A stretch of DNA of 64,000 nucleotides. It comes from a virus. Its lineage: Duplodnaviria > Caudoviricetes. Of this stretch, positions 1 to 64,000 are shown piece by piece. The stretch covers positions 32,001 to 96,000 of the IMG/VR virus record IMGVR_UViG_3300031867_000013; one strand, written 5' to 3'. The position numbers were made by a program, and so were the translations under genes. The notes below the pieces were generated by a model, which saw nothing but the letters and a program-made list of their open reading frames with translations, ran no database searches and had not been told where the DNA came from. Positions within the stretch are counted from its first letter, which is position 1. Each line of letters opens with the position of its first letter.

Positions 1-1154
1 GCAATATCATTTGATACCTTTTTTACCTCACATTTACGTGCCATAATAGATTCCTGTGGCAAAAATAGGGAACGTAAATACATCTTTATTTTCTCTTGAT
101 TATTATTCCAATCAACATCAAAAATATTAATAAGATGTATTCCCTTTTCTTTTGCACACAAGAATTTATCTCTATGATATGTGTATTCCTTTTCATCAAA
201 ATATCCTAAATACATTTTTGGCAATAAAGAAGCATGGGAAAAAGAGCCATTGTATTCAATACCAATATTATGCTCTTTAGATAAAATATCAATCTCTTTT
301 CCATTCAAAATTCTTTTACCCTTTTCAACACTAATTCCTAATGATTTAACATAATCTTTAATTTCATTTTCTGCTGTAGAACCTTTATGAGAAATATCTA
401 AACAACCACAAGAAGTAGTAAACCCCGCAACTAAATTATAAGCAAATACTACAACTTCTGTCTTATCCTTACAATCACACCTACATAAATATTTATTATC
501 TTCTCCTGCTTCTCTTGGTACTTCCTTAATAACAGTTAAATGTCCAAATTTTTGTCCTGTTAAATCTTTAAAAGCAGAATTATGATGAGGTTCTTTAACA
601 ATACAACCACAAGATTTTATACCGCCTCTTTTTAATTTTTCAGAAGTAGTATATACAATATTTTTATCCGTTTCTTTACAGTCACACTCACACTTCCACT
701 TTCCATTTCCTGCATATTCTAATACAGTTAAATGATTAAATTTTTGTCCAATAAGCCTATCCTCTACATTTTTCTTAATAATATCTTTATTACTATGAGT
801 ACACCCACAAGATTGTGAAGCACCACTTTTAAGATTTTTAGCAGATACAGGTCTATCTACTTTATCACAAGCAGTACAATGACACATCCACATTCTTGTA
901 TATCCTTTATCTTCATGTAATCCTAATACTTTCCAATATCCAAAAGTTTGTCCTGTTAAATCTTCATATTTATTCTTTCTAACACATTTTCCACAAGATT
1001 TAGTATTACCACTTGTAAGATTATTAGTTGGTACAATAGTTTCATTTCCGCACTCACACCTACACTTCCACATAGAACTTCCCCTATTTGTCCCAACATA
1101 CTCTAAAACCTCCAATTTCCCAAAATGCTGACCTACTAAATTTGATTTTTTCAT
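1..1154 (-). CDS. Homing-endonuclease-like protein (repeated DLTGQKFG..CxC..SCG modules plus PD-(D/E)XK-type domain), truncated by window edge
   Basis: ATG at 1154 after GAAAGGA RBS. Manual translation shows several 'DLTGQxFGxxxV...CxCxC...SCG' repeats, then 'EIDILSKEHNIGIEYNGSFSH'. Not in the ORF track because it runs off the window. Confidence 0.7.
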   Translation of the reverse strand, partial: MKKSNLVGQHFGKLEVLEYVGTNRGSSMWKCRCECGNETIVPTNNLTSGNTKSCGKCVRKNKYEDLTGQTFGYWKVLGLHEDKGYTRMWMCHCTACDKVDRPVSAKNLKSGASQSCGCTHSNKDIIKKNVEDRLIGQKFNHLTVLEYAGNGKWKCECDCKETDKNIVYTTSEKLKRGGIKSCGCIVKEPHHNSAFKDLTGQKFGHLTVIKEVPREAGEDNKYLCRCDCKDKTEVVVFAYNLVAGFTTSCGCLDISHKGSTAENEIKDYVKSLGISVEKGKRILNGKEIDILSKEHNIGIEYNGSFSHASLLPKMYLGYFDEKEYTYHRDKFLCAKEKGIHLINIFDVDWNNNQEKIKMYLRSLFLPQESIMARKCEVKKVSNDI

Positions 1155-1260
1155 GTTTATCAATCCTTTCATAATCATTTTATAAAAGGATTATAACATA
1201 CTTTTTATAATTTGTCAAGTGTTTTATTTCAATACAATTATGTATACAAAAATTTACAAT

Positions 1261-1291
1261 AAAAAAAAAGAGACTTCGTAAAGAAGTCTCC
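1261..1291 (-). terminator. Rho-independent terminator after tail tube gene
   Basis: Minus strand GAGACTTC-TTTAC-GAAGTCTC followed by a T run. Confidence 0.8.
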
Positions 1292-1305
1292 CTTTATTTT
1301 TTCTA

Positions 1306-2910
1306 TTAATAATTTGGGTCATATACTCCGCTTGTCTTGGTACTACCATCTGCACGACCAACCATTGTTGCCTTGTAATAGGGGTATGCAGGATGGTTCT
1401 CATAATCTGCTAAGAACCTTATAGTAAGGTTAAATGTTCCGAAGTCACTGGAAATCAATCCCGCAAAGTCCCCGTCGGGTTGGACGCGAACCTTCCAAGC
1501 CTCGATAATGTATTGACCGCCGATATTTGGGTCACCTACGAACAGAAGTTTGCCTCCGATTTCACCCGCACTAGAACCACTAACAGTAACAAAAGCACCT
1601 TCGGGGATAGTAGCAGTTACCATAACCATATCTCCTGCTTTTATTGTACTATTCGCAGGAATTTGTACTATACCACCACGTAGCATTTGTTCATCTATAA
1701 TATAATCTTTTCCTGCTACAAATTCTGATTTTGCGGCTTTTAGTTCTGCTTCTATCATTCCACCGCTTGCGGCAATAGAAGTAGTTGCAGTTACAGTAAA
1801 TGTCATTGTTGCTCCACTTGCTAGTGTAAATACTTCTGACATTGAACCACCTGTAGCTGTAAATGCCTGTGGTGCGCCAAGACCACCTTCGATTACTGTA
1901 AATTGTAATCCTGCAAGGTCTCCTGCGGCTGTTGTACCACTTGTAATATTTACATATACATTTTCATCATCAGTGCCACTAAATGTACCTGTTTTTAATT
2001 GAATTGTACCGCCTGCACTACCTGTACCCGCAGGAACAGCATTTGCTTCAAAGCCTGTAGAAACTACTGTAAATGTATCAGTTGCACCTACTGTAAATGT
2101 CATCTTGCAACCGTTTGAAAGTGTTACATCATAAGAAGTAGCTGTACTTGATACTGTATATGTAGTAGCTGAACCACCATCTTCTGTTACAGAAATTTCC
2201 ATACCGTCAAGGTCTCCTGCCGCAGTTGGAGCAGTTGTAACTTCTACTTCTACATTCATTGGTGCTGTACCTGTCATACCACTTACATCGAGTAGTACCT
2301 TACCGCCACCAGCAACATCTGTAAGCATTGTATCTGTTACAGTGTAATCTGTTGAACTAATTGCACTTGCATCAAACTTAAATGATGCAGGAACAGCTAC
2401 AGCATGATTATCTGTAAGAGTATCATTTGTTGCTGTAGTTGTACTCTTTGCATAATCAGCACTTACATTAGTCCATGCAAATTCAGCAGGAACAGGTGTA
2501 GTAAGACTGATTGTAAGATTTTCTACATTGTAGTATCTTTCACCATTATCATCTGTAATTTCTAATACGCCTGGTACAGAATTAACTTTATAACCCTTTA
2601 CAAGATTACTTGATGCTTGATTATGTACATTTTCTGTACCAAATAGACCAAGTGCCATATTGTAAGGATTATATTCTGTAAGTGTAAGAGTTGCAGATGG
2701 ACTTACTGCTGTTACTACAGAAGCCATTAATTCTCTACGCTTATTCATACTAGAGTTCTTTTCTACAGTTGTTACATCTGTAGTAATATTAAATTCGTCG
2801 CAATTTCCTAAATGGTGGAGACTTTTGTTGTTATCATCATCTCTTAAAAAGTATAATGCACCAGCACCAACCATTAAATCATTAGCGATACTTTGAGCTT
2901 GGTTAGCCAT
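1306..2910 (-). CDS. Major tail (tube) protein with inserted duplicated Ig-like domains
   Basis: N-term 'GAGALYF...HLGNCDEFNI' and C-term 'LLFVGDPNIG..IEAWKVRVQPDGDF.LISSDFG' typical of tail tube proteins; position after head-tail genes. Confidence 0.7.
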   Translation of the reverse strand: MANQAQSIANDLMVGAGALYFLRDDDNNKSLHHLGNCDEFNITTDVTTVEKNSSMNKRRELMASVVTAVSPSATLTLTEYNPYNMALGLFGTENVHNQASSNLVKGYKVNSVPGVLEITDDNGERYYNVENLTISLTTPVPAEFAWTNVSADYAKSTTTATNDTLTDNHAVAVPASFKFDASAISSTDYTVTDTMLTDVAGGGKVLLDVSGMTGTAPMNVEVEVTTAPTAAGDLDGMEISVTEDGGSATTYTVSSTATSYDVTLSNGCKMTFTVGATDTFTVVSTGFEANAVPAGTGSAGGTIQLKTGTFSGTDDENVYVNITSGTTAAGDLAGLQFTVIEGGLGAPQAFTATGGSMSEVFTLASGATMTFTVTATTSIAASGGMIEAELKAAKSEFVAGKDYIIDEQMLRGGIVQIPANSTIKAGDMVMVTATIPEGAFVTVSGSSAGEIGGKLLFVGDPNIGGQYIIEAWKVRVQPDGDFAGLISSDFGTFNLTIRFLADYENHPAYPYYKATMVGRADGSTKTSGVYDPNY

Positions 2911-3032
2911 TGTACTATCACTCCTTTATATACTTGTAAAATATTTTATACACGAACAAAACATTTTACTGTTAAAATTTTCTTTTTATATTTCTATATA
3001 TTATAACATATTTTGGATATTTTGTCAAGTTC

Positions 3033-3533
3033 TTATCTATTTTCATACCACTCTATATTACAAATAATTCTATTCATAGTATTTACAGGGGCATTTTCAT
3101 CACCATCACTAAATATGGCTGGTGTTGTAATATGTACTCCTAATCCATAATCTTTCTGTAATACTTTTTGGAACTCATATAACATATTCATAACATCTTG
3201 TGTTAATTGATACATTTGTCTATAACATATATCATCAAAATCTATTTCGTCTGTTTGACCGCCCTTGACGTATAAATCTATCCAAAATTGTACCATTGCA
3301 CCTATTCGTTGCGATTGATGATTTGTATCTTCTTCGCTACCAAATAATATCCATATTGCAGGAAATTCACCTACATTACCGCTACCTACCTTTATTTTTA
3401 GGTCATCTCTATCTACTAAATAATTAAAAGGTCTTTCTCCGTATTTAGTGTGATAGTTTTTTATAAAATCCCTAAGTCTGATTGCTATATCATACCATCT
3501 TAATTTCTTTAGCATGGAATCATCCTCTAACAT
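3033..3533 (-). CDS. Putative tail terminator / head-tail joining protein
   Basis: Size, 'FPAIWI' motif and synteny immediately upstream of tail tube. Confidence 0.5.
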   Translation of the reverse strand: MLEDDSMLKKLRWYDIAIRLRDFIKNYHTKYGERPFNYLVDRDDLKIKVGSGNVGEFPAIWILFGSEEDTNHQSQRIGAMVQFWIDLYVKGGQTDEIDFDDICYRQMYQLTQDVMNMLYEFQKVLQKDYGLGVHITTPAIFSDGDENAPVNTMNRIICNIEWYENR

Positions 3534-3534
3534 T

Positions 3535-3966
3535 TTAATTTCTTGCTATAGGAACTACCATTGGGAAAGTTCTCTTTTTAGCTTGTATTCCATCTGTAAA
3601 TGTTTCTGCGGTAAGTCCTTGTTCAAATTGGTCTAAAAGTTGTTTATAGTATTTATATTTTAAAGCAAATGAATCTAAGTTTGCATCTTTACCAACACTC
3701 ATTTGCGCTTTATATAAAGCAGTAAGTATATAAGCATAAAATAAAGCTATTTTAGATATTTTATACGGAGTTGGTATTGCTATTTGACTTGCTTTTACTC
3801 CAAAACTTAATGCCAATGCTTCTACATATTCAGATGATTCTTTTATTATTGCAGGAGTTACATATGTTTTTAATAATGAATCTCCTGTTGGCGTTTTTAA
3901 TAATAATGGGTCAAAATATGCTCTATATTCTTCTCCATCTACTATTATTGTATATGTACTTGCCAT
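3535..3966 (-). CDS. Putative head-tail connector protein
   Basis: Synteny between capsid and tail genes. Confidence 0.45.
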   Translation of the reverse strand: MASTYTIIVDGEEYRAYFDPLLLKTPTGDSLLKTYVTPAIIKESSEYVEALALSFGVKASQIAIPTPYKISKIALFYAYILTALYKAQMSVGKDANLDSFALKYKYYKQLLDQFEQGLTAETFTDGIQAKKRTFPMVVPIARN

Positions 3967-3978
3967 TCAATCATCTCC

Positions 3979-4548
3979 TTAATTTAACTGTTTCATTTTA
4001 GTTCTTATGAGAAGCTGTAACTTATCTTCAAATATATTATCTATTTTAACTTTATTTTTTATATAAGCATTTCTTATATAATCTTCACCTTGTATACCTC
4101 TTATATACCCTTGACCATTTTTAGAATTGCTACTTACAGTAATCCATTTATCTCTATAATCACCATGTATACCTCTATAACGAAAAAAAGACGCTGGTTT
4201 CGGAACTATCTCCTTACCATACGCGCCATATAGTCCCGTTCCATATAATTGCCATTTAGCATAATCGGGTCGTGCGTCATCATAAATATAACCAACACTA
4301 CCATACCATGTTTCCATATCTTTAGACCTTGTACCGCTATATACATTATACCTTATTCCACTTGTCAATTTGCCTGTTACATCTTTATAATTATGATGTG
4401 TTCTTGCATAATCTCTTAATAATTTACATGAAGAACGTAGGGCGGCTTTCAAATACCGCCCTATTTCTTCACTTGTTAGAGTTATATCAGACAACTTGGC
4501 TCTGTCTATATAAGGTTTTACAGATAACTTAATTGTTCCTGTTGCCAT
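3979..4548 (-). CDS. Putative neck/tail completion protein (HK97 gp10-like)
   Basis: Basic protein with 'TGKLTSGI', 'YAKWQLYGTG', 'RGIQGEDYIRNA' motifs; synteny. Confidence 0.55.
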   Translation of the reverse strand: MATGTIKLSVKPYIDRAKLSDITLTSEEIGRYLKAALRSSCKLLRDYARTHHNYKDVTGKLTSGIRYNVYSGTRSKDMETWYGSVGYIYDDARPDYAKWQLYGTGLYGAYGKEIVPKPASFFRYRGIHGDYRDKWITVSSNSKNGQGYIRGIQGEDYIRNAYIKNKVKIDNIFEDKLQLLIRTKMKQLN

Positions 4549-5606
4549 TAGTCAACATTCGCAATGAGGATGTCACCTGCTCCATCTTCTATATCAGCAC
4601 CAAAGGAAGGTAAGCAAATCTGTGAAACAATAACTTCTACATTTACAGGGTGGTCGATTGTACGGGTATAAACCGCAACACCTAAATCAACAATAGAAGT
4701 ATTGCTTGCAAACTTAGGATTGGTCTGTAAGTCAACTTCTTCTGGTGTAGTACCAAAAGTCATCTTACCAACAACACCGCCACGTGGCAGGAATGTTACA
4801 ACACCATCTGGGAAGAACTTAACTCCCTTACCACCAACCTTAACTGCATAAGTATTATCATTAAGCAGAATACGAATACCAACATAACGCTCAATAGCAT
4901 CTTTAATCTGCTGTGGTGTAACAATCTGCATAGCAACTGATGTAGCTGTTGGATATAGAATCTTACGAATTTCATCTGTTGCCTTAATAAGATTAAATGT
5001 CTTTGTATTCATTACTGCATATTCCATAACTACACCATACTTAGTACGGAAGTTATCAATCCAATCAATCATATCTTGAATTGGAGTTGCATTTGCACTA
5101 TCTGTCCACTTTGTAGAAGGTTTAACCTTCTGGTCTTTATTAAGATGATAATCATATTCCATATTTACGCCATTACCCTTGACAGAAATCTTACCTGTAG
5201 AGATAAGTTCCATTGCCATACGTTCACGGGCGGCTCTTGCACCACGAATAAGATTATTCGTGTCATCAAAAATACGGGGAATATAAGCCTTTAGAATTGA
5301 ATCTTGGCTAATCATCATAATCTGCTGACGAGTAGTTTCGTCGATTTTCATTCTTTCACGGAACAGAGGCATATTAGTCTTTTCAACTGAAATGCTTAGT
5401 CTGTCGCGATAAGTTGCTTCTGTGTCAAACGCACTAGGAACTAACTGAACTGGTAATCCTGCGCGTCCACTAACTTTATTAAGTTCAAGACCCTGTACCT
5501 TTTCAGCAGGGAAAAGCATTTCGCCCATATATAAAGACTGATTAGCCTTACGAGCGTCCCAATATGCTGAAATATTAGCAGGGGTAACTAATTCCATAAT
5601 ATTCAT
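4548..5606 (-). CDS. Major capsid protein (major capsid E-like, HK97 fold)
   Basis: 352 aa; 'LFPAEKV.GL', 'RERMAMELISTGKI', 'KWTDSANATPIQD', 'GKMTFGTTPEE' motifs; follows scaffold and decoration genes. Confidence 0.85.
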   Translation of the reverse strand: MNIMELVTPANISAYWDARKANQSLYMGEMLFPAEKVQGLELNKVSGRAGLPVQLVPSAFDTEATYRDRLSISVEKTNMPLFRERMKIDETTRQQIMMISQDSILKAYIPRIFDDTNNLIRGARAARERMAMELISTGKISVKGNGVNMEYDYHLNKDQKVKPSTKWTDSANATPIQDMIDWIDNFRTKYGVVMEYAVMNTKTFNLIKATDEIRKILYPTATSVAMQIVTPQQIKDAIERYVGIRILLNDNTYAVKVGGKGVKFFPDGVVTFLPRGGVVGKMTFGTTPEEVDLQTNPKFASNTSIVDLGVAVYTRTIDHPVNVEVIVSQICLPSFGADIEDGAGDILIANVD

Positions 5607-5632
5607 TAGTATCGTCCCTTCCTTTCGTCTAA

Positions 5633-6397
5633 TTAGTCCCTACGACCAAATATAATATGTGGTAACTTAGCTTTAAGTGCCGCACCTGGTTCAGTTGCAA
5701 GATTATCAACATTGATAACACCCTTAATAATCATAGCACCTGTAGCTTCACCCATTGTAACATCAACAGAATGATAAAGAATACCATCAATATCACTTGA
5801 AACTGTTTCAGTACCGCCACCAGCGGTTTCTACTGCACTTGCGCCTGTTTCTTCAACAACAACTTCATCTTCATAACCATCAACAAGTTCTGCTTTTACA
5901 AGGCTATTAACAACCATATCATCATTAATAAGCTGTACAAGCTGACCATATGTAGTTAAAACATCGTCATCATCGTCGACTGCAAGTTTAATTGTAACTG
6001 TAGTAGTTGCACTTGCATATGCAATAGAAGCAACTGCTGTAGTACCCTTACTAATATCAAACTTATAAGCAAGGTCTCCAGACTTCTTTGCTGTTACAAC
6101 AACTGTACCTGTTGAAGAAGCACCTGTAACTCCTGTACCTAACTTTGCACTAGCAAGAACTTCTGTAGGAATTACTGCTACTGCTTTCTGATTTGGATTT
6201 AGGAGTAGGCTTTCCCCATTTTCACCATATAAATAAGTACCCGCAGGAATAATATAATGACCCTTATCGTCGGGGACAAGTCCTGCAATCGTTGACTGAT
6301 CTACAGTGACAGGACGGGCAACATAACCATCATAGATTAACAGCAGTTCCTTATCAAAACCATCAACGGCTTTCATTTGAAAATTTATCATTTTCAT
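5633..6397 (-). CDS. Head decoration protein with inserted domain
   Basis: 'IIPAGT' and 'GILYHSVDVT.G...GAMIIKGVI...L' motifs; directly upstream of capsid. Confidence 0.6.
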   Translation of the reverse strand: MKMINFQMKAVDGFDKELLLIYDGYVARPVTVDQSTIAGLVPDDKGHYIIPAGTYLYGENGESLLLNPNQKAVAVIPTEVLASAKLGTGVTGASSTGTVVVTAKKSGDLAYKFDISKGTTAVASIAYASATTTVTIKLAVDDDDDVLTTYGQLVQLINDDMVVNSLVKAELVDGYEDEVVVEETGASAVETAGGGTETVSSDIDGILYHSVDVTMGEATGAMIIKGVINVDNLATEPGAALKAKLPHIIFGRRD

Positions 6398-6451
6398 TCC
6401 ACCTTTCTAAAGATTTTTTATTTCATTTTCAGATATTTCATACTGAAAACA

Positions 6452-7213
6452 TTAACCAAACATTTCACTTAATGATGTAGAACCTTCACCTTTAGTTTGT
6501 GCTTGTGCTTCTAATACTGCTTGCATAATAGAAGATACTCCGCTATTATCTTTAGAACCACCTTTACCACCAACACCTGTACCCATACCACCTAGTACGT
6601 CTTTCTTTACAAATTCGGGATTTGCTTTCGCCCAATCTGCTACTGCATCTGCTACTGAAAGTTCATTTCCTGCATCGTCTTTTAGGGTTACAGTTACTTC
6701 ATCTTTATCAATAGTTGCCTTATTCATAAAATAATCCATAAACTGTTCGGGCTTAATTACATTATGTGCCTGTAATGCTTTATTTATTGCGTCACGCTTT
6801 ACACCATTTATACGATGTGTCTTTTCTGTAGTAAGCTGTTCTGTAAGTTCTGCAAGTTGCTTATCCTTTGTAGCTACGTCACGCTGAAACTTTGTAACTT
6901 CCCTACGAAGATTTTTAAGTTCTTCGGGAGTTGCACCGCCACCCGCTTCTTTAATCATAGCGTCTTTTACATCATCAAGCATAGCGTCAAAATCTTCTGC
7001 TTCTGCATTAAAATTAAATGCCTTTGAAACAATATCAAACTTTTCAAGAATAGGCTTATTTTCCTCTATCTGTGCTTCTAATGTTTCAATCTTCTTTGCA
7101 GAATCTTTCTGCGCCTTACTCATAGCATTATACTCTTTCTTCAAGATACCAAACTTTTCCTTATTTTCTTCGGTATCAAGACCTAATGCTTTAGATAGTT
7201 CTTCTAATGTCAT
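6452..7213 (-). CDS. Capsid scaffolding protein
   Basis: Coiled-coil, Gly-rich C-term 'GGMGTGVGG'; between portal and capsid. Confidence 0.7.
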   Translation of the reverse strand: MTLEELSKALGLDTEENKEKFGILKKEYNAMSKAQKDSAKKIETLEAQIEENKPILEKFDIVSKAFNFNAEAEDFDAMLDDVKDAMIKEAGGGATPEELKNLRREVTKFQRDVATKDKQLAELTEQLTTEKTHRINGVKRDAINKALQAHNVIKPEQFMDYFMNKATIDKDEVTVTLKDDAGNELSVADAVADWAKANPEFVKKDVLGGMGTGVGGKGGSKDNSGVSSIMQAVLEAQAQTKGEGSTSLSEMFG

Positions 7214-7322
7214 ATTAAATTACCTCCTATATATTTGTCTGATATATTTACCTTCTATATAACATTATGATGTATTATACCATAAATGTTTATATTTGTC
7301 AATATTTATATGTCAATACAAC

Positions 7323-8843
7323 TTAAACTTGTGTACCTGTAGAAGAAGGTTGAACCAATTTTGCTTCTGATTCTAAACCATCTTCTGCCGTTGGTGTATT
7401 TTGTAAATCCTGTATAATTTTATCTACAGCATCAGAATCTATATCTTTTAATGTAGCACGTATTACTTGTTCTTTTAGAGCAACATTATAACTACCACAA
7501 ATATTTAATGCAAGTGCTTGTGTAGCATTTGTAAGAACTGCTGTGGAATCTACAATACCATACTGATTGTTATATGTAATTGATATATTATCCATACTTT
7601 CACCCATATAACGAGAAAATACTCTAGCAATTTTATATTCAGCTTCTTGTAATCCCTGCGCCAATTCTGCTATAGTTTGAAATAAATTTTGTGAATCCCA
7701 CTCTTTAGCTAATCCACTAACATTATATTGATTTACACCTGTAACTAATTGTAAATTAGCCATACGATATATTTCTTTAATCATAAAATTAATCTCATTT
7801 AATAAAACATCACTTGCATCTGTAGGTGGAGTTATAAATTGTGGGTGTGCAGACCCATTTGCTTTATATAATATCATATCTGCTGTACCATATTGTAATG
7901 GTTCATCTCCACTATTATAATCATCATCTTCTGCAACAGGATATATAAGAAGGCTGAACGCTTGGTTACGCCCTAATTCTCTTAATTCTGAGCACACATT
8001 AAACATAGCATAATTTGTTCTTGCTATCGCATATACATCTGATTGCGGTATTAAAGTATCACTATCATTTATTGCTCCATATAAAGGTACAATAGGAATA
8101 ATACCTAATGGATTTACAATCTTTCTTTTTTCTTCACCTTGAATTTGTCTTATACAATAATTATTTGTCCATATATAAGTTTCTCCTAAAGATTTTATAT
8201 TTCCTTCATCATCTACAAAATTACTTGTAATAGTATATGAAAAATAAATAAGATTACCAAATTTATCTAACGCCCAATTATTTACCTGTGAAGGAGAAAC
8301 GAGATACAAATATGGATATAGTCTTTGTTCTATTATATCTTTTTCTGTTACTATTTGTCCTTCTTCTAACTGTTCCATGTCTACTACTATAAATTCTACA
8401 CCGTGAAGTTTTGCTCTTATTGCCGCTTTCTTCATAAATCGTGTAAGAGTAGTTCCATTACCATCTACATCTTTTATAAACTGTTCATATGTAGATGATA
8501 ATCCTTGACGGATAGGTTTATTCTTAAAAATAGGATTTACATGACTATCTACTACAGGTTTTACATAGTTAATATAATAAGACATATTTTTACGCCTTAC
8601 ATATTTTTCTGCTAATTCTCTTGGGTGTGGAATTAAATAACTTCCATCTTCAAATCCACCACTAGCCCTATAAGAATTATCTAATAGTTCATATTTATTT
8701 ACAAGAACACCATTATAGCTTGCGGCTTCATATATTTTCTTTAATTCATTACTCATAAATTGCTCTGTACCTATAAATGTTTGCTCTCTTATTGTATTTC
8801 CTAATTTTAATCTTCTTGCTATTTCTGCCATTTCCTTTATCAC
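7323..8843 (-). CDS. Portal protein
   Basis: About 500 aa downstream of TerL; 'NYVKPVVD', 'DVDGNGT', 'NPLGIIPIVP', 'SGLAK' motifs. Confidence 0.85.
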   Translation of the reverse strand: MIKEMAEIARRLKLGNTIREQTFIGTEQFMSNELKKIYEAASYNGVLVNKYELLDNSYRASGGFEDGSYLIPHPRELAEKYVRRKNMSYYINYVKPVVDSHVNPIFKNKPIRQGLSSTYEQFIKDVDGNGTTLTRFMKKAAIRAKLHGVEFIVVDMEQLEEGQIVTEKDIIEQRLYPYLYLVSPSQVNNWALDKFGNLIYFSYTITSNFVDDEGNIKSLGETYIWTNNYCIRQIQGEEKRKIVNPLGIIPIVPLYGAINDSDTLIPQSDVYAIARTNYAMFNVCSELRELGRNQAFSLLIYPVAEDDDYNSGDEPLQYGTADMILYKANGSAHPQFITPPTDASDVLLNEINFMIKEIYRMANLQLVTGVNQYNVSGLAKEWDSQNLFQTIAELAQGLQEAEYKIARVFSRYMGESMDNISITYNNQYGIVDSTAVLTNATQALALNICGSYNVALKEQVIRATLKDIDSDAVDKIIQDLQNTPTAEDGLESEAKLVQPSSTGTQV

Positions 8844-8851
8844 CTACCTTA

Positions 8852-10198
8852 TTATATACCTATATTCTTTGCGGCATCTTTTATCTTATTCTTATCTTTT
8901 AATTTCTCTACTGCATACCTCATGCTGTCCACACAATGGTCATTACGTTTGAGAGGACGGTCAATACCTCTTTCTTGTGCTTTATCGTCCCATACATATG
9001 TATTTATTTCTCTTAATAAATTTTTACATTCTGTAGATACTTTTAATTTTCCTTCTGCTATATATGTAGCTACATCTCTTATACCATCTATAACAGAGTT
9101 TCTTGCATCTTTTGTTCTCATACCACTTCTATGTAATTGAACTTTGAAACTTGCCGCCGCAGGGTCTACAACAATATCCATTTTATTAAATGGTATTTGC
9201 GTATATTCATATGTTTGACCTAAAAACTCTACCATATCATCTGCAAATTCTAAATCAGTTTTTTGTGTATCATAATTACCGTGTTCATTCGCTTCTGCAC
9301 GACCTTCAAAATAATATTCTCTAACACAATATAATATTCCATTAAATGTTTTCATCCACAACGTAAAAACTGTAGCATTTCCTGTACCATAGTCTACACC
9401 AACGCACCATTTTATTGCTTCATCATAAGGAACTTCATCGGGTCTTACTACATTCTTCTCATTTGTAAACATATCATATATTCTACCCTCTGCTGATACC
9501 CATTTCCCTAAAATATATCTTGAATAGAATACACCACCATACATTTTCTTATATCGCTCTTTTACTTTATCAGATAATGATAAATTATCATCCATAGTAA
9601 AATGAACATATAAACCATTTTTATTATCTAATTGTTGCAATACATTTTTATAAAACCAATGATAAGGCCCAGCAGGATTACAATTACAAAAACATTTTGC
9701 ACCCTCTACCGATAATCTTGCAGTTGCTTGATTAAAAAATGATTCTGGTAATAGAGCGATTTCGTCCATTAGAACCGAGCAGAGTGTCATGCCCTGTATA
9801 TAATCTTGTGAAGATTCATCTTTAGCACCTGCGATGTATATATAATTAGTTATATCACCTTTAGAAACTTCTATATAATTTTCGCTACGATGTTCTAAAC
9901 AATTATATCCTAATGTTAATAACATTTGCTTTAATGGATTTAATACATTTCTTCTAAATGTTCCTACTGATTTTCCTGCCATTAATGCGTCTTGTTGATT
10001 AAAATTATTCATTACAAACATTACAAAAGATAATGCCATGCAAATTGTCTTACCAGACCTTATTGCACCGTCAGCAATAACCATAAACTTATCTTTTACA
10101 GGACTATCTTTGTGCCACCAATTTAATATCTTTTTCTGTTTTTCCGAAAAAGGTTGAAATTGAAAACCTTTTACCTTCCTTTTTTTACTATTTGCCAC
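8852..10198 (-). CDS. terL: Terminase large subunit (PBSX-like)
   Basis: Walker A 'GAIRSGKT', Walker B 'VLMDE', 'NCNPAGPYHW', nuclease 'GVDYG', 'DHCVDSMRY'. Confidence 0.95.
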   Translation of the reverse strand: MANSKKRKVKGFQFQPFSEKQKKILNWWHKDSPVKDKFMVIADGAIRSGKTICMALSFVMFVMNNFNQQDALMAGKSVGTFRRNVLNPLKQMLLTLGYNCLEHRSENYIEVSKGDITNYIYIAGAKDESSQDYIQGMTLCSVLMDEIALLPESFFNQATARLSVEGAKCFCNCNPAGPYHWFYKNVLQQLDNKNGLYVHFTMDDNLSLSDKVKERYKKMYGGVFYSRYILGKWVSAEGRIYDMFTNEKNVVRPDEVPYDEAIKWCVGVDYGTGNATVFTLWMKTFNGILYCVREYYFEGRAEANEHGNYDTQKTDLEFADDMVEFLGQTYEYTQIPFNKMDIVVDPAAASFKVQLHRSGMRTKDARNSVIDGIRDVATYIAEGKLKVSTECKNLLREINTYVWDDKAQERGIDRPLKRNDHCVDSMRYAVEKLKDKNKIKDAAKNIGI

Positions 10199-10214
10199 GA
10201 TATATCACACCTAA

Positions 10215-11033
10215 TTAATCATCTTCTTTTAATGTTTCATTTAAGTCTGCATTTATATCTTCATTTCCCCACGAACTCTTAGAACTTTCACCTAATGCAG
10301 AAAGTATATTACTATCAATATTTTCTTCAACTTTCTTTTGTGCTTTCCACTCAAAGAAATTCCTTATATTTTCCCACGCTTTCATCTTATCGGGTAATTG
10401 AATAGTGATACCATCTTTTCCTTGTTTAATTGAAACAATTATACTTGTATCTACTGTATCGCTATCTACTAAATGCATACGATTTACTTTCTTAAATTTT
10501 TGTTCTCCTGTATCTGGGTCAAATCTTAATGTACCATCTACATTATATTCTGGTATTTCTTCTTCACTAAATTTGATATAATCACCTATATCTGCATTTG
10601 CTATTTTTAATTGTGTTTCTATATATTTTGATGGGTCTATTTCATATCCTATTGTTAATATTTTCTTTAATTTCTTTATAGCATTTTGTATATTTGATTT
10701 ATTTAATAATCTATAACCATATAATGATGCTAACTTCTTATCCCCACCAAAAGATTTTAAGTATGCTTGCGTAGCATTTGTAGATTCTAAATAGTATAGT
10801 ACAAAATCTTGTTGTTTTGGTGTAAGACCTAATCCAACTAATTCATCTACTATTTTATCATTTACTTGATCTTTTCTTATATTTTCTGACCTTCTAAAAT
10901 CATCGTATATATCTTCTACGTCCACATCTTCTTTTCGTGGTCTGCCACGTTTAGGCTTTATTTCTATATTCTTTTCTTCTAACTTTTCATCTATATTTTC
11001 TTTTAAATTATCTGTTAGATATGTTTCTGCCAT
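10215..11033 (-). CDS. terS: Terminase small subunit
   Basis: 'LTPKQQDFVLYYL..NATQAY' HTH and 'DKMKA' motif; upstream of TerL; AT-hook 'KRGRPRK'. Confidence 0.85.
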   Translation of the reverse strand: MAETYLTDNLKENIDEKLEEKNIEIKPKRGRPRKEDVDVEDIYDDFRRSENIRKDQVNDKIVDELVGLGLTPKQQDFVLYYLESTNATQAYLKSFGGDKKLASLYGYRLLNKSNIQNAIKKLKKILTIGYEIDPSKYIETQLKIANADIGDYIKFSEEEIPEYNVDGTLRFDPDTGEQKFKKVNRMHLVDSDTVDTSIIVSIKQGKDGITIQLPDKMKAWENIRNFFEWKAQKKVEENIDSNILSALGESSKSSWGNEDINADLNETLKEDD

Positions 11034-11138
11034 TTATTAGACACTCCTTTCTTATATAAAAATATTATAATTTACTTAAAAATTATCTTATATTATATCA
11101 TATTTTTACACATTTGTCAAGCCTTAAAAATAGACATA

Positions 11139-11169
11139 CTAAAAGCCCCCAACGGACGGGGGCTTTTAG
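11139..11169. terminator. Terminator hairpin ending the RNA-island transcript
   Basis: CTAAAAGCCCCC-AACGGAC-GGGGGCTTTTAG perfect inverted repeat. Confidence 0.75.
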
Positions 11170-11236
11170 CTGTAAAGGAGATGTTAAAAATGAAGGATAG
11201 CTTTAAGGCAATTACCTTATCGCCACCATATTATAT

Positions 11237-11311
11237 TGGCGGGAAATAAGATAATCGAAATCTTGTCTTTAGATTGACAATCTAATATTCTAACCACTGA
11301 ACTAATTTCCC
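11237..11311 (-). tRNA. tRNA-Asp (GTC)
   Basis: GGGAAAT/ATTTCCC acceptor, anticodon arm TTAGA-TTGTCAA-TCTAA, TTCGA T-loop, encoded CCA. Confidence 0.9.
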
Positions 11312-11322
11312 GTTATATACAT

Positions 11323-11394
11323 TGGATGCGGCGGCTGGTAACGCTCCAGCTTAATCTAGCCCATGAAACTAGACGGGTTCTTAACCTCACCGCG
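11323..11394 (-). tRNA. Atypical tRNA with CAT anticodon (Met/fMet-like)
   Basis: CGCGGTG/CGCCGCA acceptor with C1:A72 mismatch, CTAGT-TTCATGG-GCTAG anticodon arm, CCA; short D arm and non-canonical T loop. Confidence 0.65.
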
Positions 11395-11397
11395 ATT

Positions 11398-11712
11398 AGT
11401 GGGCGTATTATAAATCATAATTGTAAACTTCTTACGCCTAAAGTTTTATTTTGAATAAGAGCGCGTCTTACCGATATTGCCTTGTTCCTATTATCGCGCT
11501 GATTAATAGTCATGGAGAGAACCACTTTCGCAATTCTCCCAAGTATATATCCGCAAATATATACCCCAATTAATATTTTAAGACGTATAACACACAAACT
11601 TCTGTCTTTCTGCCTTTCTGAATATATTTAGGCTTTATACACCCATACTAAGCAAAGTTTTACTGATTATGCTAATATAATTGCCTAACTACTATATAGC
11701 ATTTCGTGTGAA
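11398..11712 (-). ncRNA. Unassigned structured RNA (~310 nt) between tRNAs
   Basis: Nested helices: CACACGAA/TTTGTGTG, ACGTCTTA/TAAGACGC, GTATATAT/ATATATAC, GGGAGAA/TTCTCTC, CGATA/TATCG, GGCGTA/TACGCC; no credible ORF. Confidence 0.5.
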
Positions 11713-11740
11713 ATATTTATTTTAAGTTAAGATGTTTCTT

Positions 11741-11815
11741 TGGTAGGGACGATGAGAATCGAACTCATGTTGATGGTTTATAAGACCATTATACTCACCA
11801 TTGTATTACGTCCCA
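11741..11815 (-). tRNA. tRNA-Ile (TAT)
   Basis: Anticodon arm ATGGT-CTTATAA-ACCAT, GTTCGA T-loop, GGGACG/CGTCCC acceptor, CCA. Confidence 0.85.
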
Positions 11816-11849
11816 ATATTATATACATATTAAATGTTTTATACATTAC

Positions 11850-11913
11850 TACAAGATGCTTTTACATTCATCTTCACCCAAGAATTTGTAAAATAATTGC
11901 TGTTAGCATCTTT
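11850..11913 (-). ncRNA. ACAGCAA stem RNA copy A
   Basis: AAAGATGCT-AACAGCAATTA-TTTTACA...TGTAAAA-GCATCTTGTA. Confidence 0.65.
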
Positions 11914-12062
11914 ATAATTTAGGGGGTAGCTAAATAAAATTACTATAAATATTTTTAAATTGGGTTCTATAGTATAATAAATCTACAATTTTAAAACAAG
12001 GTATTCACGCCAATTTTTATAGTTATTATACTATAGAACTCTATTAGATGCCTAAACTTATC

Positions 12063-12168
12063 TACAAGACACATTATAAAAACTGTCTAAAAATACTTTT
12101 GGACTTCTTAGATTTAATTTTTCTGTTATCAAATAAATTATATCAATTCATTTGCTGTTCGTGTCTTT
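12063..12168 (-). ncRNA. ACAGCAA stem RNA copy B
   Basis: AAAGACACG-AACAGCAAA...TGTGTCTTGTA; TTGACA/TATAAT promoter just upstream (12180-12207). Confidence 0.65.
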
Positions 12169-12224
12169 CATTGTCTGTATTATATCATATAATTTTTAAT
12201 TTGTCAACCATTTTTTTATTTTTT

Positions 12225-12309
12225 TGGTGTCGAAGGAGGGAATCGAACCCTCATGGTAAAGACCGCAGAGGCTTAAACTCTGTGCGTATGCCAATTTCGC
12301 CACTCCGAC
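12225..12309 (-). tRNA. tRNA-Leu (TAA)
   Basis: CAGAG-TTTAAGC-CTCTG anticodon arm, long variable arm, GTTCGA, CCA. Confidence 0.9.
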
Positions 12310-12375
12310 ATATCTTATTTACATTTGTATTATACCACACGAATTTTAATTTGTCAATACTTTTTTCTTTTTCTA

Positions 12376-12462
12376 TATGCGCCCCATCCACGCACATAAT
12401 ACACAGCCCCATTAAACTTTGCTATGCTCCCTTTGAGGTTATCCGTGTGGCTACGGTTTAGG
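12376..12462 (-). ncRNA. Small multi-hairpin RNA with its own promoter
   Basis: TTGACA-17-TATATT at 12471-12499; hairpins CCGT/ACGG, GCATAGC/GCTGTGT, TATGTGC/GCGCATA. Confidence 0.45.
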
Positions 12463-12518
12463 ATATTTATAATATAGCACACAATTCTAATTTTGTCAAC
12501 TACTTTTTAAATATTTTT

Positions 12519-12596
12519 CAAAAAGAAAAGCGGGAAGAACCACCAACCCGCTTTCTTTCTTGATTTAGACAAGTTATGTCTGCAATCAACACTCTA
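12519..12596 (-). ncRNA. Candidate small RNA: promoter, hairpin, terminator
   Basis: TTGACA/TGGTATAAT promoter at ~12603-12631, hairpin TTGATT..AGACA/TGTCT..AATCAA, then AAAGCGGG/CCCGCTTT plus T-run. Confidence 0.4.
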
Positions 12597-12627
12597 TTTT
12601 GTATTATACCACAATTTTTATAATTTG

Positions 12628-14412
12628 TCAAATAAATAATGCGTCAATTTGTGCTTTTGTTGCAATAATTGAACCGCCTATTATATCCCATTTTTCTTTT
12701 TCTGTATCTGTAAAAGTTGATTCTGATGTATGTGCTAATTTACATTTATATATAAATTTATCATGCACAACTACTGTATCTAATTGATAATATGTACTTG
12801 CTTGCCAATTCTTTAAGTCACTAAATACTAAATCCCAATTTCCTATATCTGTTTCAAAACTAATATTAGAACTTGTGTGTGAATTATTGCACCTATATAA
12901 ACTATTTGCATAATTTACTACTTGATTGGTTTTATATTCTGTATTTATAGCCCAATCTTCTAATACTAATACAGATTCAGAACCTAATTCATTCCATTTA
13001 GATATATCAAAATTTACCCCGCTTGTATGTGCTGTTTTACACTCATATAAGCAATCATCATATATTACTATTTGATATACTTCATATTGAGTATTTGCCG
13101 CCCAATGTGCCATTTTATTTCCATCATATATTGTAGTTACGTGCTTTGTCCCATCGGGGTCTGTAAATGTTATTTTATGTTGACCTACTACTGTTTCATC
13201 TATAGTAGTTGTTGGGGATTTACCATCTACACCATCATTTATTGTTACAGTTTGTGTTCCATTCTTATCTGTAATACTTAATGTAGAATATTTTGCTCCT
13301 GCGGATTTTGTTAAATTTACAGTAGGACTATAACCATCTGCACCATTAGATATAACTGTTGTAGAAGTTCCTGCCGCCGAAACAATAGTAACTGTATGTG
13401 TACCATTTGGATTATCTACTACTGTTATTGAAGGGCTTACTCCATTTTCTCCTTTATCACCTTTATCACCTTTATCGCCCTTCATACCAATTATCTTACC
13501 GCAATTTTGCCATTCATATTGTTGTGTACTTGTATTTTCTAACCACATATATAAATATGGCACTTCTTCATCTAATGGGTCTCCAACTAAATAAGCATCA
13601 CCTACAGTACCAGTTGGGTGTGCGGCTTCTAAATCTTCTAATGTTTCATATTGCGCTCTTATTGTAAAGGATTTACCATCTTCACCCTTATCGCCTTTAT
13701 CACCTTTTGCGCCATCTCTTATTTTTGCACTTGTTGTGCCATTAACATCTTGAATTGTTATTGTAGCTGTATCTCCTGTTTTAGATACACTTGCAGAAGG
13801 GCTTACACCGCTTGCTCCATTTGTTCCGTTCATTACATTAAAATCTTTTGTTCCCGATTTATCTGTAATTGAAACTTTATGACCATTAGTTATATTAGTT
13901 ATTGCTACTGTAGGACTATAACCATCTGAGCCTTTTGCTCCATTTGTACCATTATATATATTTGCTGTAGTTGTTCCATTTATATCTACTAATGTTATAG
14001 TTGCTCCACTAGCTGTTTGTGTAATTTTTGCTGTAGGAACTGCTTGAACATCTACGTTTAATTTATCGCCTTGCATTTTAAGACCGCTACCTACTTTTGC
14101 GCCACCTTTTATGTTTGCTGACATTGTTGGAAGTGTATATGGCGTACCGCCGCCACCGCCGCCACCACCCCCTTTCCCGTTTACCTTAAAAGGGACTGTT
14201 GTGAATACTGCGTCTTTATTACCCGCACTTCTTACATATACTGTACCATCAAATGCTACTATCTGATTCTCAATTAATTTTATACCTGTATTATCTTCAT
14301 TAGTTGCAGATATTTCAATAGGTACTTTACTTGTGTTTTGAATAGACCCTGTAGTTTCTTCTGGTGAAACCCAAGTTCCTGCTTTTACATTATACTTTGC
14401 CATCAATATCAT
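12628..14412 (-). CDS. Collagen-like repeat protein with three C-terminal CBM5/12-like carbohydrate-binding repeats
   Basis: G-X-Y runs (GDKGDKGE), repeated 'G.DG.SPT' units, three 'W....Y....V.Y...LY.C...HTS' repeats. Confidence 0.7.
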   Translation of the reverse strand: MILMAKYNVKAGTWVSPEETTGSIQNTSKVPIEISATNEDNTGIKLIENQIVAFDGTVYVRSAGNKDAVFTTVPFKVNGKGGGGGGGGGTPYTLPTMSANIKGGAKVGSGLKMQGDKLNVDVQAVPTAKITQTASGATITLVDINGTTTANIYNGTNGAKGSDGYSPTVAITNITNGHKVSITDKSGTKDFNVMNGTNGASGVSPSASVSKTGDTATITIQDVNGTTSAKIRDGAKGDKGDKGEDGKSFTIRAQYETLEDLEAAHPTGTVGDAYLVGDPLDEEVPYLYMWLENTSTQQYEWQNCGKIIGMKGDKGDKGDKGENGVSPSITVVDNPNGTHTVTIVSAAGTSTTVISNGADGYSPTVNLTKSAGAKYSTLSITDKNGTQTVTINDGVDGKSPTTTIDETVVGQHKITFTDPDGTKHVTTIYDGNKMAHWAANTQYEVYQIVIYDDCLYECKTAHTSGVNFDISKWNELGSESVLVLEDWAINTEYKTNQVVNYANSLYRCNNSHTSSNISFETDIGNWDLVFSDLKNWQASTYYQLDTVVVHDKFIYKCKLAHTSESTFTDTEKEKWDIIGGSIIATKAQIDALFI

Positions 14413-14687
14413 TCCTTTCTTTTATATATGCACAAATAGGACATACATATAGTATGCCCTAATATTATTCTTATTAAATTGCTATGTTATATTTCAATAC
14501 TCCATAATTGACTATTACAATTATAGTATCTCGGCACAAAATGTTTCTATCATATAACATAACATAAGTGGTGGTAATCAACCCAACTTTCAGTATCATC
14601 TTTAATAAAGATATGATTGCTGTAAGTGCCTTATATATCAATGAAAAGATAGACATATATTTCTATATGCCTATCCTCATCTACATA

Positions 14688-16214
14688 TTATCCAAAAACT
14701 TTGTCTATTACTGCATATCGAGGTACATTAAGCTGTTCTACAAGAGCCTTATATGGGTCTAATTGTGAACTCATTACCATACTCATAAGGTTCTTACTAA
14801 ACCCGCTAAGAAGAACAACTCCCATTTCATTCTCTGTCAGCGGAATCGTACCTGTACGACTATTTACATTCCAAAATACTAACTTTGGAAGTTTATAACC
14901 TTTTGCCGCAAACCTATTACGTATTGTTTCAAACAATGCTTCATTTACTGTTGGTGTTCTTTCTCCCCAAAAAGAATTACCATTAGCCACTCCGTCAAAT
15001 TCACAATCCGTGATGATAAGCACTGTATTAGGCATTTCGTCCTGCGACATATGATTCTTTACTGCTGTATCAAGAATCAAATCAAATGTTGCTTCGATAT
15101 TTGTATTAGAGCAATCATTATATTTATGCATAATATTAAGATTACCAAATAAGGTATCACTATTTACAGTTACCATTTGTGGCTTACTGCTAAATGTAAT
15201 AAACTTATTCTTAAATTCTCCACTATTATTTTGAGCGCAATATAATGAAATTGCACTTGCTACATCTAATGCAGAAACATTACTATTACCAATAGTAACT
15301 GTCATAGAACCACTACCATCACGTACAACAAGTGTATTTTTGAAACCTTCTACCTTGTCTTGTGCGTTCCATAATGCTTCTAGTGTTTCATCGACACCAT
15401 TAAACCGACCATAGTTAAATGCACCATACTTATGCACAATATCATGTAAAAACATAGCTTGTGCATTAATCTTTGTTTCACCATTTTTAAGTGATTCAAG
15501 ATATTCTATACGACGCTTTTCATCGTGTTTCATAAAAGCAAAACCATAATTAAGATTTGCCTTTGATGGAACAGCACTATATTCAATATCGTTCCACTCA
15601 TTTGCAGACATTTTACGTTCTACAATATCAATATGCTTACGTAACTTGCTAAGAACTTTACGATATTCCTTTGAACTAAATTCAAACCATTTCTTAATGA
15701 TATGACCGCGCTTAACTGTTTCTGCACTTGACGCATTAACAGATGGCATCCACTTAGCCAAAAGTGAAATAGGTTTACCTTCTTTATAGTTCTTCATATC
15801 GTCAATAAATTGTCCGATTACACGACTACGAATTGCAAGTTGTACTTTCTTGCTCTTTGTATTAAAATAAATATCAAGAATATCATCCCAACGACCATAT
15901 TCTGCAATATCCACTTCATTAATTAGCTTTACTGCAATATCTTCGTGTGCCTTTGCAAGATAAACCATAAATTCTCTAAATGATTTACGTTCACCTACAC
16001 CACCACGAACATCACGCAAAAATAGAAGCCATTTTAAAGTAAGCACTTTATCTTCATTAAGTGCTTCTTCAAATAATGCAGTATCTACTTCTGTACGGAA
16101 AGAAGGAATTGCAAAATTAAGGTCTACAATCTTATGACCTTCTGTAGCAAAACCTACTGCACCATTTTCTGTTAGCTTCTTCTCATTCTTCTCCATTGCT
16201 TTGATAAAACTCAT
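14688..16214 (-). CDS. DUF2828-family protein (TROVE/Ro60-like helical domain plus vWA domain)
   Basis: 'TENGA', 'RDVRGGVGER', 'EYGRWDD', 'SLLAKWMPS', MIDAS 'DGSGSM', 'TDCEFD', 'PKLVFWNV', 'LSGFS' motifs. Confidence 0.85.
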   Translation of the reverse strand: MSFIKAMEKNEKKLTENGAVGFATEGHKIVDLNFAIPSFRTEVDTALFEEALNEDKVLTLKWLLFLRDVRGGVGERKSFREFMVYLAKAHEDIAVKLINEVDIAEYGRWDDILDIYFNTKSKKVQLAIRSRVIGQFIDDMKNYKEGKPISLLAKWMPSVNASSAETVKRGHIIKKWFEFSSKEYRKVLSKLRKHIDIVERKMSANEWNDIEYSAVPSKANLNYGFAFMKHDEKRRIEYLESLKNGETKINAQAMFLHDIVHKYGAFNYGRFNGVDETLEALWNAQDKVEGFKNTLVVRDGSGSMTVTIGNSNVSALDVASAISLYCAQNNSGEFKNKFITFSSKPQMVTVNSDTLFGNLNIMHKYNDCSNTNIEATFDLILDTAVKNHMSQDEMPNTVLIITDCEFDGVANGNSFWGERTPTVNEALFETIRNRFAAKGYKLPKLVFWNVNSRTGTIPLTENEMGVVLLSGFSKNLMSMVMSSQLDPYKALVEQLNVPRYAVIDKVFG

Positions 16215-16229
16215 TTTTAATCATCCTTT

Positions 16230-16320
16230 CAAGTTGCCTTTTATTTTTTAACCCTATAAGGGTACGATTAACGCGATGTAATCCAAATTAAATAAAAACT
16301 ATTTTGCTGTATGCAACTTT
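16230..16320 (-). ncRNA. ACAGCAA stem RNA copy C, in the 5' leader of the DUF2828 gene
   Basis: AAAGTTGCAT-ACAGCAAA...GCAACTTG directly followed by AAAGGATG RBS and ATG; promoter at ~16330-16358. Confidence 0.65.
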
Positions 16321-16377
16321 ATATTTTATATTATATCATATTTTTTATATTTTGTCAATATAAATTTTTAATATTTT

Positions 16378-16451
16378 TGGAGCGATTAAGGAGATTTGAA
16401 CTCCTACCGACTACTTGGAAGGAAGTCATGCTACCATTACACTATAACCAC
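16378..16451 (-). tRNA. tRNA-Gly (TCC)
   Basis: Anticodon loop CTTCCAA, GTTCAA T-loop, TCCA 3' end. Confidence 0.85.
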
Positions 16452-16460
16452 ATATAAATT

Positions 16461-16563
16461 TACAAGCCGCCACAAGACGTCGGGTCAGATACAGGATTCT
16501 AACCTGTCTTAATACACATCTGTAAATCCGACAATTATCTTCTTTATTGCTGTTAGTGACTTT
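16461..16563 (-). ncRNA. ACAGCAA stem RNA copy D with T-arm mimic
   Basis: AAAGTCACT-AACAGCAAT...GGCGGCTTGTA; internal CAGAT/ATCTG helix stacked on ACAGG-TTAGAAT-CCTGT. Confidence 0.6.
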
Positions 16564-16605
16564 ATACTGCGAAAGGAGGACTCTCACATTGAAAATACTA
16601 TTTTA

Positions 16606-16728
16606 TACAAGACACATCTCTTTTTAATGCGACCGCACACCGAACAGCATACAACTGTGTTGGGAGTTTAACCCAATCCTTATTTTTTGCAGAAATAATT
16701 AAGAAAAATAATTGCTGTTTGTGTCTTT
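16606..16728 (-). ncRNA. ACAGCAA stem RNA copy E with Cys anticodon-arm and T-arm mimic
   Basis: AAAGACACA-AACAGCAATT...TGTGTCTTGTA; TTATTT-CTGCAAA-AAATAA then TTGGG-TTAAACT-CCCAA. Confidence 0.65.
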
Positions 16729-16748
16729 TTTAAATTATTTACATATTT

Positions 16749-16824
16749 TGGTGACGAATCGGGGAATCGAACCCACGCTCTAGGGATTGAAAGCCCCTCG
16801 TCCTAACCGCTAGACTAATTCGTC
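16749..16824 (-). tRNA. tRNA-Glu (TTC)
   Basis: AGGGG-CTTTCAA-TCCCT anticodon arm, GTTCGA, GACGAAT/ATTCGTC acceptor, CCA. Confidence 0.9.
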
Positions 16825-16830
16825 ATATTA

Positions 16831-16904
16831 TACAAGATGCTAAATGATAAGTAAAATAAAATATGCGCTTTATATACTTGAAAATAATTGCTGTTCGCAT
16901 CTTT
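16831..16904 (-). ncRNA. ACAGCAA stem RNA copy F
   Basis: AAAGATGCG-AACAGCAATTATTTT...AGCATCTTGTA; promoter at ~16911-16939. Confidence 0.65.
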
Positions 16905-16948
16905 TTCTGTATTATAACATATAAAATTTAATTTGTCAATACTTTTTT

Positions 16949-17164
16949 TTAATTTTTTCTTGGTAATCCTAATCTTTTTGCCAAACTATTTGCAAATACA
17001 AGAATATCTAAATTAAATTCATTTGCAATATTACCAATTAAAATAAATACTTGCAAAATAAGTTGAATTGGAACAAAAATTATAAACAATAAACAAAACT
17101 GTAAAAATTGTGTTATTGTCATTTCATAAATATCATATACTATTTTCATCTTTTTGTTCACCAT
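16949..17164 (-). CDS. Small membrane protein (paralog of 17133-17357)
   Basis: Hydrophobic 'YDIYEMTITQFLQFCLLFIIFVPIQLIL'. Confidence 0.55.
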   Translation of the reverse strand: MVNKKMKIVYDIYEMTITQFLQFCLLFIIFVPIQLILQVFILIGNIANEFNLDILVFANSLAKRLGLPRKN

Positions 17165-17357
17165 CTTCTTTTACAGGAAAATTCCATTTTTCTGCAAGTT
17201 CAAAGACATAATTCTTGACAATTTCATCTAATTCTCCCATCTTTGCCCCAACAAAAACAAAAACAGAAAGAAATAGATGAATAGGTACTCCTACAATACT
17301 AAGAAGTAGAAATTCTAAAAATTGTACTATTGTCATTTTCTTTATATCGTATTTCAT
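17133..17357 (-). CDS. Small membrane protein (paralog of 16949-17164)
   Basis: 'YDIKKMTIVQFLEFLLLSIVGVPIHLFL'; GGTGGTG RBS. Confidence 0.6.
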   Translation of the reverse strand: MKYDIKKMTIVQFLEFLLLSIVGVPIHLFLSVFVFVGAKMGELDEIVKNYVFELAEKWNFPVKEDGEQKDENSI

Positions 17358-17393
17358 GTATTTTCACCACCTATAATGTTTTATATATATTAT

Positions 17394-17468
17394 TGGTGGG
17401 CTTATCAGAAGTTGAATCTGAACTAGAAATTTAGAAGATTTCTGTGCTGTCCGTTACACTATAAGCCA
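17394..17468 (-). tRNA. tRNA-Arg (TCT)
   Basis: GAAAT-CTTCTAA-ATTTC anticodon arm, CCA end. Confidence 0.85.
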
Positions 17469-17478
17469 ATTATATTTC

Positions 17479-17794
17479 TGGTGGACTAGACGGAGGCGAA
17501 TCCGTGTCCGAAATTACTACATTTCAAAGAACTATCACAATAGCTATATTAACTGATAGCAACAGTAGTAGAAAAGGAGATTTTATTATGAAAAACTTTG
17601 TTGTATTTATTTAATATTTTTCTGCATTGACCTACAACATAGTATTACAGAAAAAGAAACTGATAGCAACTTATGCCGCTACAGCTTCATATTCAAAAGA
17701 AAAGTTGTCAGTTATTATACTGTTTAGACTTTAACGCTGTACATTCCGTGTGAACTTTGAAATTTCATAACTCCGTCGAAACATAAACTAGCCC
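17479..17794 (-). ncRNA. ssrA: tmRNA; tag (A)DNFSFEYEAVAA* at 17709-17671
   Basis: 5' GGGCTAG...TTTCGAC, 3' GGACACGGATTCGCCTCCGTCTAGTCCACCA, G3:U70 pair, ATAACT-GAC resume context, tag ending in AA-stop. Confidence 0.92.
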
Positions 17795-17807
17795 ATATTA
17801 AATTTTA

Positions 17808-17881
17808 TGGCAGGAGTTGAAGGAATCGAACCCCCATAGGTAGTTCTGGAGACTACCGTATTACCATTATACGAAACTCCC
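17808..17881 (-). tRNA. tRNA-Trp (CCA)
   Basis: GTAGT-CTCCAGA-ACTAC anticodon arm, GTTCGA, GCCA end. Confidence 0.9.
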
Positions 17882-17885
17882 ATTT

Positions 17886-18140
17886 ATGCGCCTTTATAGA
17901 CCCCTCCTGTCTAATGCCGCCACATAGCTTGTGATAGACCGACCCATTAAAAGAAACATAAATGTTTCTCACCTACCCGACCAAGATATATATCTTGAAG
18001 CCCTATCACTCCAATATTGTGAAAATGTATTTAGGTGCTTACCCCACACCACAGGACAAAATCAAAACTGTTTGCGCGACAACCGACAAACCCAAACAAA
18101 TATCCACATGATAGTTGTTTTCGCGCACCTTTATATAGAA
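17886..18140 (-). ncRNA. Unassigned structured RNA (~255 nt) between tRNA-Lys and tRNA-Trp
   Basis: GC-richer island with helices TGCGCGA..ACAAC/GTTGTCGCGCA, TCCTGT/ACAGGA, GTGATAG/CTATCAC, CAAGAT/ATCTTG, GAAACA/TGTTTC. Confidence 0.5.
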
Positions 18141-18158
18141 GATTGGTCTTTTAATTTT

Positions 18159-18235
18159 TGGTGGGACTAATAGGATTCTAACTTATATCTTGCGAATTAA
18201 AAGTTCGCTGTACTTAACAATTATACTATAGTCCC
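18159..18235 (-). tRNA. tRNA-Lys (TTT)
   Basis: GCGAA-CTTTTAA-TTCGC anticodon arm, GGGACTA/TAGTCCC acceptor, CCA. Confidence 0.88.
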
Positions 18236-18239
18236 ATCT

Positions 18240-18312
18240 GTGCGGAAATTATGGAATTTAACCATAACCTTATATCCCATGACATATATGCTAAACATTA
18301 CACCAATTCCCG
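18240..18312 (-). pseudogene. Degenerate tRNA (Pro-TGG-like)
   Basis: CGGGAAT/ATTTCCG acceptor and D arm present; anticodon loop only 6 nt (CATGGG); no CCA. Confidence 0.45.
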
Positions 18313-18319
18313 CATATCA

Positions 18320-18387
18320 TACAAGGCACGTTTGCTTGGATAGATTAAAAGTCTATTACATTAAAAATAATTGCTGTATGTGCCTTT
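18320..18387 (-). ncRNA. ACAGCAA stem RNA copy G with Lys anticodon-arm mimic
   Basis: AAAGGCACAT-ACAGCAATTATTTT...GTGCCTTGTA; internal ATAGA-CTTTTAA-TCTAT. Confidence 0.65.
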
Positions 18388-18475
18388 AGTCAAAAGAAAG
18401 GAGATGTTGAATGTCAATCTTTTTCATTGACAAGCATATTATATCACAAAATTTTACGTTTGTCAATAGGAAAAA

Positions 18476-18658
18476 TTAATTCTGTTTAAACATTTTTTCA
18501 ATTTCCTCTGAACTTGCCAAATATGTTATACATTCTCCACATTTTTGATTATATTCTCTATAAAATTTTTTAATTTCTTTCTTTTTACGCTCTCTTGCAC
18601 GTTTACTATAAAACATAGAACTTGTATTTACTCCTGCACATTTACCTGTATATTTCAT
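18476..18658 (-). CDS. Hypothetical protein
   Basis: ORF with AGGAGAG RBS. Confidence 0.5.
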   Translation of the reverse strand: MKYTGKCAGVNTSSMFYSKRARERKKKEIKKFYREYNQKCGECITYLASSEEIEKMFKQN

Positions 18659-18673
18659 TTTTATCTCTCCTAA

Positions 18674-19084
18674 TCAAAAAGCATTATCATAACATATTTC
18701 ATGTGTTTTCTCATAAGATAAATTTGGATTAAATATAAATTTAAAATTATATCCTTGTGTATTCAAATATAATATTTTTCTCAAAATTGTTTTTAAATAT
18801 CCAAATGCTGTTGATTGTCTTGTATTTAATAATTCTTGTAACATTGTTGCATTATGAATAATATTTATATCTCCTGTATATTTATTCAACTCACAAAGTT
18901 TAAAAAACCTATACAATTCATTTAAAACAAATATTGTTTTATTATATTTAAATTTTGCTTGTGAAGATATAATTCTTTTACAAACACTTTCATTATATTT
19001 CAATTCCAGAAAGTATGTAAAAATAAATCTAGAACCTCTTTTTATATCACTTTCAAAATGTAAATAAATATTTTTCATATTCAT
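18674..19084 (-). CDS. Hypothetical protein
   Basis: ORF with AGGAG RBS. Confidence 0.55.
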   Translation of the reverse strand: MNMKNIYLHFESDIKRGSRFIFTYFLELKYNESVCKRIISSQAKFKYNKTIFVLNELYRFFKLCELNKYTGDINIIHNATMLQELLNTRQSTAFGYLKTILRKILYLNTQGYNFKFIFNPNLSYEKTHEICYDNAF

Positions 19085-19182
19085 TACTCCTAAATAATTT
19101 TTGTATATATTATATTACATTTTTATCTTTTTTGAAATAGCAAAAAAGTCCTATTTATTTTCCAAACACCTTTTCGATTTCC

Positions 19183-19250
19183 TACATATTTATACATATT
19201 TATACATATTTATATTTTAAATACTTATTAAATACTTATTAAATACTTAG
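19183..19250. repeat. Short tandem repeats (TACATATTTA x3; AAATACTTATT x3) in the AT-rich divergent intergenic region
   Basis: Directly visible direct repeats. Confidence 0.6.
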
Positions 19251-19512
19251 ATAAATATAAGATAATAAAATATAAAAACAATATATAACACAAGCATATT
19301 TATATGCTTGTCAGTTATATTATAATAAAGAGTATTTAATATATCTTTCTTAATATTATAGAATATTATTATTATTATTTATTATTACTTATGTATAAAT
19401 ATGTTATATAGGGTAGCACACAAAATTTAATTTGTCAATAGGAAAAAAGTCCTATTTTTAATAAACCAAAAGTCTTATTTTTAATTATTTTCAAAAAGTA
19501 ATAAAAAATATG

Positions 19513-19541
19513 TTGACAAATATAAAATTTTGTGGTATAAT
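19513..19541 (+). promoter_or_regulatory. sigma-A promoter for the plus-strand gene block
   Basis: TTGACA-N17-TATAAT with extended -10 TG. Confidence 0.75.
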
Positions 19542-19633
19542 ACAAACAATTATAGATATTCTCTCCAAAAATTACAGTTTTAATGCATTATATGGAGAAA
19601 ATATATAGATTTTGAAGAAAGGAGGAATCCTTC

Positions 19634-20155
19634 TTGAAACCTGTTATATCAAGCAAAAATACAAAAGGAATGGTAAATTTTACAAAATCTATGGTTCATA
19701 GTATAGCAAATATAGCTTCTGTATCTCCAAGAAGTTTAGCTTTATTTTTAGCTTTATGTTCTTATGCTGATGACAATGGTTCATTAATTACAGACAATAA
19801 AACATTAGCACATTTAGTTAAAACAGAAACAAGAAAAATTGATTATTGTTTAAGAACACTACAGGAACATGGATTAATAGAAATACATAATGTAAATATT
19901 AAATATAATCACGATATATTTGGTAAAATACATGATAAACAAAATTATTATAAAACTAATAAACAAGAATGGAATATTACAGGAGATAGATATTTAACTA
20001 CAATAACTATTAGTGGTACATATAAAAGAATTTATCTTAATAAAGAATATGTTTCTTTTGCTAATGGTTATTATAATACATTATTATTATATGTTAAAAA
20101 TAATTTATACTATGATACAAGATTATCAGACAATCAAATTATTGAAGAAAGGTGA
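19634..20155 (+). CDS. RepL-like winged-helix DNA-binding protein
   Basis: 'LFLALCSYADDNGSLITDNKTLAHLV..ETRKIDYCLRTLQEHGLI'; AAGGAGG RBS, TTG start. Confidence 0.5.
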   Translation: MKPVISSKNTKGMVNFTKSMVHSIANIASVSPRSLALFLALCSYADDNGSLITDNKTLAHLVKTETRKIDYCLRTLQEHGLIEIHNVNIKYNHDIFGKIHDKQNYYKTNKQEWNITGDRYLTTITISGTYKRIYLNKEYVSFANGYYNTLLLYVKNNLYYDTRLSDNQIIEER

Positions 20156-20160
20156 GAATT

Positions 20161-20334
20161 ATGGAAGTACAAAATGCAAACTTAAATATTCGTATTCCTC
20201 TTAAACTTAGGGAGAGATTTGTAGAAGTAGCAAACAATAATGGTTTAACACATTCTGTTGTTTTGCGTACAATGGTAGCAGAATATGTAAGAGCAAATGG
20301 AAAACTAGAAATATTTAAACATATTGGTAAATAA
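20161..20334 (+). CDS. Ribbon-helix-helix DNA-binding protein
   Basis: 'NLNIRIPLKLRERF...NGLTHSVVLR'. Confidence 0.65.
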   Translation: MEVQNANLNIRIPLKLRERFVEVANNNGLTHSVVLRTMVAEYVRANGKLEIFKHIGK

Positions 20335-20359
20335 TTATAAGTAAATAAAGGGTGATTTC

Positions 20360-21157
20360 ATGTTAAATAAAGAGCAAATAGCTTCTGAAAAACTTAACAG
20401 TCACTTATTTACACATCGTATTAGTGCAGATAAAGCATTTATTGTTGTTCTATCTGATATACATGAAGGAATAAATCATAGAGCCTATTTTAAATCTATT
20501 ATTGATTTTATTTTAACAATTCCTAATTGTTATGTCATTATAGGTGGAGATTCTATAAATGCTTCTATTAGAGGTTCTAAAGGAAATACTACAGAAGAAT
20601 GGTCTAGTGGTGATAAACAAATATATGACCTTGTAGATGACTTAAAACCATTAGTAGATGATAATAGAATTATAGCAATAGGTGAAGATGGTAATCATAA
20701 TGATAGAATTTATAATGATGCTTATATTTCTGTAAATAAAATGATTGCAATACTATTAGGTATTCGTGAAAAATATACAGGTAATATGTGTATTGGTATG
20801 ATAAATGTAAATAAGTGTTGTTATACTTTAAGTATTATACATAAGAATAGAAAGACAAATAATTATTATGAATATCAAAGAGTAGATTTATTAATTAAAG
20901 AACATTGGCATGATTTAAAATATGAATGTAAAGCTGTATTTGATTTTAATAAAACAGCTAAAACAATTTCTCTTGTGCCAACATATGAAATTTATAATGG
21001 TTCTTTCTTAAATCTTCCCGATTATGGAATGAAAGCAGGATATAGACCTCAATTCATGGGTACATATTTTATTGAATTAAGTGGTAAAGACCGTAATATT
21101 TCTATTTGGGAAGATAATAAACTTTATATGGCGATAAAAGGTGGATATAAGGTATGA
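20360..21157 (+). CDS. Calcineurin-like metallophosphoesterase
   Basis: 'SDIHEG', 'GGD', 'GNHN', 'HWH' motifs. Confidence 0.75.
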   Translation: MLNKEQIASEKLNSHLFTHRISADKAFIVVLSDIHEGINHRAYFKSIIDFILTIPNCYVIIGGDSINASIRGSKGNTTEEWSSGDKQIYDLVDDLKPLVDDNRIIAIGEDGNHNDRIYNDAYISVNKMIAILLGIREKYTGNMCIGMINVNKCCYTLSIIHKNRKTNNYYEYQRVDLLIKEHWHDLKYECKAVFDFNKTAKTISLVPTYEIYNGSFLNLPDYGMKAGYRPQFMGTYFIELSGKDRNISIWEDNKLYMAIKGGYKV

Positions 21158-21582
21158 AAAATAAACCTATTGAGTATTTTCAGAATGATAAAGAATTTCA
21201 AAAATGTGCAAAAGAATGGCAACATAAACTTTTCTTAGATGATTGGTTTATTAAATTTGAACTTATAGAACAAGAAATATATGCTGATGATAAAGAATCA
21301 AAACTATATGGATATTGTCAAAGAATATGGGAAAATCACGAAGCAGTTATACGTATTTCTCATGTTAAAGGAACAAATGGTATAGTAACTAAAGGTATTG
21401 AAGAATTAACTTTAATACATGAATTATTACATTGTAAACTATTTCCATTAGAAGTAGATGAAGAACATGCTTCTTATGAAGCATCATCTTTGGAATTACA
21501 AAATCATATTCATATTGAACAACTTTCTAAATCTTTACTCATGGCAAAATATAATCTTGACTATAATTATTTTATGAGTTAA
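21154..21582 (+). CDS. HExxH metallopeptidase-like protein
   Basis: 'TLIHELLH'. Confidence 0.55.
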   Translation: MKNKPIEYFQNDKEFQKCAKEWQHKLFLDDWFIKFELIEQEIYADDKESKLYGYCQRIWENHEAVIRISHVKGTNGIVTKGIEELTLIHELLHCKLFPLEVDEEHASYEASSLELQNHIHIEQLSKSLLMAKYNLDYNYFMS

Positions 21583-21595
21583 AGGACTGATTTGT

Positions 21596-22276
21596 TTGGC
21601 AAAACGAACAAAAAAGGATGAATTTTCATTAGAAACAAATAAAGACAGAGAACGATTTTATAAGAAAATGGATAAAGACCAATTAGCTTTATTCAATTCT
21701 ATTCAAGACAATATATTTACTTTTTGTGAAGCTAAAGCCGGAACAGGTAAGACCTTAATATCTGTAAATTCTTTATTACATCTATTATTTTTAGGTGAAA
21801 TAAATCATATAATATATTTACAGAAATGTTCTCAAAGATATTTAAATACTGGGTTCCTCCCTGGGACTATTGAAGAAAAAACTGATGCACTATGGACACC
21901 ATTTTATGAAGCTATGGCTACATTAGGTTATCAACCACAAAAAGTAGATAAATTTATTGAACAAGAATCAATTATACTTACTACTGATTTTAATTTACGT
22001 GGTATTAATTTTGAAAAGTGTGGTATTATAATTGATGAAGCAGAAAATCTTGACACAGAAACATTAAAACTTATATTTACTAGATGCCATGATGATTGTC
22101 ATGTAGTTCTTTTAGGAGATAGACTACAAAAAGACAATAAAGGTAATCATAATCAAGACTTTGTAGAATATGGTGATTATCTTGCAAATAGTAGTGTAGG
22201 TAATAAATGTTATTTAACTAAAAATTATAGAGGTAAATTCAGTCAACTTGCAGAAGAATTTAAGGAGGAATTATAA
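21596..22276 (+). CDS. phoH: PhoH-family ATPase
   Basis: 'AGTGKT', 'GFLPGTIEEK', 'LRGINF', 'IIDEAEN', 'GD..QKD'. Confidence 0.9.
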   Translation: MAKRTKKDEFSLETNKDRERFYKKMDKDQLALFNSIQDNIFTFCEAKAGTGKTLISVNSLLHLLFLGEINHIIYLQKCSQRYLNTGFLPGTIEEKTDALWTPFYEAMATLGYQPQKVDKFIEQESIILTTDFNLRGINFEKCGIIIDEAENLDTETLKLIFTRCHDDCHVVLLGDRLQKDNKGNHNQDFVEYGDYLANSSVGNKCYLTKNYRGKFSQLAEEFKEEL

Positions 22277-22278
22277 TA

Positions 22279-22644
22279 ATGTCAACTTATATTATTTTTT
22301 CAATGGGAGAACCAAAGTATAAAATTAAAGCAGATTTTTATGACGTACATCAACATTTTATGTCATTTTATGATGAAAACGATAATCTTATTTGTTCTAT
22401 CAATGTAGATGAAATTGATTGTGTAGTAGATAAAGAACATATGAATAAACTTGATTTTCTTGAACCTGTAGATGAAGAAGAATGTGATGATTGTAATGAA
22501 ATCGAGTGTGAATATCATCCATCTAATTTTGAAGAACCTAAAAAAGATGAACAAAATAAATTAAAACCAACAGAAAAACAAAAGTCCGAAGTAGATTTTG
22601 ATGAATTATTTAGGCGTGTATTAGGTTTACATGGCGAAAAGTAA
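22279..22644 (+). CDS. Hypothetical acidic protein
   Basis: ORF with AAGGAGG RBS. Confidence 0.55.
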   Translation: MSTYIIFSMGEPKYKIKADFYDVHQHFMSFYDENDNLICSINVDEIDCVVDKEHMNKLDFLEPVDEEECDDCNEIECEYHPSNFEEPKKDEQNKLKPTEKQKSEVDFDELFRRVLGLHGEK

Positions 22645-23212
22645 AGAAACCATAGAATTAGAAAACCTGTTATTTGAGTATAATAAATTTAACGGGTTTT
22701 TCTGTATATTTGAGTGTACAATCGGATTTGGTGGTGGCGGTAGAGTAGATTGTATTTCTATTGACACAAGGAGTTGTATCAGAGCGTTTGAAATTAAGGT
22801 CACTAAATCCGATTTTCACTCTAAACACGGACATAATTTTGTTGGTAATCTTAATTATTATGTTATACCACATAAACTATATAAAGAAGTACAAAATGAA
22901 ATACCAAATGATATTGGTGTTATGTGTCCTAAAAATGGGCAGTTATATATAGTTAAAAGTGCTAAAAAAGTACAATTAAAAGAACCTTTATATAAAATGG
23001 AATTATATATGATTCGCTCTTTATTTCGCGAATATGAAAAATCTATTTATGCGGAAAATAAAGAATTATTAAATTCATATGAACGTGAAAAACGTAGACT
23101 TATGAAAGAACGAGATACTTATTATAGACTTTTACAAACCTTAAACGCAAATATTCGTGAGTATTTAGGATTAAATTATAAAAATTTTAGAAAATGGTTG
23201 CACTCTGATTAA
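22631..23212 (+). CDS. PD-(D/E)XK nuclease-like protein (MmcB-like)
   Basis: 'RVDCISID...AFEIKVTKSDF...NYYVIP'. Confidence 0.65.
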   Translation: MAKSKETIELENLLFEYNKFNGFFCIFECTIGFGGGGRVDCISIDTRSCIRAFEIKVTKSDFHSKHGHNFVGNLNYYVIPHKLYKEVQNEIPNDIGVMCPKNGQLYIVKSAKKVQLKEPLYKMELYMIRSLFREYEKSIYAENKELLNSYEREKRRLMKERDTYYRLLQTLNANIREYLGLNYKNFRKWLHSD

Positions 23213-23242
23213 TTTTGTGGTAATATAAAAAGGAGAATTAAG

Positions 23243-23599
23243 ATGTTCAATTCACAAGCATTTATAAAACTTCATCCCGACGATTTTGATTTTTGTATTC
23301 AACTTTTAGACGCAAAAATGATGAATGTAAATACTAAATTTATCAAGTATAAAATTTTAGTAGATAATTATAAAGAAGCAGAAAAACATAAAAACTTCTT
23401 AAAACAACTTTGGGAAACATTTTCTTTTAAGAATTTTGATTCTTACCATGCTTATCTATGGAACGAACATGAAATGGGAACTTTATATAATAAAAAACAA
23501 CGAATTAAAGCTATGCTTGATTGGTTTGTTGGATTAAAAAGACCTATTTATATTTCGGTAGAAGATTATAAATTTATTCTTGATGAGGAAGATACTTAA
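23243..23599 (+). CDS. Hypothetical protein
   Basis: ORF with AAGGAG RBS. Confidence 0.55.
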   Translation: MFNSQAFIKLHPDDFDFCIQLLDAKMMNVNTKFIKYKILVDNYKEAEKHKNFLKQLWETFSFKNFDSYHAYLWNEHEMGTLYNKKQRIKAMLDWFVGLKRPIYISVEDYKFILDEEDT

Positions 23600-23788
23600 A
23601 TGCTTAAACTTAAAACTAAAGAAGAATATATAGAAGCAATTAAAACAATCAATACAACTCTTTTAAAACTTAAATCCCCTATTGACGCAACAAGAAAAGC
23701 ACAAGGGGATAAATTTGCTAATAGTCTTATTGAACAATTAAAGAATAATAGAAAATATTATATAGAACAATTAGAAAAATTTACTTAA
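23600..23788 (+). CDS. Hypothetical protein
   Basis: Abuts upstream ORF. Confidence 0.5.
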   Translation: MLKLKTKEEYIEAIKTINTTLLKLKSPIDATRKAQGDKFANSLIEQLKNNRKYYIEQLEKFT

Positions 23789-23853
23789 TACACTTTTTCA
23801 TAGGAAAAATGCAAAATTTTTCACATTTTTCATAGGAATAAATGGTGATATAA

Positions 23854-24393
23854 ATGGAAGAATTTATAAATTGGTTAAAGTCTATTGGTTTTGAAGAATT
23901 TAATGATTATTGTAGATTACAAATAAACATTAAAGGTATAAATAAACCTACTTTTTGTTATATAGATAAAAATATTATATATACTAAAGAACAAGTAATA
24001 GATTATATAAATCAAGCTAAATTAAGAGCAATAAAATATAAAATGGGGGAATATACTTTGACAGAAAAAGAATTATTTATGCTTCGTACTTTTATTGAAG
24101 CACTTGGATATGAAAATAAAGATAATGGAATATGGAAACTTCATTTTACTTATAATATGCCAGAAAATACTTATGAAGATTCTGCTATTCTTGATGAAGA
24201 AGATTTGAAGTCTATGACACTTAATGACGCTATGCTACGTGCTATGGATTCTAAAAGGTCTAAAGAAACAGAATTAGAATTTAAGATGAAATATGATACA
24301 GAAATGCCCTTAACTAAAACTGTAGATTTAGATGATTCCGTAAAAGACTTTATTTCAGCAAACAGAAATGCAGATTGTCCTAATTGTCTATAA
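23854..24393 (+). CDS. Hypothetical protein
   Basis: ORF with GGTGA RBS. Confidence 0.55.
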   Translation: MEEFINWLKSIGFEEFNDYCRLQINIKGINKPTFCYIDKNIIYTKEQVIDYINQAKLRAIKYKMGEYTLTEKELFMLRTFIEALGYENKDNGIWKLHFTYNMPENTYEDSAILDEEDLKSMTLNDAMLRAMDSKRSKETELEFKMKYDTEMPLTKTVDLDDSVKDFISANRNADCPNCL

Positions 24394-24409
24394 TAGTTGG
24401 TGATATATT

Positions 24410-24634
24410 ATGTTTATACCACATGAAATTATTATTATAGGTACGATGATACATAATAGAAAACATGATGTAACATATAAAGAAGTACAAGAATATATAA
24501 AACGTAGAGGATTTAATGTAGAATTAGATGAAAATTTTACTACTTTTGAATTTATAAAAACTACAGATAAAGGCTATCATATTGATAATATACCGCCTAT
24601 GAATCCTACAATGGTACAATTTTTAGCACAATAG
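24410..24634 (+). CDS. Hypothetical protein
   Basis: ORF with GGTGA RBS. Confidence 0.5.
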   Translation: MFIPHEIIIIGTMIHNRKHDVTYKEVQEYIKRRGFNVELDENFTTFEFIKTTDKGYHIDNIPPMNPTMVQFLAQ

Positions 24635-24806
24635 AAGGTAAATAACTTTATAAAGGAATGATATAGTTTGGCTCACGCAGAAAATCGTCGTGAACGTGTA
24701 GAATGGCAAAAATATAAAGAAACAGAGAATGAAGAAAGAGATAAATTCTCTAAAAAACGCCATGCACATAATAAAAATAAACGTAAAAACAAAGGAGATT
24801 ATAACA

Positions 24807-25091
24807 ATGAGTGAAAATAATATTAATGATAATCAAAAATTCTTTGAATTTGCAGAGAAACTTAATAATGAAACATTAGAACTTATGAAATTATATGATA
24901 GTGGTATGCCGTCAACTACTAAAAAAGAACTTTTAGAAAAAATTAAATTAAGAATTGATATTTTAAGCCCAATAAAAGAACTTCAATTAAAAGAACAGCA
25001 AATTGCGGCGGCTCAACAATTAACACAAGGGGATTTTATGAAAAATTTTAACCTTAAAGACTTAATAGGCGCATTAAAAGGAAATTCATAA
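24807..25091 (+). CDS. Hypothetical protein
   Basis: Start re-called to the ATG after AAAGGAG. Confidence 0.55.
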   Translation: MSENNINDNQKFFEFAEKLNNETLELMKLYDSGMPSTTKKELLEKIKLRIDILSPIKELQLKEQQIAAAQQLTQGDFMKNFNLKDLIGALKGNS

Positions 25092-25116
25092 TAGAAATAT
25101 ATAAGGACTGATAATT

Positions 25117-25347
25117 ATGATTTTAAGTGGGCGTATTTCTAAAGAAAATGCTAATAAATTAGGATATCAATCTTCATTTTCTTTTCGTCTTGTTGCGGGA
25201 CTAAATAAAAGAAAAGAAGTAGTTATGTGTATCACAAAACAAGACAATAATACACAAGAAACTTATAATTTTATTGTTCCCGATAATATGGTAGATGATT
25301 TATATTTTAATAAAGAACAAATGGAGGAATTACAAAATGATAACTAA
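25117..25347 (+). CDS. Hypothetical protein
   Basis: ORF with AAGGA RBS. Confidence 0.5.
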   Translation: MILSGRISKENANKLGYQSSFSFRLVAGLNKRKEVVMCITKQDNNTQETYNFIVPDNMVDDLYFNKEQMEELQNDN

Positions 25348-25912
25348 TATTCCATTAAATATTAAAAATCCTTATACACATGATTCATATTGTTTTGATT
25401 TACCATTGTTTCCTATTACGTTACTAACAGGGCAGTATAAAACATCTATTATAAATTCCTTACAAAAGCAACATGACCCATATGATAAGATGACTAATTT
25501 TATTGTGTTTGATAATTTTATGTTTAATTCTTCATTAAATAGTAATCGACCAAAAGAAATAAAAAAGCTAATAGAATGTTTACATTCAAATGATATATTT
25601 TTAGTAGATGATATTGATTTATTCTATGACATACATAATAATGCCATAGATATATTTGAAAACGTGCCGAATGATGTACAAATTATATGTTCAGCGCATA
25701 ATTATGATTTTATCTATTATTTCTTAGGCAAAATATTAGATTTACAGCATAATACAGAAGAAAAAACATATGGAGTAACACGTATAAGACAATATAAAAA
25801 TGAAATACGTACTGCTACAATAACAGATATAAATTATAATATAGAACGATATGCAGAAGGACTACAATGGGAATCATATTTAATAGGAGACTATAGCCAT
25901 GCTACAGAATAA
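25337..25912 (+). CDS. Degenerate P-loop ATPase-like protein
   Basis: 'ITLLTGQYKTSII', 'IFLVDDID', 'QIICSAHN'. Confidence 0.4.
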   Translation: MITNIPLNIKNPYTHDSYCFDLPLFPITLLTGQYKTSIINSLQKQHDPYDKMTNFIVFDNFMFNSSLNSNRPKEIKKLIECLHSNDIFLVDDIDLFYDIHNNAIDIFENVPNDVQIICSAHNYDFIYYFLGKILDLQHNTEEKTYGVTRIRQYKNEIRTATITDINYNIERYAEGLQWESYLIGDYSHATE

Positions 25913-26099
25913 AGTATATTTATCTTTATTAGACGTAATAGAATCTATAAAAGATAGTGCGCTACAAGAAGAATTAATGTATCACTATGAAAAAGAAAAG
26001 CGCATACAAAAGAATGAAATAAATAGATTAGAAGATGAAATAGATAATCTAAATGAAGAAATAGATGATTTATATGGTAGACTTGGATATGATGATTGA
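25899..26099 (+). CDS. Hypothetical coiled-coil protein
   Basis: ORF with AGGAG RBS. Confidence 0.5.
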   Translation: MLQNKVYLSLLDVIESIKDSALQEELMYHYEKEKRIQKNEINRLEDEIDNLNEEIDDLYGRLGYDD

Positions 26100-26131
26100 A
26101 TAATATATATAACAGTACATTAAACAGCACA

Positions 26132-26168
26132 TTGGACGGATATATTTTTATCCGTCTATTTTTTTTTA
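26132..26168 (+). terminator. Terminator of plus-strand block
   Basis: GGACGGATA/TATCCGTCT hairpin plus long T run. Confidence 0.75.
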
Positions 26169-26616
26169 TATTTTTATAGTTTTATATTTTTATATGTATA
26201 TACAAAAGGTAATTCAAAATTCTCCAAAAATTTTTCGACACAAAGAGGATATACATATAAGAAGTGAAATATTATTTAGTGTTTTTGAGGCATTTCATTT
26301 AGTATTTTTGGGGTGTATTATTATATGTTTTTGGGATAAATAATGTTCAATATAATAGACATTATAATTTATAGCGCAATAAAATTTATATGGCGCAACA
26401 TAAAGATATAAATACATATATTTAAATAAATTTCGGCAAAAACATAAAGGTGCAGAATTTAATTAAAAATCTATTTGGGCGAAAAAATAAATAAAGAAAA
26501 GAAGATAAGTATATAGATAAAAAATAATATAATATGCTATAATTACATTTTGACATATAGCGTTACATAGGGGTAACTTGAAGTCTGAAAAAATTTGAAC
26601 GACTGGAATAACGTAT

Positions 26617-26772
26617 TGAGAACGATTCTCACTTGAACCCCGCGGAGGTAGTTGAGAATGATGATCAGTTGAGAACGATTCTTAATTGATAATGGATTCT
26701 CATTTGAGAATGGTTTTCATTTGGGAATGATTCGTAATTGATAATACGTTCTCAAATGAGAATGGATTCTCA
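26617..26772. repeat. Array of 8 Fur-box-like palindromes (TGAKAAT-N1-2-ATTCTCA), 17-18 bp period
   Basis: Copies start at 26617, 26653, 26670, 26687, 26705, 26722, 26739, 26757. Confidence 0.75.
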
Positions 26773-26781
26773 ATTAGAACG

Positions 26782-26816
26782 TGCATAAAAATTTATGGTG
26801 TATGAATAAAAATTCA
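26782..26816. promoter_or_regulatory. Tandem ArgR/AhrC-like boxes
   Basis: TGCATAAAAATTTA and TGAATAAAAATTCA, 21 bp apart. Confidence 0.5.
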
Positions 26817-27201
26817 TCACATAAAAGTATGCTTTTTTTGCATAGATTCTTTCATTTTATGCTTTTTTCGTTTTCCTGCATTTTTTCGGCGTTTTCTTTT
26901 TTCGCACATAGCGGAAGGATATTTTCATATATAGCCATAAAACGCGCAGAAAAGCCCCTAGAAACGACTAAAACATCTTGCCCTATAGTTTATACTTAAA
27001 AAATGCTTTAATGGCTTAGAGGTGATCCCAGCGAGTTTAGAAGGAATTTAGATATTTATATAGGACTTTATACTCTACAAAAAAATTTCATAGGACTTTC
27101 GGGCAAAAATGAGAAAAAGATATTGCAAATATATTGTCCCTCTGATATACTTAACATGATCAGAAAATCACACAACAAAACAGCGAAGGGAGGCGAAAAT
27201 A

Positions 27202-27348
27202 ATGGCGTTCAGACATTCTTTCAGCGTTGGATTTATGGCAAGGCAAAACAAGCCTGACATGGTAACAAAGAAAACTCTTGTACACTTCGCAAGCGTACCA
27301 GCAAAAGCAGGACGGACGGCGAAAAAAGCAGACAAGGCGAAGAAGTAA
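27202..27348 (+). CDS. Small basic hypothetical protein (48 aa)
   Basis: GGGAGG RBS; MAFRHSFSVGFMARQ...KKADKAKK; below track cutoff. Confidence 0.45.
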   Translation: MAFRHSFSVGFMARQNKPDMVTKKTLVHFASVPAKAGRTAKKADKAKK

Positions 27349-27408
27349 AAAAGGGCAAAGGGAAGGGCTAATAAGCCCTTCCCGATAATAAAAGAGGAGA
27401 TATATATT

Positions 27409-27528
27409 ATGTGGTACGTATTTTTTAAGGAAGATTCTTGGGAATGTGGATGGAGTGTTAAGAGCAGGGAAGAAGCAGAACGTTATTGTAATGCTAATCC
27501 AGATTATTGCTTCGTATATGTAGGATAG
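27409..27528 (+). CDS. Small hypothetical protein (39 aa)
   Basis: AGAGGAG RBS; MWYVFFKEDSWECGW... Confidence 0.45.
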   Translation: MWYVFFKEDSWECGWSVKSREEAERYCNANPDYCFVYVG

Positions 27529-27542
27529 AGGAGGTTTACAAA

Positions 27543-27809
27543 ATGAAGGTTTATAACATGACAAGTAATAGCACAGGGCGCAAAGTGGCAAATCAGTTTA
27601 TTATCGAGCATGAAGGAAAGGTTTATTTCCAAAGCTACAACACCATTATTGCAATGAAACAAGCAGGGAAAATAATTATTGATACTAACGCCGAAAATTA
27701 TTCTAAAACGACCAGCAAATATCTATATCAATTCTTGAATACTGACAGAAAAAGCCTTTTGCAAGCAGTAAAAGATGGGCGAATTGCACGGGCAGACCTT
27801 AACGCATGA
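27543..27809 (+). CDS. Conserved-looking phage early protein
   Basis: AGGAGG RBS; 'VANQFII...YFQSYNTIIA...YSKTTSKY'. Confidence 0.6.
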   Translation: MKVYNMTSNSTGRKVANQFIIEHEGKVYFQSYNTIIAMKQAGKIIIDTNAENYSKTTSKYLYQFLNTDRKSLLQAVKDGRIARADLNA

Positions 27810-27872
27810 GACAATAGCACAAGGGCGGGGCGAATGTTCCCTGCCCTATAAATTCAAAGGGAGGATTTAAAA

Positions 27873-28145
27873 ATGAAAATGTTTAATGTAACATTCAATA
27901 AAACGGGCGAATATGGCGATATGTATGAGGAAAGCAACGAGGCAGTTTTTCTTGCTGATAATATCGAGGATATTGTCGAATACTTGAAAAAAACTTATCT
28001 TCCCAACGGAGAGCAGAAAACGCTTGAAGAAATGATTATTTTGTCTCACGATGTAGAGGATTTTTCCCCATATGTTATCCATGAAATATTAGTCTATGAG
28101 ATTAATATTAAGCCGATAACAGATAAAATTAGTTATTTGGGATAG
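27873..28145 (+). CDS. Acidic hypothetical protein
   Basis: GGGAGG RBS. Confidence 0.55.
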   Translation: MKMFNVTFNKTGEYGDMYEESNEAVFLADNIEDIVEYLKKTYLPNGEQKTLEEMIILSHDVEDFSPYVIHEILVYEINIKPITDKISYLG

Positions 28146-28389
28146 GAGGGCTTTTTATGTATAAAGTGGTAGGGCGAACCTATACAGGGCAACACGTTGA
28201 AATGATTATTTCTGTCAATGCTCTTTATGCGTGCGCTATTGTGGAATATATTGAAAACATACAAACAGGGGAGCGTGTCTATTATGAAAATAAATGATAT
28301 AATGAATTTATTATTGCTTGTTTTAATGGGTTTTATGTCGTTTCTGTCAATGTTTCGCGCATGTATGAATTTTTAGGAGGTATAATAAT

Positions 28390-28602
28390 ATGAAGCCGAT
28401 TGCTTATTATGCTTTATTCGTTGATTTCCTCATTATGATATATGATATTGAGTACGGGATTAATGATTATATAATATATACATATAAAACACCATCGAAG
28501 GAAAGCAGGAAATTTAAGGCGAAAATTAGATATGATAAGGCAGGAAACGCCTATTTTCGGCAAAAGAATCCTGTACCGCTTTCGGAGTGCATGAAATATT
28601 AA
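28390..28602 (+). CDS. Hypothetical protein
   Basis: AGGAGG RBS, followed by terminator AAGCCCCA/TGGGGCTT. Confidence 0.55.
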   Translation: MKPIAYYALFVDFLIMIYDIEYGINDYIIYTYKTPSKESRKFKAKIRYDKAGNAYFRQKNPVPLSECMKY

Positions 28603-28643
28603 GCCCCATTTGGGGCTTTTTTATTGCCTATAAAACAGTACAT

Positions 28644-29373
28644 AATATTCTGAATATTTTTACTATTTCTTGATACATAATTATCAGAATATTATAAACA
28701 TTATAATATATCACAATATTTTGCCAATGCCATAGAATTATCAGAAAATTAAGATGTGTCATAATATTATGTTAATCATCTGAAATTGTCAGAATATTGT
28801 ATGTATCATAATATTCTGAAAACTAGATGTGCATGAATTGTCAGAATATTAAAAACATTATATGTATTTGAATGAATTGTACATAGAACGAATACAATTT
28901 AATATGTCAATAGGAAAAAAGTCCAAAATGTATGTTCTATATAAAAAATAGGAGTAAAGTCTATTGACACATAAAAACAAGGGCAAATAGTCCTATTATT
29001 TTAGAACAAAAATCGAACACTTCTAAGCCTTGCAATTATTGAAAAATCGTCATAGACGGACGAAAATCTATGTGCCTATATAAATATATGCAGACAACAT
29101 AAAAAACGATTCTAGGGGCATTTACGGGCGAATAAAGGGTATTTCTATATATTCATATATACCCATATTTTCCCTAAAAATATTTTTGTCTTTGACTTTT
29201 TGACTTATATGCAAGTTGTCAGAATATTATAAATACACATAATATTTATAGTATTATTAATATTATACTAATTATTTGATGCTATACATTTGTAAATTAA
29301 CATAATTTTCTGTCAATTTATATATCTATAATATTTTGAAAATTCAATAGATACATAAAGTTGTCAGAATATT
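28644..29373. promoter_or_regulatory. CodY-box-like cluster 1 (about 10 sites)
   Basis: e.g. AATTATCAGAAAATT 28736, AATTGTCAGAATATT 28784 and 28836, AATTTTCTGTCAATT 29304; consensus AATTTTCWGAAAATT. Confidence 0.65.
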
Positions 29374-29670
29374 TTGCAATATATGTGTCAATGGGAAATA
29401 TGTCTTATTTTTATTTGTCAATAGACCATAAGACTTATTTTTATATTTATTATATTTTCGCGTCACATAGGGATATAGAAAAATGTATATGGCTTTTATT
29501 CGTGCATAAATAGGGCTACAATCAATTTTTATATGCTATTGGTATATCTATATAAGGATAAAATAAAAAGGGCTTAAATAGCCCTTTATGCTTGTTATAT
29601 TGAATTGTGTATATAAAAAGACAATTCCCCTGCCGTAATTAGCAGGGGAAATATAGGGAAGATTATTTTA

Positions 29671-30588
29671 TCAGCCTACCAATGTTGAAAGCAATTCTAA
29701 AGCATTGTCAAGCAAAGCATTTCCGCGAATAACGCTTTTCATTTGATTTTCCCTGTAGGTCTTGGTCATGCGGGCAGGTTCAGAATGATAGGCAAAATCC
29801 GATACAGCCTGCAAAAATCCATAAGCTGTGCCGCGCAAATTGCCTAAATCATCAGCGTTATAGGCTGAAATTAAGCCGCTACGTTGATTTTCCACGATGT
29901 CCCGTTTGCGCGGCGTAGCGTCAGCAGGGAGCGGGAGCAAATTCCCAACGAGCGCATTAAACATAGTGTTTGAAACGTGAATACTTGCAAGGCGTTCTGT
30001 TTCTTGCTGAAAAATGGTACGATAGGAATTTTCATGTTCCATGATATTCCCGACCATTTCCAACTTCCCTGCTACGTCTCCTTTGTGGAGAAGGGAAAAC
30101 GACCGAACGGCTTTCTTGAAGGCAAGGTTCAAAGTGTTAGAACAAGCAGGACGGACGGGAGTGATGGCGGCGCGAATTGCGCCTTTCCCATCATGCGTAC
30201 TTGAGAAAACAACATACATTTTCATTGATTCGCCAAGGGTCATAAATTCGGGGACTTCTACGCACATCCATATTGTTTTGCCACCACTGACAATTCCCGC
30301 CGAAACGAATTTGAAATCTGTCAAATACGTTAAGAAGGAAAAAGCATCTTTGTTTTGTACGGTCTGATAACGGTCTGATACCACACCAAGAAAAGCGTTA
30401 TTGTCAGAACGGACGTTTACCTTCATGGGTGTTTCGAGGATATTACCGTCTGCAAGGCGAATCAATGCGGGAGTTTGTACGACTTCCCAGTTCATATCAG
30501 CAAGGGAAATTGCGCTTTCCACATCCACCGCGCCCGAAATATCCTGTCCATACTTCCAAGGCTCTACACGATTCATCATTTTCAACAT
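29671..30588 (-). CDS. DUF932-family phage/plasmid protein
   Basis: 'LGVVSDRYQTVQNKDAFSF', 'STHDGKGA', 'TPVRPACSNTL', 'GTAYGFLQAVSDFAYH'. Confidence 0.85.
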   Translation of the reverse strand: MLKMMNRVEPWKYGQDISGAVDVESAISLADMNWEVVQTPALIRLADGNILETPMKVNVRSDNNAFLGVVSDRYQTVQNKDAFSFLTYLTDFKFVSAGIVSGGKTIWMCVEVPEFMTLGESMKMYVVFSSTHDGKGAIRAAITPVRPACSNTLNLAFKKAVRSFSLLHKGDVAGKLEMVGNIMEHENSYRTIFQQETERLASIHVSNTMFNALVGNLLPLPADATPRKRDIVENQRSGLISAYNADDLGNLRGTAYGFLQAVSDFAYHSEPARMTKTYRENQMKSVIRGNALLDNALELLSTLVG

Positions 30589-30778
30589 TTTCAACACTCC
30601 TTTTTTAAAATAGATGATTAACCTATACATATTAAACCACAAACAAATAATTATTGCAAGCATTTTTTTTATAAAAATCATAAAAAAATTTTCCTTCCTA
30701 TTATAAGGGAAAAATTTTTATAATTTACATATCTATTGAAATTGAGAATAATTTTTATTTGCCCATCGAGGATTTTAT

Positions 30779-31107
30779 AATTTTCTGACAATTCCATAGG
30801 AAGATATAATAATATTCTGAAAATTTCAGGCGAATAGAGGAACACAAAATTTTCTGAAAATTTATAAAAATTTGACTTCCATATAATTGTTTTAAGCGAT
30901 TTTTTCAGACTATTCCATATATTTATACTAATAAGAATTTTTCGTGTCTTAAAACTAATTTCTTAAAGTATTGAAAATACTGACTTTTCAGGCTATTATG
31001 ACAATTATAAACATAAATGTAAATATTCTGAATATTATACTAAATATTTAATGTATGGATTCTTATATATAGTATAATATTCTGACAGATATAATATTCT
31101 GATAATT
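30779..31107. promoter_or_regulatory. CodY-box-like cluster 2, upstream of the DUF932 gene
   Basis: Perfect AATTTTCTGAAAATT at 30848; near-matches at 30779, 30811, 31022, 31076, 31093. Confidence 0.65.
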
Positions 31108-31233
31108 TTATGGCGCAAATAAAGATTTCAAAAAATTATGTGTTCCTTTAATAGATTAAAGTATAAAAATGTCAAGATATATATATACAATAAAAAATTC
31201 CCCCGCAAAAAGCAGGGGAATATGTATATATAT

Positions 31234-31410
31234 TTATTCTTCCTCCTTTTGTACGTCTACGACTTCTTTTACACCCAAGAAACGGAAATTATGCAAGTCA
31301 GAAGGAGTAAACCACTTTTTGCTTGCAATTTTAGCCGCTTCTTTTTCGTTCTTTGCATCAACGTAAATCTCCCCCGTAAAAACAACGTCTACTTGCACTT
31401 GATACGTCAT
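31234..31410 (-). CDS. Small hypothetical protein (58 aa)
   Basis: AAGGAGATGT RBS; MTYQVQVDVVFTGEIYVDAKNEKEAAKIA...; terminator downstream. Confidence 0.6.
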   Translation of the reverse strand: MTYQVQVDVVFTGEIYVDAKNEKEAAKIASKKWFTPSDLHNFRFLGVKEVVDVQKEEE

Positions 31411-31526
31411 AAGAACATCTCCTTTTCATATAATAAATTCAACCTAACTATATTATACACATTACAGGATATAATGCAAGTGTTTTTTATAAAAAATCCT
31501 AAAATATTTTTCTTTCTATTATAAGG

Positions 31527-32667
31527 AATTGTCAGAATATTTAGTGTCTTTTGACAATGCACATTTGTTGGAACATTTTGTATTCTATATATGGTAAAAA
31601 TCATACTATTCTGAATATTTGCCTTGCTAGAGTAAGAGATTAAATTTTCAGAAAATTTCAAATTTGTCCACGGCATATCAAAATTTTCAGAAAAATCTAA
31701 ATAATATAATACGTCAAATATATCTGAAATGTGCATAAATACTGACAATTAGGAATATTTCGGCGCAAACAAAAAGGAAACATAATATTCAGAAAATTAG
31801 GCAATTTTTTCCTATATAGAGAAATACAAATTAGTCAGAAAATTATAAAATATAAGAATAATATAATATGTCAGAATATAGGCGCAACATAAAGGAATAT
31901 GAATTTTCAGATAATTCTTATATATCTTATTATTCTTATATTTCGCGCAAAACAAAAAGGGATAAATATTCAGACAATTATATATAATCATATATTTCTA
32001 TATAATATTATATTTCTATATATAATATAATAATCAGACAATATAGAATATTATATGTATTCTACCAATATACATTTGTCAGAAAGTTTTGTATTTTCCT
32101 ATAGGGAAAATTTATACTTTTCTGAAAACTTTCCTTGCGGCACTAAGGAAGTATAATTATCAGAAAATTATGATTTTGTCCACGAATAATCTGAAATTTA
32201 ATATTCTGACAATTTAAAATAAACTTTTTACTTGACAAATACAAATATAGGCAAATAGTACCAATAAAATAGAATGTATGTACGGGCTGGGAAGCCTTGA
32301 AATTAAAGGAAAATCGTCTGTATTCGACGAAAAAAGACTACCGAATATAAATATATGCGTACCATATAAAAAACGACTGGCAAGGCTGCCAGATAGGTTA
32401 AAATGGATTTTAAGTATTGACAAAAACCTAAAATTTTATCATTCTTTGACTTTTTGTCCAATAAAGTTATATGTCTATATATAATATAAATAGACATAAT
32501 AATATGAATTGTCAGAAAATTAGGGCGCGGCAAAAAACAAAAAAGAGAAAGAGAATCATTATATATAGAGAGAATATATATCAAATGAAAATAATTATTA
32601 TTATATGATAATGATTATAGCTATATATATAGACAATATTGCTATTTTTCATAGTTTTCTGAAAATT
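31527..32667. promoter_or_regulatory. CodY-box-like cluster 3 (about 15 sites)
   Basis: Perfect AATTTTCAGAAAATT at 31643; near-matches at ~31527, 31682, 31784, 31902, 31965, 32155, 32200, 32507, 32653. Confidence 0.65.
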
Positions 32668-33138
32668 TCTATATTTATGGTTCTTTAGTGTATTAAAGCA
32701 CTAAATTAGTATGCTATTAACGTATTTATTCTTCTTTTCTTTAGTATAGTAAAGTAAGCGAGCGAAACAGGGAATATTTTTCACTTTTTGTCAATACTTC
32801 AAATTTTCAAAATTTAATATGAATAAAAACTATTTTCTTAATACTATAAATTTTCTATTTATTATTAATACTCTAAAATATAATTCTATATATTCTTTCT
32901 TTCTATATATCCATATATTTATATACTATCCCTCTTTCTTTTTTGTTTTTTGCGCCCAGGATAGTTTTATATATTATAGTATTATATTTATATATATTAG
33001 ACTTTATATATACTCCCATCTTTTTCTTTGTTTTCCGCGCCAAATATATATTATAGTTATATATAAAACATTATATTATGTATCCTCTTTTCTTTTTATT
33101 TTTGCCGCCAAAATATCCTTGAAATATACTTTATTTTA

Positions 33139-33268
33139 TATATGAAAGTATACTCATATATTCATAAATAAATCAAACATACTTTCTATTATATAAATAT
33201 ATGAACATATAAATATATGAACAATCATTCATATATATTATATTCTTATATGAACATATATTCATATA
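33139..33268. promoter_or_regulatory. Cluster of ATATGAAC-type palindromes (ArsR/SmtB-like)
   Basis: TGAA-N6-TTCA cores at 33218 and 33251, a one-mismatch core (TGAA-N6-CTCA) at 33143, with ATA/TAT flanks. Confidence 0.4.
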
Positions 33269-33427
33269 TAGACAAATAAAAAAGCAGGAAAATTATATTC
33301 CCTGCTTATATATATTATAAGTTTTTTATTCCTTTTATAATATTATCTATTTTTTCATTGTATTCCGTTTCAAGTTTATATTGCCTATAATCATCACTAT
33401 ATTGTGGATAAGGATATTTATAATTTT

Positions 33428-33661
33428 TTAGTTTTTGAATATATTCTTTTTTGCCAAAATATATTCTTTTATTGTAATTAAATCTTTGACTTTTTCTTTA
33501 AATTGTTGATAATAAGAAGTATTTTTATATTCTTTATATATATTATTTAATTCTTCCCTTGTACTAATATATCCATCATTAAAATATATAGTTTTGTTGT
33601 TTTCTGCAATACTTAATAAATATGCTTTTCCTTTTAATTTAACCATTTTAATTTTTAACAT
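33428..33661 (-). CDS. Hypothetical early protein
   Basis: AAGGAGATG RBS, TTGACA promoter. Confidence 0.55.
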   Translation of the reverse strand: MLKIKMVKLKGKAYLLSIAENNKTIYFNDGYISTREELNNIYKEYKNTSYYQQFKEKVKDLITIKEYILAKKNIFKN

Positions 33662-33968
33662 ATAATCATCTCCTTTTATCTTATATTATCATATCTATAG
33701 ATATTTGTCAATAGAAAAATATAAATAAAAAAGCAGGGAATATATATTTCCCTGCCTTTATTGTTTCAGTATGCCATATTTACTTTATATATATTTGTCA
33801 GTGATTGTATAGTTTCTTTATAGTCTATTTCTTCATCTATTTTTCTTTCTATATATTGCTTTTTGTTTTCTTCTCTTTCTTCTTTGCGCTTTTTCTCGAT
33901 AAATGCTTTTAATTTTTCCCTTGCTGTCATTATATATGCACTTCCCTTCTTTTATTTTTATTGTTTCT

Positions 33969-34307
33969 TTATTTCGTCGTGATTGCTTTCATAAACTCCT
34001 TCAAAAGTTTCTTTACAGCCTTTTCTTTTCCTTCCCATGTTTTATAGCGTTTATCCTTATACATGATTTTTTCTGCTTTTCTGTCATATTTCCGCACGAT
34101 TTCATAGTTAACACTTTGTCCGAAAGGTCGATAACCTGTCACAATGGCGTATCCGTTTATGCTGTAAATATCAGCGTTCCAGCCATATGCGCCGCAAGTA
34201 TAGCTTTCTGGCAGTTCAAAATGGAGTAGATTTTGCAATTCACAATAACCAACAGAAAAACAATCATAATACCGCATAATTTCGCTTTTCTTTGCCTTGT
34301 ACTTCAT
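33969..34307 (-). CDS. Phage early protein
   Basis: 'GYCELQNLL...YTCGAYGWNADIY...TGYRPFG'; own promoter. Confidence 0.6.
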   Translation of the reverse strand: MKYKAKKSEIMRYYDCFSVGYCELQNLLHFELPESYTCGAYGWNADIYSINGYAIVTGYRPFGQSVNYEIVRKYDRKAEKIMYKDKRYKTWEGKEKAVKKLLKEFMKAITTK

Positions 34308-34445
34308 TAAAAACATCTCCTTTTTAATATATAGGTTATTTCCATTTACTGATTATATACTAGCACAATATTATATATTTGTCAAGCATTAAAAATAAAA
34401 AAAATATAAGAAAAGGACAAGAATTTTTTCTTGTCCCTTTGTTCT

Positions 34446-34646
34446 TTATATTTCCATGTTTTCTATAGAATCACAAATACTTTCTATTTCAATTCTTTGT
34501 TGCCATAACTTTTTATATACTTCATCTTTTTCATATTTATTTATATCATCATTATATAATTCTTTTATTGTCTTTTCTTCCTGCTTCATTTCTTCGACAA
34601 TCTTCGACAATACTTCATAAATAACTGTATACTGTTTGAACGTCAT
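34446..34646 (-). CDS. Hypothetical protein
   Basis: AAGGAGATGT RBS. Confidence 0.55.
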   Translation of the reverse strand: MTFKQYTVIYEVLSKIVEEMKQEEKTIKELYNDDINKYEKDEVYKKLWQQRIEIESICDSIENMEI

Positions 34647-34991
34647 TATAAAACATCTCCTTTTTATATTGTTACATTTATATTGTTACATTAAAAATAT
34701 AAACTGCAAGAAAAACAATAAAGCTACAAAAAAGAATCATATCTAAAGCAATAAAATCAATTTCTTCGTACTCCTTCGGATTTCTAAAAAATGATTGTTT
34801 CATATAAACATCTCCTTTCTTTATGCTATCATTATATCATATACACATAATGTTTCAATAGTCTTTTTGTCCTATTATATATTTATAGTACATATAATTT
34901 TTAATCAAAAAAAATAGTACGTCTATATAGACGTACTAAAAAGAAAGGAAAGGAATATATATAAATAGAAGGGTAAACAAATATAATATAT

Positions 34992-35384
34992 TTATATCAT
35001 AAATAATATATCTTTCATCCATGTTTTATAAGATTTTACTGCTTGTTTTTCTTCTTTCGTGCTATATGTTTCTATTTTATAACCAAAATTTTTATATACC
35101 ATATCACCATATTTCTTAAATTTCGAGCCGTGATTCATACATCCTCGACAAGTATGGCATAATTCATGCATTATAGTATTAATTAAACTTTGTTTTCCTG
35201 CATATAACGCAATTCCCGAAAAAGTGATTGTATATTTTCCATCATTATTTATTTCTGTTATAGCAAAATACTTGGCGTTTTTCCTTGCAATCTTTATTTC
35301 ACCAATAACGCCACAAGGAATTTTTACTTCTTTCATATCTTTCCTTATCTGCAAGACAAGGTTTTTCAATTCTTCAATTCTCAT
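34992..35384 (-). CDS. SprT-like zinc metalloprotease
   Basis: 'NTIMHELCH...HGSKFK'; start re-called after GGAAAGGGGAG. Confidence 0.7.
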   Translation of the reverse strand: MRIEELKNLVLQIRKDMKEVKIPCGVIGEIKIARKNAKYFAITEINNDGKYTITFSGIALYAGKQSLINTIMHELCHTCRGCMNHGSKFKKYGDMVYKNFGYKIETYSTKEEKQAVKSYKTWMKDILFMI

Positions 35385-35526
35385 TGTATAAACTCCCCTT
35401 TCCTTTGTATGCTTGCATTGTAGCACAAGAAAGGAATTTATACAATAGGACAAAAGACATAAATTATATAATATCTTTTGTCCCATTGTAAAACATTATA
35501 TCTACAGTTTATATATAGTTTATATA

Positions 35527-36150
35527 TTATCCTCTATAGATTGTACCATCACTATTATATATTTCTCTATCATCTTCAAGCAATCTTTCGCGCCAATTTT
35601 CTTCTGAATCATATTCTTCCGCCGCTTCAAGGATAGTTTTGCATAGTTTATCTTCTACATCCTCAATAAAATCCGCTACAGAAAAAGAAACGTGCTTTTT
35701 AATGTTATTAATGTATTCTAAATATATATCATGTACCACGAAATCAATATACAAACCACTGATGGAAGAAAACTCTTTAATTGCCTTGCTATAGCGTTTT
35801 TTATATGTATATTTGCCATTAATATATTTTCCATTTGTACTATAATATTTTCCTTTGACAAACGGGGAAATAAAGTTATTGTAAATATATTTCAATGCTC
35901 TAATATCTTTCAAATCATCTGCAATGTCATCAAAGGAAAATTCAATATGAGACGGCGAACAAGTAGAAAATTCATAGTCTACCTTTTTATCTGCTCCCAT
36001 AGTATAAGCAATGTCAGACAATGCATCAATTTCGGGGCGTACCTCATCCCAATAAAACATATTATCACTTTGCGCTTTTTCTATAATTTTATCCTGCTTA
36101 TCTTTTGACAATTCATCAAACCTATACAGCTTTACCATGATTTCCTTCAT
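35527..36150 (-). CDS. Phage early protein
   Basis: 'LYRFDELSKDKQDK' N-term, acidic C-term. Confidence 0.6.
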   Translation of the reverse strand: MKEIMVKLYRFDELSKDKQDKIIEKAQSDNMFYWDEVRPEIDALSDIAYTMGADKKVDYEFSTCSPSHIEFSFDDIADDLKDIRALKYIYNNFISPFVKGKYYSTNGKYINGKYTYKKRYSKAIKEFSSISGLYIDFVVHDIYLEYINNIKKHVSFSVADFIEDVEDKLCKTILEAAEEYDSEENWRERLLEDDREIYNSDGTIYRG

Positions 36151-36216
36151 TTTATACATCTCCTTTTCTTATTGTAAACACATTATATCATATAATGTTT
36201 TATCTGTCAATATATT

Positions 36217-36471
36217 TTATTCAAAAACATACAAAACTTTTTCGGAAGGAAAAGAAATATTTGCTTTTTCTTTAAGTTTAGCAATAATTTCTTCCTTGTT
36301 CCACTGTGTTGTAATGGAGTTATCGTTATTTATCCTGCCAATACCTATATTTTTCGCTCCTTCCCTTGAAATAACTTTATATTGATTATCCTGCATAAGT
36401 GTATAGATATAAACACGATACAAATGATTTCCATTAATGTCATAACCATTTTCTTTGATTCTTGCAAACAT
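36217..36471 (-). CDS. Hypothetical protein
   Basis: Own promoter and AAGGAGATGT RBS. Confidence 0.55.
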   Translation of the reverse strand: MFARIKENGYDINGNHLYRVYIYTLMQDNQYKVISREGAKNIGIGRINNDNSITTQWNKEEIIAKLKEKANISFPSEKVLYVFE

Positions 36472-36542
36472 ATATAAACATCTCCTTTTCTTTATTCTGA
36501 TTGTATTATATCACAGGAAAATTATTTTGTCAATACTTATTT

Positions 36543-36752
36543 TTATAATTCTTTTATTCCTCCTAATTGATAAATAGCTTTGCCATTATTCCATCCGTTA
36601 AAATGAACATACCAAGTATAACCTTTATAATGAATATAATGGCTATATTCTCCATGATAGACAATACGTTCAATATATTTATATACTCCTATTTTATTCT
36701 TTTCGGGATTGTCACATCTGATAATAATTGTTGCTTTAGTTTTGTGTTTCAT
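36543..36752 (-). CDS. Hypothetical protein
   Basis: Own promoter and RBS. Confidence 0.55.
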   Translation of the reverse strand: MKHKTKATIIIRCDNPEKNKIGVYKYIERIVYHGEYSHYIHYKGYTWYVHFNGWNNGKAIYQLGGIKEL

Positions 36753-36916
36753 ATTTACATCTCCTTTATATAATGGTTCTTTGTTTATCTGTTTATACTA
36801 TATCATACTTTTAATGTTTTTACAATAGGACGATATTCCTAAATGTATATATGTAATTAAAATATGTATGCAAATTAAAAAGGAGTAGGAAATATATCCT
36901 ACTCCTTTTGTGTGTT

Positions 36917-37240
36917 TTACTTCTTTGCTTTCTTGGTATCAGCTTTCTTTTCTGCTTTGACTTCCTGCTTACTTTCCTTGACTTCCTGCTTGTTTTCCAA
37001 AAGCTCCTTCACAACATCTGCTACAGTCTTACCGTTGATTGCCATTGCCTTGATGGCGTCGCGGCTATCCTTATATACCGTAATGTTCACAAGACCCAGC
37101 TTCGCGGCTCGATTTTTCGCGTATTGCTTCTGTTTTTCCTGCCAATTCTTCTTAACTTCAACCTTGCAATCATCACAATACCTTACAGCCGCCGACGTAG
37201 CCTCAAACTCCTTACCGCACATTGCACAAAAACGCTTCAT
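36917..37240 (-). CDS. Zn-ribbon (CxxC...CxxC) plus RHH-like DNA-binding protein
   Basis: 'CAMCGKEF...YCDDC' and 'NITVYKDSRDAIKAMA..GKTVADVVKELL'. Confidence 0.55.
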   Translation of the reverse strand: MKRFCAMCGKEFEATSAAVRYCDDCKVEVKKNWQEKQKQYAKNRAAKLGLVNITVYKDSRDAIKAMAINGKTVADVVKELLENKQEVKESKQEVKAEKKADTKKAKK

Positions 37241-37377
37241 AATTAATACATCTCCTTTTAATATTTTGTTGATTGATTTTTACTGTTTACATTATAGCAT
37301 ATGTTTTTCTGTTTGTCAATACTTTTTTTATTTTTTATTTCAATACACATCACTTCCCTATAATATATACATTGTTA

Positions 37378-37635
37378 TTATCTCATCAGATTTTCCAAGT
37401 TATGCAACACACCTTTTGCAGTATTCATAACGATTGTTTCAACCATTGCTTCAACCATCGCACCATAATGTTGTGGCAAATCGAAAGGATTTTCGCAAGA
37501 CAAAGGGGAAATAATTCCTTCTTGTGTTTCGATTTCACTTCCACCGCCGATAAACAATACAGGCTTGTTTGTTTTTCTGTCAAAATAGATTGTCAATCCC
37601 ATTTGCAAATCTTTGTCCCATTTTCGTTTCTCCAT
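37378..37635 (-). CDS. Hypothetical protein
   Basis: Start re-called after AAGGAGATGT. Confidence 0.5.
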   Translation of the reverse strand: MEKRKWDKDLQMGLTIYFDRKTNKPVLFIGGGSEIETQEGIISPLSCENPFDLPQHYGAMVEAMVETIVMNTAKGVLHNLENLMR

Positions 37636-37824
37636 AACAACATCTCCTTTTAATATTTTATTGTTTCCTTTGATTGTCTTTAGTATATCACAAACATTTC
37701 TATTTGTCAATACTTTTTTTTATTTTTTTTGAAGTTTTTTATTTCCATAAATCACTTCTTTCTTGTTTCATTGTCTGTATTATATCATATTATGTTTTGT
37801 TTGTCAATACATATTTTAATATTT

Positions 37825-38139
37825 TTACAAAAGATTTTTGTTATCCCAAAACCACATCCCAAAAACATCTCCAAAGTATTCCCGCAACATATGAGTATAA
37901 ATAATATATTTTTGGTGATTCGTTACATGGAGAAAATGAATCTTAATATCATCTTTATATATCACTACTTCAAAATCAATATAAGTATCATAAAATCCAT
38001 TTTCATCCATATAATCATATGTATTATAGAAGTGAAGTTTTCCTCTTGTATCAATTTTATGTTCCCATTTGCCATTGAATCCACTACCATGAGGAAGGGA
38101 ATCAATAATACTGTAAATCTTTTCTTCCGTATACTTCAT
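37825..38139 (-). CDS. Hypothetical phage protein
   Basis: 'LPHGSGFN' motif; own promoter. Confidence 0.55.
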   Translation of the reverse strand: MKYTEEKIYSIIDSLPHGSGFNGKWEHKIDTRGKLHFYNTYDYMDENGFYDTYIDFEVVIYKDDIKIHFLHVTNHQKYIIYTHMLREYFGDVFGMWFWDNKNLL

Positions 38140-38205
38140 ATTTATCTCTCCTTTCATATTATGTCTGCATTATATCATAATGTTTTATACTTGTCAATAC
38201 ACTTT

Positions 38206-38391
38206 TTAATTATTTCTTTGTTTCTCCATAATTTCTTCTATTTCTTTATTGATAGAAAGTTTAATATAAATATTGTTTCCTTCTATATCCAATAATTTAC
38301 AATTAATTTCGGGAAGGGAAAGAAGTTTGAAAACCATTTCCTGTAATGTTATCAATTCCCTTTTATACATCTTTACGATTTTATCAAACAT
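38206..38391 (-). CDS. Hypothetical protein
   Basis: AAGGAGATG RBS. Confidence 0.5.
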   Translation of the reverse strand: MFDKIVKMYKRELITLQEMVFKLLSLPEINCKLLDIEGNNIYIKLSINKEIEEIMEKQRNN

Positions 38392-38405
38392 ATTAAACCA
38401 TCTCC

Positions 38406-38669
38406 TTATACTGTATAAACTTTATAATCTTTATTATAAAAGAAATTTTTATATCCGTGTTTATTCATCCATTTATGAATCCAAAACCATACATAATTAG
38501 GAATTGAAACATAATATAAATGTTCTACATAAAATGTTTTATCATTTTCATTTGCTTGTATAAATATCATTTCTTCTTCTAAATAAGATATAACAGCACG
38601 ACGGATTTTTGTTTCATGTTTTTCCTGTTCTTTTTCAAGCATTTTCAATATGTTCATTGAAATATCCAT
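38406..38669 (-). CDS. Hypothetical protein
   Basis: Start re-called after AAGGAGATG. Confidence 0.5.
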   Translation of the reverse strand: MDISMNILKMLEKEQEKHETKIRRAVISYLEEEMIFIQANENDKTFYVEHLYYVSIPNYVWFWIHKWMNKHGYKNFFYNKDYKVYTV

Positions 38670-39009
38670 TAAATCATCTCCTTTTTCATTTTGTACTTGC
38701 ATTATATCATATAATAATCTGTTTGTCAATACATAAAATAAAAAGGGACGTTATATTTCAAACATCCCTTTATATGTAATATAGTCTATATACATGGACA
38801 GTATTTTTATTATACTAATATAGACTATAAAACATCTTATATATCTACTTCAATATGACCATATCGTGTTAATGGTTTTTGTCTTTTCTTTATTTCTTCT
38901 ATATAATAATGCTGAAACATAAAATCCTGCTTATGTTTATTATATTCTATTTCAGCTTTTATAGGAAGAATAGGCTCAATAGGTTTTATTTGTGGTATAT
39001 CTTTTTGTT

Positions 39010-39187
39010 TCAATAAAAATCATCCTCTGTAAAAATAATTCCATTATATTCATTATATACTTCTTCATCACTAATAATGTTGTCTGCTTGTGCTAAAGAT
39101 AACCAATCTGTAGTGGTATCTCTATCGCACAAAATAGATTGTTTCAAGCAAATCATTTGTTCCCGATTCAATTCATGTACACTCATA
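39010..39187 (-). CDS. Small acidic hypothetical protein
   Basis: 'MSVHELNREQM..LKQ...F..DDF'. Confidence 0.5.
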
Positions 39188-39289
39188 TTGTATTCTCCTT
39201 TACAATTTGATATATACAGCATATCATATTTTTATAAGTTTGTCAAGAGAAAATTTAAAAAAGGACGTATAAAAACGTCCTTTTTATTT

Positions 39290-39619
39290 TTATGCAGTTT
39301 TCTTTTTCTCTTTGGGCTTGAAAATCAAATCAATACCATGAGAAGTATTTGCAAATTCAAAACTTCCCTTGTCTTTATTATGCTCAAAATCATATACATC
39401 ATAACCACTTGCATAGGCTTTAGCTTCATTTGCGCGTACTTGTTCGTCAATTCGCTTATAATGTGCTTTCAGCTTCACATAAGGCAACATAGACATTTTA
39501 CGCTCTTTTGCAGTTTGTTCTACAAAAAATCCTGCATCTTTTGAAGGAAAACTATATACTTCTCCTGTGTTTTCATTTCCTTTGTAAACTTTGCCAAGAA
39601 TATCTTTTACTTGTGCCAT
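39290..39619 (-). CDS. Hypothetical protein
   Basis: AAGGAG RBS, terminator downstream. Confidence 0.55.
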   Translation of the reverse strand: MAQVKDILGKVYKGNENTGEVYSFPSKDAGFFVEQTAKERKMSMLPYVKLKAHYKRIDEQVRANEAKAYASGYDVYDFEHNKDKGSFEFANTSHGIDLIFKPKEKKKTA

Positions 39620-39649
39620 AATATTATATCTCCTTTTAATGTTTTATAA

Positions 39650-39907
39650 TTATACTAATGAATTAAATTCTTCCACAAGTTTAGCTTTATATGCTTCAAG
39701 TATTTCTTTGATTCGATTATACATACGCTGTTCAATTTCTTGTACTTTATCATTAGCGTCAGATATTTCTGCTGAACATCTAATAACATCATACATTCCT
39801 ACACCAATAGTGATAGTATTATCCATTGAAATTCCTTCCAATAGATTGTTTACTGCATCAATCTTTTGCTGTAAACTATTAGCTTTATTGAGTTTATCTT
39901 CTGTCAA
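39650..39907 (-). CDS. Hypothetical protein
   Basis: AAGGAG RBS, TTG start. Confidence 0.5.
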   Translation of the reverse strand: MTEDKLNKANSLQQKIDAVNNLLEGISMDNTITIGVGMYDVIRCSAEISDANDKVQEIEQRMYNRIKEILEAYKAKLVEEFNSLV

Positions 39908-40082
39908 TATATATCACTCCTTTATATTTTATTGTCTATATTTATTTACAGGTTTTTTATTATTATGTAACGATACACCAACATCATATATTGCGTCTAC
40001 TGCTATCACACAAGCGTATATAACAGTACCAATTAAACATATTACAGGCAAAACAAAGAGAAGGAAAATCAAAGCAACCATG

Positions 40083-40322
40083 TTATGCTACCTCCTTATG
40101 ATTGTATTCTTTATCATACATATCATAAAGACGTTTCAATGCTTTCATAAATGTTTCTTGCTTTGACACTTTTTGTCCTGCATTATGGATATATGCTTTT
40201 CCGTTTTCAATATCAATAGTAAATTTTGTGTTTTCCTTAATATCGAGAATTTCGCAATAGGCTTTATTATTCCCTTTGTTCTCAAAACCTAACCTAAAAT
40301 TCCCGAACATGATACGCTTCAT
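40083..40322 (-). CDS. Hypothetical protein
   Basis: AAGGAGATGT RBS. Confidence 0.55.
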   Translation of the reverse strand: MKRIMFGNFRLGFENKGNNKAYCEILDIKENTKFTIDIENGKAYIHNAGQKVSKQETFMKALKRLYDMYDKEYNHKEVA

Positions 40323-40452
40323 AACAACATCTCCTTAATATTATTATGTGCTTTCCCCTACACACATATAACGAAATTCATCCTACTTTCCTTAGAAGGG
40401 AAAGTATCGTTATCCTTTTATGCACTTATTATATCACGAAATTTTTAGTTTG

Positions 40453-40869
40453 TCAAGAAAAATATGTTTCCCTGTCATAATCCTGCCATCCCATACTTTC
40501 CTGCAATTCTTCCAATGCTTCAATCAAATCTTTTGTTGTCATACCATCTTCCCAAACATTCCAAATCAAATCACAAGTAACTTCAATAGTAACAATGACT
40601 TGAAACGCTTCGGGCGAAGAAAAAGGATTCAATGCTTCTCCTGTTTCACGTTGATATTCTTCTACTACTTCATCCAAATCATCAAAATGGTTTTTAATCC
40701 ATTCTTTTGATTTCCATGTATTACAAGTAATACTACCATTTATGTTTTCTGTTTCCCATAAGGTAAAAGCAACATCTCTAGGATTGTCCTCAATTTCAGT
40801 ATCACTAGAAACATAGTCATTAAGTTTGCTCAAAATATCCTGCAAAATTTCAGCTTTCAAAGTGTTCAT
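40453..40869 (-). CDS. Highly acidic protein, candidate DNA mimic
   Basis: 32 D/E vs 9 K/R in 138 aa (manual count); own promoter in early region. Confidence 0.4.
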   Translation of the reverse strand: MNTLKAEILQDILSKLNDYVSSDTEIEDNPRDVAFTLWETENINGSITCNTWKSKEWIKNHFDDLDEVVEEYQRETGEALNPFSSPEAFQVIVTIEVTCDLIWNVWEDGMTTKDLIEALEELQESMGWQDYDRETYFS

Positions 40870-40925
40870 ATTTATCTCTCCTTTTCAATTTTGTAAACAC
40901 ATTATAACAGAGAATTTATTATTTG

Positions 40926-41192
40926 TCAAGACAAATTTTCGCTTCTTATAAAATTATAGTTTTCAAAATATCTCTTTTCTTTAGGATAAACTGCAATACA
41001 ATTTCCATTTCCTTTATCCATAGCCTTTTCTATTGCTAAAATATAAGCATTTATATCCAATAAAAAACCTGCAATTTCATTATTATTTAAATCAAATACT
41101 CCATAATATAGGCTTTCTTTTTTACTTATAACTTGTTTTACATAATATACTTCTTTATTGTTTGCATATACACTTAAAAGTTTATCTTTCAT
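40926..41192 (-). CDS. Hypothetical protein
   Basis: Start re-called after GGAGATGT. Confidence 0.45.
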   Translation of the reverse strand: MKDKLLSVYANNKEVYYVKQVISKKESLYYGVFDLNNNEIAGFLLDINAYILAIEKAMDKGNGNCIAVYPKEKRYFENYNFIRSENLS

Positions 41193-41217
41193 GTAAAACA
41201 TCTCCATATATTTATTT

Positions 41218-41472
41218 TTACAATATATCACCAAATCTATTGATAATAAATACTTTATTTCTTCCAACTTGAATACATGATAATCCACAACTATAATCTT
41301 TTTCGCTAAAAATATAATTTATATCTGTTATTCTTTTATTATTGATTTTAATTCCACCCCTTGACAATAGCATATAGGTTTCTCCCATGCCCGTTGTTAA
41401 GTGGTTTCCATCTGTAGTAATTTCATGACATAAAATCTCGTCAAGACGTTTTCCTATAAGTCTATTGTTCAT
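41218..41472 (-). CDS. Stand-alone S4-like RNA-binding domain (TyrRS C-terminal-like)
   Basis: 'RLDEIL...ETYMLLSRGGIKINNKRITD...IQVGRNK'. Confidence 0.55.
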   Translation of the reverse strand: MNNRLIGKRLDEILCHEITTDGNHLTTGMGETYMLLSRGGIKINNKRITDINYIFSEKDYSCGLSCIQVGRNKVFIINRFGDIL

Positions 41473-41564
41473 ATAAAACATCTCCTTCAAATAAAAATGT
41501 GGTATAACGCTCCTTTAATTTGTCTGCATTATACCACATGATTTCTTTTTTGTCAACACACAAA

Positions 41565-42080
41565 TTATTTAATTGTAATAAAATATAATAGAAGTTTTTT
41601 AGCAATCCGTGAAGTGATTTTTCCTGTCAGTACCATATTTATCAGCTTTCCCGATATATTTTTATATTTTCTATTCTGATAATTGTAATACAAAGCATAT
41701 AAAAAGCTAACTATTTCATTATCTTCTATTTCTTTTATAATAGAAATATCATCATAGAATATATTTGCTTTATCTTTAATAGATAATATATTCCTTGACA
41801 TATCAATCATTTTTGACTTTATATATTTATATACGGAAGTCTTTTTGTCTATGTTTTCTATAATACAATATATTTCCTTATCTTGTGCTTTATGCTCCAA
41901 TAATATACAATCTTCTTTGTCTTTTAATTCTTTAGGATTATAAATAAAATATACTATATCATTATTATTTGTATCAAATAATCCAATAGGTTTATTTATA
42001 TATTCTATAATGTCTACATATGTGCCTATATTATATTGTGCTTGAATGTCTTTAATATCTCCACATATATAATGTACCAT
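41565..42080 (-). CDS. Putative clamp-loader accessory subunit (delta-like)
   Basis: Synteny with DnaX-like gene; weak similarity. Confidence 0.35.
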   Translation of the reverse strand: MVHYICGDIKDIQAQYNIGTYVDIIEYINKPIGLFDTNNNDIVYFIYNPKELKDKEDCILLEHKAQDKEIYCIIENIDKKTSVYKYIKSKMIDMSRNILSIKDKANIFYDDISIIKEIEDNEIVSFLYALYYNYQNRKYKNISGKLINMVLTGKITSRIAKKLLLYFITIK

Positions 42081-42605
42081 TTATAATACTTCCTTTAACC
42101 TATATTTTAATTCATCTTGAAGAATATTATTTGTACTTAATTGAATGTCTTTTATAATGTCATTTATTTTTAATAAAGCATTATAATGTTTTGTATCTTT
42201 CATCAATGTCTCGCATAAAGCACATAAAAATCCTATTGTAATTTCTTTTGGAACAATCTTTTTTTGCATAAATGCCGCTATTTCTTCCGAATAAATAGGT
42301 AGAATACGTTTTGTATTGCACCTTGATATGATTGCTTGCTTTATGTCGTGTTTGTCGCTTACAAGAATTATACAGAGGTCACTTTTTTCCAAAATTGGCA
42401 AAAGTGCGTCAAAAATAGGTACTTTAGAAACATCACACATAAATACTACACCATGTATATGTTCTTTAGCTAATTCCACAAGTGTATCTACACCTTTTCT
42501 ATCTCCATTAAAACTATAAAAATCTATTTGTAATTCTTTAGCTTTATTTTTAGCATATTGATATATTGTATCATAATCATCTGTAATGTACAATTCTGAT
42601 TGCAT
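42081..42605 (-). CDS. Putative clamp-loader subunit (delta-prime-like)
   Basis: 'ALLPILE...IILVS...AIISRC' SRC motif. Confidence 0.5.
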   Translation of the reverse strand: MQSELYITDDYDTIYQYAKNKAKELQIDFYSFNGDRKGVDTLVELAKEHIHGVVFMCDVSKVPIFDALLPILEKSDLCIILVSDKHDIKQAIISRCNTKRILPIYSEEIAAFMQKKIVPKEITIGFLCALCETLMKDTKHYNALLKINDIIKDIQLSTNNILQDELKYRLKEVL

Positions 42606-42608
42606 ATA

Positions 42609-43133
42609 TTATTCACCCACTGTTGGTTCTTCTATTGGTTCTTCTATTGGTTCTGATGGCTCTACAGGCTCACTTGGTTCTATAGGTTCTTCGGGTTCTA
42701 CAGGATTACTTGGTTCTATATATTCTCTAATATATCTCCATACTTTATTTTCTTCATCATACTTATATATAAGTATAGCGGCTATACGTTCCCATGTTGG
42801 TTCTAAATGATAATTTATAAGCCAAGATGTTAATGCTTTCTTGTATTCACTCAAAGCATAAGAAAAATAATTATAAGCATCACTATCAATATATTTAAGA
42901 TAATCTTTTGCTTCTTCTCCATATGTTTCTTTTGTATGCTTTTTAATAAGTTCTAATATATCTGCTTCGCATAAAGGATTTATAATACTCTTTGCATCTA
43001 TATGTATGGTACGATACACCTTAAATTCATCTGTAATGTTATTTGCTATCATATATTGTATCATATCATTTACTGCTTCTTGTAATGTATTATATCTTTG
43101 TGTTACATAATCATTGTATTCTGCATAGTACAT
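42609..43133 (-). CDS. Hypothetical protein with C-terminal Glu-Pro repeats
   Basis: EPSNPVEPEEPIEPSEP... Confidence 0.55.
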   Translation of the reverse strand: MYYAEYNDYVTQRYNTLQEAVNDMIQYMIANNITDEFKVYRTIHIDAKSIINPLCEADILELIKKHTKETYGEEAKDYLKYIDSDAYNYFSYALSEYKKALTSWLINYHLEPTWERIAAILIYKYDEENKVWRYIREYIEPSNPVEPEEPIEPSEPVEPSEPIEEPIEEPTVGE

Positions 43134-43137
43134 ACTA

Positions 43138-44145
43138 TCACGCTCCTATAATTTTTAATATAGTTGCAATAAATAGCTGTCTGATAATAGGGCTGTTCTT
43201 ACCTTCATATTGCAAGTTTAATAATTCATCTCTTAATGTTGTTATAATGTCCTTATCTTCCTTTGTAAATCCTTTTAATTCTCCTTCGCAAGCAGAAGGA
43301 ATATCAATTAAATCTAAATTTTGTACATTGAAATATATAGAAACATCAATAATAAAACTAAAAAAGTCTTGAATGTATGATTCATCTATTGTCTTTGTAC
43401 TGTCTATAATTCTTTTTGTATCTTTGTCGCAAATAGCATACAATAAATTGAAATAACTATCATATGTCCCACAACCAAAGTATTTATATGTAGCTTCTTC
43501 TGTTAGGTTTCCATTGTTGATTACATCTAAATATGTAATTGCTTGACGCATACCACCCTTTGCGGCTTTTACAATTCTATGTAATGCATTTGCTTCATAT
43601 TTAATATTCTCTTGTTCACAAATATATTTAAGTCTATTATAGATTCCTTCATAAGAAATAGGTGCAAACATATAAGTTTCACATCTACTCTTAATTGTAT
43701 CTATAATTTTATCTCCTTCTGTAGTACACAATATAAATATACAATGTTTAGGAGGTTCTTCTAATGTCTTTAATAATACTTGTGCCGCCATACTATCTTT
43801 TCTTGACATAGCGGCTTGTACTTCATCAAGTATAACTACATAATAATCATACCCAATAGGTTTATTAGAAATATTATCAATAAGATTTCTCATATCTTCT
43901 GCTGTACCATGACTTGCCATGTCAAGTTCTAATACATAAGCATTTAATGAATGTGCAAATATACGGGAAATTGTGGTTTTGGAAATACCAGCTTGTCCTA
44001 TAAATAAATAAGCATTTTTTAATTTGTTTTCTTTTATTTCTTCCTGTAGCTTATTCTTTACTTCATCTTGCTCTACTATATCTTCAAATGTATTAGGTCT
44101 ATATTTCTGTGCTAATGTCACCAAAAACATCTCCTTATTGTCCAT
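43138..44145 (-). CDS. dnaX: Clamp loader ATPase (DNA Pol III gamma/tau-like)
   Basis: 'LAQKYRP.TF', 'AYLFIG..GISKTT', 'ILDEVQ', 'LLKTLEEPP', 'TIKSRC', 'GGMR'. Confidence 0.85.
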   Translation of the reverse strand: MDNKEMFLVTLAQKYRPNTFEDIVEQDEVKNKLQEEIKENKLKNAYLFIGQAGISKTTISRIFAHSLNAYVLELDMASHGTAEDMRNLIDNISNKPIGYDYYVVILDEVQAAMSRKDSMAAQVLLKTLEEPPKHCIFILCTTEGDKIIDTIKSRCETYMFAPISYEGIYNRLKYICEQENIKYEANALHRIVKAAKGGMRQAITYLDVINNGNLTEEATYKYFGCGTYDSYFNLLYAICDKDTKRIIDSTKTIDESYIQDFFSFIIDVSIYFNVQNLDLIDIPSACEGELKGFTKEDKDIITTLRDELLNLQYEGKNSPIIRQLFIATILKIIGA

Positions 44146-44260
44146 AGATATTGTACATAAAAGTATATAGCCGCATAATTCGCGGCTAATATCATTAAAA
44201 TATATTCAAACATTGTTTATCACACCTTATGTTTTCATTTGTATTTCTCCTTATTATACA

Positions 44261-46468
44261 CTATTTTTCTTGATATGTCAAGTTTAACGTGTCAATATGT
44301 TCACATATAGCTATATATGCCTCTTCTATTGTGTCACGGTCATATACTTGTTCATATCTCTTTTCAAACTTATACTTATCGGGCTTTTTAATTTCATGGT
44401 TTCCTGCTTTTTGTTTAATTGTAGTATAATAATCTTTTTGTGTCCTAATGAACTTTAATTTCTCAAACTCATAGGTTTTTAACTTAAACATATGATTATT
44501 TTTATCTACAGTGACAAAACCTTCAAAACCAATATGAGATTTAAGTGTATCAATATCATCTGTAAAAAAGTCTATTGTCTCATATTTGCACACATATTCT
44601 TTTACTTGTACACCATTAAAAAATGTTTGTGCAATATGATTTAATACAGAATATCGTTCATTACTATATTCAATAGTATTATGCACAACTTCAAGAAGAA
44701 TACACATATCTTCTTTATATTTAATTAAATGTTCATCTTCTTTTGGTGCAATACATTCAAATACTAATGAAAAATTATATTCTTTAAGATGCCTTTTTAA
44801 TTCTTGTTCATCTTTAATTAAAGGTCTAATTTTACTCTCAAAAAGATTAGCATAATCTCCATAAGGTGCAATAGTAGATTTAGAACAGAAAACAAGATTA
44901 TCTGTTTCTTCATCATATCCTATAATACCCAAAAATCCATCGTATTTTTTGTATAAACTTATTGGTGCTTCAAATTTATCTATTGTAGAACATTCATGTT
45001 GTCCTAAATTAAAAAATTTATTATATGAACGTGCTACAATTTTATTTGTATGTGTATTGATAAATAGTCCTCTTGCACGAACGTCAATACCGTCCCAAAT
45101 ATCATCATAAAATGCTTCTTTGGTGAAATTAAAAGAACTAATATGTCCAAATTCATGCTCATTAACATATTTACTATGTCGCATAGCACCTACCATAGTT
45201 TCTACACTATCAATAGGAAATCTATGAGGATATTTTGCTATAGCATGATATAATCCTTCTTTACTGAAAACTTTATTATATTCATATATTTCTTCCATAG
45301 CAATAGTATTTTCATATTTATACATTTTTAATGCTTTTAATGTACCACCATATTCGGGAAAACCACATACATTATAACACATATCATTAATCTTAATAGG
45401 TACATCATTATTATTTCTATGCCCAAAGATTTGAATTTCATCTATATGTGCAAGTTTATTATGTGTTCTATAGAATCCACATACTTTATCCATTTCTTCA
45501 TAAGTACCTATTCCTTTGGTAAAATATACTTCGGGTGTCATAATATTAATATTACTGTTAGATACTCCTGCATGAGACACCAATACATAATTTTCATTAT
45601 AATAAAATCTTACACAAGGAATAAGTTTCTTACAAAATGATTCTATATCTTTATCAGTAATATTATTATCATGAAATTGTTTTAATGTTTCATTACCAAA
45701 TCTGCTTCTTGATACATCTTTTCCCCAAATATAATCAAACATACGAAGTTCATGGTTTCCAATACAACAAAATACATTAGGATTATCCATAATACTATAT
45801 ATTTTATTAAATACTTCTACATTTTGTATTCCACGGTCAAAATAATCTCCAACAAATATTACTGCATCTGTATTCATATTTACACGATTGATAATATTTT
45901 TTAATGGCTCATAGCAACCATGAATGTCACCAATAATCCATATATTTTCATATTTATTAAAATCAATAGGATTATATTTAGAATACACATCATTTATAAA
46001 TTCATCAGAATTTATTTGTCGAATACTATTAGGCAATTCTTCTTTCTTATGTGCCATTTCTTTTATTACTTCGGGAGAAACATAAGAATATGTATTTATG
46101 CGCTTTTTATTATTTTCTAAACAAGTAGGAATATCTGCATTAAAATTAACCACACAAAATTTATAGAAATACTTTTTGCATAGTTTTCTATATTCAAGAA
46201 TATGGTCTTTATGCATATGTGTAGCATCTACAATAGTAAATTCTCCACGTTCCATACGATATTCTAAATCTTCTTTTAGCCGTTTCCATGCTCTGCCCGA
46301 AACATCTTGTGGAATAGATAAATGCCCCTCTGTATCATAAATAATAGAACCACAAATAAGCCTATACTTATCAGAAGATAATGTATAAGCATTAAGATAT
46401 TTATATTGTTCTATAAAATAGCTTTTTCCTGCTCCACTTAATCCGCACAAAACATAAAGGTATCTCAT
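44261..46468 (-). CDS. Polynucleotide kinase / phosphoesterase / RNA ligase fusion (RNA repair)
   Basis: P-loop 'GLSGAGKS'; metallophosphoesterase 'GDIHG', 'GDYFDRG', 'GNHE'; ligase 'ARGLF', 'KFFN', 'KYDG', 'EGFV', 'FKLK'. Confidence 0.85.
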   Translation of the reverse strand: MRYLYVLCGLSGAGKSYFIEQYKYLNAYTLSSDKYRLICGSIIYDTEGHLSIPQDVSGRAWKRLKEDLEYRMERGEFTIVDATHMHKDHILEYRKLCKKYFYKFCVVNFNADIPTCLENNKKRINTYSYVSPEVIKEMAHKKEELPNSIRQINSDEFINDVYSKYNPIDFNKYENIWIIGDIHGCYEPLKNIINRVNMNTDAVIFVGDYFDRGIQNVEVFNKIYSIMDNPNVFCCIGNHELRMFDYIWGKDVSRSRFGNETLKQFHDNNITDKDIESFCKKLIPCVRFYYNENYVLVSHAGVSNSNINIMTPEVYFTKGIGTYEEMDKVCGFYRTHNKLAHIDEIQIFGHRNNNDVPIKINDMCYNVCGFPEYGGTLKALKMYKYENTIAMEEIYEYNKVFSKEGLYHAIAKYPHRFPIDSVETMVGAMRHSKYVNEHEFGHISSFNFTKEAFYDDIWDGIDVRARGLFINTHTNKIVARSYNKFFNLGQHECSTIDKFEAPISLYKKYDGFLGIIGYDEETDNLVFCSKSTIAPYGDYANLFESKIRPLIKDEQELKRHLKEYNFSLVFECIAPKEDEHLIKYKEDMCILLEVVHNTIEYSNERYSVLNHIAQTFFNGVQVKEYVCKYETIDFFTDDIDTLKSHIGFEGFVTVDKNNHMFKLKTYEFEKLKFIRTQKDYYTTIKQKAGNHEIKKPDKYKFEKRYEQVYDRDTIEEAYIAICEHIDTLNLTYQEK

Positions 46469-46731
46469 ATTGTATCTCCTTCAAAACCATCTAATCTTAT
46501 TTTCTTAATAATATCTACTGATTGTTCTCTATGATATACATCACTAAATTTTTGTGCTAATTCTTCTTGTGCTTTATCTATAGAATCAATTATATGTTGT
46601 GGAAATTCTTTACCGTATTGTTTAATCAAATGTTCTTTTGTAGACGTAAATAATGCCGCAATAAGAGAAACATATTCATCTTGTGTTAGTTCTAATGTAT
46701 ATGTAGGTGTCATATGAGTATGTACATTCAT
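46465..46731 (-). CDS. Hypothetical protein, PTYTLEL paralog family
   Basis: 'TPTYTLELTQDEYVSLIAAL'. Confidence 0.5.
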   Translation of the reverse strand: MNVHTHMTPTYTLELTQDEYVSLIAALFTSTKEHLIKQYGKEFPQHIIDSIDKAQEELAQKFSDVYHREQSVDIIKKIRLDGFEGDTI

Positions 46732-46920
46732 TGTTATATCTCCTTTAATTAATCTTATACAAACTTGTATCAATACTATAATTCTTTGTATACATAATGG
46801 CTTCTTTAATAATAAAAATAAAGTTCATAGCTTTTTCTCCTTTTTCTTTTAAGTATAGCACACAAAAAGTTATGTGTCAATCTTTTTCTGTTAAAATTGT
46901 CTTTCTTATGGCGTTCCAAT

Positions 46921-47598
46921 CTAATTTTTTACAAGTGTTGATAGCGTTTTTTCAATACTCCACCTATATAAAAATAATCTTGATTTTAACGTATTATAAT
47001 TTATTCCTAATTTTTCCGACCACTGTTTTAAATTATGTGTTTCTCCATTATAAGTTAATAATTTATTGTTTCTTTTATTATTACATTGTTCTTTTCTTGT
47101 TGCCCAACGACAATTTTCTTTACAATAGTCTCCATTAACATCTATACGGTCAATAGAAGTATCTTTACCATATTTATCAATATGCTCTAAATAACTTTCA
47201 TACATATCATTCTTAAAATCTTCATAGGTTTCCCATAAACATTTTATTCCTCTACCACCATAATCTTTATATCTTTTATCTTTACTATTATTACATCTGT
47301 TTTTAATATTCATATATAGTCTATAAAATTTAGTTTTTGTGTCTCCATGTTTAATTTTACTTTCTATAATTTTCTTTCCTTTTTGACAACCACAAGACGT
47401 TGTATGTCCTTCTGCTTTAAGATTACTCATATGAACTTTAACAATTTTACCACAACCATGACATTTACATACACAAATATGCCTATGTTGAGATTTTGTA
47501 TAATCCATATAATCATATAAAACTTCTAAAAATCCTACTTTTAAACCTTTCAAACTATTAAATTGATTCTTTTTTCTTTCTTCTATGTTTATATTCAT
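46921..47598 (-). CDS. HNH-type homing endonuclease-like protein
   Basis: 'CKCHGCG..SCGC', 'YGGRGIK', 'SIDRIDVNGDYCKENCRWAT'. Confidence 0.75.
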   Translation of the reverse strand: MNINIEERKKNQFNSLKGLKVGFLEVLYDYMDYTKSQHRHICVCKCHGCGKIVKVHMSNLKAEGHTTSCGCQKGKKIIESKIKHGDTKTKFYRLYMNIKNRCNNSKDKRYKDYGGRGIKCLWETYEDFKNDMYESYLEHIDKYGKDTSIDRIDVNGDYCKENCRWATRKEQCNNKRNNKLLTYNGETHNLKQWSEKLGINYNTLKSRLFLYRWSIEKTLSTLVKN

Positions 47599-47993
47599 AT
47601 ATCCACTTCCTGTAATATAAATTTTTTTATTCTTTTCCAATCTAATTTATGTGGGTGTATTCCATATGCTTTATCGTCTATATATAAACTTGTACTAATT
47701 TTAGTAGATATTTGTGCATCTGGATGGTCTTTTAACCATGCTTGATTTATTTCATCTGTATTTTTATTTACAGCATCAAATTCTAAACCATATTTCTTTA
47801 ATTCATCTACAACAATATCAACATCAATTCCACTTCTACAAGTCCATAAAATGCATACTCCACCTTTAGCCTTATATTCATTCAATACTTTTATAGGGTA
47901 CTTAAATACTTTAGTAATTTTAGGATAATCCCTATGACTACTATATCCTAATGTACCATCAAAATCTACTGCTATACTTGGGTATTTTAACAT
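47595..47993 (-). CDS. HAD-superfamily hydrolase
   Basis: 'IAVDFDGTL', 'LWTCR', 'YIDDKA'. Confidence 0.8.
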   Translation of the reverse strand: MLKYPSIAVDFDGTLGYSSHRDYPKITKVFKYPIKVLNEYKAKGGVCILWTCRSGIDVDIVVDELKKYGLEFDAVNKNTDEINQAWLKDHPDAQISTKISTSLYIDDKAYGIHPHKLDWKRIKKFILQEVDI

Positions 47994-48049
47994 ATATAAA
48001 TCTCCTTATTAGTAATAATGGGACAACATAAAGCTGTCCCATTTATATA

Positions 48050-48505
48050 TTATTCTACTTCCATTGTTTTAGGATTATATTGCACTACAATAGGATTATT
48101 ATTTGTCAGCACAAACTTTGCATCTACTTCTTTCCCGTATAACTTTTCTGCAATTTTATGTGCTGTATGCATATAAACATTATCAAGTCTATGTGCAAGT
48201 TCACGCATAATATCATTTTTAAGTACAATAAAACTACGATTTAGGCGATTCCTTGCAATTTCCATTCCCTTTTCTTCTTCCCATGTATCTTCCTTGTGGC
48301 AACGTGCAATACCACATAAAATAAATCGTCCTTGCTTTTCATATTTATCAAGAATCTTATCAATGTCAATATCAATATTTACAATGCTATTGCAGTCAAT
48401 AATCTTATTTAGCATACGGTCAAGAGAATCCCTTACGTCTAGTTCTCCATTAGTATACATAGCTGTGACTACAAGACGATTTTTATCAATTCCATACTTT
48501 ACCAT
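48050..48505 (-). CDS. Hypothetical phage protein
   Basis: 'GIARCHKEDTW...GMEIARNR'. Confidence 0.55.
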   Translation of the reverse strand: MVKYGIDKNRLVVTAMYTNGELDVRDSLDRMLNKIIDCNSIVNIDIDIDKILDKYEKQGRFILCGIARCHKEDTWEEEKGMEIARNRLNRSFIVLKNDIMRELAHRLDNVYMHTAHKIAEKLYGKEVDAKFVLTNNNPIVVQYNPKTMEVE

Positions 48506-48568
48506 AAATGTTTCCTCTTTTCTGTGTAATATTTATAATGTTTCTTATATAAGTTTTATATTACACAT

Positions 48569-48934
48569 TCATAAGCAATCACCTTCCATATATTCTAAAA
48601 GTTTCTTAAATAGTTTTTCATCTATAACATAGTAGTTAGGTGAATTTGGTGCAAATTGAAAAGCTAATGCACAATATGGTTTACCTAACTGCATACGTTC
48701 TAAATTATTTTTTATTATCCATTCTTTCTTTATACTGAAAGATTCTTTAGGCTTCATAGTTGTTTTTGCTTCTATCAAAAAATCATTAGTAGTAATGTCA
48801 CCGCAATTAAATCGTGATGCACCAGAATTACTTGTAGTTTTACCACTTATAGATTTAGCTATATTATTCTCTTGTACTGCGCTAAAATAACGTGTAGCAC
48901 TATGATTCTTTGGTACTTTAGACATATATATCAA
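48569..48934 (-). CDS. PD-(D/E)XK Holliday-junction-resolvase-like nuclease
   Basis: 'SGA..F.CGDI...FLIEAKT'. Confidence 0.65.
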   Translation of the reverse strand: MIYMSKVPKNHSATRYFSAVQENNIAKSISGKTTSNSGASRFNCGDITTNDFLIEAKTTMKPKESFSIKKEWIIKNNLERMQLGKPYCALAFQFAPNSPNYYVIDEKLFKKLLEYMEGDCL

Positions 48935-49203
48935 TCCTTACTATGTTCAATTACCTTTGTATATATTTCATCTAATGAATTATCAACATTTAATGTATTA
49001 CTCAATGATAACCTCATGTTACTATACATATTTTGTGCTACATCATCAAAAGACTTTGCCATATCTATAGAATCACTATATTCTAAACATAATGTTTCAT
49101 AGTCTAATTTTTTAGTTTTACCCAATGCGTGTATTAAAATTGCTATTTCCGTTTCAGTTAAATCTAAAGTATAAATTGGTGTATTCTTAACTTTAATATT
49201 CAT
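48931..49203 (-). CDS. Hypothetical protein, PTYTLEL paralog family
   Basis: 'TPIYTLDLTETEIAILIHALG'. Confidence 0.5.
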   Translation of the reverse strand: MNIKVKNTPIYTLDLTETEIAILIHALGKTKKLDYETLCLEYSDSIDMAKSFDDVAQNMYSNMRLSLSNTLNVDNSLDEIYTKVIEHSKD

Positions 49204-49219
49204 TATTATTCCTCCTAAT

Positions 49220-49507
49220 TTAATCCTTATATGATTTCTTATATTGTTCTGCTAACCAATTTTCACTCGTAAAATATTCACCACTAGGAGGATTAACTTT
49301 ATTTTCAATATAATCATCCATATCTTCATATACATTATAAGAAACAATTTTTAGATGCCCTGTTTGTTCATCTGTAAGTCCATGCTCTTGCTGATAATCT
49401 TCCCAATCATCATTCGACCTAGTACCAATAGCTTCTAATAACACTAAAAATTCTTCTTGTGATAATTCTAAAGTATAAGTAGGATTATTATTTACATTAA
49501 TTTTCAT
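49220..49507 (-). CDS. Hypothetical protein, PTYTLEL paralog family
   Basis: 'NPTYTLELSQEEFLVLLEAIG'. Confidence 0.5.
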   Translation of the reverse strand: MKINVNNNPTYTLELSQEEFLVLLEAIGTRSNDDWEDYQQEHGLTDEQTGHLKIVSYNVYEDMDDYIENKVNPPSGEYFTSENWLAEQYKKSYKD

Positions 49508-49782
49508 TCAAACTCACCCACTAATTTAAACTGCTCATAAACCGCATCTGATGAAATATGTGAAGTATTTTCAATAATTTTTGATATAAGAGCAACATAT
49601 AAATTGTGTTTTATATTTATAAATTCATTAGTATTGTCTCCATCATCAAAATCTTTTAATATATCCTCTATCTCATAGTTATCAAGTGTTCCCAATGCTT
49701 TAATAATTAACCAATATTCTTTTGCATCAATGGTTAATTTAAATGTTGTTTTACTTTTTTGTGTCTCAATTTTCATTTTCAA
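49504..49782 (-). CDS. Hypothetical protein, PTYTLEL paralog family (divergent)
   Basis: 'TTFKLTIDAKEYWLIIKALG'. Confidence 0.45.
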   Translation of the reverse strand: MKMKIETQKSKTTFKLTIDAKEYWLIIKALGTLDNYEIEDILKDFDDGDNTNEFINIKHNLYVALISKIIENTSHISSDAVYEQFKLVGEFE

Positions 49783-50179
49783 TTTCCTCCATACAATAAC
49801 CGTCTTGTGTAGTATAATATATAGTTTTTATACCTTGTAATTTTATTTCTTTCATACATGCCTCACAAGGTCTACAATTTTGTATACCATCTTTATTACT
49901 TCTGTATACATATATAGATGCTCCATGTAAAGGTTGCCAATGACAATTTATAATTGCACTCATTTCTGCATGAAGATAATGATTACACTTATCATGTGTA
50001 TCTTCAAATCTATATTTATTAAGTTCTTTTTGTCTGGGGTGTGATTTCTTATGATTATAACCTACTGCCATAATATCTTTCTTTTTTACTATAACAGCCC
50101 CTATTTTTATACGGTCATAATCAGACAATTCACTTGCGGCTTTAGCAAGCATAAAATATTTTTTATCTCTCTTAAACAT
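49766..50179 (-). CDS. Cytidine/dCMP deaminase-family protein
   Basis: 'IGAVIV', 'HAE', 'PCEAC'. Confidence 0.8.
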   Translation of the reverse strand: MFKRDKKYFMLAKAASELSDYDRIKIGAVIVKKKDIMAVGYNHKKSHPRQKELNKYRFEDTHDKCNHYLHAEMSAIINCHWQPLHGASIYVYRSNKDGIQNCRPCEACMKEIKLQGIKTIYYTTQDGYCMEEIENEN

Positions 50180-50280
50180 ATATACTCCTTAAATATTATA
50201 TACTTCTAATATTTTCTTTATAGTAAATCCAATTACTAATGCAATAAATAAGGCTATTATAAACATTCCAATAATGTATT

Positions 50281-50610
50281 TCATGTATTATGCTCTCTAT
50301 AATATTCCACTAATTGTTTTGCTTTCTTTATAAGATTGGGTGTAGCCTTATGTGCTATTATAAATCCTGTACTGCCATCAAAATCAGCAAATATATCATA
50401 ATGTTTTATTGATTTTGCTTCATTAGGATACTTAGCTTTTAAGTCTACTAACTCTTTTGCCCATTTATCCCACATAGTATCAGAAATAATAGAAGTACCC
50501 ATCTTGTAGTATATAAAACTATGAACCCATATTTGCAACCATCTTCTTTTAATCAAACATACAATATCTTCGTTTAATTTTATAGGTTCATTAATATCAA
50601 ACAATGCCAT
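50281..50610 (-). CDS. Stand-alone NAD-dependent ligase domain Ia-like protein
   Basis: 'HSFIYY...SIISD..WD....EL..L...YP'. Confidence 0.55.
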   Translation of the reverse strand: MALFDINEPIKLNEDIVCLIKRRWLQIWVHSFIYYKMGTSIISDTMWDKWAKELVDLKAKYPNEAKSIKHYDIFADFDGSTGFIIAHKATPNLIKKAKQLVEYYREHNT

Positions 50611-50779
50611 AATGTTAATCCTCTAATTCATGCGGCAAAAGAAGTATCAATATATTAAAAGCAGGAACAAATACTTCTATATAACCATCTTCTCTGTGTG
50701 TATTTACTATAGTACACTCGAATCCGTTAAATGATTTATATTCGTCCCTGTCTGTATTTATCATCATTTTATTTTCCAT

Positions 50780-51055
50780 TTAGATACCCCCATATTTATA
50801 TTCATCGGGTAATATATCTTCGAGAGGATTAATTACCTTCCCCTTTCTTAGTAGTTCTAACCAATATGCATATTGATTAGACTTTCTCATATCTTCTTCA
50901 TACTTACCCTTATATTTTGCTCTCATTCTATATTTAATAATATTTCCCATTAAGAATCCTTCAAACTGTTCATGTGTCATAATTGCTTCCATCACTTGAA
51001 CAGCTTGCATAGCACCTTCCATATAATGTGTTGCGTCTTTAGATGTTCCACTCAT
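50780..51055 (-). CDS. DUF3310-like protein
   Basis: 'HY', 'GFLMGNIIKY..RA..KG...ED..K'. Confidence 0.7.
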   Translation of the reverse strand: MSGTSKDATHYMEGAMQAVQVMEAIMTHEQFEGFLMGNIIKYRMRAKYKGKYEEDMRKSNQYAYWLELLRKGKVINPLEDILPDEYKYGGI

Positions 51056-51070
51056 ATTTTATGTCCCCCA

Positions 51071-51529
51071 TTAATCTTCATCTTCTATTTCATCATTTCC
51101 AATATAATCACTAAATAAATCTTTAGGCTTTATTCCTTTTGGAATACGTGCATCTATTATTTTATAAATATCTTCTACACGGTCTGCAATTTCTTTAAGT
51201 TCATTAGGAACTCTGATTTTATATCTTACTACACCTTTTAATGCTTGTTCTAATGTTCCATACCATAGAAAAGGTTTATCGGGATAATATTCACCTGTTG
51301 TACTTTTCTTTGAATAATTTTTTTGTACAACCATCCAAGACCTACTATCATGTGTAATATAAATATCATCTGTAAGTTTAAGAGCATATTTAGGCATAGG
51401 TTTATTTCCTCTTTTTGCCCTTGAAGAAAGTCCATTAGATTCATATACAATCTTTTGTGCTTTTCTTGTATCTTTAATTTCTTTCATCTTTGGCATACTT
51501 GCAGATTTAGGTTTACGTCCTCTAGGCAT
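51071..51529 (-). CDS. Hypothetical basic protein
   Basis: Start re-called to MPRGRKPK after GGAGG. Confidence 0.5.
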   Translation of the reverse strand: MPRGRKPKSASMPKMKEIKDTRKAQKIVYESNGLSSRAKRGNKPMPKYALKLTDDIYITHDSRSWMVVQKNYSKKSTTGEYYPDKPFLWYGTLEQALKGVVRYKIRVPNELKEIADRVEDIYKIIDARIPKGIKPKDLFSDYIGNDEIEDED

Positions 51530-51530
51530 A

Positions 51531-52001
51531 TTAAATTTCCTCCACTTCATATTGTAATTTAGCATTAGCAATTTGCAATGCCATTTTTTGTGCCTGTTTT
51601 ATATATTTATCTTTATTTTTAGGATTCATTACAATATGAGTAATATATTTAATATATTTATCATACAAATTACCTTTAGTAACAAATTTAGTATTATCTT
51701 TTTCACAATAACCCTTTAAATCAATAGGACACCTATCACAATGATGTTCCCAATCATCACCACAAGAAGTTTTACAAGCATAACAACAATTCATAGGAAT
51801 ATCATCATACAATATATGATTTTGTACAAAAAACTCCATCTTTTTATCATAAAGGCAGTCTCTTGTAATATCACATATGTCAAAAAATGTAGTATAATCT
51901 TTACTATTTGTTACAGAATCAGCAACAAGTTCATTAATAGTTTTTTCTTGTGCCATATATTCCCACAAGGCTTTGTGATGTGTCCTATCAAATTTTTGCA
52001 T
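51531..52001 (-). CDS. Cys-rich hypothetical protein
   Basis: 'CYAC', 'CDRCP'. Confidence 0.5.
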   Translation of the reverse strand: MQKFDRTHHKALWEYMAQEKTINELVADSVTNSKDYTTFFDICDITRDCLYDKKMEFFVQNHILYDDIPMNCCYACKTSCGDDWEHHCDRCPIDLKGYCEKDNTKFVTKGNLYDKYIKYITHIVMNPKNKDKYIKQAQKMALQIANAKLQYEVEEI

Positions 52002-52392
52002 TTATTTCATCTCCAAACAAATTATGTAACACACGAACTTTATATGTTTTTTCTTTTTCTACACTTTCTTTTGCTTTCTTCATTTTACCATAAAGATTAT
52101 CAAGTTCATTGATAAGTTGTTTATGATTATCTGCAAAAGCAAATAGTTCATTTAATACTTGTTCAGCGTTCTTTGCTTTACGCCTTTCAATACTATATTC
52201 ACGTATTGTCTTACATATTGCAGTACGTTCTTTCCTTGTTGTAGGATAATCAAGTTCTATCTTATGTCTGCAATCCCCTATTGCGCTATCTGCTTCGTGA
52301 ATAATAGTATTAAGTGTATTTCGTAGTGTGTCCATTTCTCTCAATGACTTTCTAAAATCATCAAGAGACTTCAAATGTTTATTGTAATCCAT
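51988..52392 (-). CDS. Hypothetical coiled-coil protein
   Basis: 'D.RHKIEL...RRKAKN'. Confidence 0.55.
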   Translation of the reverse strand: MDYNKHLKSLDDFRKSLREMDTLRNTLNTIIHEADSAIGDCRHKIELDYPTTRKERTAICKTIREYSIERRKAKNAEQVLNELFAFADNHKQLINELDNLYGKMKKAKESVEKEKTYKVRVLHNLFGDEINAKI

Positions 52393-52570
52393 GTGCTACT
52401 CTCCTTTCACAAGGATATAATAGCACATAGACTACAAAAAGTCAAGTATTTTTTAATCTTTTTTATTTGTTCTTAATTTATATTTCAAATATTTTCTGTA
52501 CCAATCATAAAATTCTTTAGTTTCTAATTCTTTTCGTTTCTTTTCTATAAGTTTATAGTTAGACATAATT

Positions 52571-53695
52571 TCAATCCTTTTCTACTGCTTCTTCTACTTG
52601 CTTTCTTAATTCCTCAGCAAAATCGGGATTTTCTTTCATAAACGCTATAAAATTCTTTTTACCTTGAAATTTAAGTGTAGTACCATTATATTCTTTTGGC
52701 TCTCCATTAGCATCTAAAATAGAATACCAAGCACCGCCCTTATCAATTAGATTAAGTGCTACACCCATTTCAAATGCATCATTTAACCCATCTACCCCGC
52801 AATCATATGTAATAGAAAATTTACATAAATGTCTATCTGGCTTAGTAGCTTTATTTTTAATTACTTCTACTTCCACTAAATTACCATATGCTTCTTCGGG
52901 ATGTGCATTTAATTCTTTATAATTACTATCATAATATTTACCCTTCTTTAGAACCATTCTAATAAATGCTGTATGCTTCCACATTTTTCCTCCAGGGCTT
53001 ATAATACGATTAAAACCTGCCATATCATCACGTTGCTGATTTACACCAATAATAGATGTTTTATATTTGTTACATAATGGTAATACTTTACTGCAAAATG
53101 TTGATAATGGGGCTGAAATTCCTGCATATGTTTTTTCTTCCATTGTCTTTTCCATAGCTTGTTGTGATACTAATGCAGGAATACTATCAATTACTACTAA
53201 TCCTACTCCATCAGAAGAAATAAGGTCTAATATAATTTGAAATAATTGTTCTGCTGTCTGATTTTCGGGAGCAATATAAAGTAAATCATCTACATCTACA
53301 CCATTTTTAGTAGCCCATTCTTCATCAGTAGAAAATTCACTATCAAGATATACTACTTTCTTTGCACCCCTATCTAATAGATATGCTAATCTTTCTTTTT
53401 CTTCTTTAGATGGTTTAGTTAATTCTTGTAATGCATTAACTTCTTCTTCATATTCTTTTTGTAATACTTTTTGTGCTGAACCACAAATAGAATAACATAA
53501 CGAACTCTTACCACTAGAAGGAAGTCCTAATAATTCTATGATTGTTCTTGGCATACCTCCGCGAAACAAAAAAGTTAAAGCAGGAGTTCTAAAAGGAAAA
53601 GTATCAAAACTACGTTTCTTTACTTCTACCTTACCGACTATATCAAATCCATATTTCTTATTTATATTTTTTACTATTTCATCTAATTTAGCCAT
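52571..53695 (-). CDS. recA: RecA-like recombinase
   Basis: 'GGMPR', Walker A 'GLPSSGKS', 'YLDSE', 'VVIDSIPAL', 'SPGG', 'KNK', 'GAWY'. Confidence 0.9.
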   Translation of the reverse strand: MAKLDEIVKNINKKYGFDIVGKVEVKKRSFDTFPFRTPALTFLFRGGMPRTIIELLGLPSSGKSSLCYSICGSAQKVLQKEYEEEVNALQELTKPSKEEKERLAYLLDRGAKKVVYLDSEFSTDEEWATKNGVDVDDLLYIAPENQTAEQLFQIILDLISSDGVGLVVIDSIPALVSQQAMEKTMEEKTYAGISAPLSTFCSKVLPLCNKYKTSIIGVNQQRDDMAGFNRIISPGGKMWKHTAFIRMVLKKGKYYDSNYKELNAHPEEAYGNLVEVEVIKNKATKPDRHLCKFSITYDCGVDGLNDAFEMGVALNLIDKGGAWYSILDANGEPKEYNGTTLKFQGKKNFIAFMKENPDFAEELRKQVEEAVEKD

Positions 53696-53698
53696 ATA

Positions 53699-53944
53699 TT
53701 ATTCCCCCTGTGTTTCTTTTAACTTAAATTGCAATACAAATGTTTTAATATCTAATTCGACTGTATCTTCATAATCAATATCATAATATACAACTCTATT
53801 ATCTCTTAATGTATCTACAATTACTGTTCTATATCCATTTGTATATGTTGCACCAAGATATACTTTTGATTTTGTTAATACCCAACTTAATACAAAAAAT
53901 CCCATAATAAATCCGATTATAATTCCAATAATTATATCAATCAT
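53699..53944 (-). CDS. Small membrane-anchored protein
   Basis: N-terminal hydrophobic helix. Confidence 0.5.
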   Translation of the reverse strand: MIDIIIGIIIGFIMGFFVLSWVLTKSKVYLGATYTNGYRTVIVDTLRDNRVVYYDIDYEDTVELDIKTFVLQFKLKETQGE

Positions 53945-53956
53945 GTATGTTCCTCC

Positions 53957-54442
53957 TTAACAAAATTCACAACAACTTTGATATTCTACAGGACAATTCT
54001 TTAATTCTTCTTCCCAAAATTCTTTAGGAGTAAATTCTTCATCATATTCATTTACAATAAGTTTTGTTTCTTTTAATCGTCCTTTTACCTCTTCTGCATA
54101 TAGTTTCCTAATTATTTCTTTTTGTTTCATAAATGTCCATGTAAAGGAACATATTATAATTCCTTCTTTTCCACATATAGGACATTTATCATACCAATAA
54201 TATTTTTGTGCTTTTTCATATTCATCTGAAAATAACTCATATGGATTATCATTATAATGTATTCTTGTTGTTCCATGAATACAAAATGTAGTACCACAAT
54301 CCATACAATATTTTCCTGCTCCACTTCTTTTACCAATATGATATAAAGGGTTCATATCTTTATCATTTATTTGTGTTTTTATAAGTTTTTCATATTGCTT
54401 TAATTCTTTTGGTAATTTCTTCCAATAAAAATTAGTTCCCAT
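53957..54442 (-). CDS. Hypothetical phage protein with Zn ribbon
   Basis: 'MGTNFY', 'HIGKRS', CxxC pairs. Confidence 0.55.
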   Translation of the reverse strand: MGTNFYWKKLPKELKQYEKLIKTQINDKDMNPLYHIGKRSGAGKYCMDCGTTFCIHGTTRIHYNDNPYELFSDEYEKAQKYYWYDKCPICGKEGIIICSFTWTFMKQKEIIRKLYAEEVKGRLKETKLIVNEYDEEFTPKEFWEEELKNCPVEYQSCCEFC

Positions 54443-54647
54443 GTTTAACTCCCCTAGTTCTTAAAAATTCTTCTAATCTATATGTCCACGGCTCTCCTGT
54501 AATATAAAATTTACACCTTGAATTTTCTAAAAAAGGACAATCACATATTAAATCACCGAAAGGAAAATTACTATTTTTATAATGTTTCTTACACCATCTT
54601 TGAACATTTAATGCAGACTGTACTACTTCTTCTCTGTTTACAAGCAT
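54432..54647 (-). CDS. Small Cys-rich protein
   Basis: 'WC...CDCPF...C'. Confidence 0.45.
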   Translation of the reverse strand: MLVNREEVVQSALNVQRWCKKHYKNSNFPFGDLICDCPFLENSRCKFYITGEPWTYRLEEFLRTRGVKHGN

Positions 54648-54648
54648 A

Positions 54649-54960
54649 TTATGATTCCTTCTTTTCGTCTGTATATTCGATACTGCTTATTGTATCTGCC
54701 ATAAGGAATTGAAAATCTCTTAGAAATTCATGCAATCCCATAATTACCATGCGTTCTTCTTTAATGTCATATAATGTAGCTTGTATCTTATCATATTGTA
54801 TAAGTTGCCATACGTATACACCGTTTGTATAGTAACCATATAATTTAAGTTTAGTGAAATGTTCTACCCACTTATTAGCATAATACAGAAGAATCGAACT
54901 AATCATAATTATAGCTATAAATACTCCAATTACTTGACCTATGACAACTAAATATTCCAT
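54649..54960 (-). CDS. Membrane-anchored hypothetical protein
   Basis: N-terminal TM; 'YTNG' shared with 53699-53944. Confidence 0.45.
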   Translation of the reverse strand: MEYLVVIGQVIGVFIAIIMISSILLYYANKWVEHFTKLKLYGYYTNGVYVWQLIQYDKIQATLYDIKEERMVIMGLHEFLRDFQFLMADTISSIEYTDEKKES

Positions 54961-54963
54961 AGT

Positions 54964-55455
54964 TTAATTCCCCTTTACGCCGATTTCCAGCAATTTAATA
55001 CGCATGGATAAGATTTTCTTTATTGCGTCAATCCACTTATCTACCGCCGCATATTTATTTTTCATAATCTTATATGCCCTGTCATAGATAACTTTAATTA
55101 CTTCTTCTTCTTTAATTGCATTTAACGCTTGTGATTCTTTAGAAGCTACTGTTCCTGTAGCACCCATAAAAGCTAAATTATATTTTTCATCTCTTAGTGC
55201 GTCTGAAATATCTGCTCTGATTCCTAATAGTTCCTGTTTAGAACCAATAAAATACATATAAGAGCATAGCTTAATCATAATCTGATTTAGGTCATGCTCT
55301 GTCAATCCATCTGTATCATCATCTAATACACACTTAATTTTATTTACATATTCATCTAATTCTTTTGTGTATGAATTTACTATATCATTTACTATATTTT
55401 CTAATGTCTGACTATCTGCTTCTATTGTTGCTTTTGTTACTTCATTGACTACCAT
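54964..55455 (-). CDS. Helical protein, possible recombination mediator (UvsY-like)
   Basis: Helical, 'GTVASKES', near RecA and RecU. Confidence 0.35.
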   Translation of the reverse strand: MVVNEVTKATIEADSQTLENIVNDIVNSYTKELDEYVNKIKCVLDDDTDGLTEHDLNQIMIKLCSYMYFIGSKQELLGIRADISDALRDEKYNLAFMGATGTVASKESQALNAIKEEEVIKVIYDRAYKIMKNKYAAVDKWIDAIKKILSMRIKLLEIGVKGN

Positions 55456-55849
55456 ATGTATTACTCCTTTTCAAATACTCTCTTAAACATACTTGGTGAG
55501 ATAACTATTTGGTTTCCATTATTTATAATAGTAATAGAGCCATATTCATTTTCTTTTGCGTCCCACAATGTTCCTATATCAAAATAAAAAGTTTCTCCAC
55601 CACGTTCAATATAAAAAGATTCTTTACATCTATACATATTATATCTCCCTAAAATGTATATTAAATTTATCTGCGGGTAATGATACTAAAATTGGTTGAA
55701 TTTTACCATCTTGGTCTAATTGTACTGTATCTTTATCTTTATGATTCATATACCATTTACTTAAATAATGTACTTCAATATCGGGAAATTCTTTTCCAAA
55801 TTTTTCATGTGGATTAAATGGTAATTTACATTCATACATAATATATCCC

Positions 55850-56302
55850 TCACTTTATTTGTTTTAGTAATTTCTCAAAGTCATATTTATAATACTTTGA
55901 TTTCTTTTCCCCTTCTACTTCATAAATACCATCTCCTTGTTCATCAAATCTTATAGATTTCTTTCCGTCTTTACGCATTTTTTCTAATGTTTTCATATCA
56001 CACAATAAAGTTTTATCTTGCATATAAAACCATATAAGTACATAAGATTTTACTCCAATAGCTTTCTTAATGGCACTTAACATTCCATGCCATTGTGAAT
56101 CACTAATATTGCTAAAAGGAAATGATTTTAATTGACAGGTCTTACATTCTAAACAAATTAAATGAGGTTTCTTATATACTATAAAATCACTTGGATAATC
56201 TCTTGCTCCTATAAAATCATACAGTCTAATAGGATATACATTCTTTATATTGAATAACTGGTCTTTAATTCTTTTCTCAAATTCTTTCGCTAAACTACTC
56301 AT
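55850..56302 (-). CDS. RecU-like Holliday junction resolvase
   Basis: 'FE', 'PSDF', 'LECKT', 'FPFSNI...Q'. Confidence 0.7.
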   Translation of the reverse strand: MSSLAKEFEKRIKDQLFNIKNVYPIRLYDFIGARDYPSDFIVYKKPHLICLECKTCQLKSFPFSNISDSQWHGMLSAIKKAIGVKSYVLIWFYMQDKTLLCDMKTLEKMRKDGKKSIRFDEQGDGIYEVEGEKKSKYYKYDFEKLLKQIK

Positions 56303-57114
56303 AATTGTACTTCACCTTCCCCATCTGTCCCGCACCTTTGAAAGTAGGAACAATAGTTGCAGAACTTATTCCCTGCTTCTATCGGTTTTGAAGGAATGAT
56401 TTTATTTTTTACACACTTATTACCATATTCTAATTTCTTTATAAGTTCTTCTTTTTCTTTCTTTGTAGGCTCATATATAAATGCTTTTTTACTTAACATA
56501 TCTCTTTCGCTGTAAAAGAATAATACTTTATCTAAATGTAACAATACACAATAACATATAGCTTGCTGTTTATGTTCTTCTAGTACATCTTTCATTGGAT
56601 AAAACTTACCACTACCACAAGTCTTTATTTCAAATATCATGTATTCTTTCTTACCGCGCTTATTTGTATATGATACTATTCCATCACACAAGAATCTTAC
56701 ATTATATTTTTTATTATATAATTTAGTTTCATATACTCCGTGTTCAAAGTCAGACGGTTCTATAATTTCTAGGTCAATTTTGTTGTCTTTTACGTATTGT
56801 CCTACATCTTCATATTTCCAACCAAAACCCATTTTCATTACATTTTCTTGTATAGATAAATGTGTATTTGTACCATTCTGACATATTTCATATAATGTCT
56901 GTGATTGTTTTGTATTATCTTGTGGTATTCCTAAACATTGGTAAACACCGCTTCTTATACACTTTATTGAAGATGGCTTAAACGATTTAGAGGGCGTATA
57001 ATCGTCCTCTAAATGTTCAAGTGTATAAATATAATCAGACTTAAATTTCTCTGCTAGGTCTGTCTTATCGGCTTTACTATTCTGTATTAGGTCAAATAGT
57101 GCTTTACGCCCCAA
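56299..57114 (-). CDS. Cas4-like PD-(D/E)XK exonuclease
   Basis: 'PSSIKCIR', 'GT.TH', 'CDG', 'FEIKT', 'Q..CY', C-terminal 'C..C.....C'. Confidence 0.75.
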   Translation of the reverse strand: MGRKALFDLIQNSKADKTDLAEKFKSDYIYTLEHLEDDYTPSKSFKPSSIKCIRSGVYQCLGIPQDNTKQSQTLYEICQNGTNTHLSIQENVMKMGFGWKYEDVGQYVKDNKIDLEIIEPSDFEHGVYETKLYNKKYNVRFLCDGIVSYTNKRGKKEYMIFEIKTCGSGKFYPMKDVLEEHKQQAICYCVLLHLDKVLFFYSERDMLSKKAFIYEPTKKEKEELIKKLEYGNKCVKNKIIPSKPIEAGNKFCNYCSYFQRCGTDGEGEVQL

Positions 57115-57532
57115 TAGACTTACGTTCCTTTACAATAATAGTAATATCGCCATCTTCTGTTAATTCTTCTTCGGTCTTTTCGATTGATTCCCTGCTATAA
57201 TTCTTTTCCATAGCATGTTTTTCTACCCAAGCATATAAAAATGACGCAATTTCTTTACTTCCATGTACCTTGAATCCATTTGCACCATCTACAAACTTAA
57301 TATCATTAATTTCTACTTCTTTATCTAACATAGGCATATCTACACACATATTAGATTCTTCAAAGCTAATAGGAATAACAGTATATGTCTTTTTAGATGC
57401 CCCTAGAATCTTCTTTTCATTTTCCATTTCTTCACGCAAACGAAGTTTAAGTGCTTCAATATCATCCCAAATATAACCATTATCTAGCCACATACGATTT
57501 CCATCTTCATTATAAACTCTAACCATAAACAT
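57104..57532 (-). CDS. Hypothetical protein
   Basis: ORF with AAGGAG RBS. Confidence 0.5.
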   Translation of the reverse strand: MFMVRVYNEDGNRMWLDNGYIWDDIEALKLRLREEMENEKKILGASKKTYTVIPISFEESNMCVDMPMLDKEVEINDIKFVDGANGFKVHGSKEIASFLYAWVEKHAMEKNYSRESIEKTEEELTEDGDITIIVKERKSIGA

Positions 57533-57534
57533 AA

Positions 57535-58596
57535 TTATCGCTCCTTATTATCCATTGCACTAATAATATAATATTTCTCTGTGTCTTGTACTTTAATTGC
57601 AGTTTTCCCTAGATACAATGTTATTTGTGCGTCCATGCGTCGTAAAACATTTAATAGTTGCTCAATTTTAATTACAACATTTACATCTCCTTTCTGTTTT
57701 ACTTCGCCACTTATAACTTCTTCTATCGTTTTGTCCTTATTATATATTTTATTATCCTCAAAATATACACAAGGAACATTAAACGCACTTTGAAATATAT
57801 TTAATCTTTTAATAATATCTTCAAGTTCTTTCGTATTTATCTCTATAATTGTATTATACATATCTGCACTTAAAATAGGTGCAATCATACTTGAAGGAAA
57901 TTCTTTTGTCTGTTCCATATATATTTGCCCATCATATGTAATATCATCATTTTTATTGTCAAATCTTAATATGCTATTACTTACACAATAAGACATAACT
58001 TCAAATGGCAACTTACATATTTGTGCTACCACATTATTATTAATTTCATTTAATGGTAAACTATAATTAGATACAGACATAACAAAGCTATCTGTTGCTA
58101 TAGTTTTATTATCTATCGTACCATATTTACAGAGTTCAGAATGATTTGTGTCTTTACACAATGCGAACTCCTGCAATTTCTGTACTTTTTTTAAGTTTTC
58201 AAGTTGAAATAATTGTACTTCATTCGTAAAATGTATAAGCGGTAATGGTAAACATATTTCATTCCCCACTTCATCAAACTGTATAGGAATCTTATATTTA
58301 CCATTTCCCTTGAATATAATATGGTCTTTATTTTTCTTTATTTCTATTTCTTCTTTTGTTGTGAGTTTTACAAGTTTATATAGGTCTTGTAAATTTACTA
58401 CAAAATTATCTATTGGTTCTTCTACATTATGTATAGTACCTATAATCTTTGTAATATTATCTGTTGCTCCTATATGACATTCATTATTGTCTGCATAGAT
58501 TTCTACAAGATTGGTAATAGGTTTAATGTTTACATATTTAATCATGTTTGTAAGTGTTCCTAATACATCTTGTAATAGCTTTGTTTTTAACTTCAT
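57535..58596 (-). CDS. DNA sliding clamp (beta-clamp-like)
   Basis: About 350 aa, repeated 'ATD' motifs; next to PolA; clamp loader in same region. Confidence 0.6.
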   Translation of the reverse strand: MKLKTKLLQDVLGTLTNMIKYVNIKPITNLVEIYADNNECHIGATDNITKIIGTIHNVEEPIDNFVVNLQDLYKLVKLTTKEEIEIKKNKDHIIFKGNGKYKIPIQFDEVGNEICLPLPLIHFTNEVQLFQLENLKKVQKLQEFALCKDTNHSELCKYGTIDNKTIATDSFVMSVSNYSLPLNEINNNVVAQICKLPFEVMSYCVSNSILRFDNKNDDITYDGQIYMEQTKEFPSSMIAPILSADMYNTIIEINTKELEDIIKRLNIFQSAFNVPCVYFEDNKIYNKDKTIEEVISGEVKQKGDVNVVIKIEQLLNVLRRMDAQITLYLGKTAIKVQDTEKYYIISAMDNKER

Positions 58597-58805
58597 ATCT
58601 GTATTTCTCCCCGATTCCATGCTTCTACTGCTTTTCTAACACAACTATAAGATAAATTTTGCTCTAAATTACATTTAGGACAAAAACAATTATAATTATA
58701 CCCTTCACCAAACATATTTTTAATATAAATATTATTATTTCCACATTTAGGGCAAACAATTCTTCCATTTGCCGAAAATATTTCATCTACATTAATCATA
58801 GACAT
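58593..58805 (-). CDS. Lar-like Zn-finger protein
   Basis: 'CPKCG...CPKC...AVEAWNR'. Confidence 0.5.
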   Translation of the reverse strand: MSMINVDEIFSANGRIVCPKCGNNNIYIKNMFGEGYNYNCFCPKCNLEQNLSYSCVRKAVEAWNRGEIQI

Positions 58806-59036
58806 TCCCCTATTTTATCCATTTGATAGTTATACCAACCTCTTAATTCATATAATTGTATTTTTGTATCATCACTAAAAACGGGTAAAATCCAATTTCC
58901 TCTCCTTGCTTCATTATCAAATATTTCTTTTCTTCTACGCTCATATTCCTCGTTGATAATTTTTACTTTTTTATTTACCATATAAATTCCCCTTTGTATA
59001 ATATAACACAATCTTTTTTGTATGTCAAGAAAAATT

Positions 59037-61358
59037 TTATTTTTTGACTAAATTATGATTTTCGTCAAATGATAAGGATTCTCCATACCAATGCTCTGCA
59101 ATTTCTACATCACAAGACAAAGGCACTAACAAATCGTGTCCTGCATCTTTAGAACACTGTTCAATAAGTTTAGCACATTCATAAGCATGTTCCTTTGGTA
59201 CACTACACAAAGTTTCATCATGAATAGACATTTGCAATTCACAACCAAGTTCTTGTAAGCGTTTATTATTCATAATATTACGCATTGCTCTTAATGTTAT
59301 TACAGCCGCACCACCTTGAATACAGAAATTGATAATATTACGGCGTTTATCTGCTTTTATCTTTTCATTATTTTTTATTATTATTCCTTTTTGTTTTGCC
59401 ATATTTATTATCTTTTCTTTATCCTCACGCCATCGTGCTTGTTGTAATTTACCTAAATATAGATTGGTATAATATTTCTTTGTACTTTCTACATTATCAC
59501 TAAATTCTATATCAATAGGAAATTCAAATTCATATTGAGGATATAATAATTCGGGTAATCTTCTTCTCCTACCAAACATATTATCAACATATCCCACTTT
59601 AATAGCCTTTTCTTCTGTTTCTTTCATCCATTTAGCCATATCGGGATATGCTGTTAATACTGCATCATATATACTTTGTGCTTTTTTTATTCCTTCTTCT
59701 GTTGTACCATATCCTAAATCTTCACTTAATGTTTTTACACCTTTGCTATACATTAAAGACAAAGTAACTTTTTTAGCATTACTTCTTCTTTCTTTTCCTT
59801 CTTTATTTGTAGTTCCGTCAGCATAATGCTCTAAACATTCTTCATAAGGTAAATTATACATCATAGAAGCTATTTGAGAATAAATATCTAATCCACTATG
59901 GAACGCTTCTACAAGTTTTGGGTCTTTAGAAGTAGATGCTAATATACAAGGTTCTTGTTTACTAAAATCACAACTAATATATACTCTATTTTCTCCTGCA
60001 TAGAACATTTGCCGTATATCTTTTAAATGCGAAGGTATATTTTGTTGATTAGGATTAGACGATGATAGCCTCCCCGTATCTGTGCCTGTAAGATTAAGAT
60101 TAGAAAATATCTTACCACCATGTAATGTTGCATCTTCTGTTAATTTATCTATAAAACTACCTATAACTTTATCATAGGTCTTTACATTTAATAAACATTG
60201 TGCAATAGTTCTTATAGGTTTATTATTAAATTTTTCTAAATGCAAAATAGAATTTATTACATTTTTTCCTGTTCCTGTTGGCTCTTTTCTATATACTACC
60301 CCTATTTTAGCTATCTCATAAAATAATACTTTAATTTGTTCGGGACTATTATAGTTCAATGGGTATTCTAATGGCTTTTCTTTATGGGTTTTATTATATT
60401 CCATTATATCATCTTTATAAAACTCTAATGCTTTATTAAACTCTTTTTCTGCTTCTTCTTTTAATTTTGTATATTTTATTTTTAATTCTTTTGCTTTCTT
60501 AAAATCAAATGGCATACCATATAATTTCATTTGCACTAATACAGGTATCATTGGCAACAATTCTGTATGATATAAATTAGCTACTCTTTCTAATTTATAT
60601 TCTGCACATTCTTCTGTTCCTGCGGTAAGATACGGTTTCTGAAACATATATAAATCATAAGTCATTTTTGCGTCTTTTGCCGCATAAGACATAAATATAT
60701 CATAGGGAACATAACAAGCAGGAATCCCATCGAAAAGTTCCCCAAAATAATGTGCTTCTCCCTGCTGATGTACATACTTTATATATAAATCTTTTAGACT
60801 ATGGCTTTCATTCTCATTTAATGCGTGTCCTGAAACTAATGTGTCCCAATATACATTTAACATTATTCCTGTATTTTGATATATTACTACTAAATCATAA
60901 TAAGCATTATGAAATATAAGTTTACTATCTTTAATTATATTTAATCCTTCTTTGATTGCTTCTATAGATACTTGTGGCTCTATTTTTTGCTCTGTAATTA
61001 CACTTATATGTCCTACAGGCACATAAGCAGGCTTTTGAGATTTACTATAAATACACACACCAACTAAATGTGCAAGAATAGAATCTAATGAATCTGTTTC
61101 TGTATCTATTGCTATATATTCATCTTCTTTAGCTTTCTTACAATATTCTATCCATTCTTCATCTGTTGTAATTAATTGATAATCATTTATATGTTCACCT
61201 AATGTTTCTTTTACTTTTTGTTTTATTGCATTTAATTTAGCTAAAAGACTTGTTCCTTTTAACTTTATTGTAGGCTTTATATCTTTTTGTTCTTTTGTCT
61301 TTCGCATTATTGCTTCTATATTATCTGTTGGTCTTTCTTGTAATTTAAATAAAGCCAT
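59037..61358 (-). CDS. polA: DNA polymerase family A with 3'-5' exonuclease
   Basis: ExoI 'IDTET', 'TGRLSSSNPN.QNIP', motif A 'DFSKQE', motif B 'R..AK.....MY', motif C 'IHDE'. Confidence 0.92.
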   Translation of the reverse strand: MALFKLQERPTDNIEAIMRKTKEQKDIKPTIKLKGTSLLAKLNAIKQKVKETLGEHINDYQLITTDEEWIEYCKKAKEDEYIAIDTETDSLDSILAHLVGVCIYSKSQKPAYVPVGHISVITEQKIEPQVSIEAIKEGLNIIKDSKLIFHNAYYDLVVIYQNTGIMLNVYWDTLVSGHALNENESHSLKDLYIKYVHQQGEAHYFGELFDGIPACYVPYDIFMSYAAKDAKMTYDLYMFQKPYLTAGTEECAEYKLERVANLYHTELLPMIPVLVQMKLYGMPFDFKKAKELKIKYTKLKEEAEKEFNKALEFYKDDIMEYNKTHKEKPLEYPLNYNSPEQIKVLFYEIAKIGVVYRKEPTGTGKNVINSILHLEKFNNKPIRTIAQCLLNVKTYDKVIGSFIDKLTEDATLHGGKIFSNLNLTGTDTGRLSSSNPNQQNIPSHLKDIRQMFYAGENRVYISCDFSKQEPCILASTSKDPKLVEAFHSGLDIYSQIASMMYNLPYEECLEHYADGTTNKEGKERRSNAKKVTLSLMYSKGVKTLSEDLGYGTTEEGIKKAQSIYDAVLTAYPDMAKWMKETEEKAIKVGYVDNMFGRRRRLPELLYPQYEFEFPIDIEFSDNVESTKKYYTNLYLGKLQQARWREDKEKIINMAKQKGIIIKNNEKIKADKRRNIINFCIQGGAAVITLRAMRNIMNNKRLQELGCELQMSIHDETLCSVPKEHAYECAKLIEQCSKDAGHDLLVPLSCDVEIAEHWYGESLSFDENHNLVKK

Positions 61359-61363
61359 ATAGT

Positions 61364-61996
61364 TTACACTTCCTCAATACGATTTTTAGCTATATTAAAA
61401 TAATTAGTATCTTTTTCTATTCCAATAAAATCCCTTCCTAAAGTTCTACAAGCTATTCCTGTCGTACCACTTCCCATAAAAGGGTCTAATACTGTATCTC
61501 CCTCATTAGAACTTGCTAATATAAGTTTTTCAAATAGTTCTATTGGCTTTTGTGTTGGATGAAGTTTATTTCTTCCACATGGAAACCTAAAGACAGTATT
61601 CTTACAATGTTCATTAAATGTTGCTTTTGGGAATTTACCATATACACAACACTCTATACCACTTAACCAGATTTTATCTCCATTCATAGGACTAGGATTT
61701 GTCTTTTCCCATATACAAAGCCTTGTACTCATTTTATTCTGTACCATTGTTTTACGAATATCTGATACTTGCTCTGTACCACAAAATATATAAATACTTC
61801 CTTTTGTTACTTTACATAACATATTTACAAGTTCAATTAAATCAAATGTCACAATATCTGCTTTGTCTTTATCTAAATTACGTAGCCCATTAGACTTTCT
61901 GTTTACTTCTCCATAAGGTATATCTGTTAAAGTTAAATCTGCTATTTTATATTTATCTTTTAAAATATCAAAACAATCTGCATTATATAGTTCCAT
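61364..61996 (-). CDS. N6-adenine/N4-cytosine DNA methyltransferase
   Basis: 'TDIPY', 'HPTQKP', 'VLDPFMGSGTT'. Confidence 0.88.
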   Translation of the reverse strand: MELYNADCFDILKDKYKIADLTLTDIPYGEVNRKSNGLRNLDKDKADIVTFDLIELVNMLCKVTKGSIYIFCGTEQVSDIRKTMVQNKMSTRLCIWEKTNPSPMNGDKIWLSGIECCVYGKFPKATFNEHCKNTVFRFPCGRNKLHPTQKPIELFEKLILASSNEGDTVLDPFMGSGTTGIACRTLGRDFIGIEKDTNYFNIAKNRIEEV

Positions 61997-62007
61997 AAAA
62001 TTACTCC

Positions 62008-62274
62008 TCATTTCGCAGTAATATAAATATTAAATGTTTCTAAATCTAATTTAACAATTATACGTTTATTCATATATCTATATAGTTCTACTACACTACT
62101 ATAATATGTTTTACGCCGACAAAAAGAGAATCCTAAATCATTTAATACTACTCTTACTGTAGTTAATTCATATAATTTATCAAATCTATCTAATACATAT
62201 TCTGTACCTCTATGGTCGATTGCTTTATAAATAATATCTTGTATAGTTTCTTTCATGCTAGTATATTCATCCAA
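62008..62274 (-). CDS. Hypothetical protein
   Basis: ORF track, RBS-like GGAAGG. Confidence 0.45.
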   Translation of the reverse strand: MDEYTSMKETIQDIIYKAIDHRGTEYVLDRFDKLYELTTVRVVLNDLGFSFCRRKTYYSSVVELYRYMNKRIIVKLDLETFNIYITAK

Positions 62275-62330
62275 TACATATCATTCCTTCCTTATACAGC
62301 AGAAAAAAGCCCTATATGGGCTTAATTCTG

Positions 62331-62726
62331 TTAATCAATCCGCGCTACTTCAAGGATTCGCACTTGTGCTTTCCTGCAAGCCTTATAAAGTTCTTTTAGG
62401 TCTACTACGTGCTTTATATTTGTAATACCAATCCAATCACCTTTAGCACGGTCTCTAAGATAATAAGATTCAATAACCTTTTCTTTATTTGTCTTTAGTA
62501 CAAAATGAGAATCACCACATTCATCTTCAACTTTTTCTACTTCGTCCTTAAAATATTCATTTTGTTCCATTGGTTTAAGTTTACAATTATAATCTTTAAA
62601 TACCCTATCTGTTACTTCACCAAAATCATAAATTCCTTTGAGTTTCTCATAAACATCTTTATTAATAGCTTCATCAAATTCTACCAATGCAATCATTTTT
62701 AATCCCTCCACTTGTTTGTCTGCCAT
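62331..62726 (-). CDS. Hypothetical protein
   Basis: ORF track. Confidence 0.5.
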   Translation of the reverse strand: MADKQVEGLKMIALVEFDEAINKDVYEKLKGIYDFGEVTDRVFKDYNCKLKPMEQNEYFKDEVEKVEDECGDSHFVLKTNKEKVIESYYLRDRAKGDWIGITNIKHVVDLKELYKACRKAQVRILEVARID

Positions 62727-62845
62727 ATCTCATTGCTCTGTCGAGGTCAGCTTGTGTTTTCGCGCACAAGATTTTTCCTATCGTGTCTTTATTATAGCAC
62801 AATTCATGTGCAATAGTCAAGGTATTTCTTTGCGCTTTTTGCAAA

Positions 62846-63160
62846 TTAAATACAGCTTTGCTCATACATAATTTCATCTCCTTTAAAATTATTTTCTTCT
62901 AATTCCCACGTAGATTTACGAACTAATGCCTTTGGTAATTCATTTGTTTCTTTGATATTATCATCGGGTATATGAAACCTTGTACCATCAATCGGACATT
63001 TATATACATTATGATTAAATTCTCTATAAGTATAATCAAAATACTCATCTTCATTAATATCATCTGCTTTAAACCAATTATTACATTTAGGGCATTGTAC
63101 CCTAGCACAACGAATCCTTTTAGGTTCATATATTACTGCCGCAGTTCCTTCTTCTAACAC
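62846..63160 (-). CDS. Zn-ribbon protein
   Basis: 'CPKC', 'CPID'. Confidence 0.5.
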   Translation of the reverse strand: MLEEGTAAVIYEPKRIRCARVQCPKCNNWFKADDINEDEYFDYTYREFNHNVYKCPIDGTRFHIPDDNIKETNELPKALVRKSTWELEENNFKGDEIMYEQSCI

Positions 63161-63403
63161 AATTAATTTTCCCCCTTTACAAAAAATGACTTTAATTCAG
63201 CTTTTGTAACATCAAACGAAGCATAAGACGCATCTAACCAAATTCTTCCTTTTCTTGTAAGACAACAATATGGTTGTGTTCTACAAATTGTACCTCTAAA
63301 AATTTTATTATGATGCCAATGATGCCCTGTTGGTATAAAATCTTTTACACATATATACGTTATCATATTTATACTTCCTTTTATTATCTTTATTTCATTT
63401 CAT

Positions 63404-63691
63404 TTATACTGCTTTAATATCCTTTACATATTCAATAGTACCATCTGCAATCATTTCAAACACAATGTCAATCTTTGCACACATATCCATTTCAGTTTCA
63501 TCATCTGAATATGCATATACAAACATTTCATTTTCTGCATGAACCGTATTATATGGATTTACCAACAATGAAATACAATTCTCATTATCTTCATTTACAA
63601 GTATTAGTTCCCAAATAGCACCGTCCTCCCAATCATGGAGTTTCTTAAATCCATGCTTTTCAAGTTTCTCAAAATCTTTGACAATCAACAT
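63404..63691 (-). CDS. Acidic hypothetical protein
   Basis: Own promoter and AAAAGGAGATGTT RBS. Confidence 0.55.
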   Translation of the reverse strand: MLIVKDFEKLEKHGFKKLHDWEDGAIWELILVNEDNENCISLLVNPYNTVHAENEMFVYAYSDDETEMDMCAKIDIVFEMIADGTIEYVKDIKAV

Positions 63692-63835
63692 TTTAACATC
63701 TCCTTTTCTTAACCTTCGATTTGGCGTTGTTTTATCCTTCGATTTGTCTATATAATAACATAATTTTTCTTATTTGTCAATACGTAAAATTAAAAAAGTG
63801 GAGATTTTTTTTAATCCCCACTTTTGTATCTTATA

Positions 63836-64000
63836 TTAAAAACCGTGATTGCTCCTACGATTGCGCGGCTTTACTTCTTCTTCCTTTGTTTCTTCCTTTT
63901 CTTCCTTATTACTCCCCAAAGAAGGATAAACAGAAGGATTTTCAAGAAACATCTCTACTTGCTCTGCTGTCCAAGTACGAATCAAAGAATCAGTACGACC
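63836..64000 (-). CDS. C-terminus of a gene entering from the window edge (possibly SSB)
   Basis: GRTDSLIRTWTAEQV...EEEVKPRNRRSNHGF*, followed by a terminator hairpin. Confidence 0.35.
   Translation of the reverse strand, partial: GRTDSLIRTWTAEQVEMFLENPSVYPSLGSNKEEKEETKEEEVKPRNRRSNHGF

What the first reader, a model, noticed from the sequence alone, without database searches (positions are those of the whole stretch)
11174..18413. RNA-island transcripts contain antisense copies of the RBS shared by the early genes
Seen: about a dozen minus-strand genes share the RBS AAGGAGATGT (e.g. genes starting at 31410, 34307, 34646, 36150, 36471, 36752, 37240, 37635, 40322, 41472, 63691). The same motif appears on the PLUS strand at 11174-11194 (AAAGGAGATGTTAAAAATGAA) and 18393-18413 (AAAGAAAGGAGATGTTGAATG), so the minus-strand transcripts carry its complement. 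The 11174 copy sits just before a terminator and matches 16 nt of the 63691 leader; the 18393 copy follows a promoter-proximal hairpin. Weaker anti-SD tracts occur at 16571, 17571 and ~34941. Inference: trans-acting sRNAs that shut off the early regulon (or host mRNAs) through a common RBS.
Basis: partly seen in the sequence, partly recalled or inferred. Interest (0 to 1): 0.7.

Follow-up and report, generated by a model that had tools for sequence, protein, structure and literature searches.

The report
Phage small RNA mirroring ribosome-binding sites
A 118-kb uncultured phage and its relatives keep, at the tail of a tRNA operon, a short folded RNA with an exposed stretch that mirrors the ribosome landing site of the phage's own early genes, so it probably turns their translation down, though no experiment shows this yet.

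Summary
AAGGAGATGT occurs 16 times in the window (0.15 expected). Fourteen copies lie on the minus strand, nearly all as RBSs of small genes that have their own promoters. Two lie on the plus strand, inside the minus-strand RNA island.

Copy 1 (11171-11227) is a real, conserved non-coding module: a two-tier hairpin, a 22-25-nt unpaired seed, then a terminator. It sits just upstream of the terS promoter in nine distinct relatives.
- The hairpin covaries (4 of 11 pairs compensatory, 100% paired) and keeps a G.U pair that exists only in the minus sense.
- The seed is almost invariant.
- The plus-strand "19-aa ORF" is not conserved; in one lineage it is three codons long.

In a distant relative both the early-gene RBS class (GAG[A/G]UAAU) and the seed (AUUAUCUCC) differ, and the changes are complementary.

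Copy 2 (18393-18411) is conserved in one relative and is less certain. The 17571 tract lies inside a phage tmRNA. The 34941 tract has no support.

Best reading: a csRNA-like sRNA that masks translation start sites. Expression and repression are untested. Unchecked notes of this scan describe similar tRNA-linked anti-SD RNAs in other phages.

The parts
12179..12207 (-). Perfect sigma-A-type promoter (TTGACA-17-TATAAT with TG). It is the most likely driver of the operon that ends in the copy-1 module: stem units, tRNA-Ile, a structured RNA, tRNA-Asp, then the module.
   Evidence: 12 of 12 match. No terminator-like site lies between it and 11170. That the transcript is continuous is inferred.
11237..11311 (-). 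tRNA-Asp(GUC) with an encoded CCA. The module begins 9 nt after its 3' end.
   Evidence: sequence read.
11196..11227 (-). Hairpin 1 of the module: 6 bp, a 2x2 internal loop, then 5-6 bp.
   Evidence: MFE fold. In 6 distinct sequences all 11 pairs form in every sequence, 4 pairs carry compensatory double changes, and one G.U pair is invariant and possible only in the minus sense (alignment A2).
11171..11195 (-). Unpaired seed CUUCAUUUUUAACAUCUCCUUUACA. It is the complement of SD, spacer, AUG and AAG (finding's copy 1, plus-strand 11174-11194).
   Evidence: Unpaired in the MFE and centroid folds of WIN and of six relatives. Nearly invariant while the flanking hairpin and terminator diverge.
11138..11170 (-). 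Intrinsic terminator (14-bp stem, U tail) that closes the RNA island just upstream of the terS promoter.
   Evidence: Every relative has a terminator of different sequence at the same place.
11092..11120 (-). terS promoter, which marks the downstream boundary of the module.
   Evidence: The TerS family assignment (PF03592) is.
18438..18466 (-). Perfect promoter that starts the first island transcript.
18412..18432 (-). Hairpin next to the promoter, equally an inverted repeat TTGTCAAT-N7-ATTGACA. It could be an RNA 5' hairpin or a DNA operator.
   Evidence: Identical in L010.
18393..18411 (-). Copy 2: UUCAACAUCUCCUUUCUUU in the 5' leader, directly 5' of an ACAGCAA stem unit.
   Evidence: The leader is conserved in L010:30-95 with a C-to-U change in the core. 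That change turns GGAG into GGAA on the plus strand but keeps a G.U pair in the antisense reading.
16568..16590 (-). Third tract, GAGAGUCCUCCUUUCGCA, between two stem units. The fold puts UCCUC in a hairpin loop.
   Evidence: Conserved in L007:2650-2675 and in L008.
17571..17590 (-). AAAAUCUCCUUUUCU tract inside the phage tmRNA (17479-17794), in the poorly aligned region on the 3' side.
36141..36171 (-). Best predicted target in the phage: the translation start region of a 207-aa early gene of unknown function. Predicted duplex about 22 bp, -30.7 kcal/mol.
   Evidence: The same start region is kept in homologues in L133 and L136. No Pfam family.
31400..41500 (-). Array of small genes, each with its own promoter. 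Eleven of the 17 genomic copies of the class RBS AAGGAGATGT lie here; these are the presumed target set.
   Evidence: Seed duplexes with these RBSs are -19 to -25 kcal/mol. The same RBS class is used in the early regions of relatives.

Best explanation
Copy 1 belongs to a conserved small-RNA module encoded on the minus strand, at the 3' end of a phage tRNA operon. The module is a two-tier hairpin, a 22-25-nt unpaired seed and an intrinsic terminator.

The seed is the exact complement of a translation start region: SD AAAGGAGAUGU, an A-rich spacer, AUG and AAR. After release from the tRNA precursor (inferred), the RNA pairs with the start regions of the phage's own small genes that have their own promoters and share the RBS class (A/G)GGAGAUGU. 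The strongest predicted partner is the 207-aa gene at 36150. Pairing would mask the SD and start codon from 30S subunits and probably expose the messages to decay. This would tune or shut down early-gene translation as the stable RNA accumulates.

Shown here: the module, its structure, its conservation, its strand, seed accessibility by prediction, complementarity, and complementary change of seed and RBS class in one distant lineage. Inferred: transcription, processing, pairing in vivo, repression and timing.

Copy 2 and the 16571 tract may be further anti-SD displays placed next to the ACAGCAA stem units. The evidence for them is thinner.
For: 1. Motif statistics.
2. Position. The module sits between the last island RNA and the terS promoter in WIN, L129/130, L007-9, L010/11, L012-15/131/132, L016, L128 and L004. 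TerS identity to WIN is 52-81% for the assembly-derived relatives; L004 was found through its DUF2828 protein. The module follows different upstream genes in different relatives: tRNA-Asp, tRNA-Asn, a tRNA-Met-like RNA, or no tRNA.
3. Hairpin covariation, and a G.U pair possible only in the minus sense.
4. Every variant folds as hairpin, unpaired seed, terminator.
5. The seed is nearly invariant while the terminators are unrelated in sequence.
6. The plus-strand ORFs are 19 aa in WIN and MKR-stop in the L012 group. In L016, L128 and L004 the peptides are unrelated. Compensatory hairpin changes also rewrite the peptide.
7. No credible plus-strand promoter exists, and a bidirectional terminator stands 4 nt upstream of the plus-strand 'RBS'.
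8. The class RBS GGAGAUGU is kept in early genes of relatives. Two of its positions mismatch the standard 16S tail (established knowledge of the CCUCC anti-SD), so 16S pairing alone does not explain it.
9. In the L128-type phage 7 of 11 early genes use GAG(A/G)UAAU and none uses GGAGAUGU. Its seed reads AUUAUCUCC instead of AACAUCUCC, which amounts to two adjacent complementary changes.
10. With the CUCC core fixed and the flanks shuffled, real seeds bind their own start regions far better. WIN: -18.9 against -10.7 +/- 1.5 kcal/mol (0 of 300 shuffles as good). L128 type: -14.9 against -9.7 +/- 1.2 (1 of 300). Non-cognate pairs give about -14.
Against:
- Any anti-SD pairs with any SD, so target specificity rests on the flanks.
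- The covariation between seed and RBS comes from only two lineages. The cognate advantage in the L128 type is small (-14.9 against -14.0).
- The island promoters are of the same class as the promoters of the presumed targets, so a temporal switch is not explained.
- The word 'early' is itself an inference from gene size and private promoters.
- The module is absent in L127, a relative with 56% TerS identity.
- The seed word alone is common in AT-rich phages, because it is the complement of a generic gene start.
- The host is unknown, so host targets cannot be weighed.
Confidence: 0.5

Rival explanations
1. The module is a real sRNA, but its main targets are host messages or SD sequences in general. 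It would be a generic copy of the 16S tail that damps host translation, not a regulator of the phage's own early genes.
For: The core CAUCUCCUUU resembles the 16S 3' tail, and L004 carries CACCUCCUUUC, an exact 16S-like tail. The island carries several anti-SD tracts. Non-cognate seeds still bind start regions better than flank-shuffled controls.
Against: The seed is conserved beyond the SD, through spacer, CAU and UU. The lineage-specific change matches the phage's own RBS class. A generic sponge would have to titrate a vast excess of SDs.
Confidence: 0.2
2. The conserved stretch has a cis or structural role: a 3'-end stabiliser, a processing or terminator platform, or a protein-binding AU-rich tract. 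Its likeness to a start region would then be a relic of an inverted duplication of a gene start, with no pairing function.
For: Copy 1 shares 22 of 24 nt with the 36150 leader, which could reflect common descent. The AU-rich single strand next to a terminator is a common binding platform for RNA chaperones and RNases (general knowledge). No expression or target data exist.
Against: A relic would drift, yet the seed is the most conserved part of the locus across TerS identities of 52-81%. In L128 it changed in step with the RBS class. The seed does not follow the terS RBS in L016, where terS has AAGGGGGUGA and the seed is unchanged. That argues against a cis anti-SD for terS.
Confidence: 0.17
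3. The plus-strand sites are genuine translation start sites of tiny peptides or mini-ORFs (19 and 22 aa).
For: A strong SD with ATG at the right spacing occurs at both sites and at the equivalent site in relatives.
Against: Peptide length and sequence are not conserved, and the L012 group has a stop after three codons. Hairpin covariation ignores the reading frame, and the invariant G.U pair would be an A-C mismatch in the plus sense. There is no plus-strand promoter, and a terminator lies 4 nt upstream. Copy 2's SD is GGAA in L010. Its ORF overlaps the conserved minus-strand promoter, so conservation of that ORF is uninformative.
Confidence: 0.05
4. The two plus-strand copies are chance or mutational leftovers with no function.
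For: The genome is AT-rich, and SD-like words are frequent in phages of this kind.
Against: 0.15 copies are expected in the window. The anti-SD is enriched in the island (6 observed against 0.34 expected). It is conserved across nine variants, with covariation in the adjoining hairpin.
Confidence: 0.03

Closest known systems
csRNAs (CiaR-dependent small RNAs) of streptococci (PMC3091779)
   Same: Two stem-loops, the second a terminator, flank an unpaired region that carries both an anti-SD and an anti-start codon (CAU in 53 of 61 csRNAs). They are proposed to block ribosome access to translation start regions. The architecture is the same as.
   Different: csRNAs are chromosomal genes with their own CiaR-dependent promoters. 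This module has no promoter of its own and sits in a phage tRNA-operon trailer. No Rfam family matched the module at E <= 1. The presumed targets here are the phage's own genes.
C-rich / UCCC-motif sRNAs of Firmicutes (Rsa RNAs, RNAIII hairpins, RoxS) (PMC2790875)
   Same: Unpaired pyrimidine-rich motifs that pair with SD sequences to repress translation independently of Hfq, in low-GC Gram-positives (listing).
   Different: Those display short UCCC motifs in loops and target only the SD. Here a long linear seed also covers the spacer and the start codon. The 16571 tract (UCCUC in a loop) is closer to that style.
c4 antisense RNA of phages P1/P7 (own knowledge; lead from scan note e1-3434443)
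   Same: A phage-encoded RNA, processed from a longer transcript, that pairs with a ribosome-binding region of a phage message.
   Different: c4 controls one operon (icd-ant) in a temperate phage's immunity circuit, through two short loops. No Rfam C4 match was found here. Here many genes share the presumed target.
T4 RegB and RegA (PMC3014915)
   Same: Class-wide post-transcriptional control of phage early messages through their translation start regions. RegB cuts GGAG in early SDs, and RegA competes with ribosomes at about 30 start regions. This is the functional analogue of what is proposed here.
   Different: Those are proteins. Here the proposed effector is an RNA, and its specificity would come from base pairing.
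3'ETS-leuZ of E. coli, a regulatory RNA derived from a tRNA 3' trailer (own knowledge: Lalaouna et al. 2015)
   Same: A functional base-pairing RNA made from the spacer between the last tRNA of an operon and its terminator.
   Different: 3'ETS-leuZ sponges sRNAs. The module here mirrors mRNA start regions and is phage-encoded. In L007 the module lies about 270 nt after the last tRNA.

Membership tests
Trans-acting base-pairing sRNA (generic definition) | Discrete non-coding unit with a conserved secondary structure | tested here: met
   Hairpin 1 forms all 11 pairs in 6 distinct sequences, with 4 compensatory pairs. All variants fold the same way.
Trans-acting base-pairing sRNA (generic definition) | Conserved, accessible seed complementary to mRNA targets | tested here: met
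   The seed is unpaired in all folds and nearly invariant. It is complementary to the class RBS genes at -19 to -31 kcal/mol. Real flanks beat shuffled flanks.
Trans-acting base-pairing sRNA (generic definition) | Intrinsic terminator at the 3' end | tested here: met
Trans-acting base-pairing sRNA (generic definition) | The RNA is expressed and accumulates | not testable with these tools
Transcription is inferred from perfect upstream promoters.
Trans-acting base-pairing sRNA (generic definition) | Pairing-dependent change in target translation or stability | not testable with these tools
   Only indirect evidence: complementary change of seed and RBS class in the L128 lineage.
csRNA family (Rfam / PMC3091779) | Unpaired anti-SD plus anti-AUG between two stem-loops | tested here: met
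csRNA family (Rfam / PMC3091779) | Match to the family covariance model | tested here: not met
   No csRNA hit at E <= 1 in 11000-18700.
csRNA family (Rfam / PMC3091779) | Own CiaR-dependent promoter | tested here: not met
   The module starts 9 nt after tRNA-Asp. Only a TATAAT-like word precedes it, with no matching -35.
c4 antisense RNA (Rfam C4) | Match to the family covariance model | tested here: not met
   No hit.
tRNA 3'-trailer (3'ETS) derived RNA | Lies between the last tRNA of an operon and its terminator | tested here: met
   True for WIN, L010, L129, L012 and L014. In L007/L008 the module lies about 270 nt beyond the last tRNA.
Small protein gene on the plus strand | Reading frame and peptide conserved among relatives | tested here: not met
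   19 aa, then 3 codons, then unrelated peptides.
Small protein gene on the plus strand | A promoter able to produce the plus-strand message | tested here: not met
   No plus-strand site better than 9 of 12 nearby. A terminator lies 4 nt upstream of the SD.

The most novel reading that the evidence does not exclude
A clade of large virulent Firmicute-type phages runs an RNA-only counterpart of T4 RegA/RegB. A private ribosome-binding 'address' is shared by the early genes, and a tRNA-operon-borne anti-address RNA co-evolves with it. This would give the phage class-wide control of its own early proteome.

The further anti-SD tracts are placed next to or inside the ACAGCAA stem units that surround a Ro60-like (DUF2828) gene. 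They might guide an RNP to SD-bearing messages. With the similar tRNA-linked anti-SD RNAs that this scan noted in unrelated phages, this could be a widespread, undescribed layer of phage gene control.
Probability: 0.25. Interest if true: 0.8.

Novelty: new variant of a known kind. Interest (0 to 1): 0.6.

Why it matters
Very few regulatory RNAs are known from virulent phages. Class-wide control of early translation is known only through proteins (T4 RegA and RegB). A conserved RNA that mirrors the shared ribosome-binding site of the early genes, rides on a tRNA operon and changes together with that site would show that phages also solve this problem by base pairing.

It would also explain why a 10-nt RBS is identical in 17 genes. 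It would give a simple handle (one seed, many targets) for testing early-gene function in uncultured phages. And it would give a rule for finding such RNAs in metagenomes: an unpaired anti-start-region seed between the last tRNA and the terminator.

Tried and rejected
- megablast of the island against the INPHARED phage collection: no match.
- IMG/VR relatives through the DUF2828 protein and TerL gave only L004 and two distant contigs.
- A scan of IMG/VR for the seed word returned more than 110 loci. A covariance model of hairpin plus seed showed these contain the word only, as the complement of ordinary gene starts, and not the module. The word by itself is therefore not diagnostic.
- A GTDB genome scan with the major capsid protein found nothing, so the host stays unknown.
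- The genome search cannot reach the Logan/ENA records. I walked one record instead with the last look-up.
- Idea that the 19-aa ORF (..ITLSPPYY..) is a relic of a DNA methyltransferase motif IV: rejected. The residues change with the hairpin's compensatory substitutions.
- Idea that the seed masks the terS RBS in read-through transcripts: not supported. The terS RBS of L016 changed while the seed did not, and the terS start region is not among the best duplexes.
- No partner for the seed turned up inside the island.
- Rfam found nothing in the module, at either the gathering or the E <= 1 threshold.


Full report
**Setting.** The window is bases 32001-96000 of a 117,886-bp IMG/VR phage record with 29.7% G+C. 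Almost all genes lie on the minus strand. Between the small terminase gene (10215-11033, PF03592) and about 18.5 kb lies an RNA island read on the minus strand. It holds eight tRNAs and a tmRNA at 17479-17794. It also holds eight perfect TTGACA-17-TGnTATAAT promoters, repeated ACAGCAA stem units and a Ro60-like DUF2828 gene. Other first-stage notes on this genome cover the stem units and the Ro60-like gene.

**The observation.** AAGGAGATGT occurs 16 times in the window against 0.15 expected, and 17 minus / 2 plus in the whole genome. Of the 17 minus-strand copies, 15 precede a start codon by 2-7 nt. Most belong to small genes that sit 25-45 nt behind their own consensus promoter, and eleven lie at 31.4-41.5 kb. 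After AGGAG, the four bases ATGT are by far the commonest continuation on the minus strand: 16 cases, against 6 for the next most frequent. Two of the ten positions mismatch the standard 16S tail (established knowledge of the CCUCC anti-SD), so pairing with 16S rRNA alone does not explain the uniformity.

Both plus-strand copies lie in the RNA island (11175-11184 and 18398-18407), and each has an ATG at RBS spacing. In the 3.7 kb of non-coding island read in the minus sense, CUCCUU occurs 6 times against 0.34 expected. Anti-(SD plus start) occurs 5 times against 0.42 expected. Sense SDs are at expectation.

**Anatomy of copy 1.** On the minus strand, tRNA-Asp (11311-11237, with encoded CCA) is followed by 9 nt and then a two-tier hairpin (11227-11196). 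Next comes an unpaired stretch, CUUCAUUUUUAACAUCUCCUUUACA (11195-11171), and then a strong terminator (11170-11138). After that lies the terS promoter. This is the classic shape of a base-pairing sRNA, and the anti-SD and anti-AUG sit in the single-stranded part.

**Relatives.** IMG/VR holds almost none. TerS homologues in the large protein collection form a graded series from 99% to 44% identity, and their contigs keep the same gene order. Nine distinct variants of the module were found, always between the last island RNA and the terS promoter: WIN, L129, L007, L008, L010, L012, L016, L128 and L004. The gene upstream differs (tRNA-Asp, tRNA-Asn, a tRNA-Met-like RNA, or none), and the terminators are unrelated in sequence. 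Yet the seed is nearly invariant.

Hairpin 1 forms all 11 pairs in six distinct sequences. Four pairs carry compensatory double changes, and one G.U pair is invariant. That G.U pair would be an A-C mismatch on the plus strand. All variants fold as hairpin, unpaired seed, terminator. One relative, L127, lacks the module.

**The plus-strand ORF rival.** The ORF is 19 aa in WIN. In L129 and L007 the hairpin's compensatory changes rewrite it. In the L012 group it stops after three codons. In L016, L128 and L004 it encodes unrelated peptides. There is no plus-strand promoter, and the bidirectional terminator ends 4 nt before the supposed SD. What is conserved is SD, spacer, AUG and AAR, which is the seed read backwards.

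**Targets.** A duplex scan of the whole genome puts the start region of the 207-aa gene at 36150 first (-30.7 kcal/mol, about 22 bp). All class-RBS genes follow at -19 to -25 kcal/mol. That gene has no Pfam family. Its homologues at 79-81% identity in L133 and L136 keep the same start region; the 60% homologue in L138 does not.

Early regions of relatives use the same RBS class, (A/G)GGAGAUGU. I extended the L128 record with the last look-up (L139). Its early genes use a different class, GAG(A/G)UAAU, in 7 of 11 genes, and GGAGAUGU in none. Its seed reads AUUAUCUCC where WIN has AACAUCUCC. That amounts to two adjacent complementary changes, and the U also allows a G.U pair with the GAGG variant.

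I then kept the CUCC core fixed and shuffled the seed flanks. Real seeds bind their own early start regions much better than the shuffles. For WIN the values are -18.9 against -10.7 +/- 1.5 kcal/mol (0 of 300 shuffles as good). For the L128 type they are -14.9 against -9.7 +/- 1.2 (1 of 300). Non-cognate combinations give about -14. This supports co-evolution of the seed and the phage's own RBS class. It rests on only two lineages, and the cognate advantage in the L128 type is small.

**Copy 2 and the weaker tracts.**
- Copy 2 lies in the 5' leader of the transcript from the promoter at 18466. It follows a 7-bp hairpin and directly precedes an ACAGCAA unit.
- The first 60 nt or so of that leader are almost identical in L010, while the promoter spacer and the unit loop diverge. 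The one core difference is C to U. That weakens a plus-strand SD (GGAG becomes GGAA) but keeps a G.U pair in the antisense reading.
- Copy 2's plus-strand ORF overlaps the conserved minus-strand promoter, so its conservation says nothing. Its hairpin is also a perfect inverted repeat, TTGTCAAT-N7-ATTGACA, and could be a DNA operator.
- L007 and L127 carry CAUCUCCUU inside ACAGCAA units. It is predicted to be unpaired in L007 and partly paired in L127.
- The 16571 tract is conserved in L007 and L008 and is predicted to show UCCUC in a loop.
- The 17571 tract lies within the tmRNA. The 34941 tract has no support.

**Mechanism and comparison.** The best-supported reading is an sRNA that masks translation start regions. 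The closest known kind is the streptococcal csRNAs: two stem-loops flanking an unpaired anti-SD plus anti-AUG (PMC3091779). The UCCC-motif sRNAs of Firmicutes are also close (PMC2790875). The module matched no Rfam family, and a covariance model of it finds no copy among 95 IMG/VR loci that merely contain the seed word. It is therefore a clade-specific element that works like these families, not a member of them. Functionally it parallels T4 RegB and RegA, which act on early translation start regions as a class (PMC3014915). Its origin in a tRNA trailer recalls 3'ETS-leuZ, and its phage origin recalls c4 of P1/P7 (both from my own knowledge). Unchecked notes of this scan describe tRNA-linked anti-SD RNAs in several unrelated phages. 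The theme may therefore be general.

**Limits.** There is no transcript evidence and the host is unknown. Any anti-SD pairs with any SD. The island promoters are of the same class as those of the presumed targets, so timing is unexplained. The label 'early' is inferred.

**Verdict.** I rate the existence of a functional minus-strand RNA module as very likely (about 0.85). I put repression of the phage's own class-RBS genes at about 0.5.

Noticed in passing
window 17479-17794 (-): Phage-encoded tmRNA (Rfam 51.3 bits, E 2e-19) with an intact tRNA-like domain and CCA end. ARAGORN did not call it. Read by eye, the tag frame gives DNFSFEYEAVAA followed by a stop. The pseudoknot region is reduced and holds one of the anti-SD-like tracts.
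   Followed up: partly
window 12520-12631 (-): Stand-alone sRNA gene: a perfect promoter (12631-12603), a transcript of about 75 nt and a terminator (12544-12529). It is conserved in L007:7004, L008:6149 and L129:2581. The internal hairpin looks covarying in L008 and L129.
   Followed up: partly
window 12365-12499 (-): A second promoter-driven RNA of about 100 nt without an ORF. It carries an SD-like AAAGGGAG and a GC-rich 3' part, and is conserved in L010:7836 and L129:2709. It could be a partner or a sponge for the anti-SD RNAs; this was not tested.
   Followed up: no
window 11890-18387 (-), eight sites (11913, 12168, 14632, 16323, 16563, 16728, 16904, 18387): ACAGCAA stem units (AAG-NNNN-nACAGCAAUUAUUUU ... 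NNNN-CUU-GUA) with covarying closing stems. One forms the 5' UTR of the DUF2828 (Ro60-like) gene. Anti-SD tracts sit directly 5' of two units here and inside units in L007 and L127.
   Followed up: partly
window 11312-11400 (-): Degenerate tRNA-like RNA ending in GCAUCCA, just before tRNA-Asp. It has a UUCAUGG loop (anticodon CAU). ARAGORN calls the homologue tRNA-Met in L007, L010 and L016 but makes no call here. About 340 nt of GC-richer, apparently structured RNA lie upstream (11400-11740) with no Rfam match.
   Followed up: no
window 18412-18432: Perfect inverted repeat TTGTCAAT-N7-ATTGACA at about +1 to +21 of the promoter at 18466, identical in L010. It may be an operator rather than, or as well as, an RNA hairpin.
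   Followed up: no
whole window and loci L007-L016: Both presumed early genes and structural genes (terS, scaffold/capsid operon, tail genes) are preceded by the same perfect extended -10 consensus promoter. Many transcripts start with ACAGACAA. Promoter sequence alone therefore does not set the timing.
   Followed up: partly
L008, L010, L012-L016, L127, L128 (TerL region): The large terminase gene of relatives is split or invaded by GIY-YIG/NUMOD3 and HNH homing endonuclease genes, or by an intein with a LAGLIDADG domain. The window's TerL (8852-10198) is intact.
   Followed up: no

What the first reader, a model, noticed from the sequence alone, without database searches (positions are those of the whole stretch)
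16461..18387. The stem RNAs carry tRNA anticodon-arm and T-arm mimics (Lys-UUU, Cys-GCA)
Seen: copy G holds ATAGA-CUUUUAA-UCUAU, the same 7-nt loop as the phage tRNA-Lys. Copy E holds UUAUUU-CUGCAAA-AAAUAA (Cys loop), then a short spacer and a 5-bp/7-nt T-arm-like hairpin, i.e. the 3' half of a tRNA. Copy D holds a helix stacked on ACAGG-UUAGAAU-CCUGU, with the same T-loop variant as the tRNA-Lys. Known: defence anticodon nucleases (PrrC, PARIS AriB) cut tRNA-Lys(UUU). Inference: these are decoys or baits for anticodon nucleases or tRNA-modifying enzymes. Copies A, B, C and F show no clean 7-nt anticodon loop.
Basis: partly seen in the sequence, partly recalled or inferred. Interest (0 to 1): 0.8.

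Follow-up and report, generated by a model that had tools for sequence, protein, structure and literature searches.

The report
tRNA-part mimics on phage Y-like RNAs
Three small RNAs in this phage's tRNA island carry real, evolutionarily maintained copies of tRNA parts inside a conserved "handle" that travels with a Ro60-shaped protein. This makes them a variant of the known tRNA-mimicking Y RNAs, and what they bait is still untested.

Summary
The window lies in a 118-kb phage. Copy G (18320-18387, minus strand) has a 5-bp/7-nt hairpin with the tRNA-Lys anticodon loop. Copy E (16606-16728) has an anticodon-arm-like hairpin, a 3-4 nt spacer and a T-arm-like hairpin. Copy D (16461-16563) has a T-arm stacked on a 7-bp acceptor-like helix.

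This exceeds chance: 4 such hairpins against 0.33 in shuffles (0/2000). It also holds in homologues. In 290 non-redundant elements from 180 related loci only 7-nt loops are enriched, and the excess consists of T-loops (29 vs 0.1; 21 vs 0.07) and anticodon-type loops. Stems covary in orthologues.

The elements share a handle: a 7-bp stem, ACAGCAA and a 3' CUUG. The handle tracks the adjacent DUF2828/DUF7788 protein, whose model matches Ro60 full-length. Longer relatives are permuted T/acceptor/D domains that hit Rfam YrlA below its threshold.

So this is a new variant of a known kind, tRNA-mimicking Y RNAs. The Lys-UUU anticodon hairpin is the commonest such module (7 of 24). The "Cys" identity of E is not kept in its orthologues.

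The decoy-for-anticodon-nuclease idea is compatible with the data but untested. This scan has reported the same RNA family before on many other genomes.

The parts
18320..18387 (-). Copy G: handle RNA (7-bp closing stem, ACAGCAA, 3' CUUG) whose only interior structure is a tRNA-Lys(UUU) anticodon stem-loop mimic at 18340-18356
   Evidence: The same module with covarying stems occurs in 7 other phages.
16606..16728 (-). Copy E: handle RNA with an anticodon-arm-like hairpin (16680-16698), a T-arm-like hairpin (16660-16676), a short capped hairpin (16644-16658) and a GG-loop hairpin (16626-16641). It is a degenerate YrlA-type permuted tRNA-like domain.
   Evidence: The orthologue L011 60-186 has a canonical T-loop, a long capped acceptor hairpin and a canonical D-arm, and scores 26 bits on the Rfam tRNA model.
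16461..16563 (-). Copy D: handle RNA (one mismatch in the closing stem) holding a non-permuted tRNA minihelix. A 7-bp acceptor-like stem (16526-16532 / 16484-16490) is stacked on a T-arm (16491-16507), with an 18-nt linker in place of the D and anticodon arms.
   Evidence: 12/12 pairs are kept in 3 orthologues, and 7 pairs change on both sides.
16831..16904 (-). Copy F: handle RNA starting at the transcription start of a 12/12 promoter, with no tRNA-like module. The relative L007 has a full YrlA-like RNA at this position.
16228..16320 (-). Handle element in the 5' leader of the DUF2828 gene
14688..16214 (-). DUF2828 + DUF7788 protein with the Ro60 fold (HEAT-repeat ring plus vWA domain with a DGSGS MIDAS motif). 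It is the presumed partner of the handle.
14520..14633 (-). Handle element just downstream of the DUF2828 gene (variant 5' and 3' ends)
   Evidence: Equivalent elements occur in L001, L013 and L016-L018.
12062..12168 (-). Handle element, no tRNA-like module
11850..11913 (-). Handle element, no tRNA-like module
18159..18235 (-). Phage tRNA-Lys(UUU), whose anticodon loop and T-loop are the ones copied in G and D

Best explanation
Copies D, E and G are members of a large family of modular small RNAs built like Y RNAs. A conserved handle (7-bp covarying stem, two bases, ACAGCAA, and a 3' strand ending CUUG) is the likely docking site for the neighbouring Ro60-shaped DUF2828 protein. The variable interior displays a piece of tRNA. 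Three module types occur in the family and in this window: a circularly permuted T-arm/capped-acceptor/D-arm domain as in YrlA (E, degenerate); an acceptor/T-arm minihelix in normal order (D); and a bare anticodon stem-loop, most often that of tRNA-Lys(UUU) (G).

The RNAs are transcribed from strong promoters together with the phage tRNAs. They are probably released when the flanking tRNAs are processed.

I infer that the displayed modules are recognition surfaces that bring tRNA-binding proteins to the ring protein or titrate them. For G these would be proteins that read the tRNA-Lys anticodon loop, either anticodon nucleases or modification enzymes. For D and E they would be enzymes that read the acceptor/T-arm elbow, such as RNase P, CCA-adding enzyme, TruB/TrmA, or exonucleases as in the Ro60-Y RNA-PNPase particle.

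Shown here: the structures, their conservation and enrichment, the fold of the protein, and the handle-protein co-occurrence. Inferred: protein-handle binding, release as separate RNAs, and any client protein.
For: - Handle and gene co-occurrence: handle elements number 249 on the gene strand against 21 on the opposite strand in 99 DUF2828 loci, and 243 against 7 in 82 further loci. 84/99 and 79/82 loci have at least one.
- Protein fold: the model (pLDDT 80.6) matches Ro60 structures full-length, E 6e-9 to 1e-6, TM 0.54-0.58, including the Ro60 of Thermus phage phiLo. It has a MIDAS motif. The family includes the mycobacteriophage 'Ro-like RNA binding proteins', and phage Samty has two handle RNAs directly after that gene, one of them YrlA-like.
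- Enrichment, first set: in 170 non-redundant interiors, 5-bp/7-nt hairpins number 137 against 58 +/- 7.4, and no other loop size is enriched. UUCRANY loops number 29 against 0.1. None of the 170 overlaps an ARAGORN tRNA or tmRNA call; one candidate that overlapped a tmRNA call had been removed to reach 170.
- Enrichment, short elements of the first set: CU-NNN-AA loops number 9 against 0.19, and 0 on the reverse complement.
- Enrichment, replicate set: T-loops 21 against 0.07, and CU-NNN-AA loops 12 against 0.46.
- Test without pre-selection of hairpins: 7 of 12 CUUUUAA heptamers in interiors sit on a perfect 5-bp stem, against a 1.6% background. Similar heptamers score 0 of 13 and 0 of 4.
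- Covariation: the D minihelix keeps 12/12 pairs with 7 double-sided changes. The G-type hairpin is 100% paired in 8 phages, 3 of 5 pairs covary, and the loop-closing A-U pair is invariant. The stem of the E hairpin is replaced compensatorily in L011.
- Rfam: YrlA hits of 37-47 bits, E down to 2.7e-9, on long relatives.
- Transcription: three 12/12 promoters lie directly upstream of handle elements.
Against:
- The window's own D, E and G hit no Rfam family even at E<=10.
- Only about 10% of short elements and about half of long ones carry a recognisable tRNA part, so tRNA mimicry is not universal in the family.
- The G-type alignment was assembled from hairpins already selected as perfect, so its pairing percentage is partly by construction.
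- A relative of the protein counters the Ppl defence when expressed alone in T7 infection (preprint 10.1101/2024.10.10.617714). The protein may therefore act without these RNAs.
Confidence: 0.72

Rival explanations
1. Anticodon-nuclease decoy. The Lys-UUU hairpin of G, and anticodon-type hairpins in relatives, are sacrificial or competitive substrates that soak up host tRNA-cleaving defence nucleases such as PrrC, PARIS AriB or Cas13a collateral activity. The Ro60-like protein would stabilise or present them.
For: - UUU is the commonest triplet among CU-NNN-AA hairpins: 7 of 24, against 2.5% expected from composition, binomial 1.5e-6.
- The mimic keeps the canonical loop and the A31-U39 closing pair.
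- tRNA-Lys(UUU) is a known target of PrrC and PARIS (PMC1484252, PMC11464382; titles and abstracts seen).
- A Ro60-like relative counters one defence system.
- The genes sit in phage tRNA arrays, which are themselves linked to anti-nuclease functions.
Against: - There is no cleavage or protection data.
- Other triplets recur that have no known nuclease in these hosts (GAU, GCA, GAA, GUU).
- A bare hairpin may lack the modifications some nucleases need.
- The defence countered by the relative (Ppl) is not known to be a tRNase, and there the protein worked without phage RNAs.
Confidence: 0.22
2. Adaptor or tether as in the Ro60-Y RNA-PNPase particle. The tRNA-like modules recruit an exonuclease or tRNA-processing enzyme to the ring protein for quality control or turnover of phage or host tRNAs and other structured RNAs.
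For: This is the known mode of action of bacterial Y RNAs. The phiLo phage Ro60 with its Y-like RNAs forms complexes with host PNPase (PMC12135203). YrlA is a substrate of RNase P, TruB and DusA (PMC4201824). The gene lies inside tRNA arrays in Enterococcus and Bacillus phages and in this window.
Against: It does not explain why a bare Lys anticodon hairpin is the commonest short module. No PNPase or client data exist for this protein family.
Confidence: 0.25
3. Cis-acting leader and spacer structures of the tRNA precursor transcripts. They would serve stability, folding or processing signals, and their tRNA-like pieces would simply be leftovers of partial tRNA duplications.
For: - F and the leader element begin at transcription starts, and D and E lie between tRNA-Glu and tRNA-Gly.
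- Lys-type hairpins lie 90-425 nt from a tRNA-Lys gene in L007, L171 and L128; G here is about 85 nt upstream of tRNA-Lys.
- D shares an 11-nt T-arm string with tRNA-Lys.
- A degenerate tRNA-like sequence sits between G and tRNA-Lys.
Against: - Compensatory changes and invariant loops across phages whose proteins are only 31-46% identical.
- Enrichment is confined to 7-nt tRNA-type loops.
- The handle follows the protein gene even where no tRNA gene is within 1.5 kb, as in L046, which has six elements.
Confidence: 0.12

Closest known systems
YrlA-type bacterial and phage Y RNAs with Ro60/Rsr (Rfam RF02553; Chen et al. 2014, PMC4201824)
   Same: - Small RNAs encoded next to, and on the strand of, a Ro60-fold protein.
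- A closing stem as protein handle.
- An interior that mimics tRNA: T-arm, capped acceptor hairpin, D-arm, and a V hairpin before the T-arm.
- Long relatives hit the YrlA model at E down to 2.7e-9. Copy E has this layout in degenerate form.
   Different: - The handle sequence differs (ACAGCAA plus a 3' CUUG, rather than the YrlA/animal CGAA-type bulged helix).
- The partner is a DUF2828/DUF7788 protein with no TROVE match in a Pfam scan at E<=0.01.
- Scores stay below the Rfam cut-off (37-47 against 69 bits), and the window's copies do not hit at all.
- There are up to 8-9 copies per phage.
- Extra module types occur: a normal-order acceptor/T minihelix (D) and a bare anticodon stem-loop (G).
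Thermus phage phiLo Ro60 with Yrl1/Yrl2 (PMC12135203; PDB 9KOP, 9L5Y)
   Same: A phage-encoded Ro60-fold protein with phage-encoded partner RNAs upstream of the gene. The structure is among the best matches to the model.
   Different: The phiLo RNAs were picked by a CGAA motif. No tRNA-part modules or anticodon mimicry are reported in the passages read.
Class I RNAs of dictyostelid amoebae (Kjellin et al. 2021, PMC7919456)
   Same: The handle layout is the same: a 5' G, a 6-bp stem, an 11-nt motif ending ACAGCAA, a variable interior of about 30-40 nt, a closing stem and a 3' CUG. This is seen in the curated sequences of the paper's supplement.
   Different: These are eukaryotic nuclear genes with their own promoter element. 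Their function and partner are unsettled, and an RRM protein is reported to bind one of them. No tRNA-part interiors are described. I did not test whether those amoebae have a DUF2828 protein.
tmRNA tRNA-like domain and other acceptor/T-arm minihelices
   Same: Copy D has an acceptor stem stacked on a T-arm with a reduced D region and no anticodon arm, like the tRNA-like domain of tmRNA.
   Different: The acceptor end of D is not free; it continues into the handle. No CCA end or mRNA-like part is present. The genuine tmRNA of this phage lies at 17479-17794.
Bas63 gp130, a Ro60-like anti-Ppl protein (preprint 10.1101/2024.10.10.617714)
   Same: A Ro60-fold phage protein encoded directly upstream of a tRNA array. 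The authors suggest some of its 'tRNAs' may be Y RNAs. Felix O1-type coliphage proteins are homologues of the window's protein at 33-34% identity, E about 1e-68.
   Different: I did not align gp130 itself. Its effect was obtained without phage RNAs. The defence concerned is not known to target tRNA.

Membership tests
YrlA Y RNA (Rfam RF02553) | Score at or above the curated Rfam gathering threshold (69 bits) | tested here: not met
   There is no YrlA hit in window 10000-21000 at E<=1, nor in 16455-16735 at E<=10. Relatives score 37-47 bits.
YrlA Y RNA (Rfam RF02553) | Encoded within a few kb of, and on the same strand as, a Ro60 orthologue | tested here: met
   D, E and G lie 0.25-2.2 kb upstream of the Ro60-fold gene 14688-16214, all on the minus strand.
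YrlA Y RNA (Rfam RF02553) | Permuted tRNA-like domain: T-arm, acceptor stem-loop, D-arm | tested here: inconclusive
   E has a T-like arm (loop with A instead of C56), a 4-bp capped hairpin and a GG-loop hairpin. Its orthologue L011 60-186 has canonical versions. D is in normal order and G has none of these arms.
YrlA Y RNA (Rfam RF02553) | Ro60-binding stem of the YrlA/animal type (CGAA-containing bulged helix) | tested here: not met
   The handle is a 7-bp stem followed by ACAGCAA, and CUUG closes the 3' strand. In the Rfam alignment ACAGCAAU falls opposite the YrlA 'cggCgaAU' stretch, so a distant relation is possible.
tRNA (RF00005 / ARAGORN) | Complete cloverleaf scoring above threshold | tested here: not met
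   Neither ARAGORN (default settings, or thresholds lowered to 70-90%) nor Rfam tRNA calls D, E or G. None of the 170 retained homologous elements overlaps an ARAGORN call.
Ro60 / TROVE protein family (for the partner protein) | HEAT-repeat ring plus vWA domain fold | tested here: met
   In the Foldseek search the 12 best matches are Ro60 or TROVE-domain structures, aligned full-length.
Ro60 / TROVE protein family (for the partner protein) | Sequence match to the Pfam TROVE model or to solved Ro60 chains | tested here: not met
   Pfam gives only DUF2828 and DUF7788 at E<=0.01. phmmer against PDB sequences finds nothing at E<=10.
Ro60 / TROVE protein family (for the partner protein) | MIDAS motif (DxSxS) in the vWA domain | tested here: met
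   D299-G-S301-G-S303: four positions are invariant and G302 is conserved in at least 90% of the 33 homologues.
Dictyostelid Class I RNA | Terminal 6-7 bp stem, adjacent motif ending ACAGCAA, 3' C-U-G after the stem, about 60 nt overall | tested here: met
   Compared by eye with curated Class I sequences in the supplement of PMC7919456. G is 68 nt with the same layout. Common descent was not tested.
Anticodon-nuclease decoy | Is cleaved by, or competes for, a tRNA anticodon nuclease and protects the phage | not testable with these tools
   This needs biochemistry or genetics. Only the sequence mimicry of the tRNA-Lys anticodon arm is shown.

The most novel reading that the evidence does not exclude
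The handle RNAs are an RNA-based counter-defence kit. Each copy displays a different tRNA part, above all the tRNA-Lys(UUU) anticodon arm, as a decoy or sensor for host tRNA-cleaving immune nucleases. The Ro60-like ring loads, protects or recycles them. The same handle in amoebal Class I RNAs would then point to an ancient, cross-kingdom RNP whose partner protein has been overlooked.
Probability: 0.2. Interest if true: 0.88.

Novelty: new variant of a known kind. Interest (0 to 1): 0.64.

Why it matters
Y RNAs that imitate tRNA have been known since 2014, but what the imitation is for remains open. This family offers unusually clean material: one invariant handle and interchangeable modules that are single, recognisable tRNA parts. 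One of them, a bare tRNA-Lys(UUU) anticodon arm, recurs across distantly related phages. That makes the question directly testable module by module: which tRNA-reading enzyme binds each one, and does it matter for infection on hosts with tRNA-cleaving defences? It also names candidate RNA partners for a very widespread phage protein family (710 GenBank phage records) that has only a domain-of-unknown-function label. One member of that family is reported to defeat a bacterial defence system.

Tried and rejected
- Chance: rejected by shuffles in the window and in two homologue sets and by a reverse-complement control.
- Hidden true tRNAs inflating the counts: rejected. One candidate element that overlapped a tmRNA call was removed, and none of the 170 retained overlaps an ARAGORN gene.
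- Known Rfam family for the window's copies: none at permissive thresholds.
- Sequence similarity of the protein to solved structures: none. Only the fold search worked.
- Close relatives in GenBank phages by megablast: none.
- 'Cys' identity of E: not conserved in orthologues, although CUGCAAA hairpins recur in three unrelated short elements.
- RNA repair context: RtcB is absent from the complete 118-kb genome. One intein-split RNA_ligase-family (PF09414) gene next to a primase-like gene was found but is not informative.
- Cognate tRNA next to each anticodon mimic: 14 of 24 loci, and 5 of 8 for Lys against a 22% baseline. This is suggestive only, because the loci are partial.
- Two Wolin-lab reviews could not be read because they are not held.
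Full report
**Context.** The window is part of a complete 117.9-kb phage genome with 30% G+C. On the minus strand between 11.2 and 18.4 kb lies an RNA island. It holds eight tRNA genes, a tmRNA (17479-17794), and a 508-aa gene (14688-16214) with Pfam domains DUF2828 and DUF7788.

Eight elements on that strand share one frame: AAAG, four variable bases, two bases, ACAGCAA (often followed by UUAUUUU), a variable interior, the complement of the four bases, then CUUGUA. Their 5' ends are at 11913, 12168, 14633, 16320, 16563 (D), 16728 (E), 16904 (F) and 18387 (G). No further copy exists elsewhere in the genome. Perfect 12/12 promoters stand directly upstream of G, of F and of the element in the leader of the protein gene. 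F and the leader element begin at about the transcription start.

**The observation.**
- G has a 5-bp stem and the loop CUUUUAA at 18340-18356. This is the anticodon loop of the phage's own tRNA-Lys.
- E has a 5-6 bp stem with loop CUGCAAA (16680-16698), a 3-4 nt spacer and a 5-bp stem with loop UUAAACU (16660-16676).
- D has a 5-bp stem with loop UUAGAAU (16491-16507), the T-loop variant of the same tRNA-Lys. It is followed without a gap by the 3' strand of a 7-bp helix whose 5' strand lies 18 nt upstream of the T-arm. This is the geometry of a tRNA acceptor/T-arm minihelix.
- The other five elements have no 5-bp/7-nt hairpin.
- Within the window's 532 interior bases there are four tRNA-arm-type hairpins against 0.33 expected. 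None of 2000 dinucleotide shuffles reaches four.

**Orthologues.** Metagenomic relatives whose protein is 91% (L007) and 81% (L011) identical carry orthologues of D and E.

For D, a gapless 49-nt alignment keeps all 12 pairs of the acceptor-like helix and T-arm. Seven pairs change on both sides. The T-loop, the 18-nt linker and the flanks stay nearly constant.

For E, the T-like loop reads UUCAACU and UUCAAAU in the relatives, which is the canonical T-loop. The anticodon-like hairpin keeps a 7-nt loop with U at the second and A at the sixth position, while its stem is replaced compensatorily in L011. Its middle triplet changes (GCA, GCC, GUC), so the 'Cys' label has no standing in this lineage. 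The L011 orthologue continues with a long capped hairpin and a textbook D-arm. Rfam's tRNA model scores it at 26 bits, E 0.005.

E is therefore a worn copy of a circularly permuted tRNA-like domain, and its 'anticodon arm' occupies the place of the V stem-loop of YrlA.

**The family and its partner protein.** The same handle lies beside DUF2828 genes in an Enterococcus phage, a Bacillus phage, faecal phage scaffolds and IMG/VR contigs. With a simple detector (ACAGCA, a 6-nt arm two bases upstream, its complement downstream, then UG or AG), 99 loci gave 249 elements on the gene strand against 21 on the other. A second set of 82 loci, mostly from a clade whose protein is about 33% identical, gave 243 against 7.

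The protein model (pLDDT 80.6) matches Ro60 structures over its full length, including the Ro60 of Thermus phage phiLo. The next matches are isolated vWA domains. It has a MIDAS motif.

By tblastn the family covers 710 GenBank phage records, among them Felix O1-type coliphages and the mycobacteriophage 'Ro-like RNA binding proteins'. Mycobacteriophage Samty has two handle RNAs directly after that gene, and the second is YrlA-like at 38 bits. Long elements in other loci hit Rfam YrlA at 37-47 bits with E down to 2.7e-9, below the 69-bit cut-off.

These are therefore a divergent, handle-defined branch of the tRNA-mimicking Y RNAs described by Chen et al. (PMC4201824).

- First set: in 170 non-redundant interiors (12 kb), hairpins with a 5-bp stem and a 7-nt loop number 137 against 58 +/- 7.4 in shuffles. 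Loops of 3-6 and 8-11 nt are at expectation. None of the 170 overlaps an ARAGORN gene; one candidate that overlapped a tmRNA call had been removed.
- The excess is made of two kinds. UUCRANY T-loops number 29 against 0.1, all in elements of 80-150 nt, and 54 elements fall in that size class. Anticodon-type loops make up the rest.
- In the 101 short elements, YU-NNN-RN loops number 13 against 1.6 and CU-NNN-AA loops 9 against 0.19. The reverse-complement strand gives 4 and 0.
- Second set: T-loops 21 against 0.07, and CU-NNN-AA loops 12 against 0.46.
- Without any pre-selection of hairpins, 7 of the 12 CUUUUAA heptamers found in interiors sit on a perfect 5-bp stem, where 1.6% is the background. 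Comparable A/U-rich heptamers never do.
- Among the 24 CU-NNN-AA hairpins, UUU is the most frequent triplet (7; binomial 1.5e-6 against composition). It is followed by GAU and GCA (3 each), then GUU and GAA (2 each).
- Eight G-type RNAs from phages whose proteins are as little as about 33% identical align with an invariant loop, an invariant A-U closing pair and covarying outer pairs. Those rows were chosen as perfect hairpins, so the heptamer test is the cleaner evidence.

**Module types.** Of the T-arm-bearing elements, 17 have the following seven bases paired with a strand just downstream, the permuted YrlA layout. Nine have them paired with a strand upstream, the normal tRNA order as in D. 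Short elements such as G consist of the handle and a single anticodon stem-loop.

**Mechanism.** What is shown is structure, selection and genomic linkage. I infer a Ro60/Y-RNA-like particle in which the ring protein holds the handle and the interior presents a tRNA part to tRNA-reading proteins.

Known precedents are the PNPase tether of bacterial and phiLo Y RNAs and the action of RNase P, TruB and DusA on YrlA.

For the Lys anticodon module, the natural clients are anticodon nucleases or anticodon-loop modification enzymes. The prominence of UUU fits the decoy idea, since tRNA-Lys(UUU) is a known target of PrrC and PARIS (papers listed). A Felix O1-type relative of the protein is reported to counter the Ppl defence. 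There, however, the protein sufficed without phage RNAs, and Ppl is not known to cut tRNA.

I therefore rate the general 'displayed tRNA-part bait on a Ro60-like RNP' reading at about 0.7 and the specific nuclease-decoy reading at about 0.2. Pure decay products of tRNA duplications are unlikely given the covariation. Nearby cognate tRNA genes do suggest that partial tRNA duplication is how modules arise.

**Novelty.** tRNA mimicry by Y RNAs and Ro60-like proteins in phages are both published. I did not find the following described for phages in the library searches made: the ACAGCAA handle, its partnership with DUF2828 proteins, the multi-copy arrays inside tRNA islands, the normal-order minihelix module, or the bare anticodon-arm module.

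The same handle is, however, the hallmark of dictyostelid Class I RNAs, as their curated sequences show. Earlier follow-ups of this scan reached the same family-level conclusion on many other genomes.

Noticed in passing
window 18240-18313 (-): Between copy G and tRNA-Lys lies a tRNA-like sequence with a 10-bp closing helix and a T-arm-like hairpin (loop UUAAAUU). ARAGORN calls it only at 90% threshold, as a tRNA with a 6-nt anticodon loop, and Rfam tRNA does not call it. It may be a degenerate or unconventional tRNA.
   Followed up: partly
window 11327-11396 (-): ARAGORN at 80% threshold calls a tRNA-Met(CAU)-like sequence next to tRNA-Asp. It is missed at default settings and by Rfam at E<=1.
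   Followed up: no
window 17888-18129 (-) and 11400-11645 (-): Two stretches of about 240 nt between tRNA genes have no ORF and no Rfam hit. Other first-stage notes flagged them as structured RNAs. I did not examine them.
   Followed up: no
window 16566-16606 and 18388-18432 (-): The spacers just upstream of copies D and G contain CUCCUUUC-type runs that resemble the complement of a Shine-Dalgarno sequence. I did not test this.
   Followed up: no
G000:C1:98115-100163 (outside the window; L181 1192-3240, -): A 682-aa ORF combines an RNA_ligase-family domain (PF09414) with an intein and a LAGLIDADG endonuclease. It lies next to a Toprim (primase-like) gene. Whether it ligates RNA or DNA is open. 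RtcB is absent from the genome.
   Followed up: partly
L054 5993-6118 and L058 5999-6126: Some handle elements enclose what looks like an almost complete normal-order tRNA: a canonical D-arm, a T-arm, and an acceptor 3' strand followed by C-C-A-like bases, with an aberrant anticodon region. ARAGORN does not call them.
   Followed up: partly
Supplement of PMC7919456: Dictyostelid Class I RNAs carry the same handle (stem, CCUUACAGCAA, closing stem, CUG). The authors' outgroup candidates from Arabidopsis and Capsaspora also show it. DUF2828 is reported from eukaryotes, so a conserved protein-RNA pair across kingdoms is conceivable.
   Followed up: partly
window 12628-14412 (-): The 594-aa protein downstream of the DUF2828 gene has collagen-flanked surface repeats and CBM_5_12 modules. 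It is probably a fibre or adhesin. Its length varies widely among relatives (488-1143 aa).
   Followed up: no

Follow-up and report, generated by a model that had tools for sequence, protein, structure and literature searches.

The island described here is a gene-poor stretch of ~7 kb in the genome of a 118-kb gut phage, where it forms the spacer between the early block and the replication block. The polymerase and terminase of this phage find their best matches in Firmicutes phages, mostly those of Clostridium. All coordinates refer to the window, i.e. the whole stretch of 64,000 nt that was analysed. The interval 26100-33427 is 69% non-coding, in agreement with the gene poverty claimed in the original prediction, but it harbors eight real genes, namely six small ORFs, a DUF932 gene and a gene for a 58-aa protein. 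The region is very AT-rich (21-30% GC) and contains the following features:

26375-26493, plus strand: GGCGCAA / purine-tract repeats, three to four copies, read from the sequence
26616-26779: eight palindromes of 17-18 bp, TTGAGAAT-N-ATTCTCAA, resembling Fur-family 7-1-7 boxes
26782-26816: ARG-box-like tandem pair (26782/26803, 21 nt start to start), the second being a perfect TGAATAAAAATTCA
27123-27151, plus strand: predicted sigma-A-type promoter TTGCAA-17-TATACT, serving the small-gene block
27202-28602, plus strand: six genes for small proteins, with strong ribosome-binding sites
28601-28618: bidirectional terminator hairpin closing the plus-strand early block
28644-28850: CodY-type box cluster I, six boxes, position partly conserved in relatives
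28885-29215: unit A, a non-coding module that is conserved and has a paralogue in unit B
29216-29375: CodY-type boxes, by sequence match
29382-29441, plus strand: two 30-bp iterons, TGTCAATAG..GTCYTAT, copy number varying in relatives
29567-29650, minus strand: two terminator hairpins 3' of the DUF932 gene
29671-30588, minus strand: DUF932 gene, 305 aa (Pfam 9e-43; homologues begin at the 305-aa start)
30620-30655, minus strand: predicted sigma-A-type promoter of the DUF932 gene, TTGCAA-17-TTTAAT, conserved in the alignment of relatives
30779-30862: three CodY-type boxes (cluster II), one of them perfect, retained by nearly all relatives
31022-31107: three to four CodY-type boxes
31197-31221, minus strand: terminator of the 58-aa gene
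31234-31410, minus strand: 58-aa gene, kept in two relatives
~31450-31480, minus strand: predicted promoter of the 58-aa gene, TTGCAT-16-TATAAT
31527-32214: CodY-type box cluster III, ~12 boxes (one perfect)
32225-32470: unit B, the paralogue of unit A, present among relatives in L066 only
32507-32667: two further CodY-type boxes
32930-33115, minus strand: three GGCGCAA-purine-tract repeats in the opposite orientation
33191-33270: TATATGAAC repeats, including a 22-bp palindrome
33282-33307, minus strand: terminator closing the minus-strand replication block

The six-gene block has a GC content of ~37%, compared with ~27% in its surroundings; two of its genes have PHROG matches, and a homologous block was found in relatives. 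The DUF932 gene forms a self-contained cassette that includes a promoter and terminators, and the promoter cassette of the 58-aa gene is a paralogue of the cassette preceding DUF932. Hidden coding in the island was rejected, as read-through of TGA or TAG yields no long frame, and gene calls in relatives revealed no additional genes for it. An Rfam search of the island for known RNAs gave no match, even at E = 1.

Two of the repeat families had been recorded as unassigned motifs, and both are indeed enriched in the window: the TGTCAATAGR iterons (28 vs 11 expected) and the GGCGCAA-purine-tract repeats (23 vs 5 expected). The TGTCAATAG..GTCYTAT iteron recurs at 19433, where it precedes the main early promoter (19514) by 60-90 nt. 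Unit A contains TGTCAATAG iterons as an inverted pair together with a small hairpin, the stem of which varies between relatives. No extended RNA structure was found in this unit, and small RNAs were rejected as an explanation of units A and B, with one 5-bp hairpin supported on the minus strand and none on the plus strand. Two other clusters that had been proposed, ArgR-like and ArsR-like, did not hold up. ArgR-like TGAAT-WWWW-ATTCA sites occur in the window at chance level with one mismatch at most (3 vs 3.0 expected) and number 15 vs 35 expected at <=2 mismatches, the pair at 26782/26803 being the sole tandem one. A separate ArsR-like motif was not found in the window; the TATATGAAC repeats and palindromes at 33191-33270 may be what this name had meant.

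CodY senses GTP and branched-chain amino acids in Firmicutes, and the 15-bp palindrome of its operators, AATTTTCWGAAAATT, is shared by the island, perfect copies included. There are 25 matches to it at <=2 mismatches, two of them perfect and nine with one mismatch, against 2.2 expected from dinucleotide-preserving shuffles. In the whole 118-kb genome, 24 of the 26 matches lie at 28644-32667, i.e. within 4 kb, and the island has 32 occurrences of four 10-mer half-site words that are missing from the other 113 kb. The island carries about 30 CodY-type boxes in all. They are spaced by 17-57 nt and are mostly single, with 24-nt double boxes at 9-nt offset being rare; in cluster III, several are joined to a GGCGCAA-purine tract ~20 nt upstream. 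In S. salivarius, the CodY box predicted for thrC is identical to the favoured variant, AATTGTCAGAATATT, and the variant AATATTCTGACAATT likewise equals the thrC box of that species (PMC5966866). The strong braB CodY site of B. subtilis contains the half-sites of the favoured variant, the halves TCTGACAATT and CAGAATATT being found in its site II (PMC4608796). The island shows the same natural variants of the operators of braB (B. subtilis) and thrC/ilvD (S. salivarius). The boxes were also considered as tandem sigma-A promoters, which was rejected because the -35-like hexamer invariably has T at position 4 and symmetric palindromic variants exist; in phage P59, moreover, units 1-6 lack a -10 element at the right distance for a promoter.

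Relatives at ~73% identity keep 15 boxes vs 0.78 expected. The positions of the boxes turn over among these relatives while their number stays, and box columns show no extra conservation (0.747 vs 0.740 in other non-coding columns). Searches for close relatives in IMG/VR by single-protein queries found none, and contigs of ~115 kb were rejected as relatives since they share with the phage only RNA-island motifs and no proteins. The same boxes, in the same variants, are arrayed in four other phage lineages (G001/G003, G002, Bastillevirinae and Sextaecvirus), invariably in early-region spacers, and in all five lineages the arrays lie between a terminator and the next sigma-A promoter. Among the Bastillevirinae, the first 20 kb of P59 contain 21 boxes vs 0.12 expected, all inside its 13.3-kb terminal repeat. 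Its units are 24-nt double boxes at 9-nt offset, an arrangement common also in vB-SscS-F1, G001 and G002 and shared with the overlapping-site mode proposed for CodY (PMC5314169). Cultured carriers include Bastille and P59, which infect the Bacillus cereus group and relatives, and vB-SscS-F1, which infects Mammaliicoccus. Arrays in bacterial genomes were rejected, the paired variant being present once in 185,579 species genomes, and the literature searched contains no description of the motif or of CodY arrays in phages. The enrichment of the boxes and of the half-site words strongly bears out the CodY-like cluster of the original prediction; its resemblance to host CodY sites is supported by the match to the consensus, the variants of proven or regulon-linked sites and the arrays in unrelated Firmicutes phages.

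A comparison of the array neighbourhoods of the five lineages found no common protein (remote homology of small proteins lay outside the comparison), and a shared phage-encoded binder was rejected on this basis. A search of the phage genome for a CodY or Fur gene of its own also found none, which together makes a conserved host factor the economical reading. CodY itself was found in just 11 of 61 sampled Clostridia-class genomes.

The Fur-like array consists of 7.4 tandem copies of a palindrome of 17-18 bp, with one further copy besides, and shares with Fur/Zur/PerR boxes the 7-1-7 inverted repeat, present as TGAGAAC-G-ATTCTCA and seven variants with a 17-18-bp period. The palindrome does not match the Fur box of B. 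subtilis, TGATAAT-N-ATTATCA: a single array unit lies within two mismatches of this consensus, which is not enriched in the window (5 vs 3.3 expected). In 301 Clostridia genomes the phage palindrome occurs at ~21 intergenic sites, of which four (four genomes) are just upstream of operons encoding a FUR-family protein and ZnuA (zur-znuA), three (three genomes) just upstream of FeoA-FeoB operons, and one adjoins a gene for an iron-type binding protein (Peripla_BP_2); rubrerythrin and flavodoxin genes are also among the neighbours. The four genomes with the zur-znuA-type site are without CodY, and CodY is present in three of the four where the palindrome adjoins iron genes. The proposed Fur-like cluster stands as a real tandem array of a palindrome that marks zur-znuA and feoAB operons in Clostridia, and falls as a match to the Bacillus Fur consensus. 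The relatives L060 and L062 have only two copies; the array is expanded in this phage only, and no chromosomal operator is known to resemble its eight head-to-tail copies. Multicopy Fur boxes are known to titrate Fur; many copies on a replicating molecule are the setting in which such titration works, and the phage array resembles it.

As unrelated phages of Gram-positive bacteria carry the same CodY-type arrays, the phage DNA probably either reads or soaks up host regulators. Our main, tentative reading, to which we give a probability of roughly 30%, is that the island comprises arrays of predicted operators for host CodY and a Fur-family regulator, set among gene cassettes and iterons, on which host repressors would dock and which would act as their sink. 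As the phage genome replicates, its sites would come to outnumber the chromosomal ones, and the resulting sink would free the amino-acid and metal-uptake regulons of the host from repression; any local control of promoters within the island would be secondary. We equally tentatively propose that the replicating DNA would thereby reprogram the host without any protein, as a multi-regulator sponge switching on amino-acid supply and metal uptake, that this strategy may be common to many unrelated Firmicutes phages, and that the arrays may change over evolution as operator units are gained, lost or swapped. Whereas CodY operators on chromosomes consist of one to a few boxes at a promoter, the predicted sites of the island fill viral spacer DNA and lie mostly off core promoters. 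Their density, their position away from the defined island promoters, none of which they overlap, and their turnover in position with number kept fit a sink better than a classical operator. Weighed against a sink were the scarcity of CodY among Clostridia, the unexceptional conservation of box columns and the mostly single boxes, and, for the Fur-type array, its expansion in this phage only and its departure from the Bacillus consensus. A sink would also bring little benefit if host transcription were shut off early by the phage.

The same docking of CodY and a Fur-family regulator could instead serve for sensing, with the arrays gating, blocking or boosting neighbouring early promoters and cassettes according to the nutrient and metal state of the host, as the Spo0A boxes do in phi29; we give this purpose only slightly less weight than the sink. 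That the arrays of all lineages are early and upstream of sigma-A promoters, and that the boxes at 28786 and 29216 overlap -35-like TTGTCA hexamers with a -10 element at 16-17 nt, favours transcriptional gating over a sink. The site at 29216 (TTGTCA-16-CATAAT) is nearly invariant in relatives, and the distance from clusters II and III to the downstream promoters of the DUF932 and 58-aa genes is 85-240 nt, that of cluster II to the former being 120-210 nt. Precedents for gating are phi29/Nf (PMC2731898) and CodY itself, which is known to work by roadblock (PMC5314169). One to three sites would, however, be enough for this purpose, where ~30 are present; the promoters at 27123, of the DUF932 and 58-aa genes and at 19514 are free of overlapping boxes, and the eight Fur-type boxes stop ~345 bp short of the next promoter.

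The repeats might also be bound by phage-encoded proteins or another factor, the island being a replication origin or a regulatory iteron field and its likeness to CodY and Fur operators coincidental. Several iteron families of variable copy number, AT-rich DNA and inverted repeats would suit such a role, as would the TGTCAATAG iteron upstream of the main early promoter, the second iteron array that adjoins the box array of G002, as in origins, and the absence of CodY from most sampled Clostridia. The first early gene, 7 kb away, encodes an HTH_36 protein, which also counts in favour; no initiator gene adjoins the island. We give this explanation about the same weight as gating. Against it, five unrelated lineages use the same 15-bp palindrome and variants with no common protein nearby, the variants are those of real CodY sites, and the Fur-type palindrome marks bacterial metal-uptake operons. 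Still less probable, in our estimate, is that there is no specific binder, and that phased A/T tracts preceding early promoters curve the DNA or serve as UP-element-like enhancers, or that the repeats arose neutrally by tandem duplication in an AT-rich spacer. The low GC content, the differences by whole units between the arrays of relatives and the box columns conserved no better than their flanks are all compatible with it. Against it, the TCWGA core is strictly kept and does not occur in the other 113 kb of an equally AT-rich genome, the variants of the palindrome are symmetric, unrelated phages converge on one word, and the excess of matches persists over dinucleotide-preserving shuffles.

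Single host-regulator sites are known to have been borrowed by phages: phi29 carries Spo0A boxes, prophages carry LexA boxes and T5 carries DnaA boxes. If the docking of CodY and a Fur-family regulator is real, dense arrays that attract global metabolic repressors would add a new level to the interplay of phage and host, one in which DNA and not a protein is the agent, working either as a sensor of nutrients and metals or as a decoy rewiring host metabolism. The idea is directly testable, as the cultured array phages Bastille, P59 and vB-SscS-F1 have genetically tractable hosts. In annotation, such "empty" spacers should not by default be taken for junk or for operators of phage repressors. 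The virulent Bacillus phages phi29/Nf carry host Spo0A boxes and parS sites on their genomes (PMC2731898), and the island may be likened to them as a case of a virulent-type Firmicutes phage with predicted sites for host master regulators, through which the state of the host would act on the phage. Nevertheless, phi29 has a few boxes, placed at its main early promoters and close to its origins, with binding and effects proven (PMC2731898), whereas the island has dense arrays for different regulators, recognised by sequence. Another parallel is the injection-stop (iss) untranslated region of phage T5 with its eight DnaA boxes (bioRxiv 10.1101/866236): like the island with its predicted sites, it combines large untranslated early-region repeats with arrayed binding sites of a host protein. 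The motifs differ, however, and T5 has long terminal repeats and two-step injection, whereas this phage shows no sign of terminal repeats. A T5-like genome end or injection-stop region was rejected, as the terminase groups with the PBSX-type enzymes of headful-packaging phages, which suggests headful packaging here, and the contig closes on itself with an overlap of only 150 bp.

Counting bore out the CodY-like cluster of the original prediction: AATTTTCWGAAAATT, allowing two mismatches at most, has 25 matches in the window where 2.2 would be expected, and 24 of the 26 CodY-type box matches of the whole genome lie within 28644-32667. The half-site words TCAGAATATT, TCAGAAAATT, TCTGAAAATT and TCTGAATATT are found 32 times in the island and not once in the other 113 kb. 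Two boxes fit the consensus perfectly; the most frequent variant, AATTGTCAGAATATT, is no oddity, since it matches the box predicted for CodY at S. salivarius thrC (PMC5966866) and its halves are present in the strong braB CodY site of B. subtilis (PMC4608796). A reading of the boxes as tandem promoters was rejected: in no box does the -35-like hexamer read TTGACA, some variants are symmetric (for example AATTGTCAGACAATT), and units 1-6 of the Cytobacillus phage P59 have no -10 element.

The source record is a single viral contig of 117,886 bp with ends overlapping by 150 bp, ~28% GC and a tailed-phage type of gene content (portal, capsid and tail genes, PBSX-type large terminase, family-A DNA polymerase), together with eight tRNA genes and a tmRNA. 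The closest cultured relatives of its polymerase (~37% identity) and terminase (~50%) belong to phages of Clostridium, Streptococcus and Bacillus, pointing to a likely host among the Firmicutes. The island lies around and between the early block (plus strand) and the replication block (minus strand).

Features of the island and its surroundings (window coordinates)
19514-19542: main early promoter, sigma-A consensus, perfect TTGACA-17-TATAAT with TG
19.6 to 28.6 kb, plus strand: early block of small genes, downstream of the consensus sigma-A promoter
26616-26779: Fur-type array, eight palindromic units of 17-18 bp each, consensus TTGAGAATGGATTCTCAA
27202-28602: six small ORFs, own promoter at 27123
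29671-30588: DUF932 gene, supported by homologues
31234-31410: 58-aa gene
33282-33307, minus strand: terminator closing the replication genes

Related metagenome contigs, reached through proteins homologous to the DUF932 product (74-89% identity), are syntenic with the island at ~73% nucleotide identity and contain 15 CodY-type boxes against 0.78 expected. The boxes at 28644, 30779, 30811 and 30848 are among those fixed in position; elsewhere, entire box units come and go between relatives. In the alignment of the relatives, box columns showed no extra conservation over the rest of the spacer (0.747 vs 0.740), so what is kept is the number of boxes and not each site.

Scanning of viral contigs for paired boxes revealed dense arrays of 17-22 boxes in G001, G003 and G002, the first two being mutually related. 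BLAST with the G002 array matched cultured Sextaecvirus phages, with Mammaliicoccus as host, and Bastillevirinae of the Bacillus cereus group and relatives (Bastille, CAM003, Evoli and others, with P59 on Cytobacillus). Nearly all boxes of Bastille fall within 2 kb, while those of P59 are almost all in 9.8-13.2 kb of its terminal repeat of 13.3 kb (21 boxes vs 0.12 expected over the initial 20 kb); in vB-SscS-F1 a divergent early junction carries the main cluster, ~300 bp long, and three further boxes lie 2.5-6 kb upstream. In all lineages the arrays occupy spacers amid small early genes, mostly with a terminator on one side and the next sigma-A promoter on the other. Units 1-6 of P59 are 24-nt double boxes with a 9-nt offset, the overlapping arrangement proposed for CodY (PMC5314169). 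The 15-25 boxes of P59 (9792-13242) and Bastille (130267-132052; record coordinates) are confined to unannotated terminal-repeat or early-region spacers, and these cultured Bacillus phages offer a ready experimental system. In G002, an unrelated gut phage, ~nine copies of GAGAGTTGACGG (12450-12650) adjoin the CodY-type array and form another iteron family within that spacer.

The Fur-like cluster was upheld as a Fur-type palindrome array, but not as Bacillus Fur boxes, which are not enriched in the window and whose consensus the palindrome does not fit. A search for TTGAGAATNATTCTCAA in 301 Clostridia-class genomes gave matches in 37. Among 34 sites inspected, ~13 were within long ORFs and ~21 intergenic; of the latter, four lie directly upstream of an operon of a FUR-family regulator and ZnuA, three upstream of feoA-feoB, and one adjoins the gene for an iron-type binding protein. 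The neighbours also include genes for rubrerythrin and flavodoxin. This placement upstream of zinc- and iron-type operons makes the word a predicted Fur-family (Zur/Fur) operator in the class, and the phage units, which have a G at the centre, look closer to the feo-type sites. Two related contigs (L060, L062) have just two palindrome copies at this position, so the array is a recent expansion. L060 carries another 7-1-7 palindrome, GGTCAAT-C-ATTGACC, in four copies at ~35-nt spacing (3036-3167), in a segment of the island that is taken up by other repeats in the window; operator-like arrays seem to be exchanged among relatives.

As for the remaining motifs proposed, ARG-box-like sites are at chance frequency and no distinct ArsR-like motif was found in the island, while both unassigned families proved real. 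One, the TGTCAATAG..GTCYTAT iterons, occurs in the island and upstream of the main early promoter, and could well be the target of a phage regulator. The 30-bp TGTCAATAGG..GTCCTATTTTT iteron of the island recurs at 19433-19470, 60-90 nt upstream of that promoter, where it likely serves a phage regulator as operator; the HTH_36 protein of the first early gene (19634-20155) is a possible candidate. The other family consists of GGCGCAA and, after it, a purine-rich tract with AAAGGA at its end (~12 copies; 26375-26493 and 30826-32540 on the plus strand, 32930-33115 on the minus strand); it switches strand near 32.7 kb and often precedes a CodY-type box by ~20 nt.

We consider it somewhat probable (roughly 0.55), judging from sequence, that host regulators dock on the arrays. 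Neither CodY nor Fur was found in the phage genome, and no protein common to the five lineages was found within ~20 kb of the arrays, which makes a conserved host factor the economical candidate for the binder of the CodY-type boxes; a phage factor or an origin as the explanation of the repeats is rather improbable. CodY itself is patchy in the Clostridia class, its domain (PF06018) having been detected in just 11 of the 61 genomes sampled (G009-G068), whose completeness is not established; of the four genomes with the Fur-type word beside iron genes, three have CodY.

Docked regulators could be titrated, the arrays acting as a sink for them, a tentative proposal that we slightly favour over gating of neighbouring phage transcription. 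The site number far exceeds what a switch requires, the well-defined island promoters are not overlapped by boxes, arrays turn over and differ between relatives, and two different repressors are the predicted targets. Gating, which we regard as doubtful, would fit the constant placement of the arrays in the early region upstream of promoters, the few boxes overlapping promoter-like sites (28786, 29216), and the precedent of phi29, whose Spo0A boxes (PMC2731898) are, with the DnaA boxes of the T5 injection-stop region (bioRxiv 10.1101/866236), the closest published parallel; a literature search on the box motif and on phage CodY arrays yielded no description.

The claim of a non-coding island stands for the 69% of 26100-33427 without a gene, but eight real genes lie inside this stretch. 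Stop-codon read-through gained no reading frame in the island, and an Rfam search of it gave no match. The DUF932 and 58-aa genes are self-contained cassettes with terminators and paralogous sigma-A promoters; their promoter and leader cassettes (~110 nt; 30600-30740 and 31415-31525, respectively) look like one portable expression cassette put to use twice. Two paralogous non-coding units of 230-340 nt (A, 28885-29215; B, 32225-32470) have invariant blocks in common, e.g. TATATAAATATATGC and TTTGACTTTTTG, and a single short hairpin with some covariation, whose stem differs between relatives through paired substitutions. L060 has a third copy of this unit, at the place of the window's Fur-type array.

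Follow-up and report, generated by a model that had tools for sequence, protein, structure and literature searches.

Fur boxes are textbook elements and, to our knowledge, have always served as operators, either for bacterial genes or for a single toxin gene carried by a phage. Placed in multicopy, they derepress a Fur-controlled reporter, which is the principle of the Fur titration assay. Some phages of Firmicutes are known to carry sites for other regulators of their hosts, phi29 having Spo0A boxes and GIL01 LexA boxes. Fur itself can occupy a 7-1-7 site as a single dimer or spread along DNA in extended arrays (PMC11353095, PMC5007448), and in Escherichia coli its sites form clusters that cover as much as 140 bp (Chen et al. 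2007, PMC2189734). Sites within the E. coli clusters overlap, lying 3 or 6 bp apart, and 83% of the clusters are placed over a promoter (PMC2189734). Four Fur operators have been confirmed in Enterococcus faecalis (PMC6056675), where the sites read TGAGAACGATTCTCA at fhuD and feoAB, TGATAACGATTCTCA at fhuCBG and TGAGAATGATTCTCA at EF3082-85, and where deletion of fur raises expression of the operons concerned 5-18-fold (Latorre et al. 2018, PMC6056675). Among phages, T5 carries a set of repeats, Repeat Region 3, beside its injection stop signal, and the text describing these repeats makes no mention of Fur (Davison, bioRxiv 10.1101/866236). Our literature search turned up phage-borne genes under Fur control and, in bacteria, clusters of Fur sites, but no account of Fur-box arrays from the non-coding DNA of a phage and none of a natural phage Fur decoy.

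Here we analyze eight tandem Fur-box-like palindromes in the non-coding DNA of a phage, which resemble each of these systems in part. Like the E. coli clusters and other extended Fur arrays, the phage array would set many Fur sites side by side (PMC2189734, PMC11353095), but its sites, 15-16 bp long and spaced 17-18 bp apart, are free of overlap. The 15-bp 7-1-7 palindrome is that of the E. faecalis operators; there, however, one chromosomal box sits at an iron-uptake promoter, whereas the phage has eight in tandem in gene-free DNA, away from a promoter core and with a 2-nt centre in three units. Many box copies competing for Fur are also the essence of the titration assay (method used in PMC1874648), and eight boxes multiplied by phage copy number would approach a plasmid-like dose, although the assay is a laboratory device. 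The phi29 and GIL01 sites likewise allow a host global regulator to be exploited through phage DNA with no phage-encoded copy, but they serve other regulators, are far fewer, overlap phage promoters and act in cis.

Results

The array lies in gene-free DNA of a tailed phage

The window, by which we mean the whole 64-kb stretch analyzed, corresponds to positions 32001-96000 of one viral contig, 117,886 bp long and 29.7% G+C, from a bovine-gut metagenome. The virus is a tailed phage of Bacillota type: its TerL, PolA, capsid and RNA-ligase matches point to Bacillota in general, and a tail-fibre search was uninformative as to the host. The assembly closes on itself with an overlap of ~149 bp. Portal, capsid and tail genes share the minus strand with the terminase genes, followed by a tRNA island at 11.2-18.2 kb (eight tRNAs and a tmRNA), a plus-strand block at 19634-26099 that encodes a DnaD-like initiator, an exonuclease and PhoH, and a minus-strand replication module from 36 kb (PolA, a UvsX-like recombinase, RNA ligase/kinase). 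Searches of the phage found neither a tyrosine integrase nor a Fur-family gene. They also found no di-iron small subunit of ribonucleotide reductase (RNR) and no NrdD beside the RNR large subunit, and the phage enzyme may belong to class II. The coordinates of these and the following features are collected in Table 1.

Sequence inspection revealed eight palindromes of 15-16 bp within 156 bp of gene-free DNA (26617-26772). Units 2-8 begin at 26653, 26670, 26687, 26705, 26722, 26739 and 26757 and are joined by linkers of a constant 2 nt; Tandem Repeats Finder delimited them at 26652-26779 with a period of 17, 7.4 copies and a score of 102. The centre is 1 nt long in five of the eight units (7-1-7) and 2 nt long in units 4, 7 and 8 (7-2-7), which have perfect halves. 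Over the 16 half-sites, the preferred base recurs as T1 in 16, G2 in 14, A3 in 14, G/T4 in 15, A5 in 15, A6 in 16 and T/C7 in 16. The half-sites thus present the heptamer TGAKAAY in inverted repeat, which is one mark of a Fur-family 7-1-7 operator.

Matches to TGAKAAY-N(1-2)-RTTMTCA with at most one mismatch number seven in the 64-kb window, and all seven fall inside the array, compared with ~0.5 per form in shuffled sequences. The form TGAKAAYNRTTMTCA contributes four of them, all in the array (shuffle mean 0.49; none of 100 shuffles reached four), and the form with a 2-nt centre contributes the other three, again all in the array (expected mean 0.59). A local Markov model of 26100-27200 predicts 0.01 matches per form. 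ORFs of at least 40 aa were absent from 26557-26780 on both strands, and the array sits within 1.1 kb that has no credible ORF, bounded by the hairpin at the end of the plus-strand block and the promoter-like element that precedes the next small ORFs. The layout, the repeat finder and the shuffles therefore bear out a first-pass annotation of this DNA, which had described eight Fur-box-like palindromes, seven of them packed with 2-bp linkers, in non-coding DNA about 350 bp before the next promoter. Further Fur-like sites that it had placed at 32550-32620 turned out to be near background: those at 32586 and 32606 are marginal, with 2 observed against 0.37 expected in an A+T-rich stretch (P ~0.05).

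Table 1. Features of the phage and of two comparison loci. Positions are those of the window unless another sequence is named.
Feature	Position	Strand	Details
TerL, PBSX headful type	8852-10198	-	Packaging gene
TerS	10215-11033	-	2e-45
tmRNA gene, within tRNA island	17479-17794	-	Rfam RF00023, 51.3 bits, E 2.8e-17
Perfect direct repeats	19183-19249		10 bp x3.2, 11 bp x3; Tandem Repeats Finder
DnaD-like replication-initiator gene	19634-20155	+	Just downstream of the direct repeats
Terminator-like hairpin	26133-26158	+	Closes plus-strand block 19634-26099
Promoter-like element, TAGATA-18-TATAAT with TG	26514-26543	+	Promoter scan
Promoter-like element, TTGACA-18-TAACTT	26550-26579	+	Our own reading of the sequence
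Unit 1	26617-26631	no strand	TGAGAACGATTCTCA; perfect 7-1-7 palindrome, 0 mismatches
Spacer between unit 1 and units 2-8	26633-26651	no strand	TTGAACCCCGCGGAGGTAG; G+C-rich, 19 bp
Units 2-8	26653-26772	no strand	Contiguous, 2-bp linkers, period 17-18 bp
Trailing degenerate half-site, TTAGAAC	26775-26781	no strand	Direct reading
ARG-box-like pair	26782-26817	no strand	21 bp start to start, direct repeat family D6; directly behind array
T-rich tract and terminator-like hairpin	26897-26919 (hairpin)		Before next genes
Promoter-like element, TTGCAA-17-TATACT with TG	27123-27151	+	Precedes small ORFs from 27202
RNR large subunit, 764-aa frame	genome 108561-110021, outside window	-	Only RNR subunit found
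T5-like repeats (L001)	L001 3153-3175, ~3518-3740		Equal to Escherichia phage chee24 ~9146, 9511-9733
Sundance boxes (L227)	L227 161-309 (Sundance 1-323)		Includes perfect TGATAATGATTATCA

Fur boxes commonly overlap promoters, and this array does not; it begins 30-65 bp downstream of two weak promoter-like matches and ends 350 bp before the next. Promoter-like matches were found no more often than expected from shuffling (10 versus 10.5). If the two upstream elements are real, the array would extend from about +30 to +225 relative to their predicted starts. Sites resembling those of other host regulators adjoin it: the ARG-box-like pair includes, at 26803, TGAATAAAAATTCA, the sole perfect TGAATWWWWATTCA core in the 118-kb genome, and ~24 CodY-type boxes occupy 28644-32653, next to the array region.

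The units match Fur operators of Enterococcus faecalis

The resemblance to Fur boxes reported by the first-pass annotation proved stronger than claimed, as the units are by sequence Fur operators that match the iron-uptake boxes of E. faecalis exactly. Unit 1 is identical to the fhuD/feoAB Fur box, the array consensus is the EF3082 box, and the TGATAAY halves are as in fhuCBG; the Fur box of the phage's own host may differ. From the Bacillus consensus TGATAAT-N-ATTATCA, which the annotation had used, the units deviate at position 4. Likeness to that consensus would say little by itself because, allowing three mismatches, it has 76 matches in this A+T-rich phage genome.

Other operators describe the units less well. 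The PerR consensus NTANAANNATTNTAN has T at position 2 and A at position 14 (PMC3458967), where 14 of the 16 half-sites in the array have G at 2 or C at 14. Compared by eye with the respective consensus sequences, Rex sites would have two mismatches per site and the wrong spacing for five units, and cre, LexA, CodY, SinR and parS were all poor fits. From its sequence, a Fur-family protein is a fairly likely ligand of the array.

Since the phage lacks a Fur gene of its own, the binder would be the host's. Among the ORFs flanking the gap we recognized no DNA-binding family, and most of the small neighbours belong to no known family. A host factor is favoured over a phage protein because the same box occurs in unrelated phages and across many phyla (see below), and Fur is such a factor. 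The phage therefore probably recruits or soaks up host Fur, to judge from the boxes it carries.

The array belongs to a conserved module

Contigs from four other runs, from different studies and other bovine-gut samples, retain the array at 90-99% identity. Among the 40 listed of 333 differences, changes affect the spacer position 26646, one linker and two centres; within half-sites they strike position 4 twice (G/T interchange) and other positions three times, in one case repairing unit 2, whose defective ATGATCA becomes ATTATCA. In the same 40, the invariant positions 1, 5 and 6 that match the consensus are untouched, which is suggestive only. Deletion variants jump from 26667 to 26780 or 26802, which would leave two units. 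The breakpoints of related contigs pile up at 26815, just behind the second ARG-type box, where one relative carries 1020 foreign bases before rejoining at 28333. Because relatives break or are swapped at this point, 26433-26815 appears to form one conserved module, made up of the array, the ARG pair behind it and the promoter-like elements in front, with variable DNA beside it.

Neither of two more distant relatives, whose PhoH is 54% identical, has the array in the parts covered, blastn of 25000-29000 against GenBank phages gave no match, and searches through the 205-aa neighbour protein and DUF932 found no relatives. A metagenome scan with the G+C-rich spacer returned three chance matches only. 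With the array alone as query, blastn gave marginal matches (E 0.1-5), mostly in T5-like phages.

Tandem boxes recur in unrelated phages

Tandem 7-1-7 boxes are also present in viral contigs that are unrelated to this phage, with G+C contents of 30-56%, and in bacteria from several phyla. The nearest parallel is a 34-kb viral contig with 34% G+C (L217), in which divergently oriented blocks of genes are separated by 1.5 kb devoid of genes, and 11 tandem boxes fill 235 bp of this gap (2819-3051). Other viral contigs have arrays of eight (L021), six (L218), five (L026) and four units (L220), and another (L005) has three perfect copies just upstream of a DnaB-like helicase gene. Every other array found is exclusively 7-1-7, making the 2-nt centres peculiar to the window array. 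Apart from two matches in L005, a helicase and another weak one, no protein is common to our phage and the other array loci.

A contig of 16-17 kb related to the Clostridium symbiosum phages CS229P1-3 (L003, 12850-12881) and ~20 sisters (L002, L004, L011, L213 and others) carry two abutting Fur-type boxes. Two GAAC-N4-GTTC (LexA-type) boxes enclose this pair, which lies ~250 bp from the end of the contig, and the sequence behind the pair ends in ...ATTCTCAATTAGAACG, the same trailing end as that of the window array. Brevibacillus phage Sundance, a 134-kb siphophage of Firmicutes, has four Fur-type boxes in its 323-bp terminal repeat.

In T5-like phages a perfect AAATGAGAATGATTCTCATTT is accompanied by 4-5 Fur-box-like repeats at ~9.1-9.7 kb of the left terminal repeat, with similar arrays in L009, L012, L016, L024 and others. 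The correspondence with Repeat Region 3 of T5 goes beyond the boxes: both phages are large and virulent siphophages in type, and in both a long stretch without genes contains repeated Fur-box-like palindromes that sites for other host proteins adjoin (DnaA boxes in T5, ARG and CodY boxes here). The T5 repeats, however, lie ~40 bp apart within a 10-kb terminal repeat, whereas the window phage gives no sign of fixed ends.

The motif in bacterial genomes

The same box precedes iron genes in some bacteria. Of four perfect sites in one Bacilli genome (G205), two stand immediately upstream (9-23 bp) of operons for FecCD siderophore permeases, and the others precede a nitroreductase and an ABC exporter. 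In a small genome with 32% G+C (L179), a TonB-dependent siderophore receptor is preceded by three boxes and a Fe(III)-type binding protein by another, and elsewhere (L060) a box lies upstream of a Fur-family gene. Clostridia MAGs from the ruminant gut contain a single perfect site apiece, upstream of either a divergent Fur-family gene or a gene for an ArsP-type permease.

Perfect sites are not enriched across Bacilli as a class, occurring in 67 of 401 sampled genomes versus ~57 in a reversed control, and their neighbours in these genomes are mixed, with iron genes only a part and catalase and hemerythrin proteins included. With neither an excess over the control nor uniform neighbours, the TGAGAAY variant is lineage-specific, and the phage's host may or may not use it.

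Tandem arrays also occur on Bacteroidales/Rikenellaceae chromosomes (L071 2047-2203, L163 2997-3090, L100 1149-1260). These have 5-9 units, nine of them in L071, and repeat every 17 bp with 2-bp linkers, as the window array does. Their neighbours are ordinary, namely a hutH-like lyase and GH8, or a sugar hydrolase and PhoH-PIN, with no obvious iron genes adjoining.

A separate observation concerns Leptolyngbyaceae and Snowella MAGs (L046-L165), in which the CAGCAATTCTCAGTATGAGAATAATTCTCA motif is present in dozens of copies per genome, often ~108 bp from contig ends. These cyanobacterial repeats look like the end of a mobile element.

Discussion

The explanation that we tentatively place first, going by the sequence of the units, is that the array would be a row of operators for the iron-loaded Fur repressor of the host and would act foremost as a decoy. 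The decoy role ranks first because the array overlaps no promoter core and gives one phage genome roughly double the number of Fur operators confirmed in E. faecalis, which is four. Its eight sites lie in 1.1 kb of gene-free DNA in a replicating phage genome, with promoter-like elements nearby. Each 15-16-bp palindrome would take one Fur dimer, and the 2-bp linkers would let dimers pack into a continuous filament of ~160 bp in an iron-replete host. As phage DNA multiplies, eight sites per copy could draw Fur off the chromosome and so derepress iron uptake. The ArgR-type pair and the ~24 CodY-type boxes nearby could likewise titrate two further nutrient repressors; Fur, ArgR and CodY all bind DNA in times of nutrient plenty, and their titration would turn on uptake and biosynthesis at the very time when the phage has need of supplies.

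That such a sponge is the main role of the array is possible, though short of likely. The phage has no obvious iron demand, given an RNR that lacks the di-iron small subunit, and Fur may be too abundant to titrate. For Fur binding of any kind, the 2-nt centres of units 4, 7 and 8 would shift the phasing of the dimer's half-sites. The conserved module, with its promoter-like elements, also fits a cis-regulatory cassette equally well. Under this second reading, Fur on the array would block or insulate rightward transcription from the elements at 26514-26579 into the variable small genes at 27.2-28.6 kb, permitting expression only at low host iron and, with ArgR, low arginine. The placement of the array just downstream of two promoter-like elements and behind a terminator suits this arrangement, as does the fact that relatives retain 26433-26815 but exchange what lies to the right of it, which resembles a promoter-operator cassette with variable cargo; in the L003-type contigs, moreover, two boxes stand among LexA-type boxes near the end in an evident control region. 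We nevertheless find control in cis somewhat doubtful. Eight sites far exceed what repression needs, and no unit covers a -35 or -10 element, unlike most Fur clusters (PMC2189734). The promoter-like matches are at shuffle level, a T-rich tract and a hairpin intervene before the next genes, and repressing an early region in well-fed cells would be odd for a phage that has no integrase.

The remaining explanations would assign the palindromes to other proteins or to other stages of infection. They could be sites of a phage DNA-binding protein at an origin, a partition locus or a nucleoprotein complex, their likeness to Fur boxes being coincidental. The many small neighbouring ORFs of no known family leave room for such a protein, the copies in L005 lie just upstream of a helicase gene, and mixed 1- and 2-nt centres with constant 2-nt linkers would suit a protein other than Fur; but identity to proven Fur boxes, the position of the motif before bacterial iron genes and its recurrence in phages that have no common protein (the L005 helicase and one weak match aside) make this unlikely. 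Replication in particular has a better address, since the direct repeats at 19183-19249 coincide with a strand switch and the minimum of cumulative G-C skew and are likely the origin. Origin iterons are direct repeats that accompany an initiator gene and an A+T-rich tract for unwinding, whereas the array units are palindromes, and the first-pass suggestion of an origin repeat is accordingly disfavoured. Its other alternative, a terminase site, has fared worse. Repeat arrays do serve as pac sites in some phages, but those of this terminase type are normally in or beside terS; here terS and the TerL gene lie 15.6 kb from the array and on the other strand, and because of that distance a pac site bound by the small terminase is very improbable indeed. 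A different host regulator, whether a Fur paralogue (PerR, Zur) or an unrelated dimeric factor, would agree with the single sites in Clostridia MAGs, which precede a Fur-family or ArsP-type permease gene and not iron uptake, and with the catalase and hemerythrin genes beside perfect sites in Bacilli; the mismatch to the PerR consensus at positions 2 and 14 and the exact match to the E. faecalis Fur regulon lead us to consider it improbable. By analogy with T5, host Fur might instead load onto gene-free DNA as it enters the cell, holding or shielding it once the first gene block (19.6-26.1 kb) is inside. The T5-like repeats beside the injection stop signal and the Sundance boxes in a terminal repeat lend this some appeal, yet it too is improbable here: a headful-type TerL and a self-closing assembly give no sign of fixed ends or stepwise entry, and Fur at the T5 site is likewise a prediction.

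Returning to host Fur as the ligand, a broader proposal, about which we are similarly doubtful, is that the array would be one module of a protein-free regulator island at 26.6-32.7 kb (eight sites for Fur, two for ArgR and ~24 for CodY) that soaks up or docks three host nutrient repressors. In that case large virulent phages would make general use of Fur-box arrays in gene-free DNA as a device that has so far gone undescribed, which would explain the injection-stop repeats of T5 as well.

If Fur merely represses one small phage transcript, the array would be an ordinary operator, remarkable for its copy number. The case lends itself unusually well to testing, as its units equal a published Fur box, and proteins for binding tests and a reporter already exist. 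If tandem Fur boxes in a phage that lacks Fur are what they seem, the phage would read the iron state of its host, or manipulate it, by DNA alone. Their recurrence in unrelated phages, including the long-unexplained repeats of T5, suggests a general principle.
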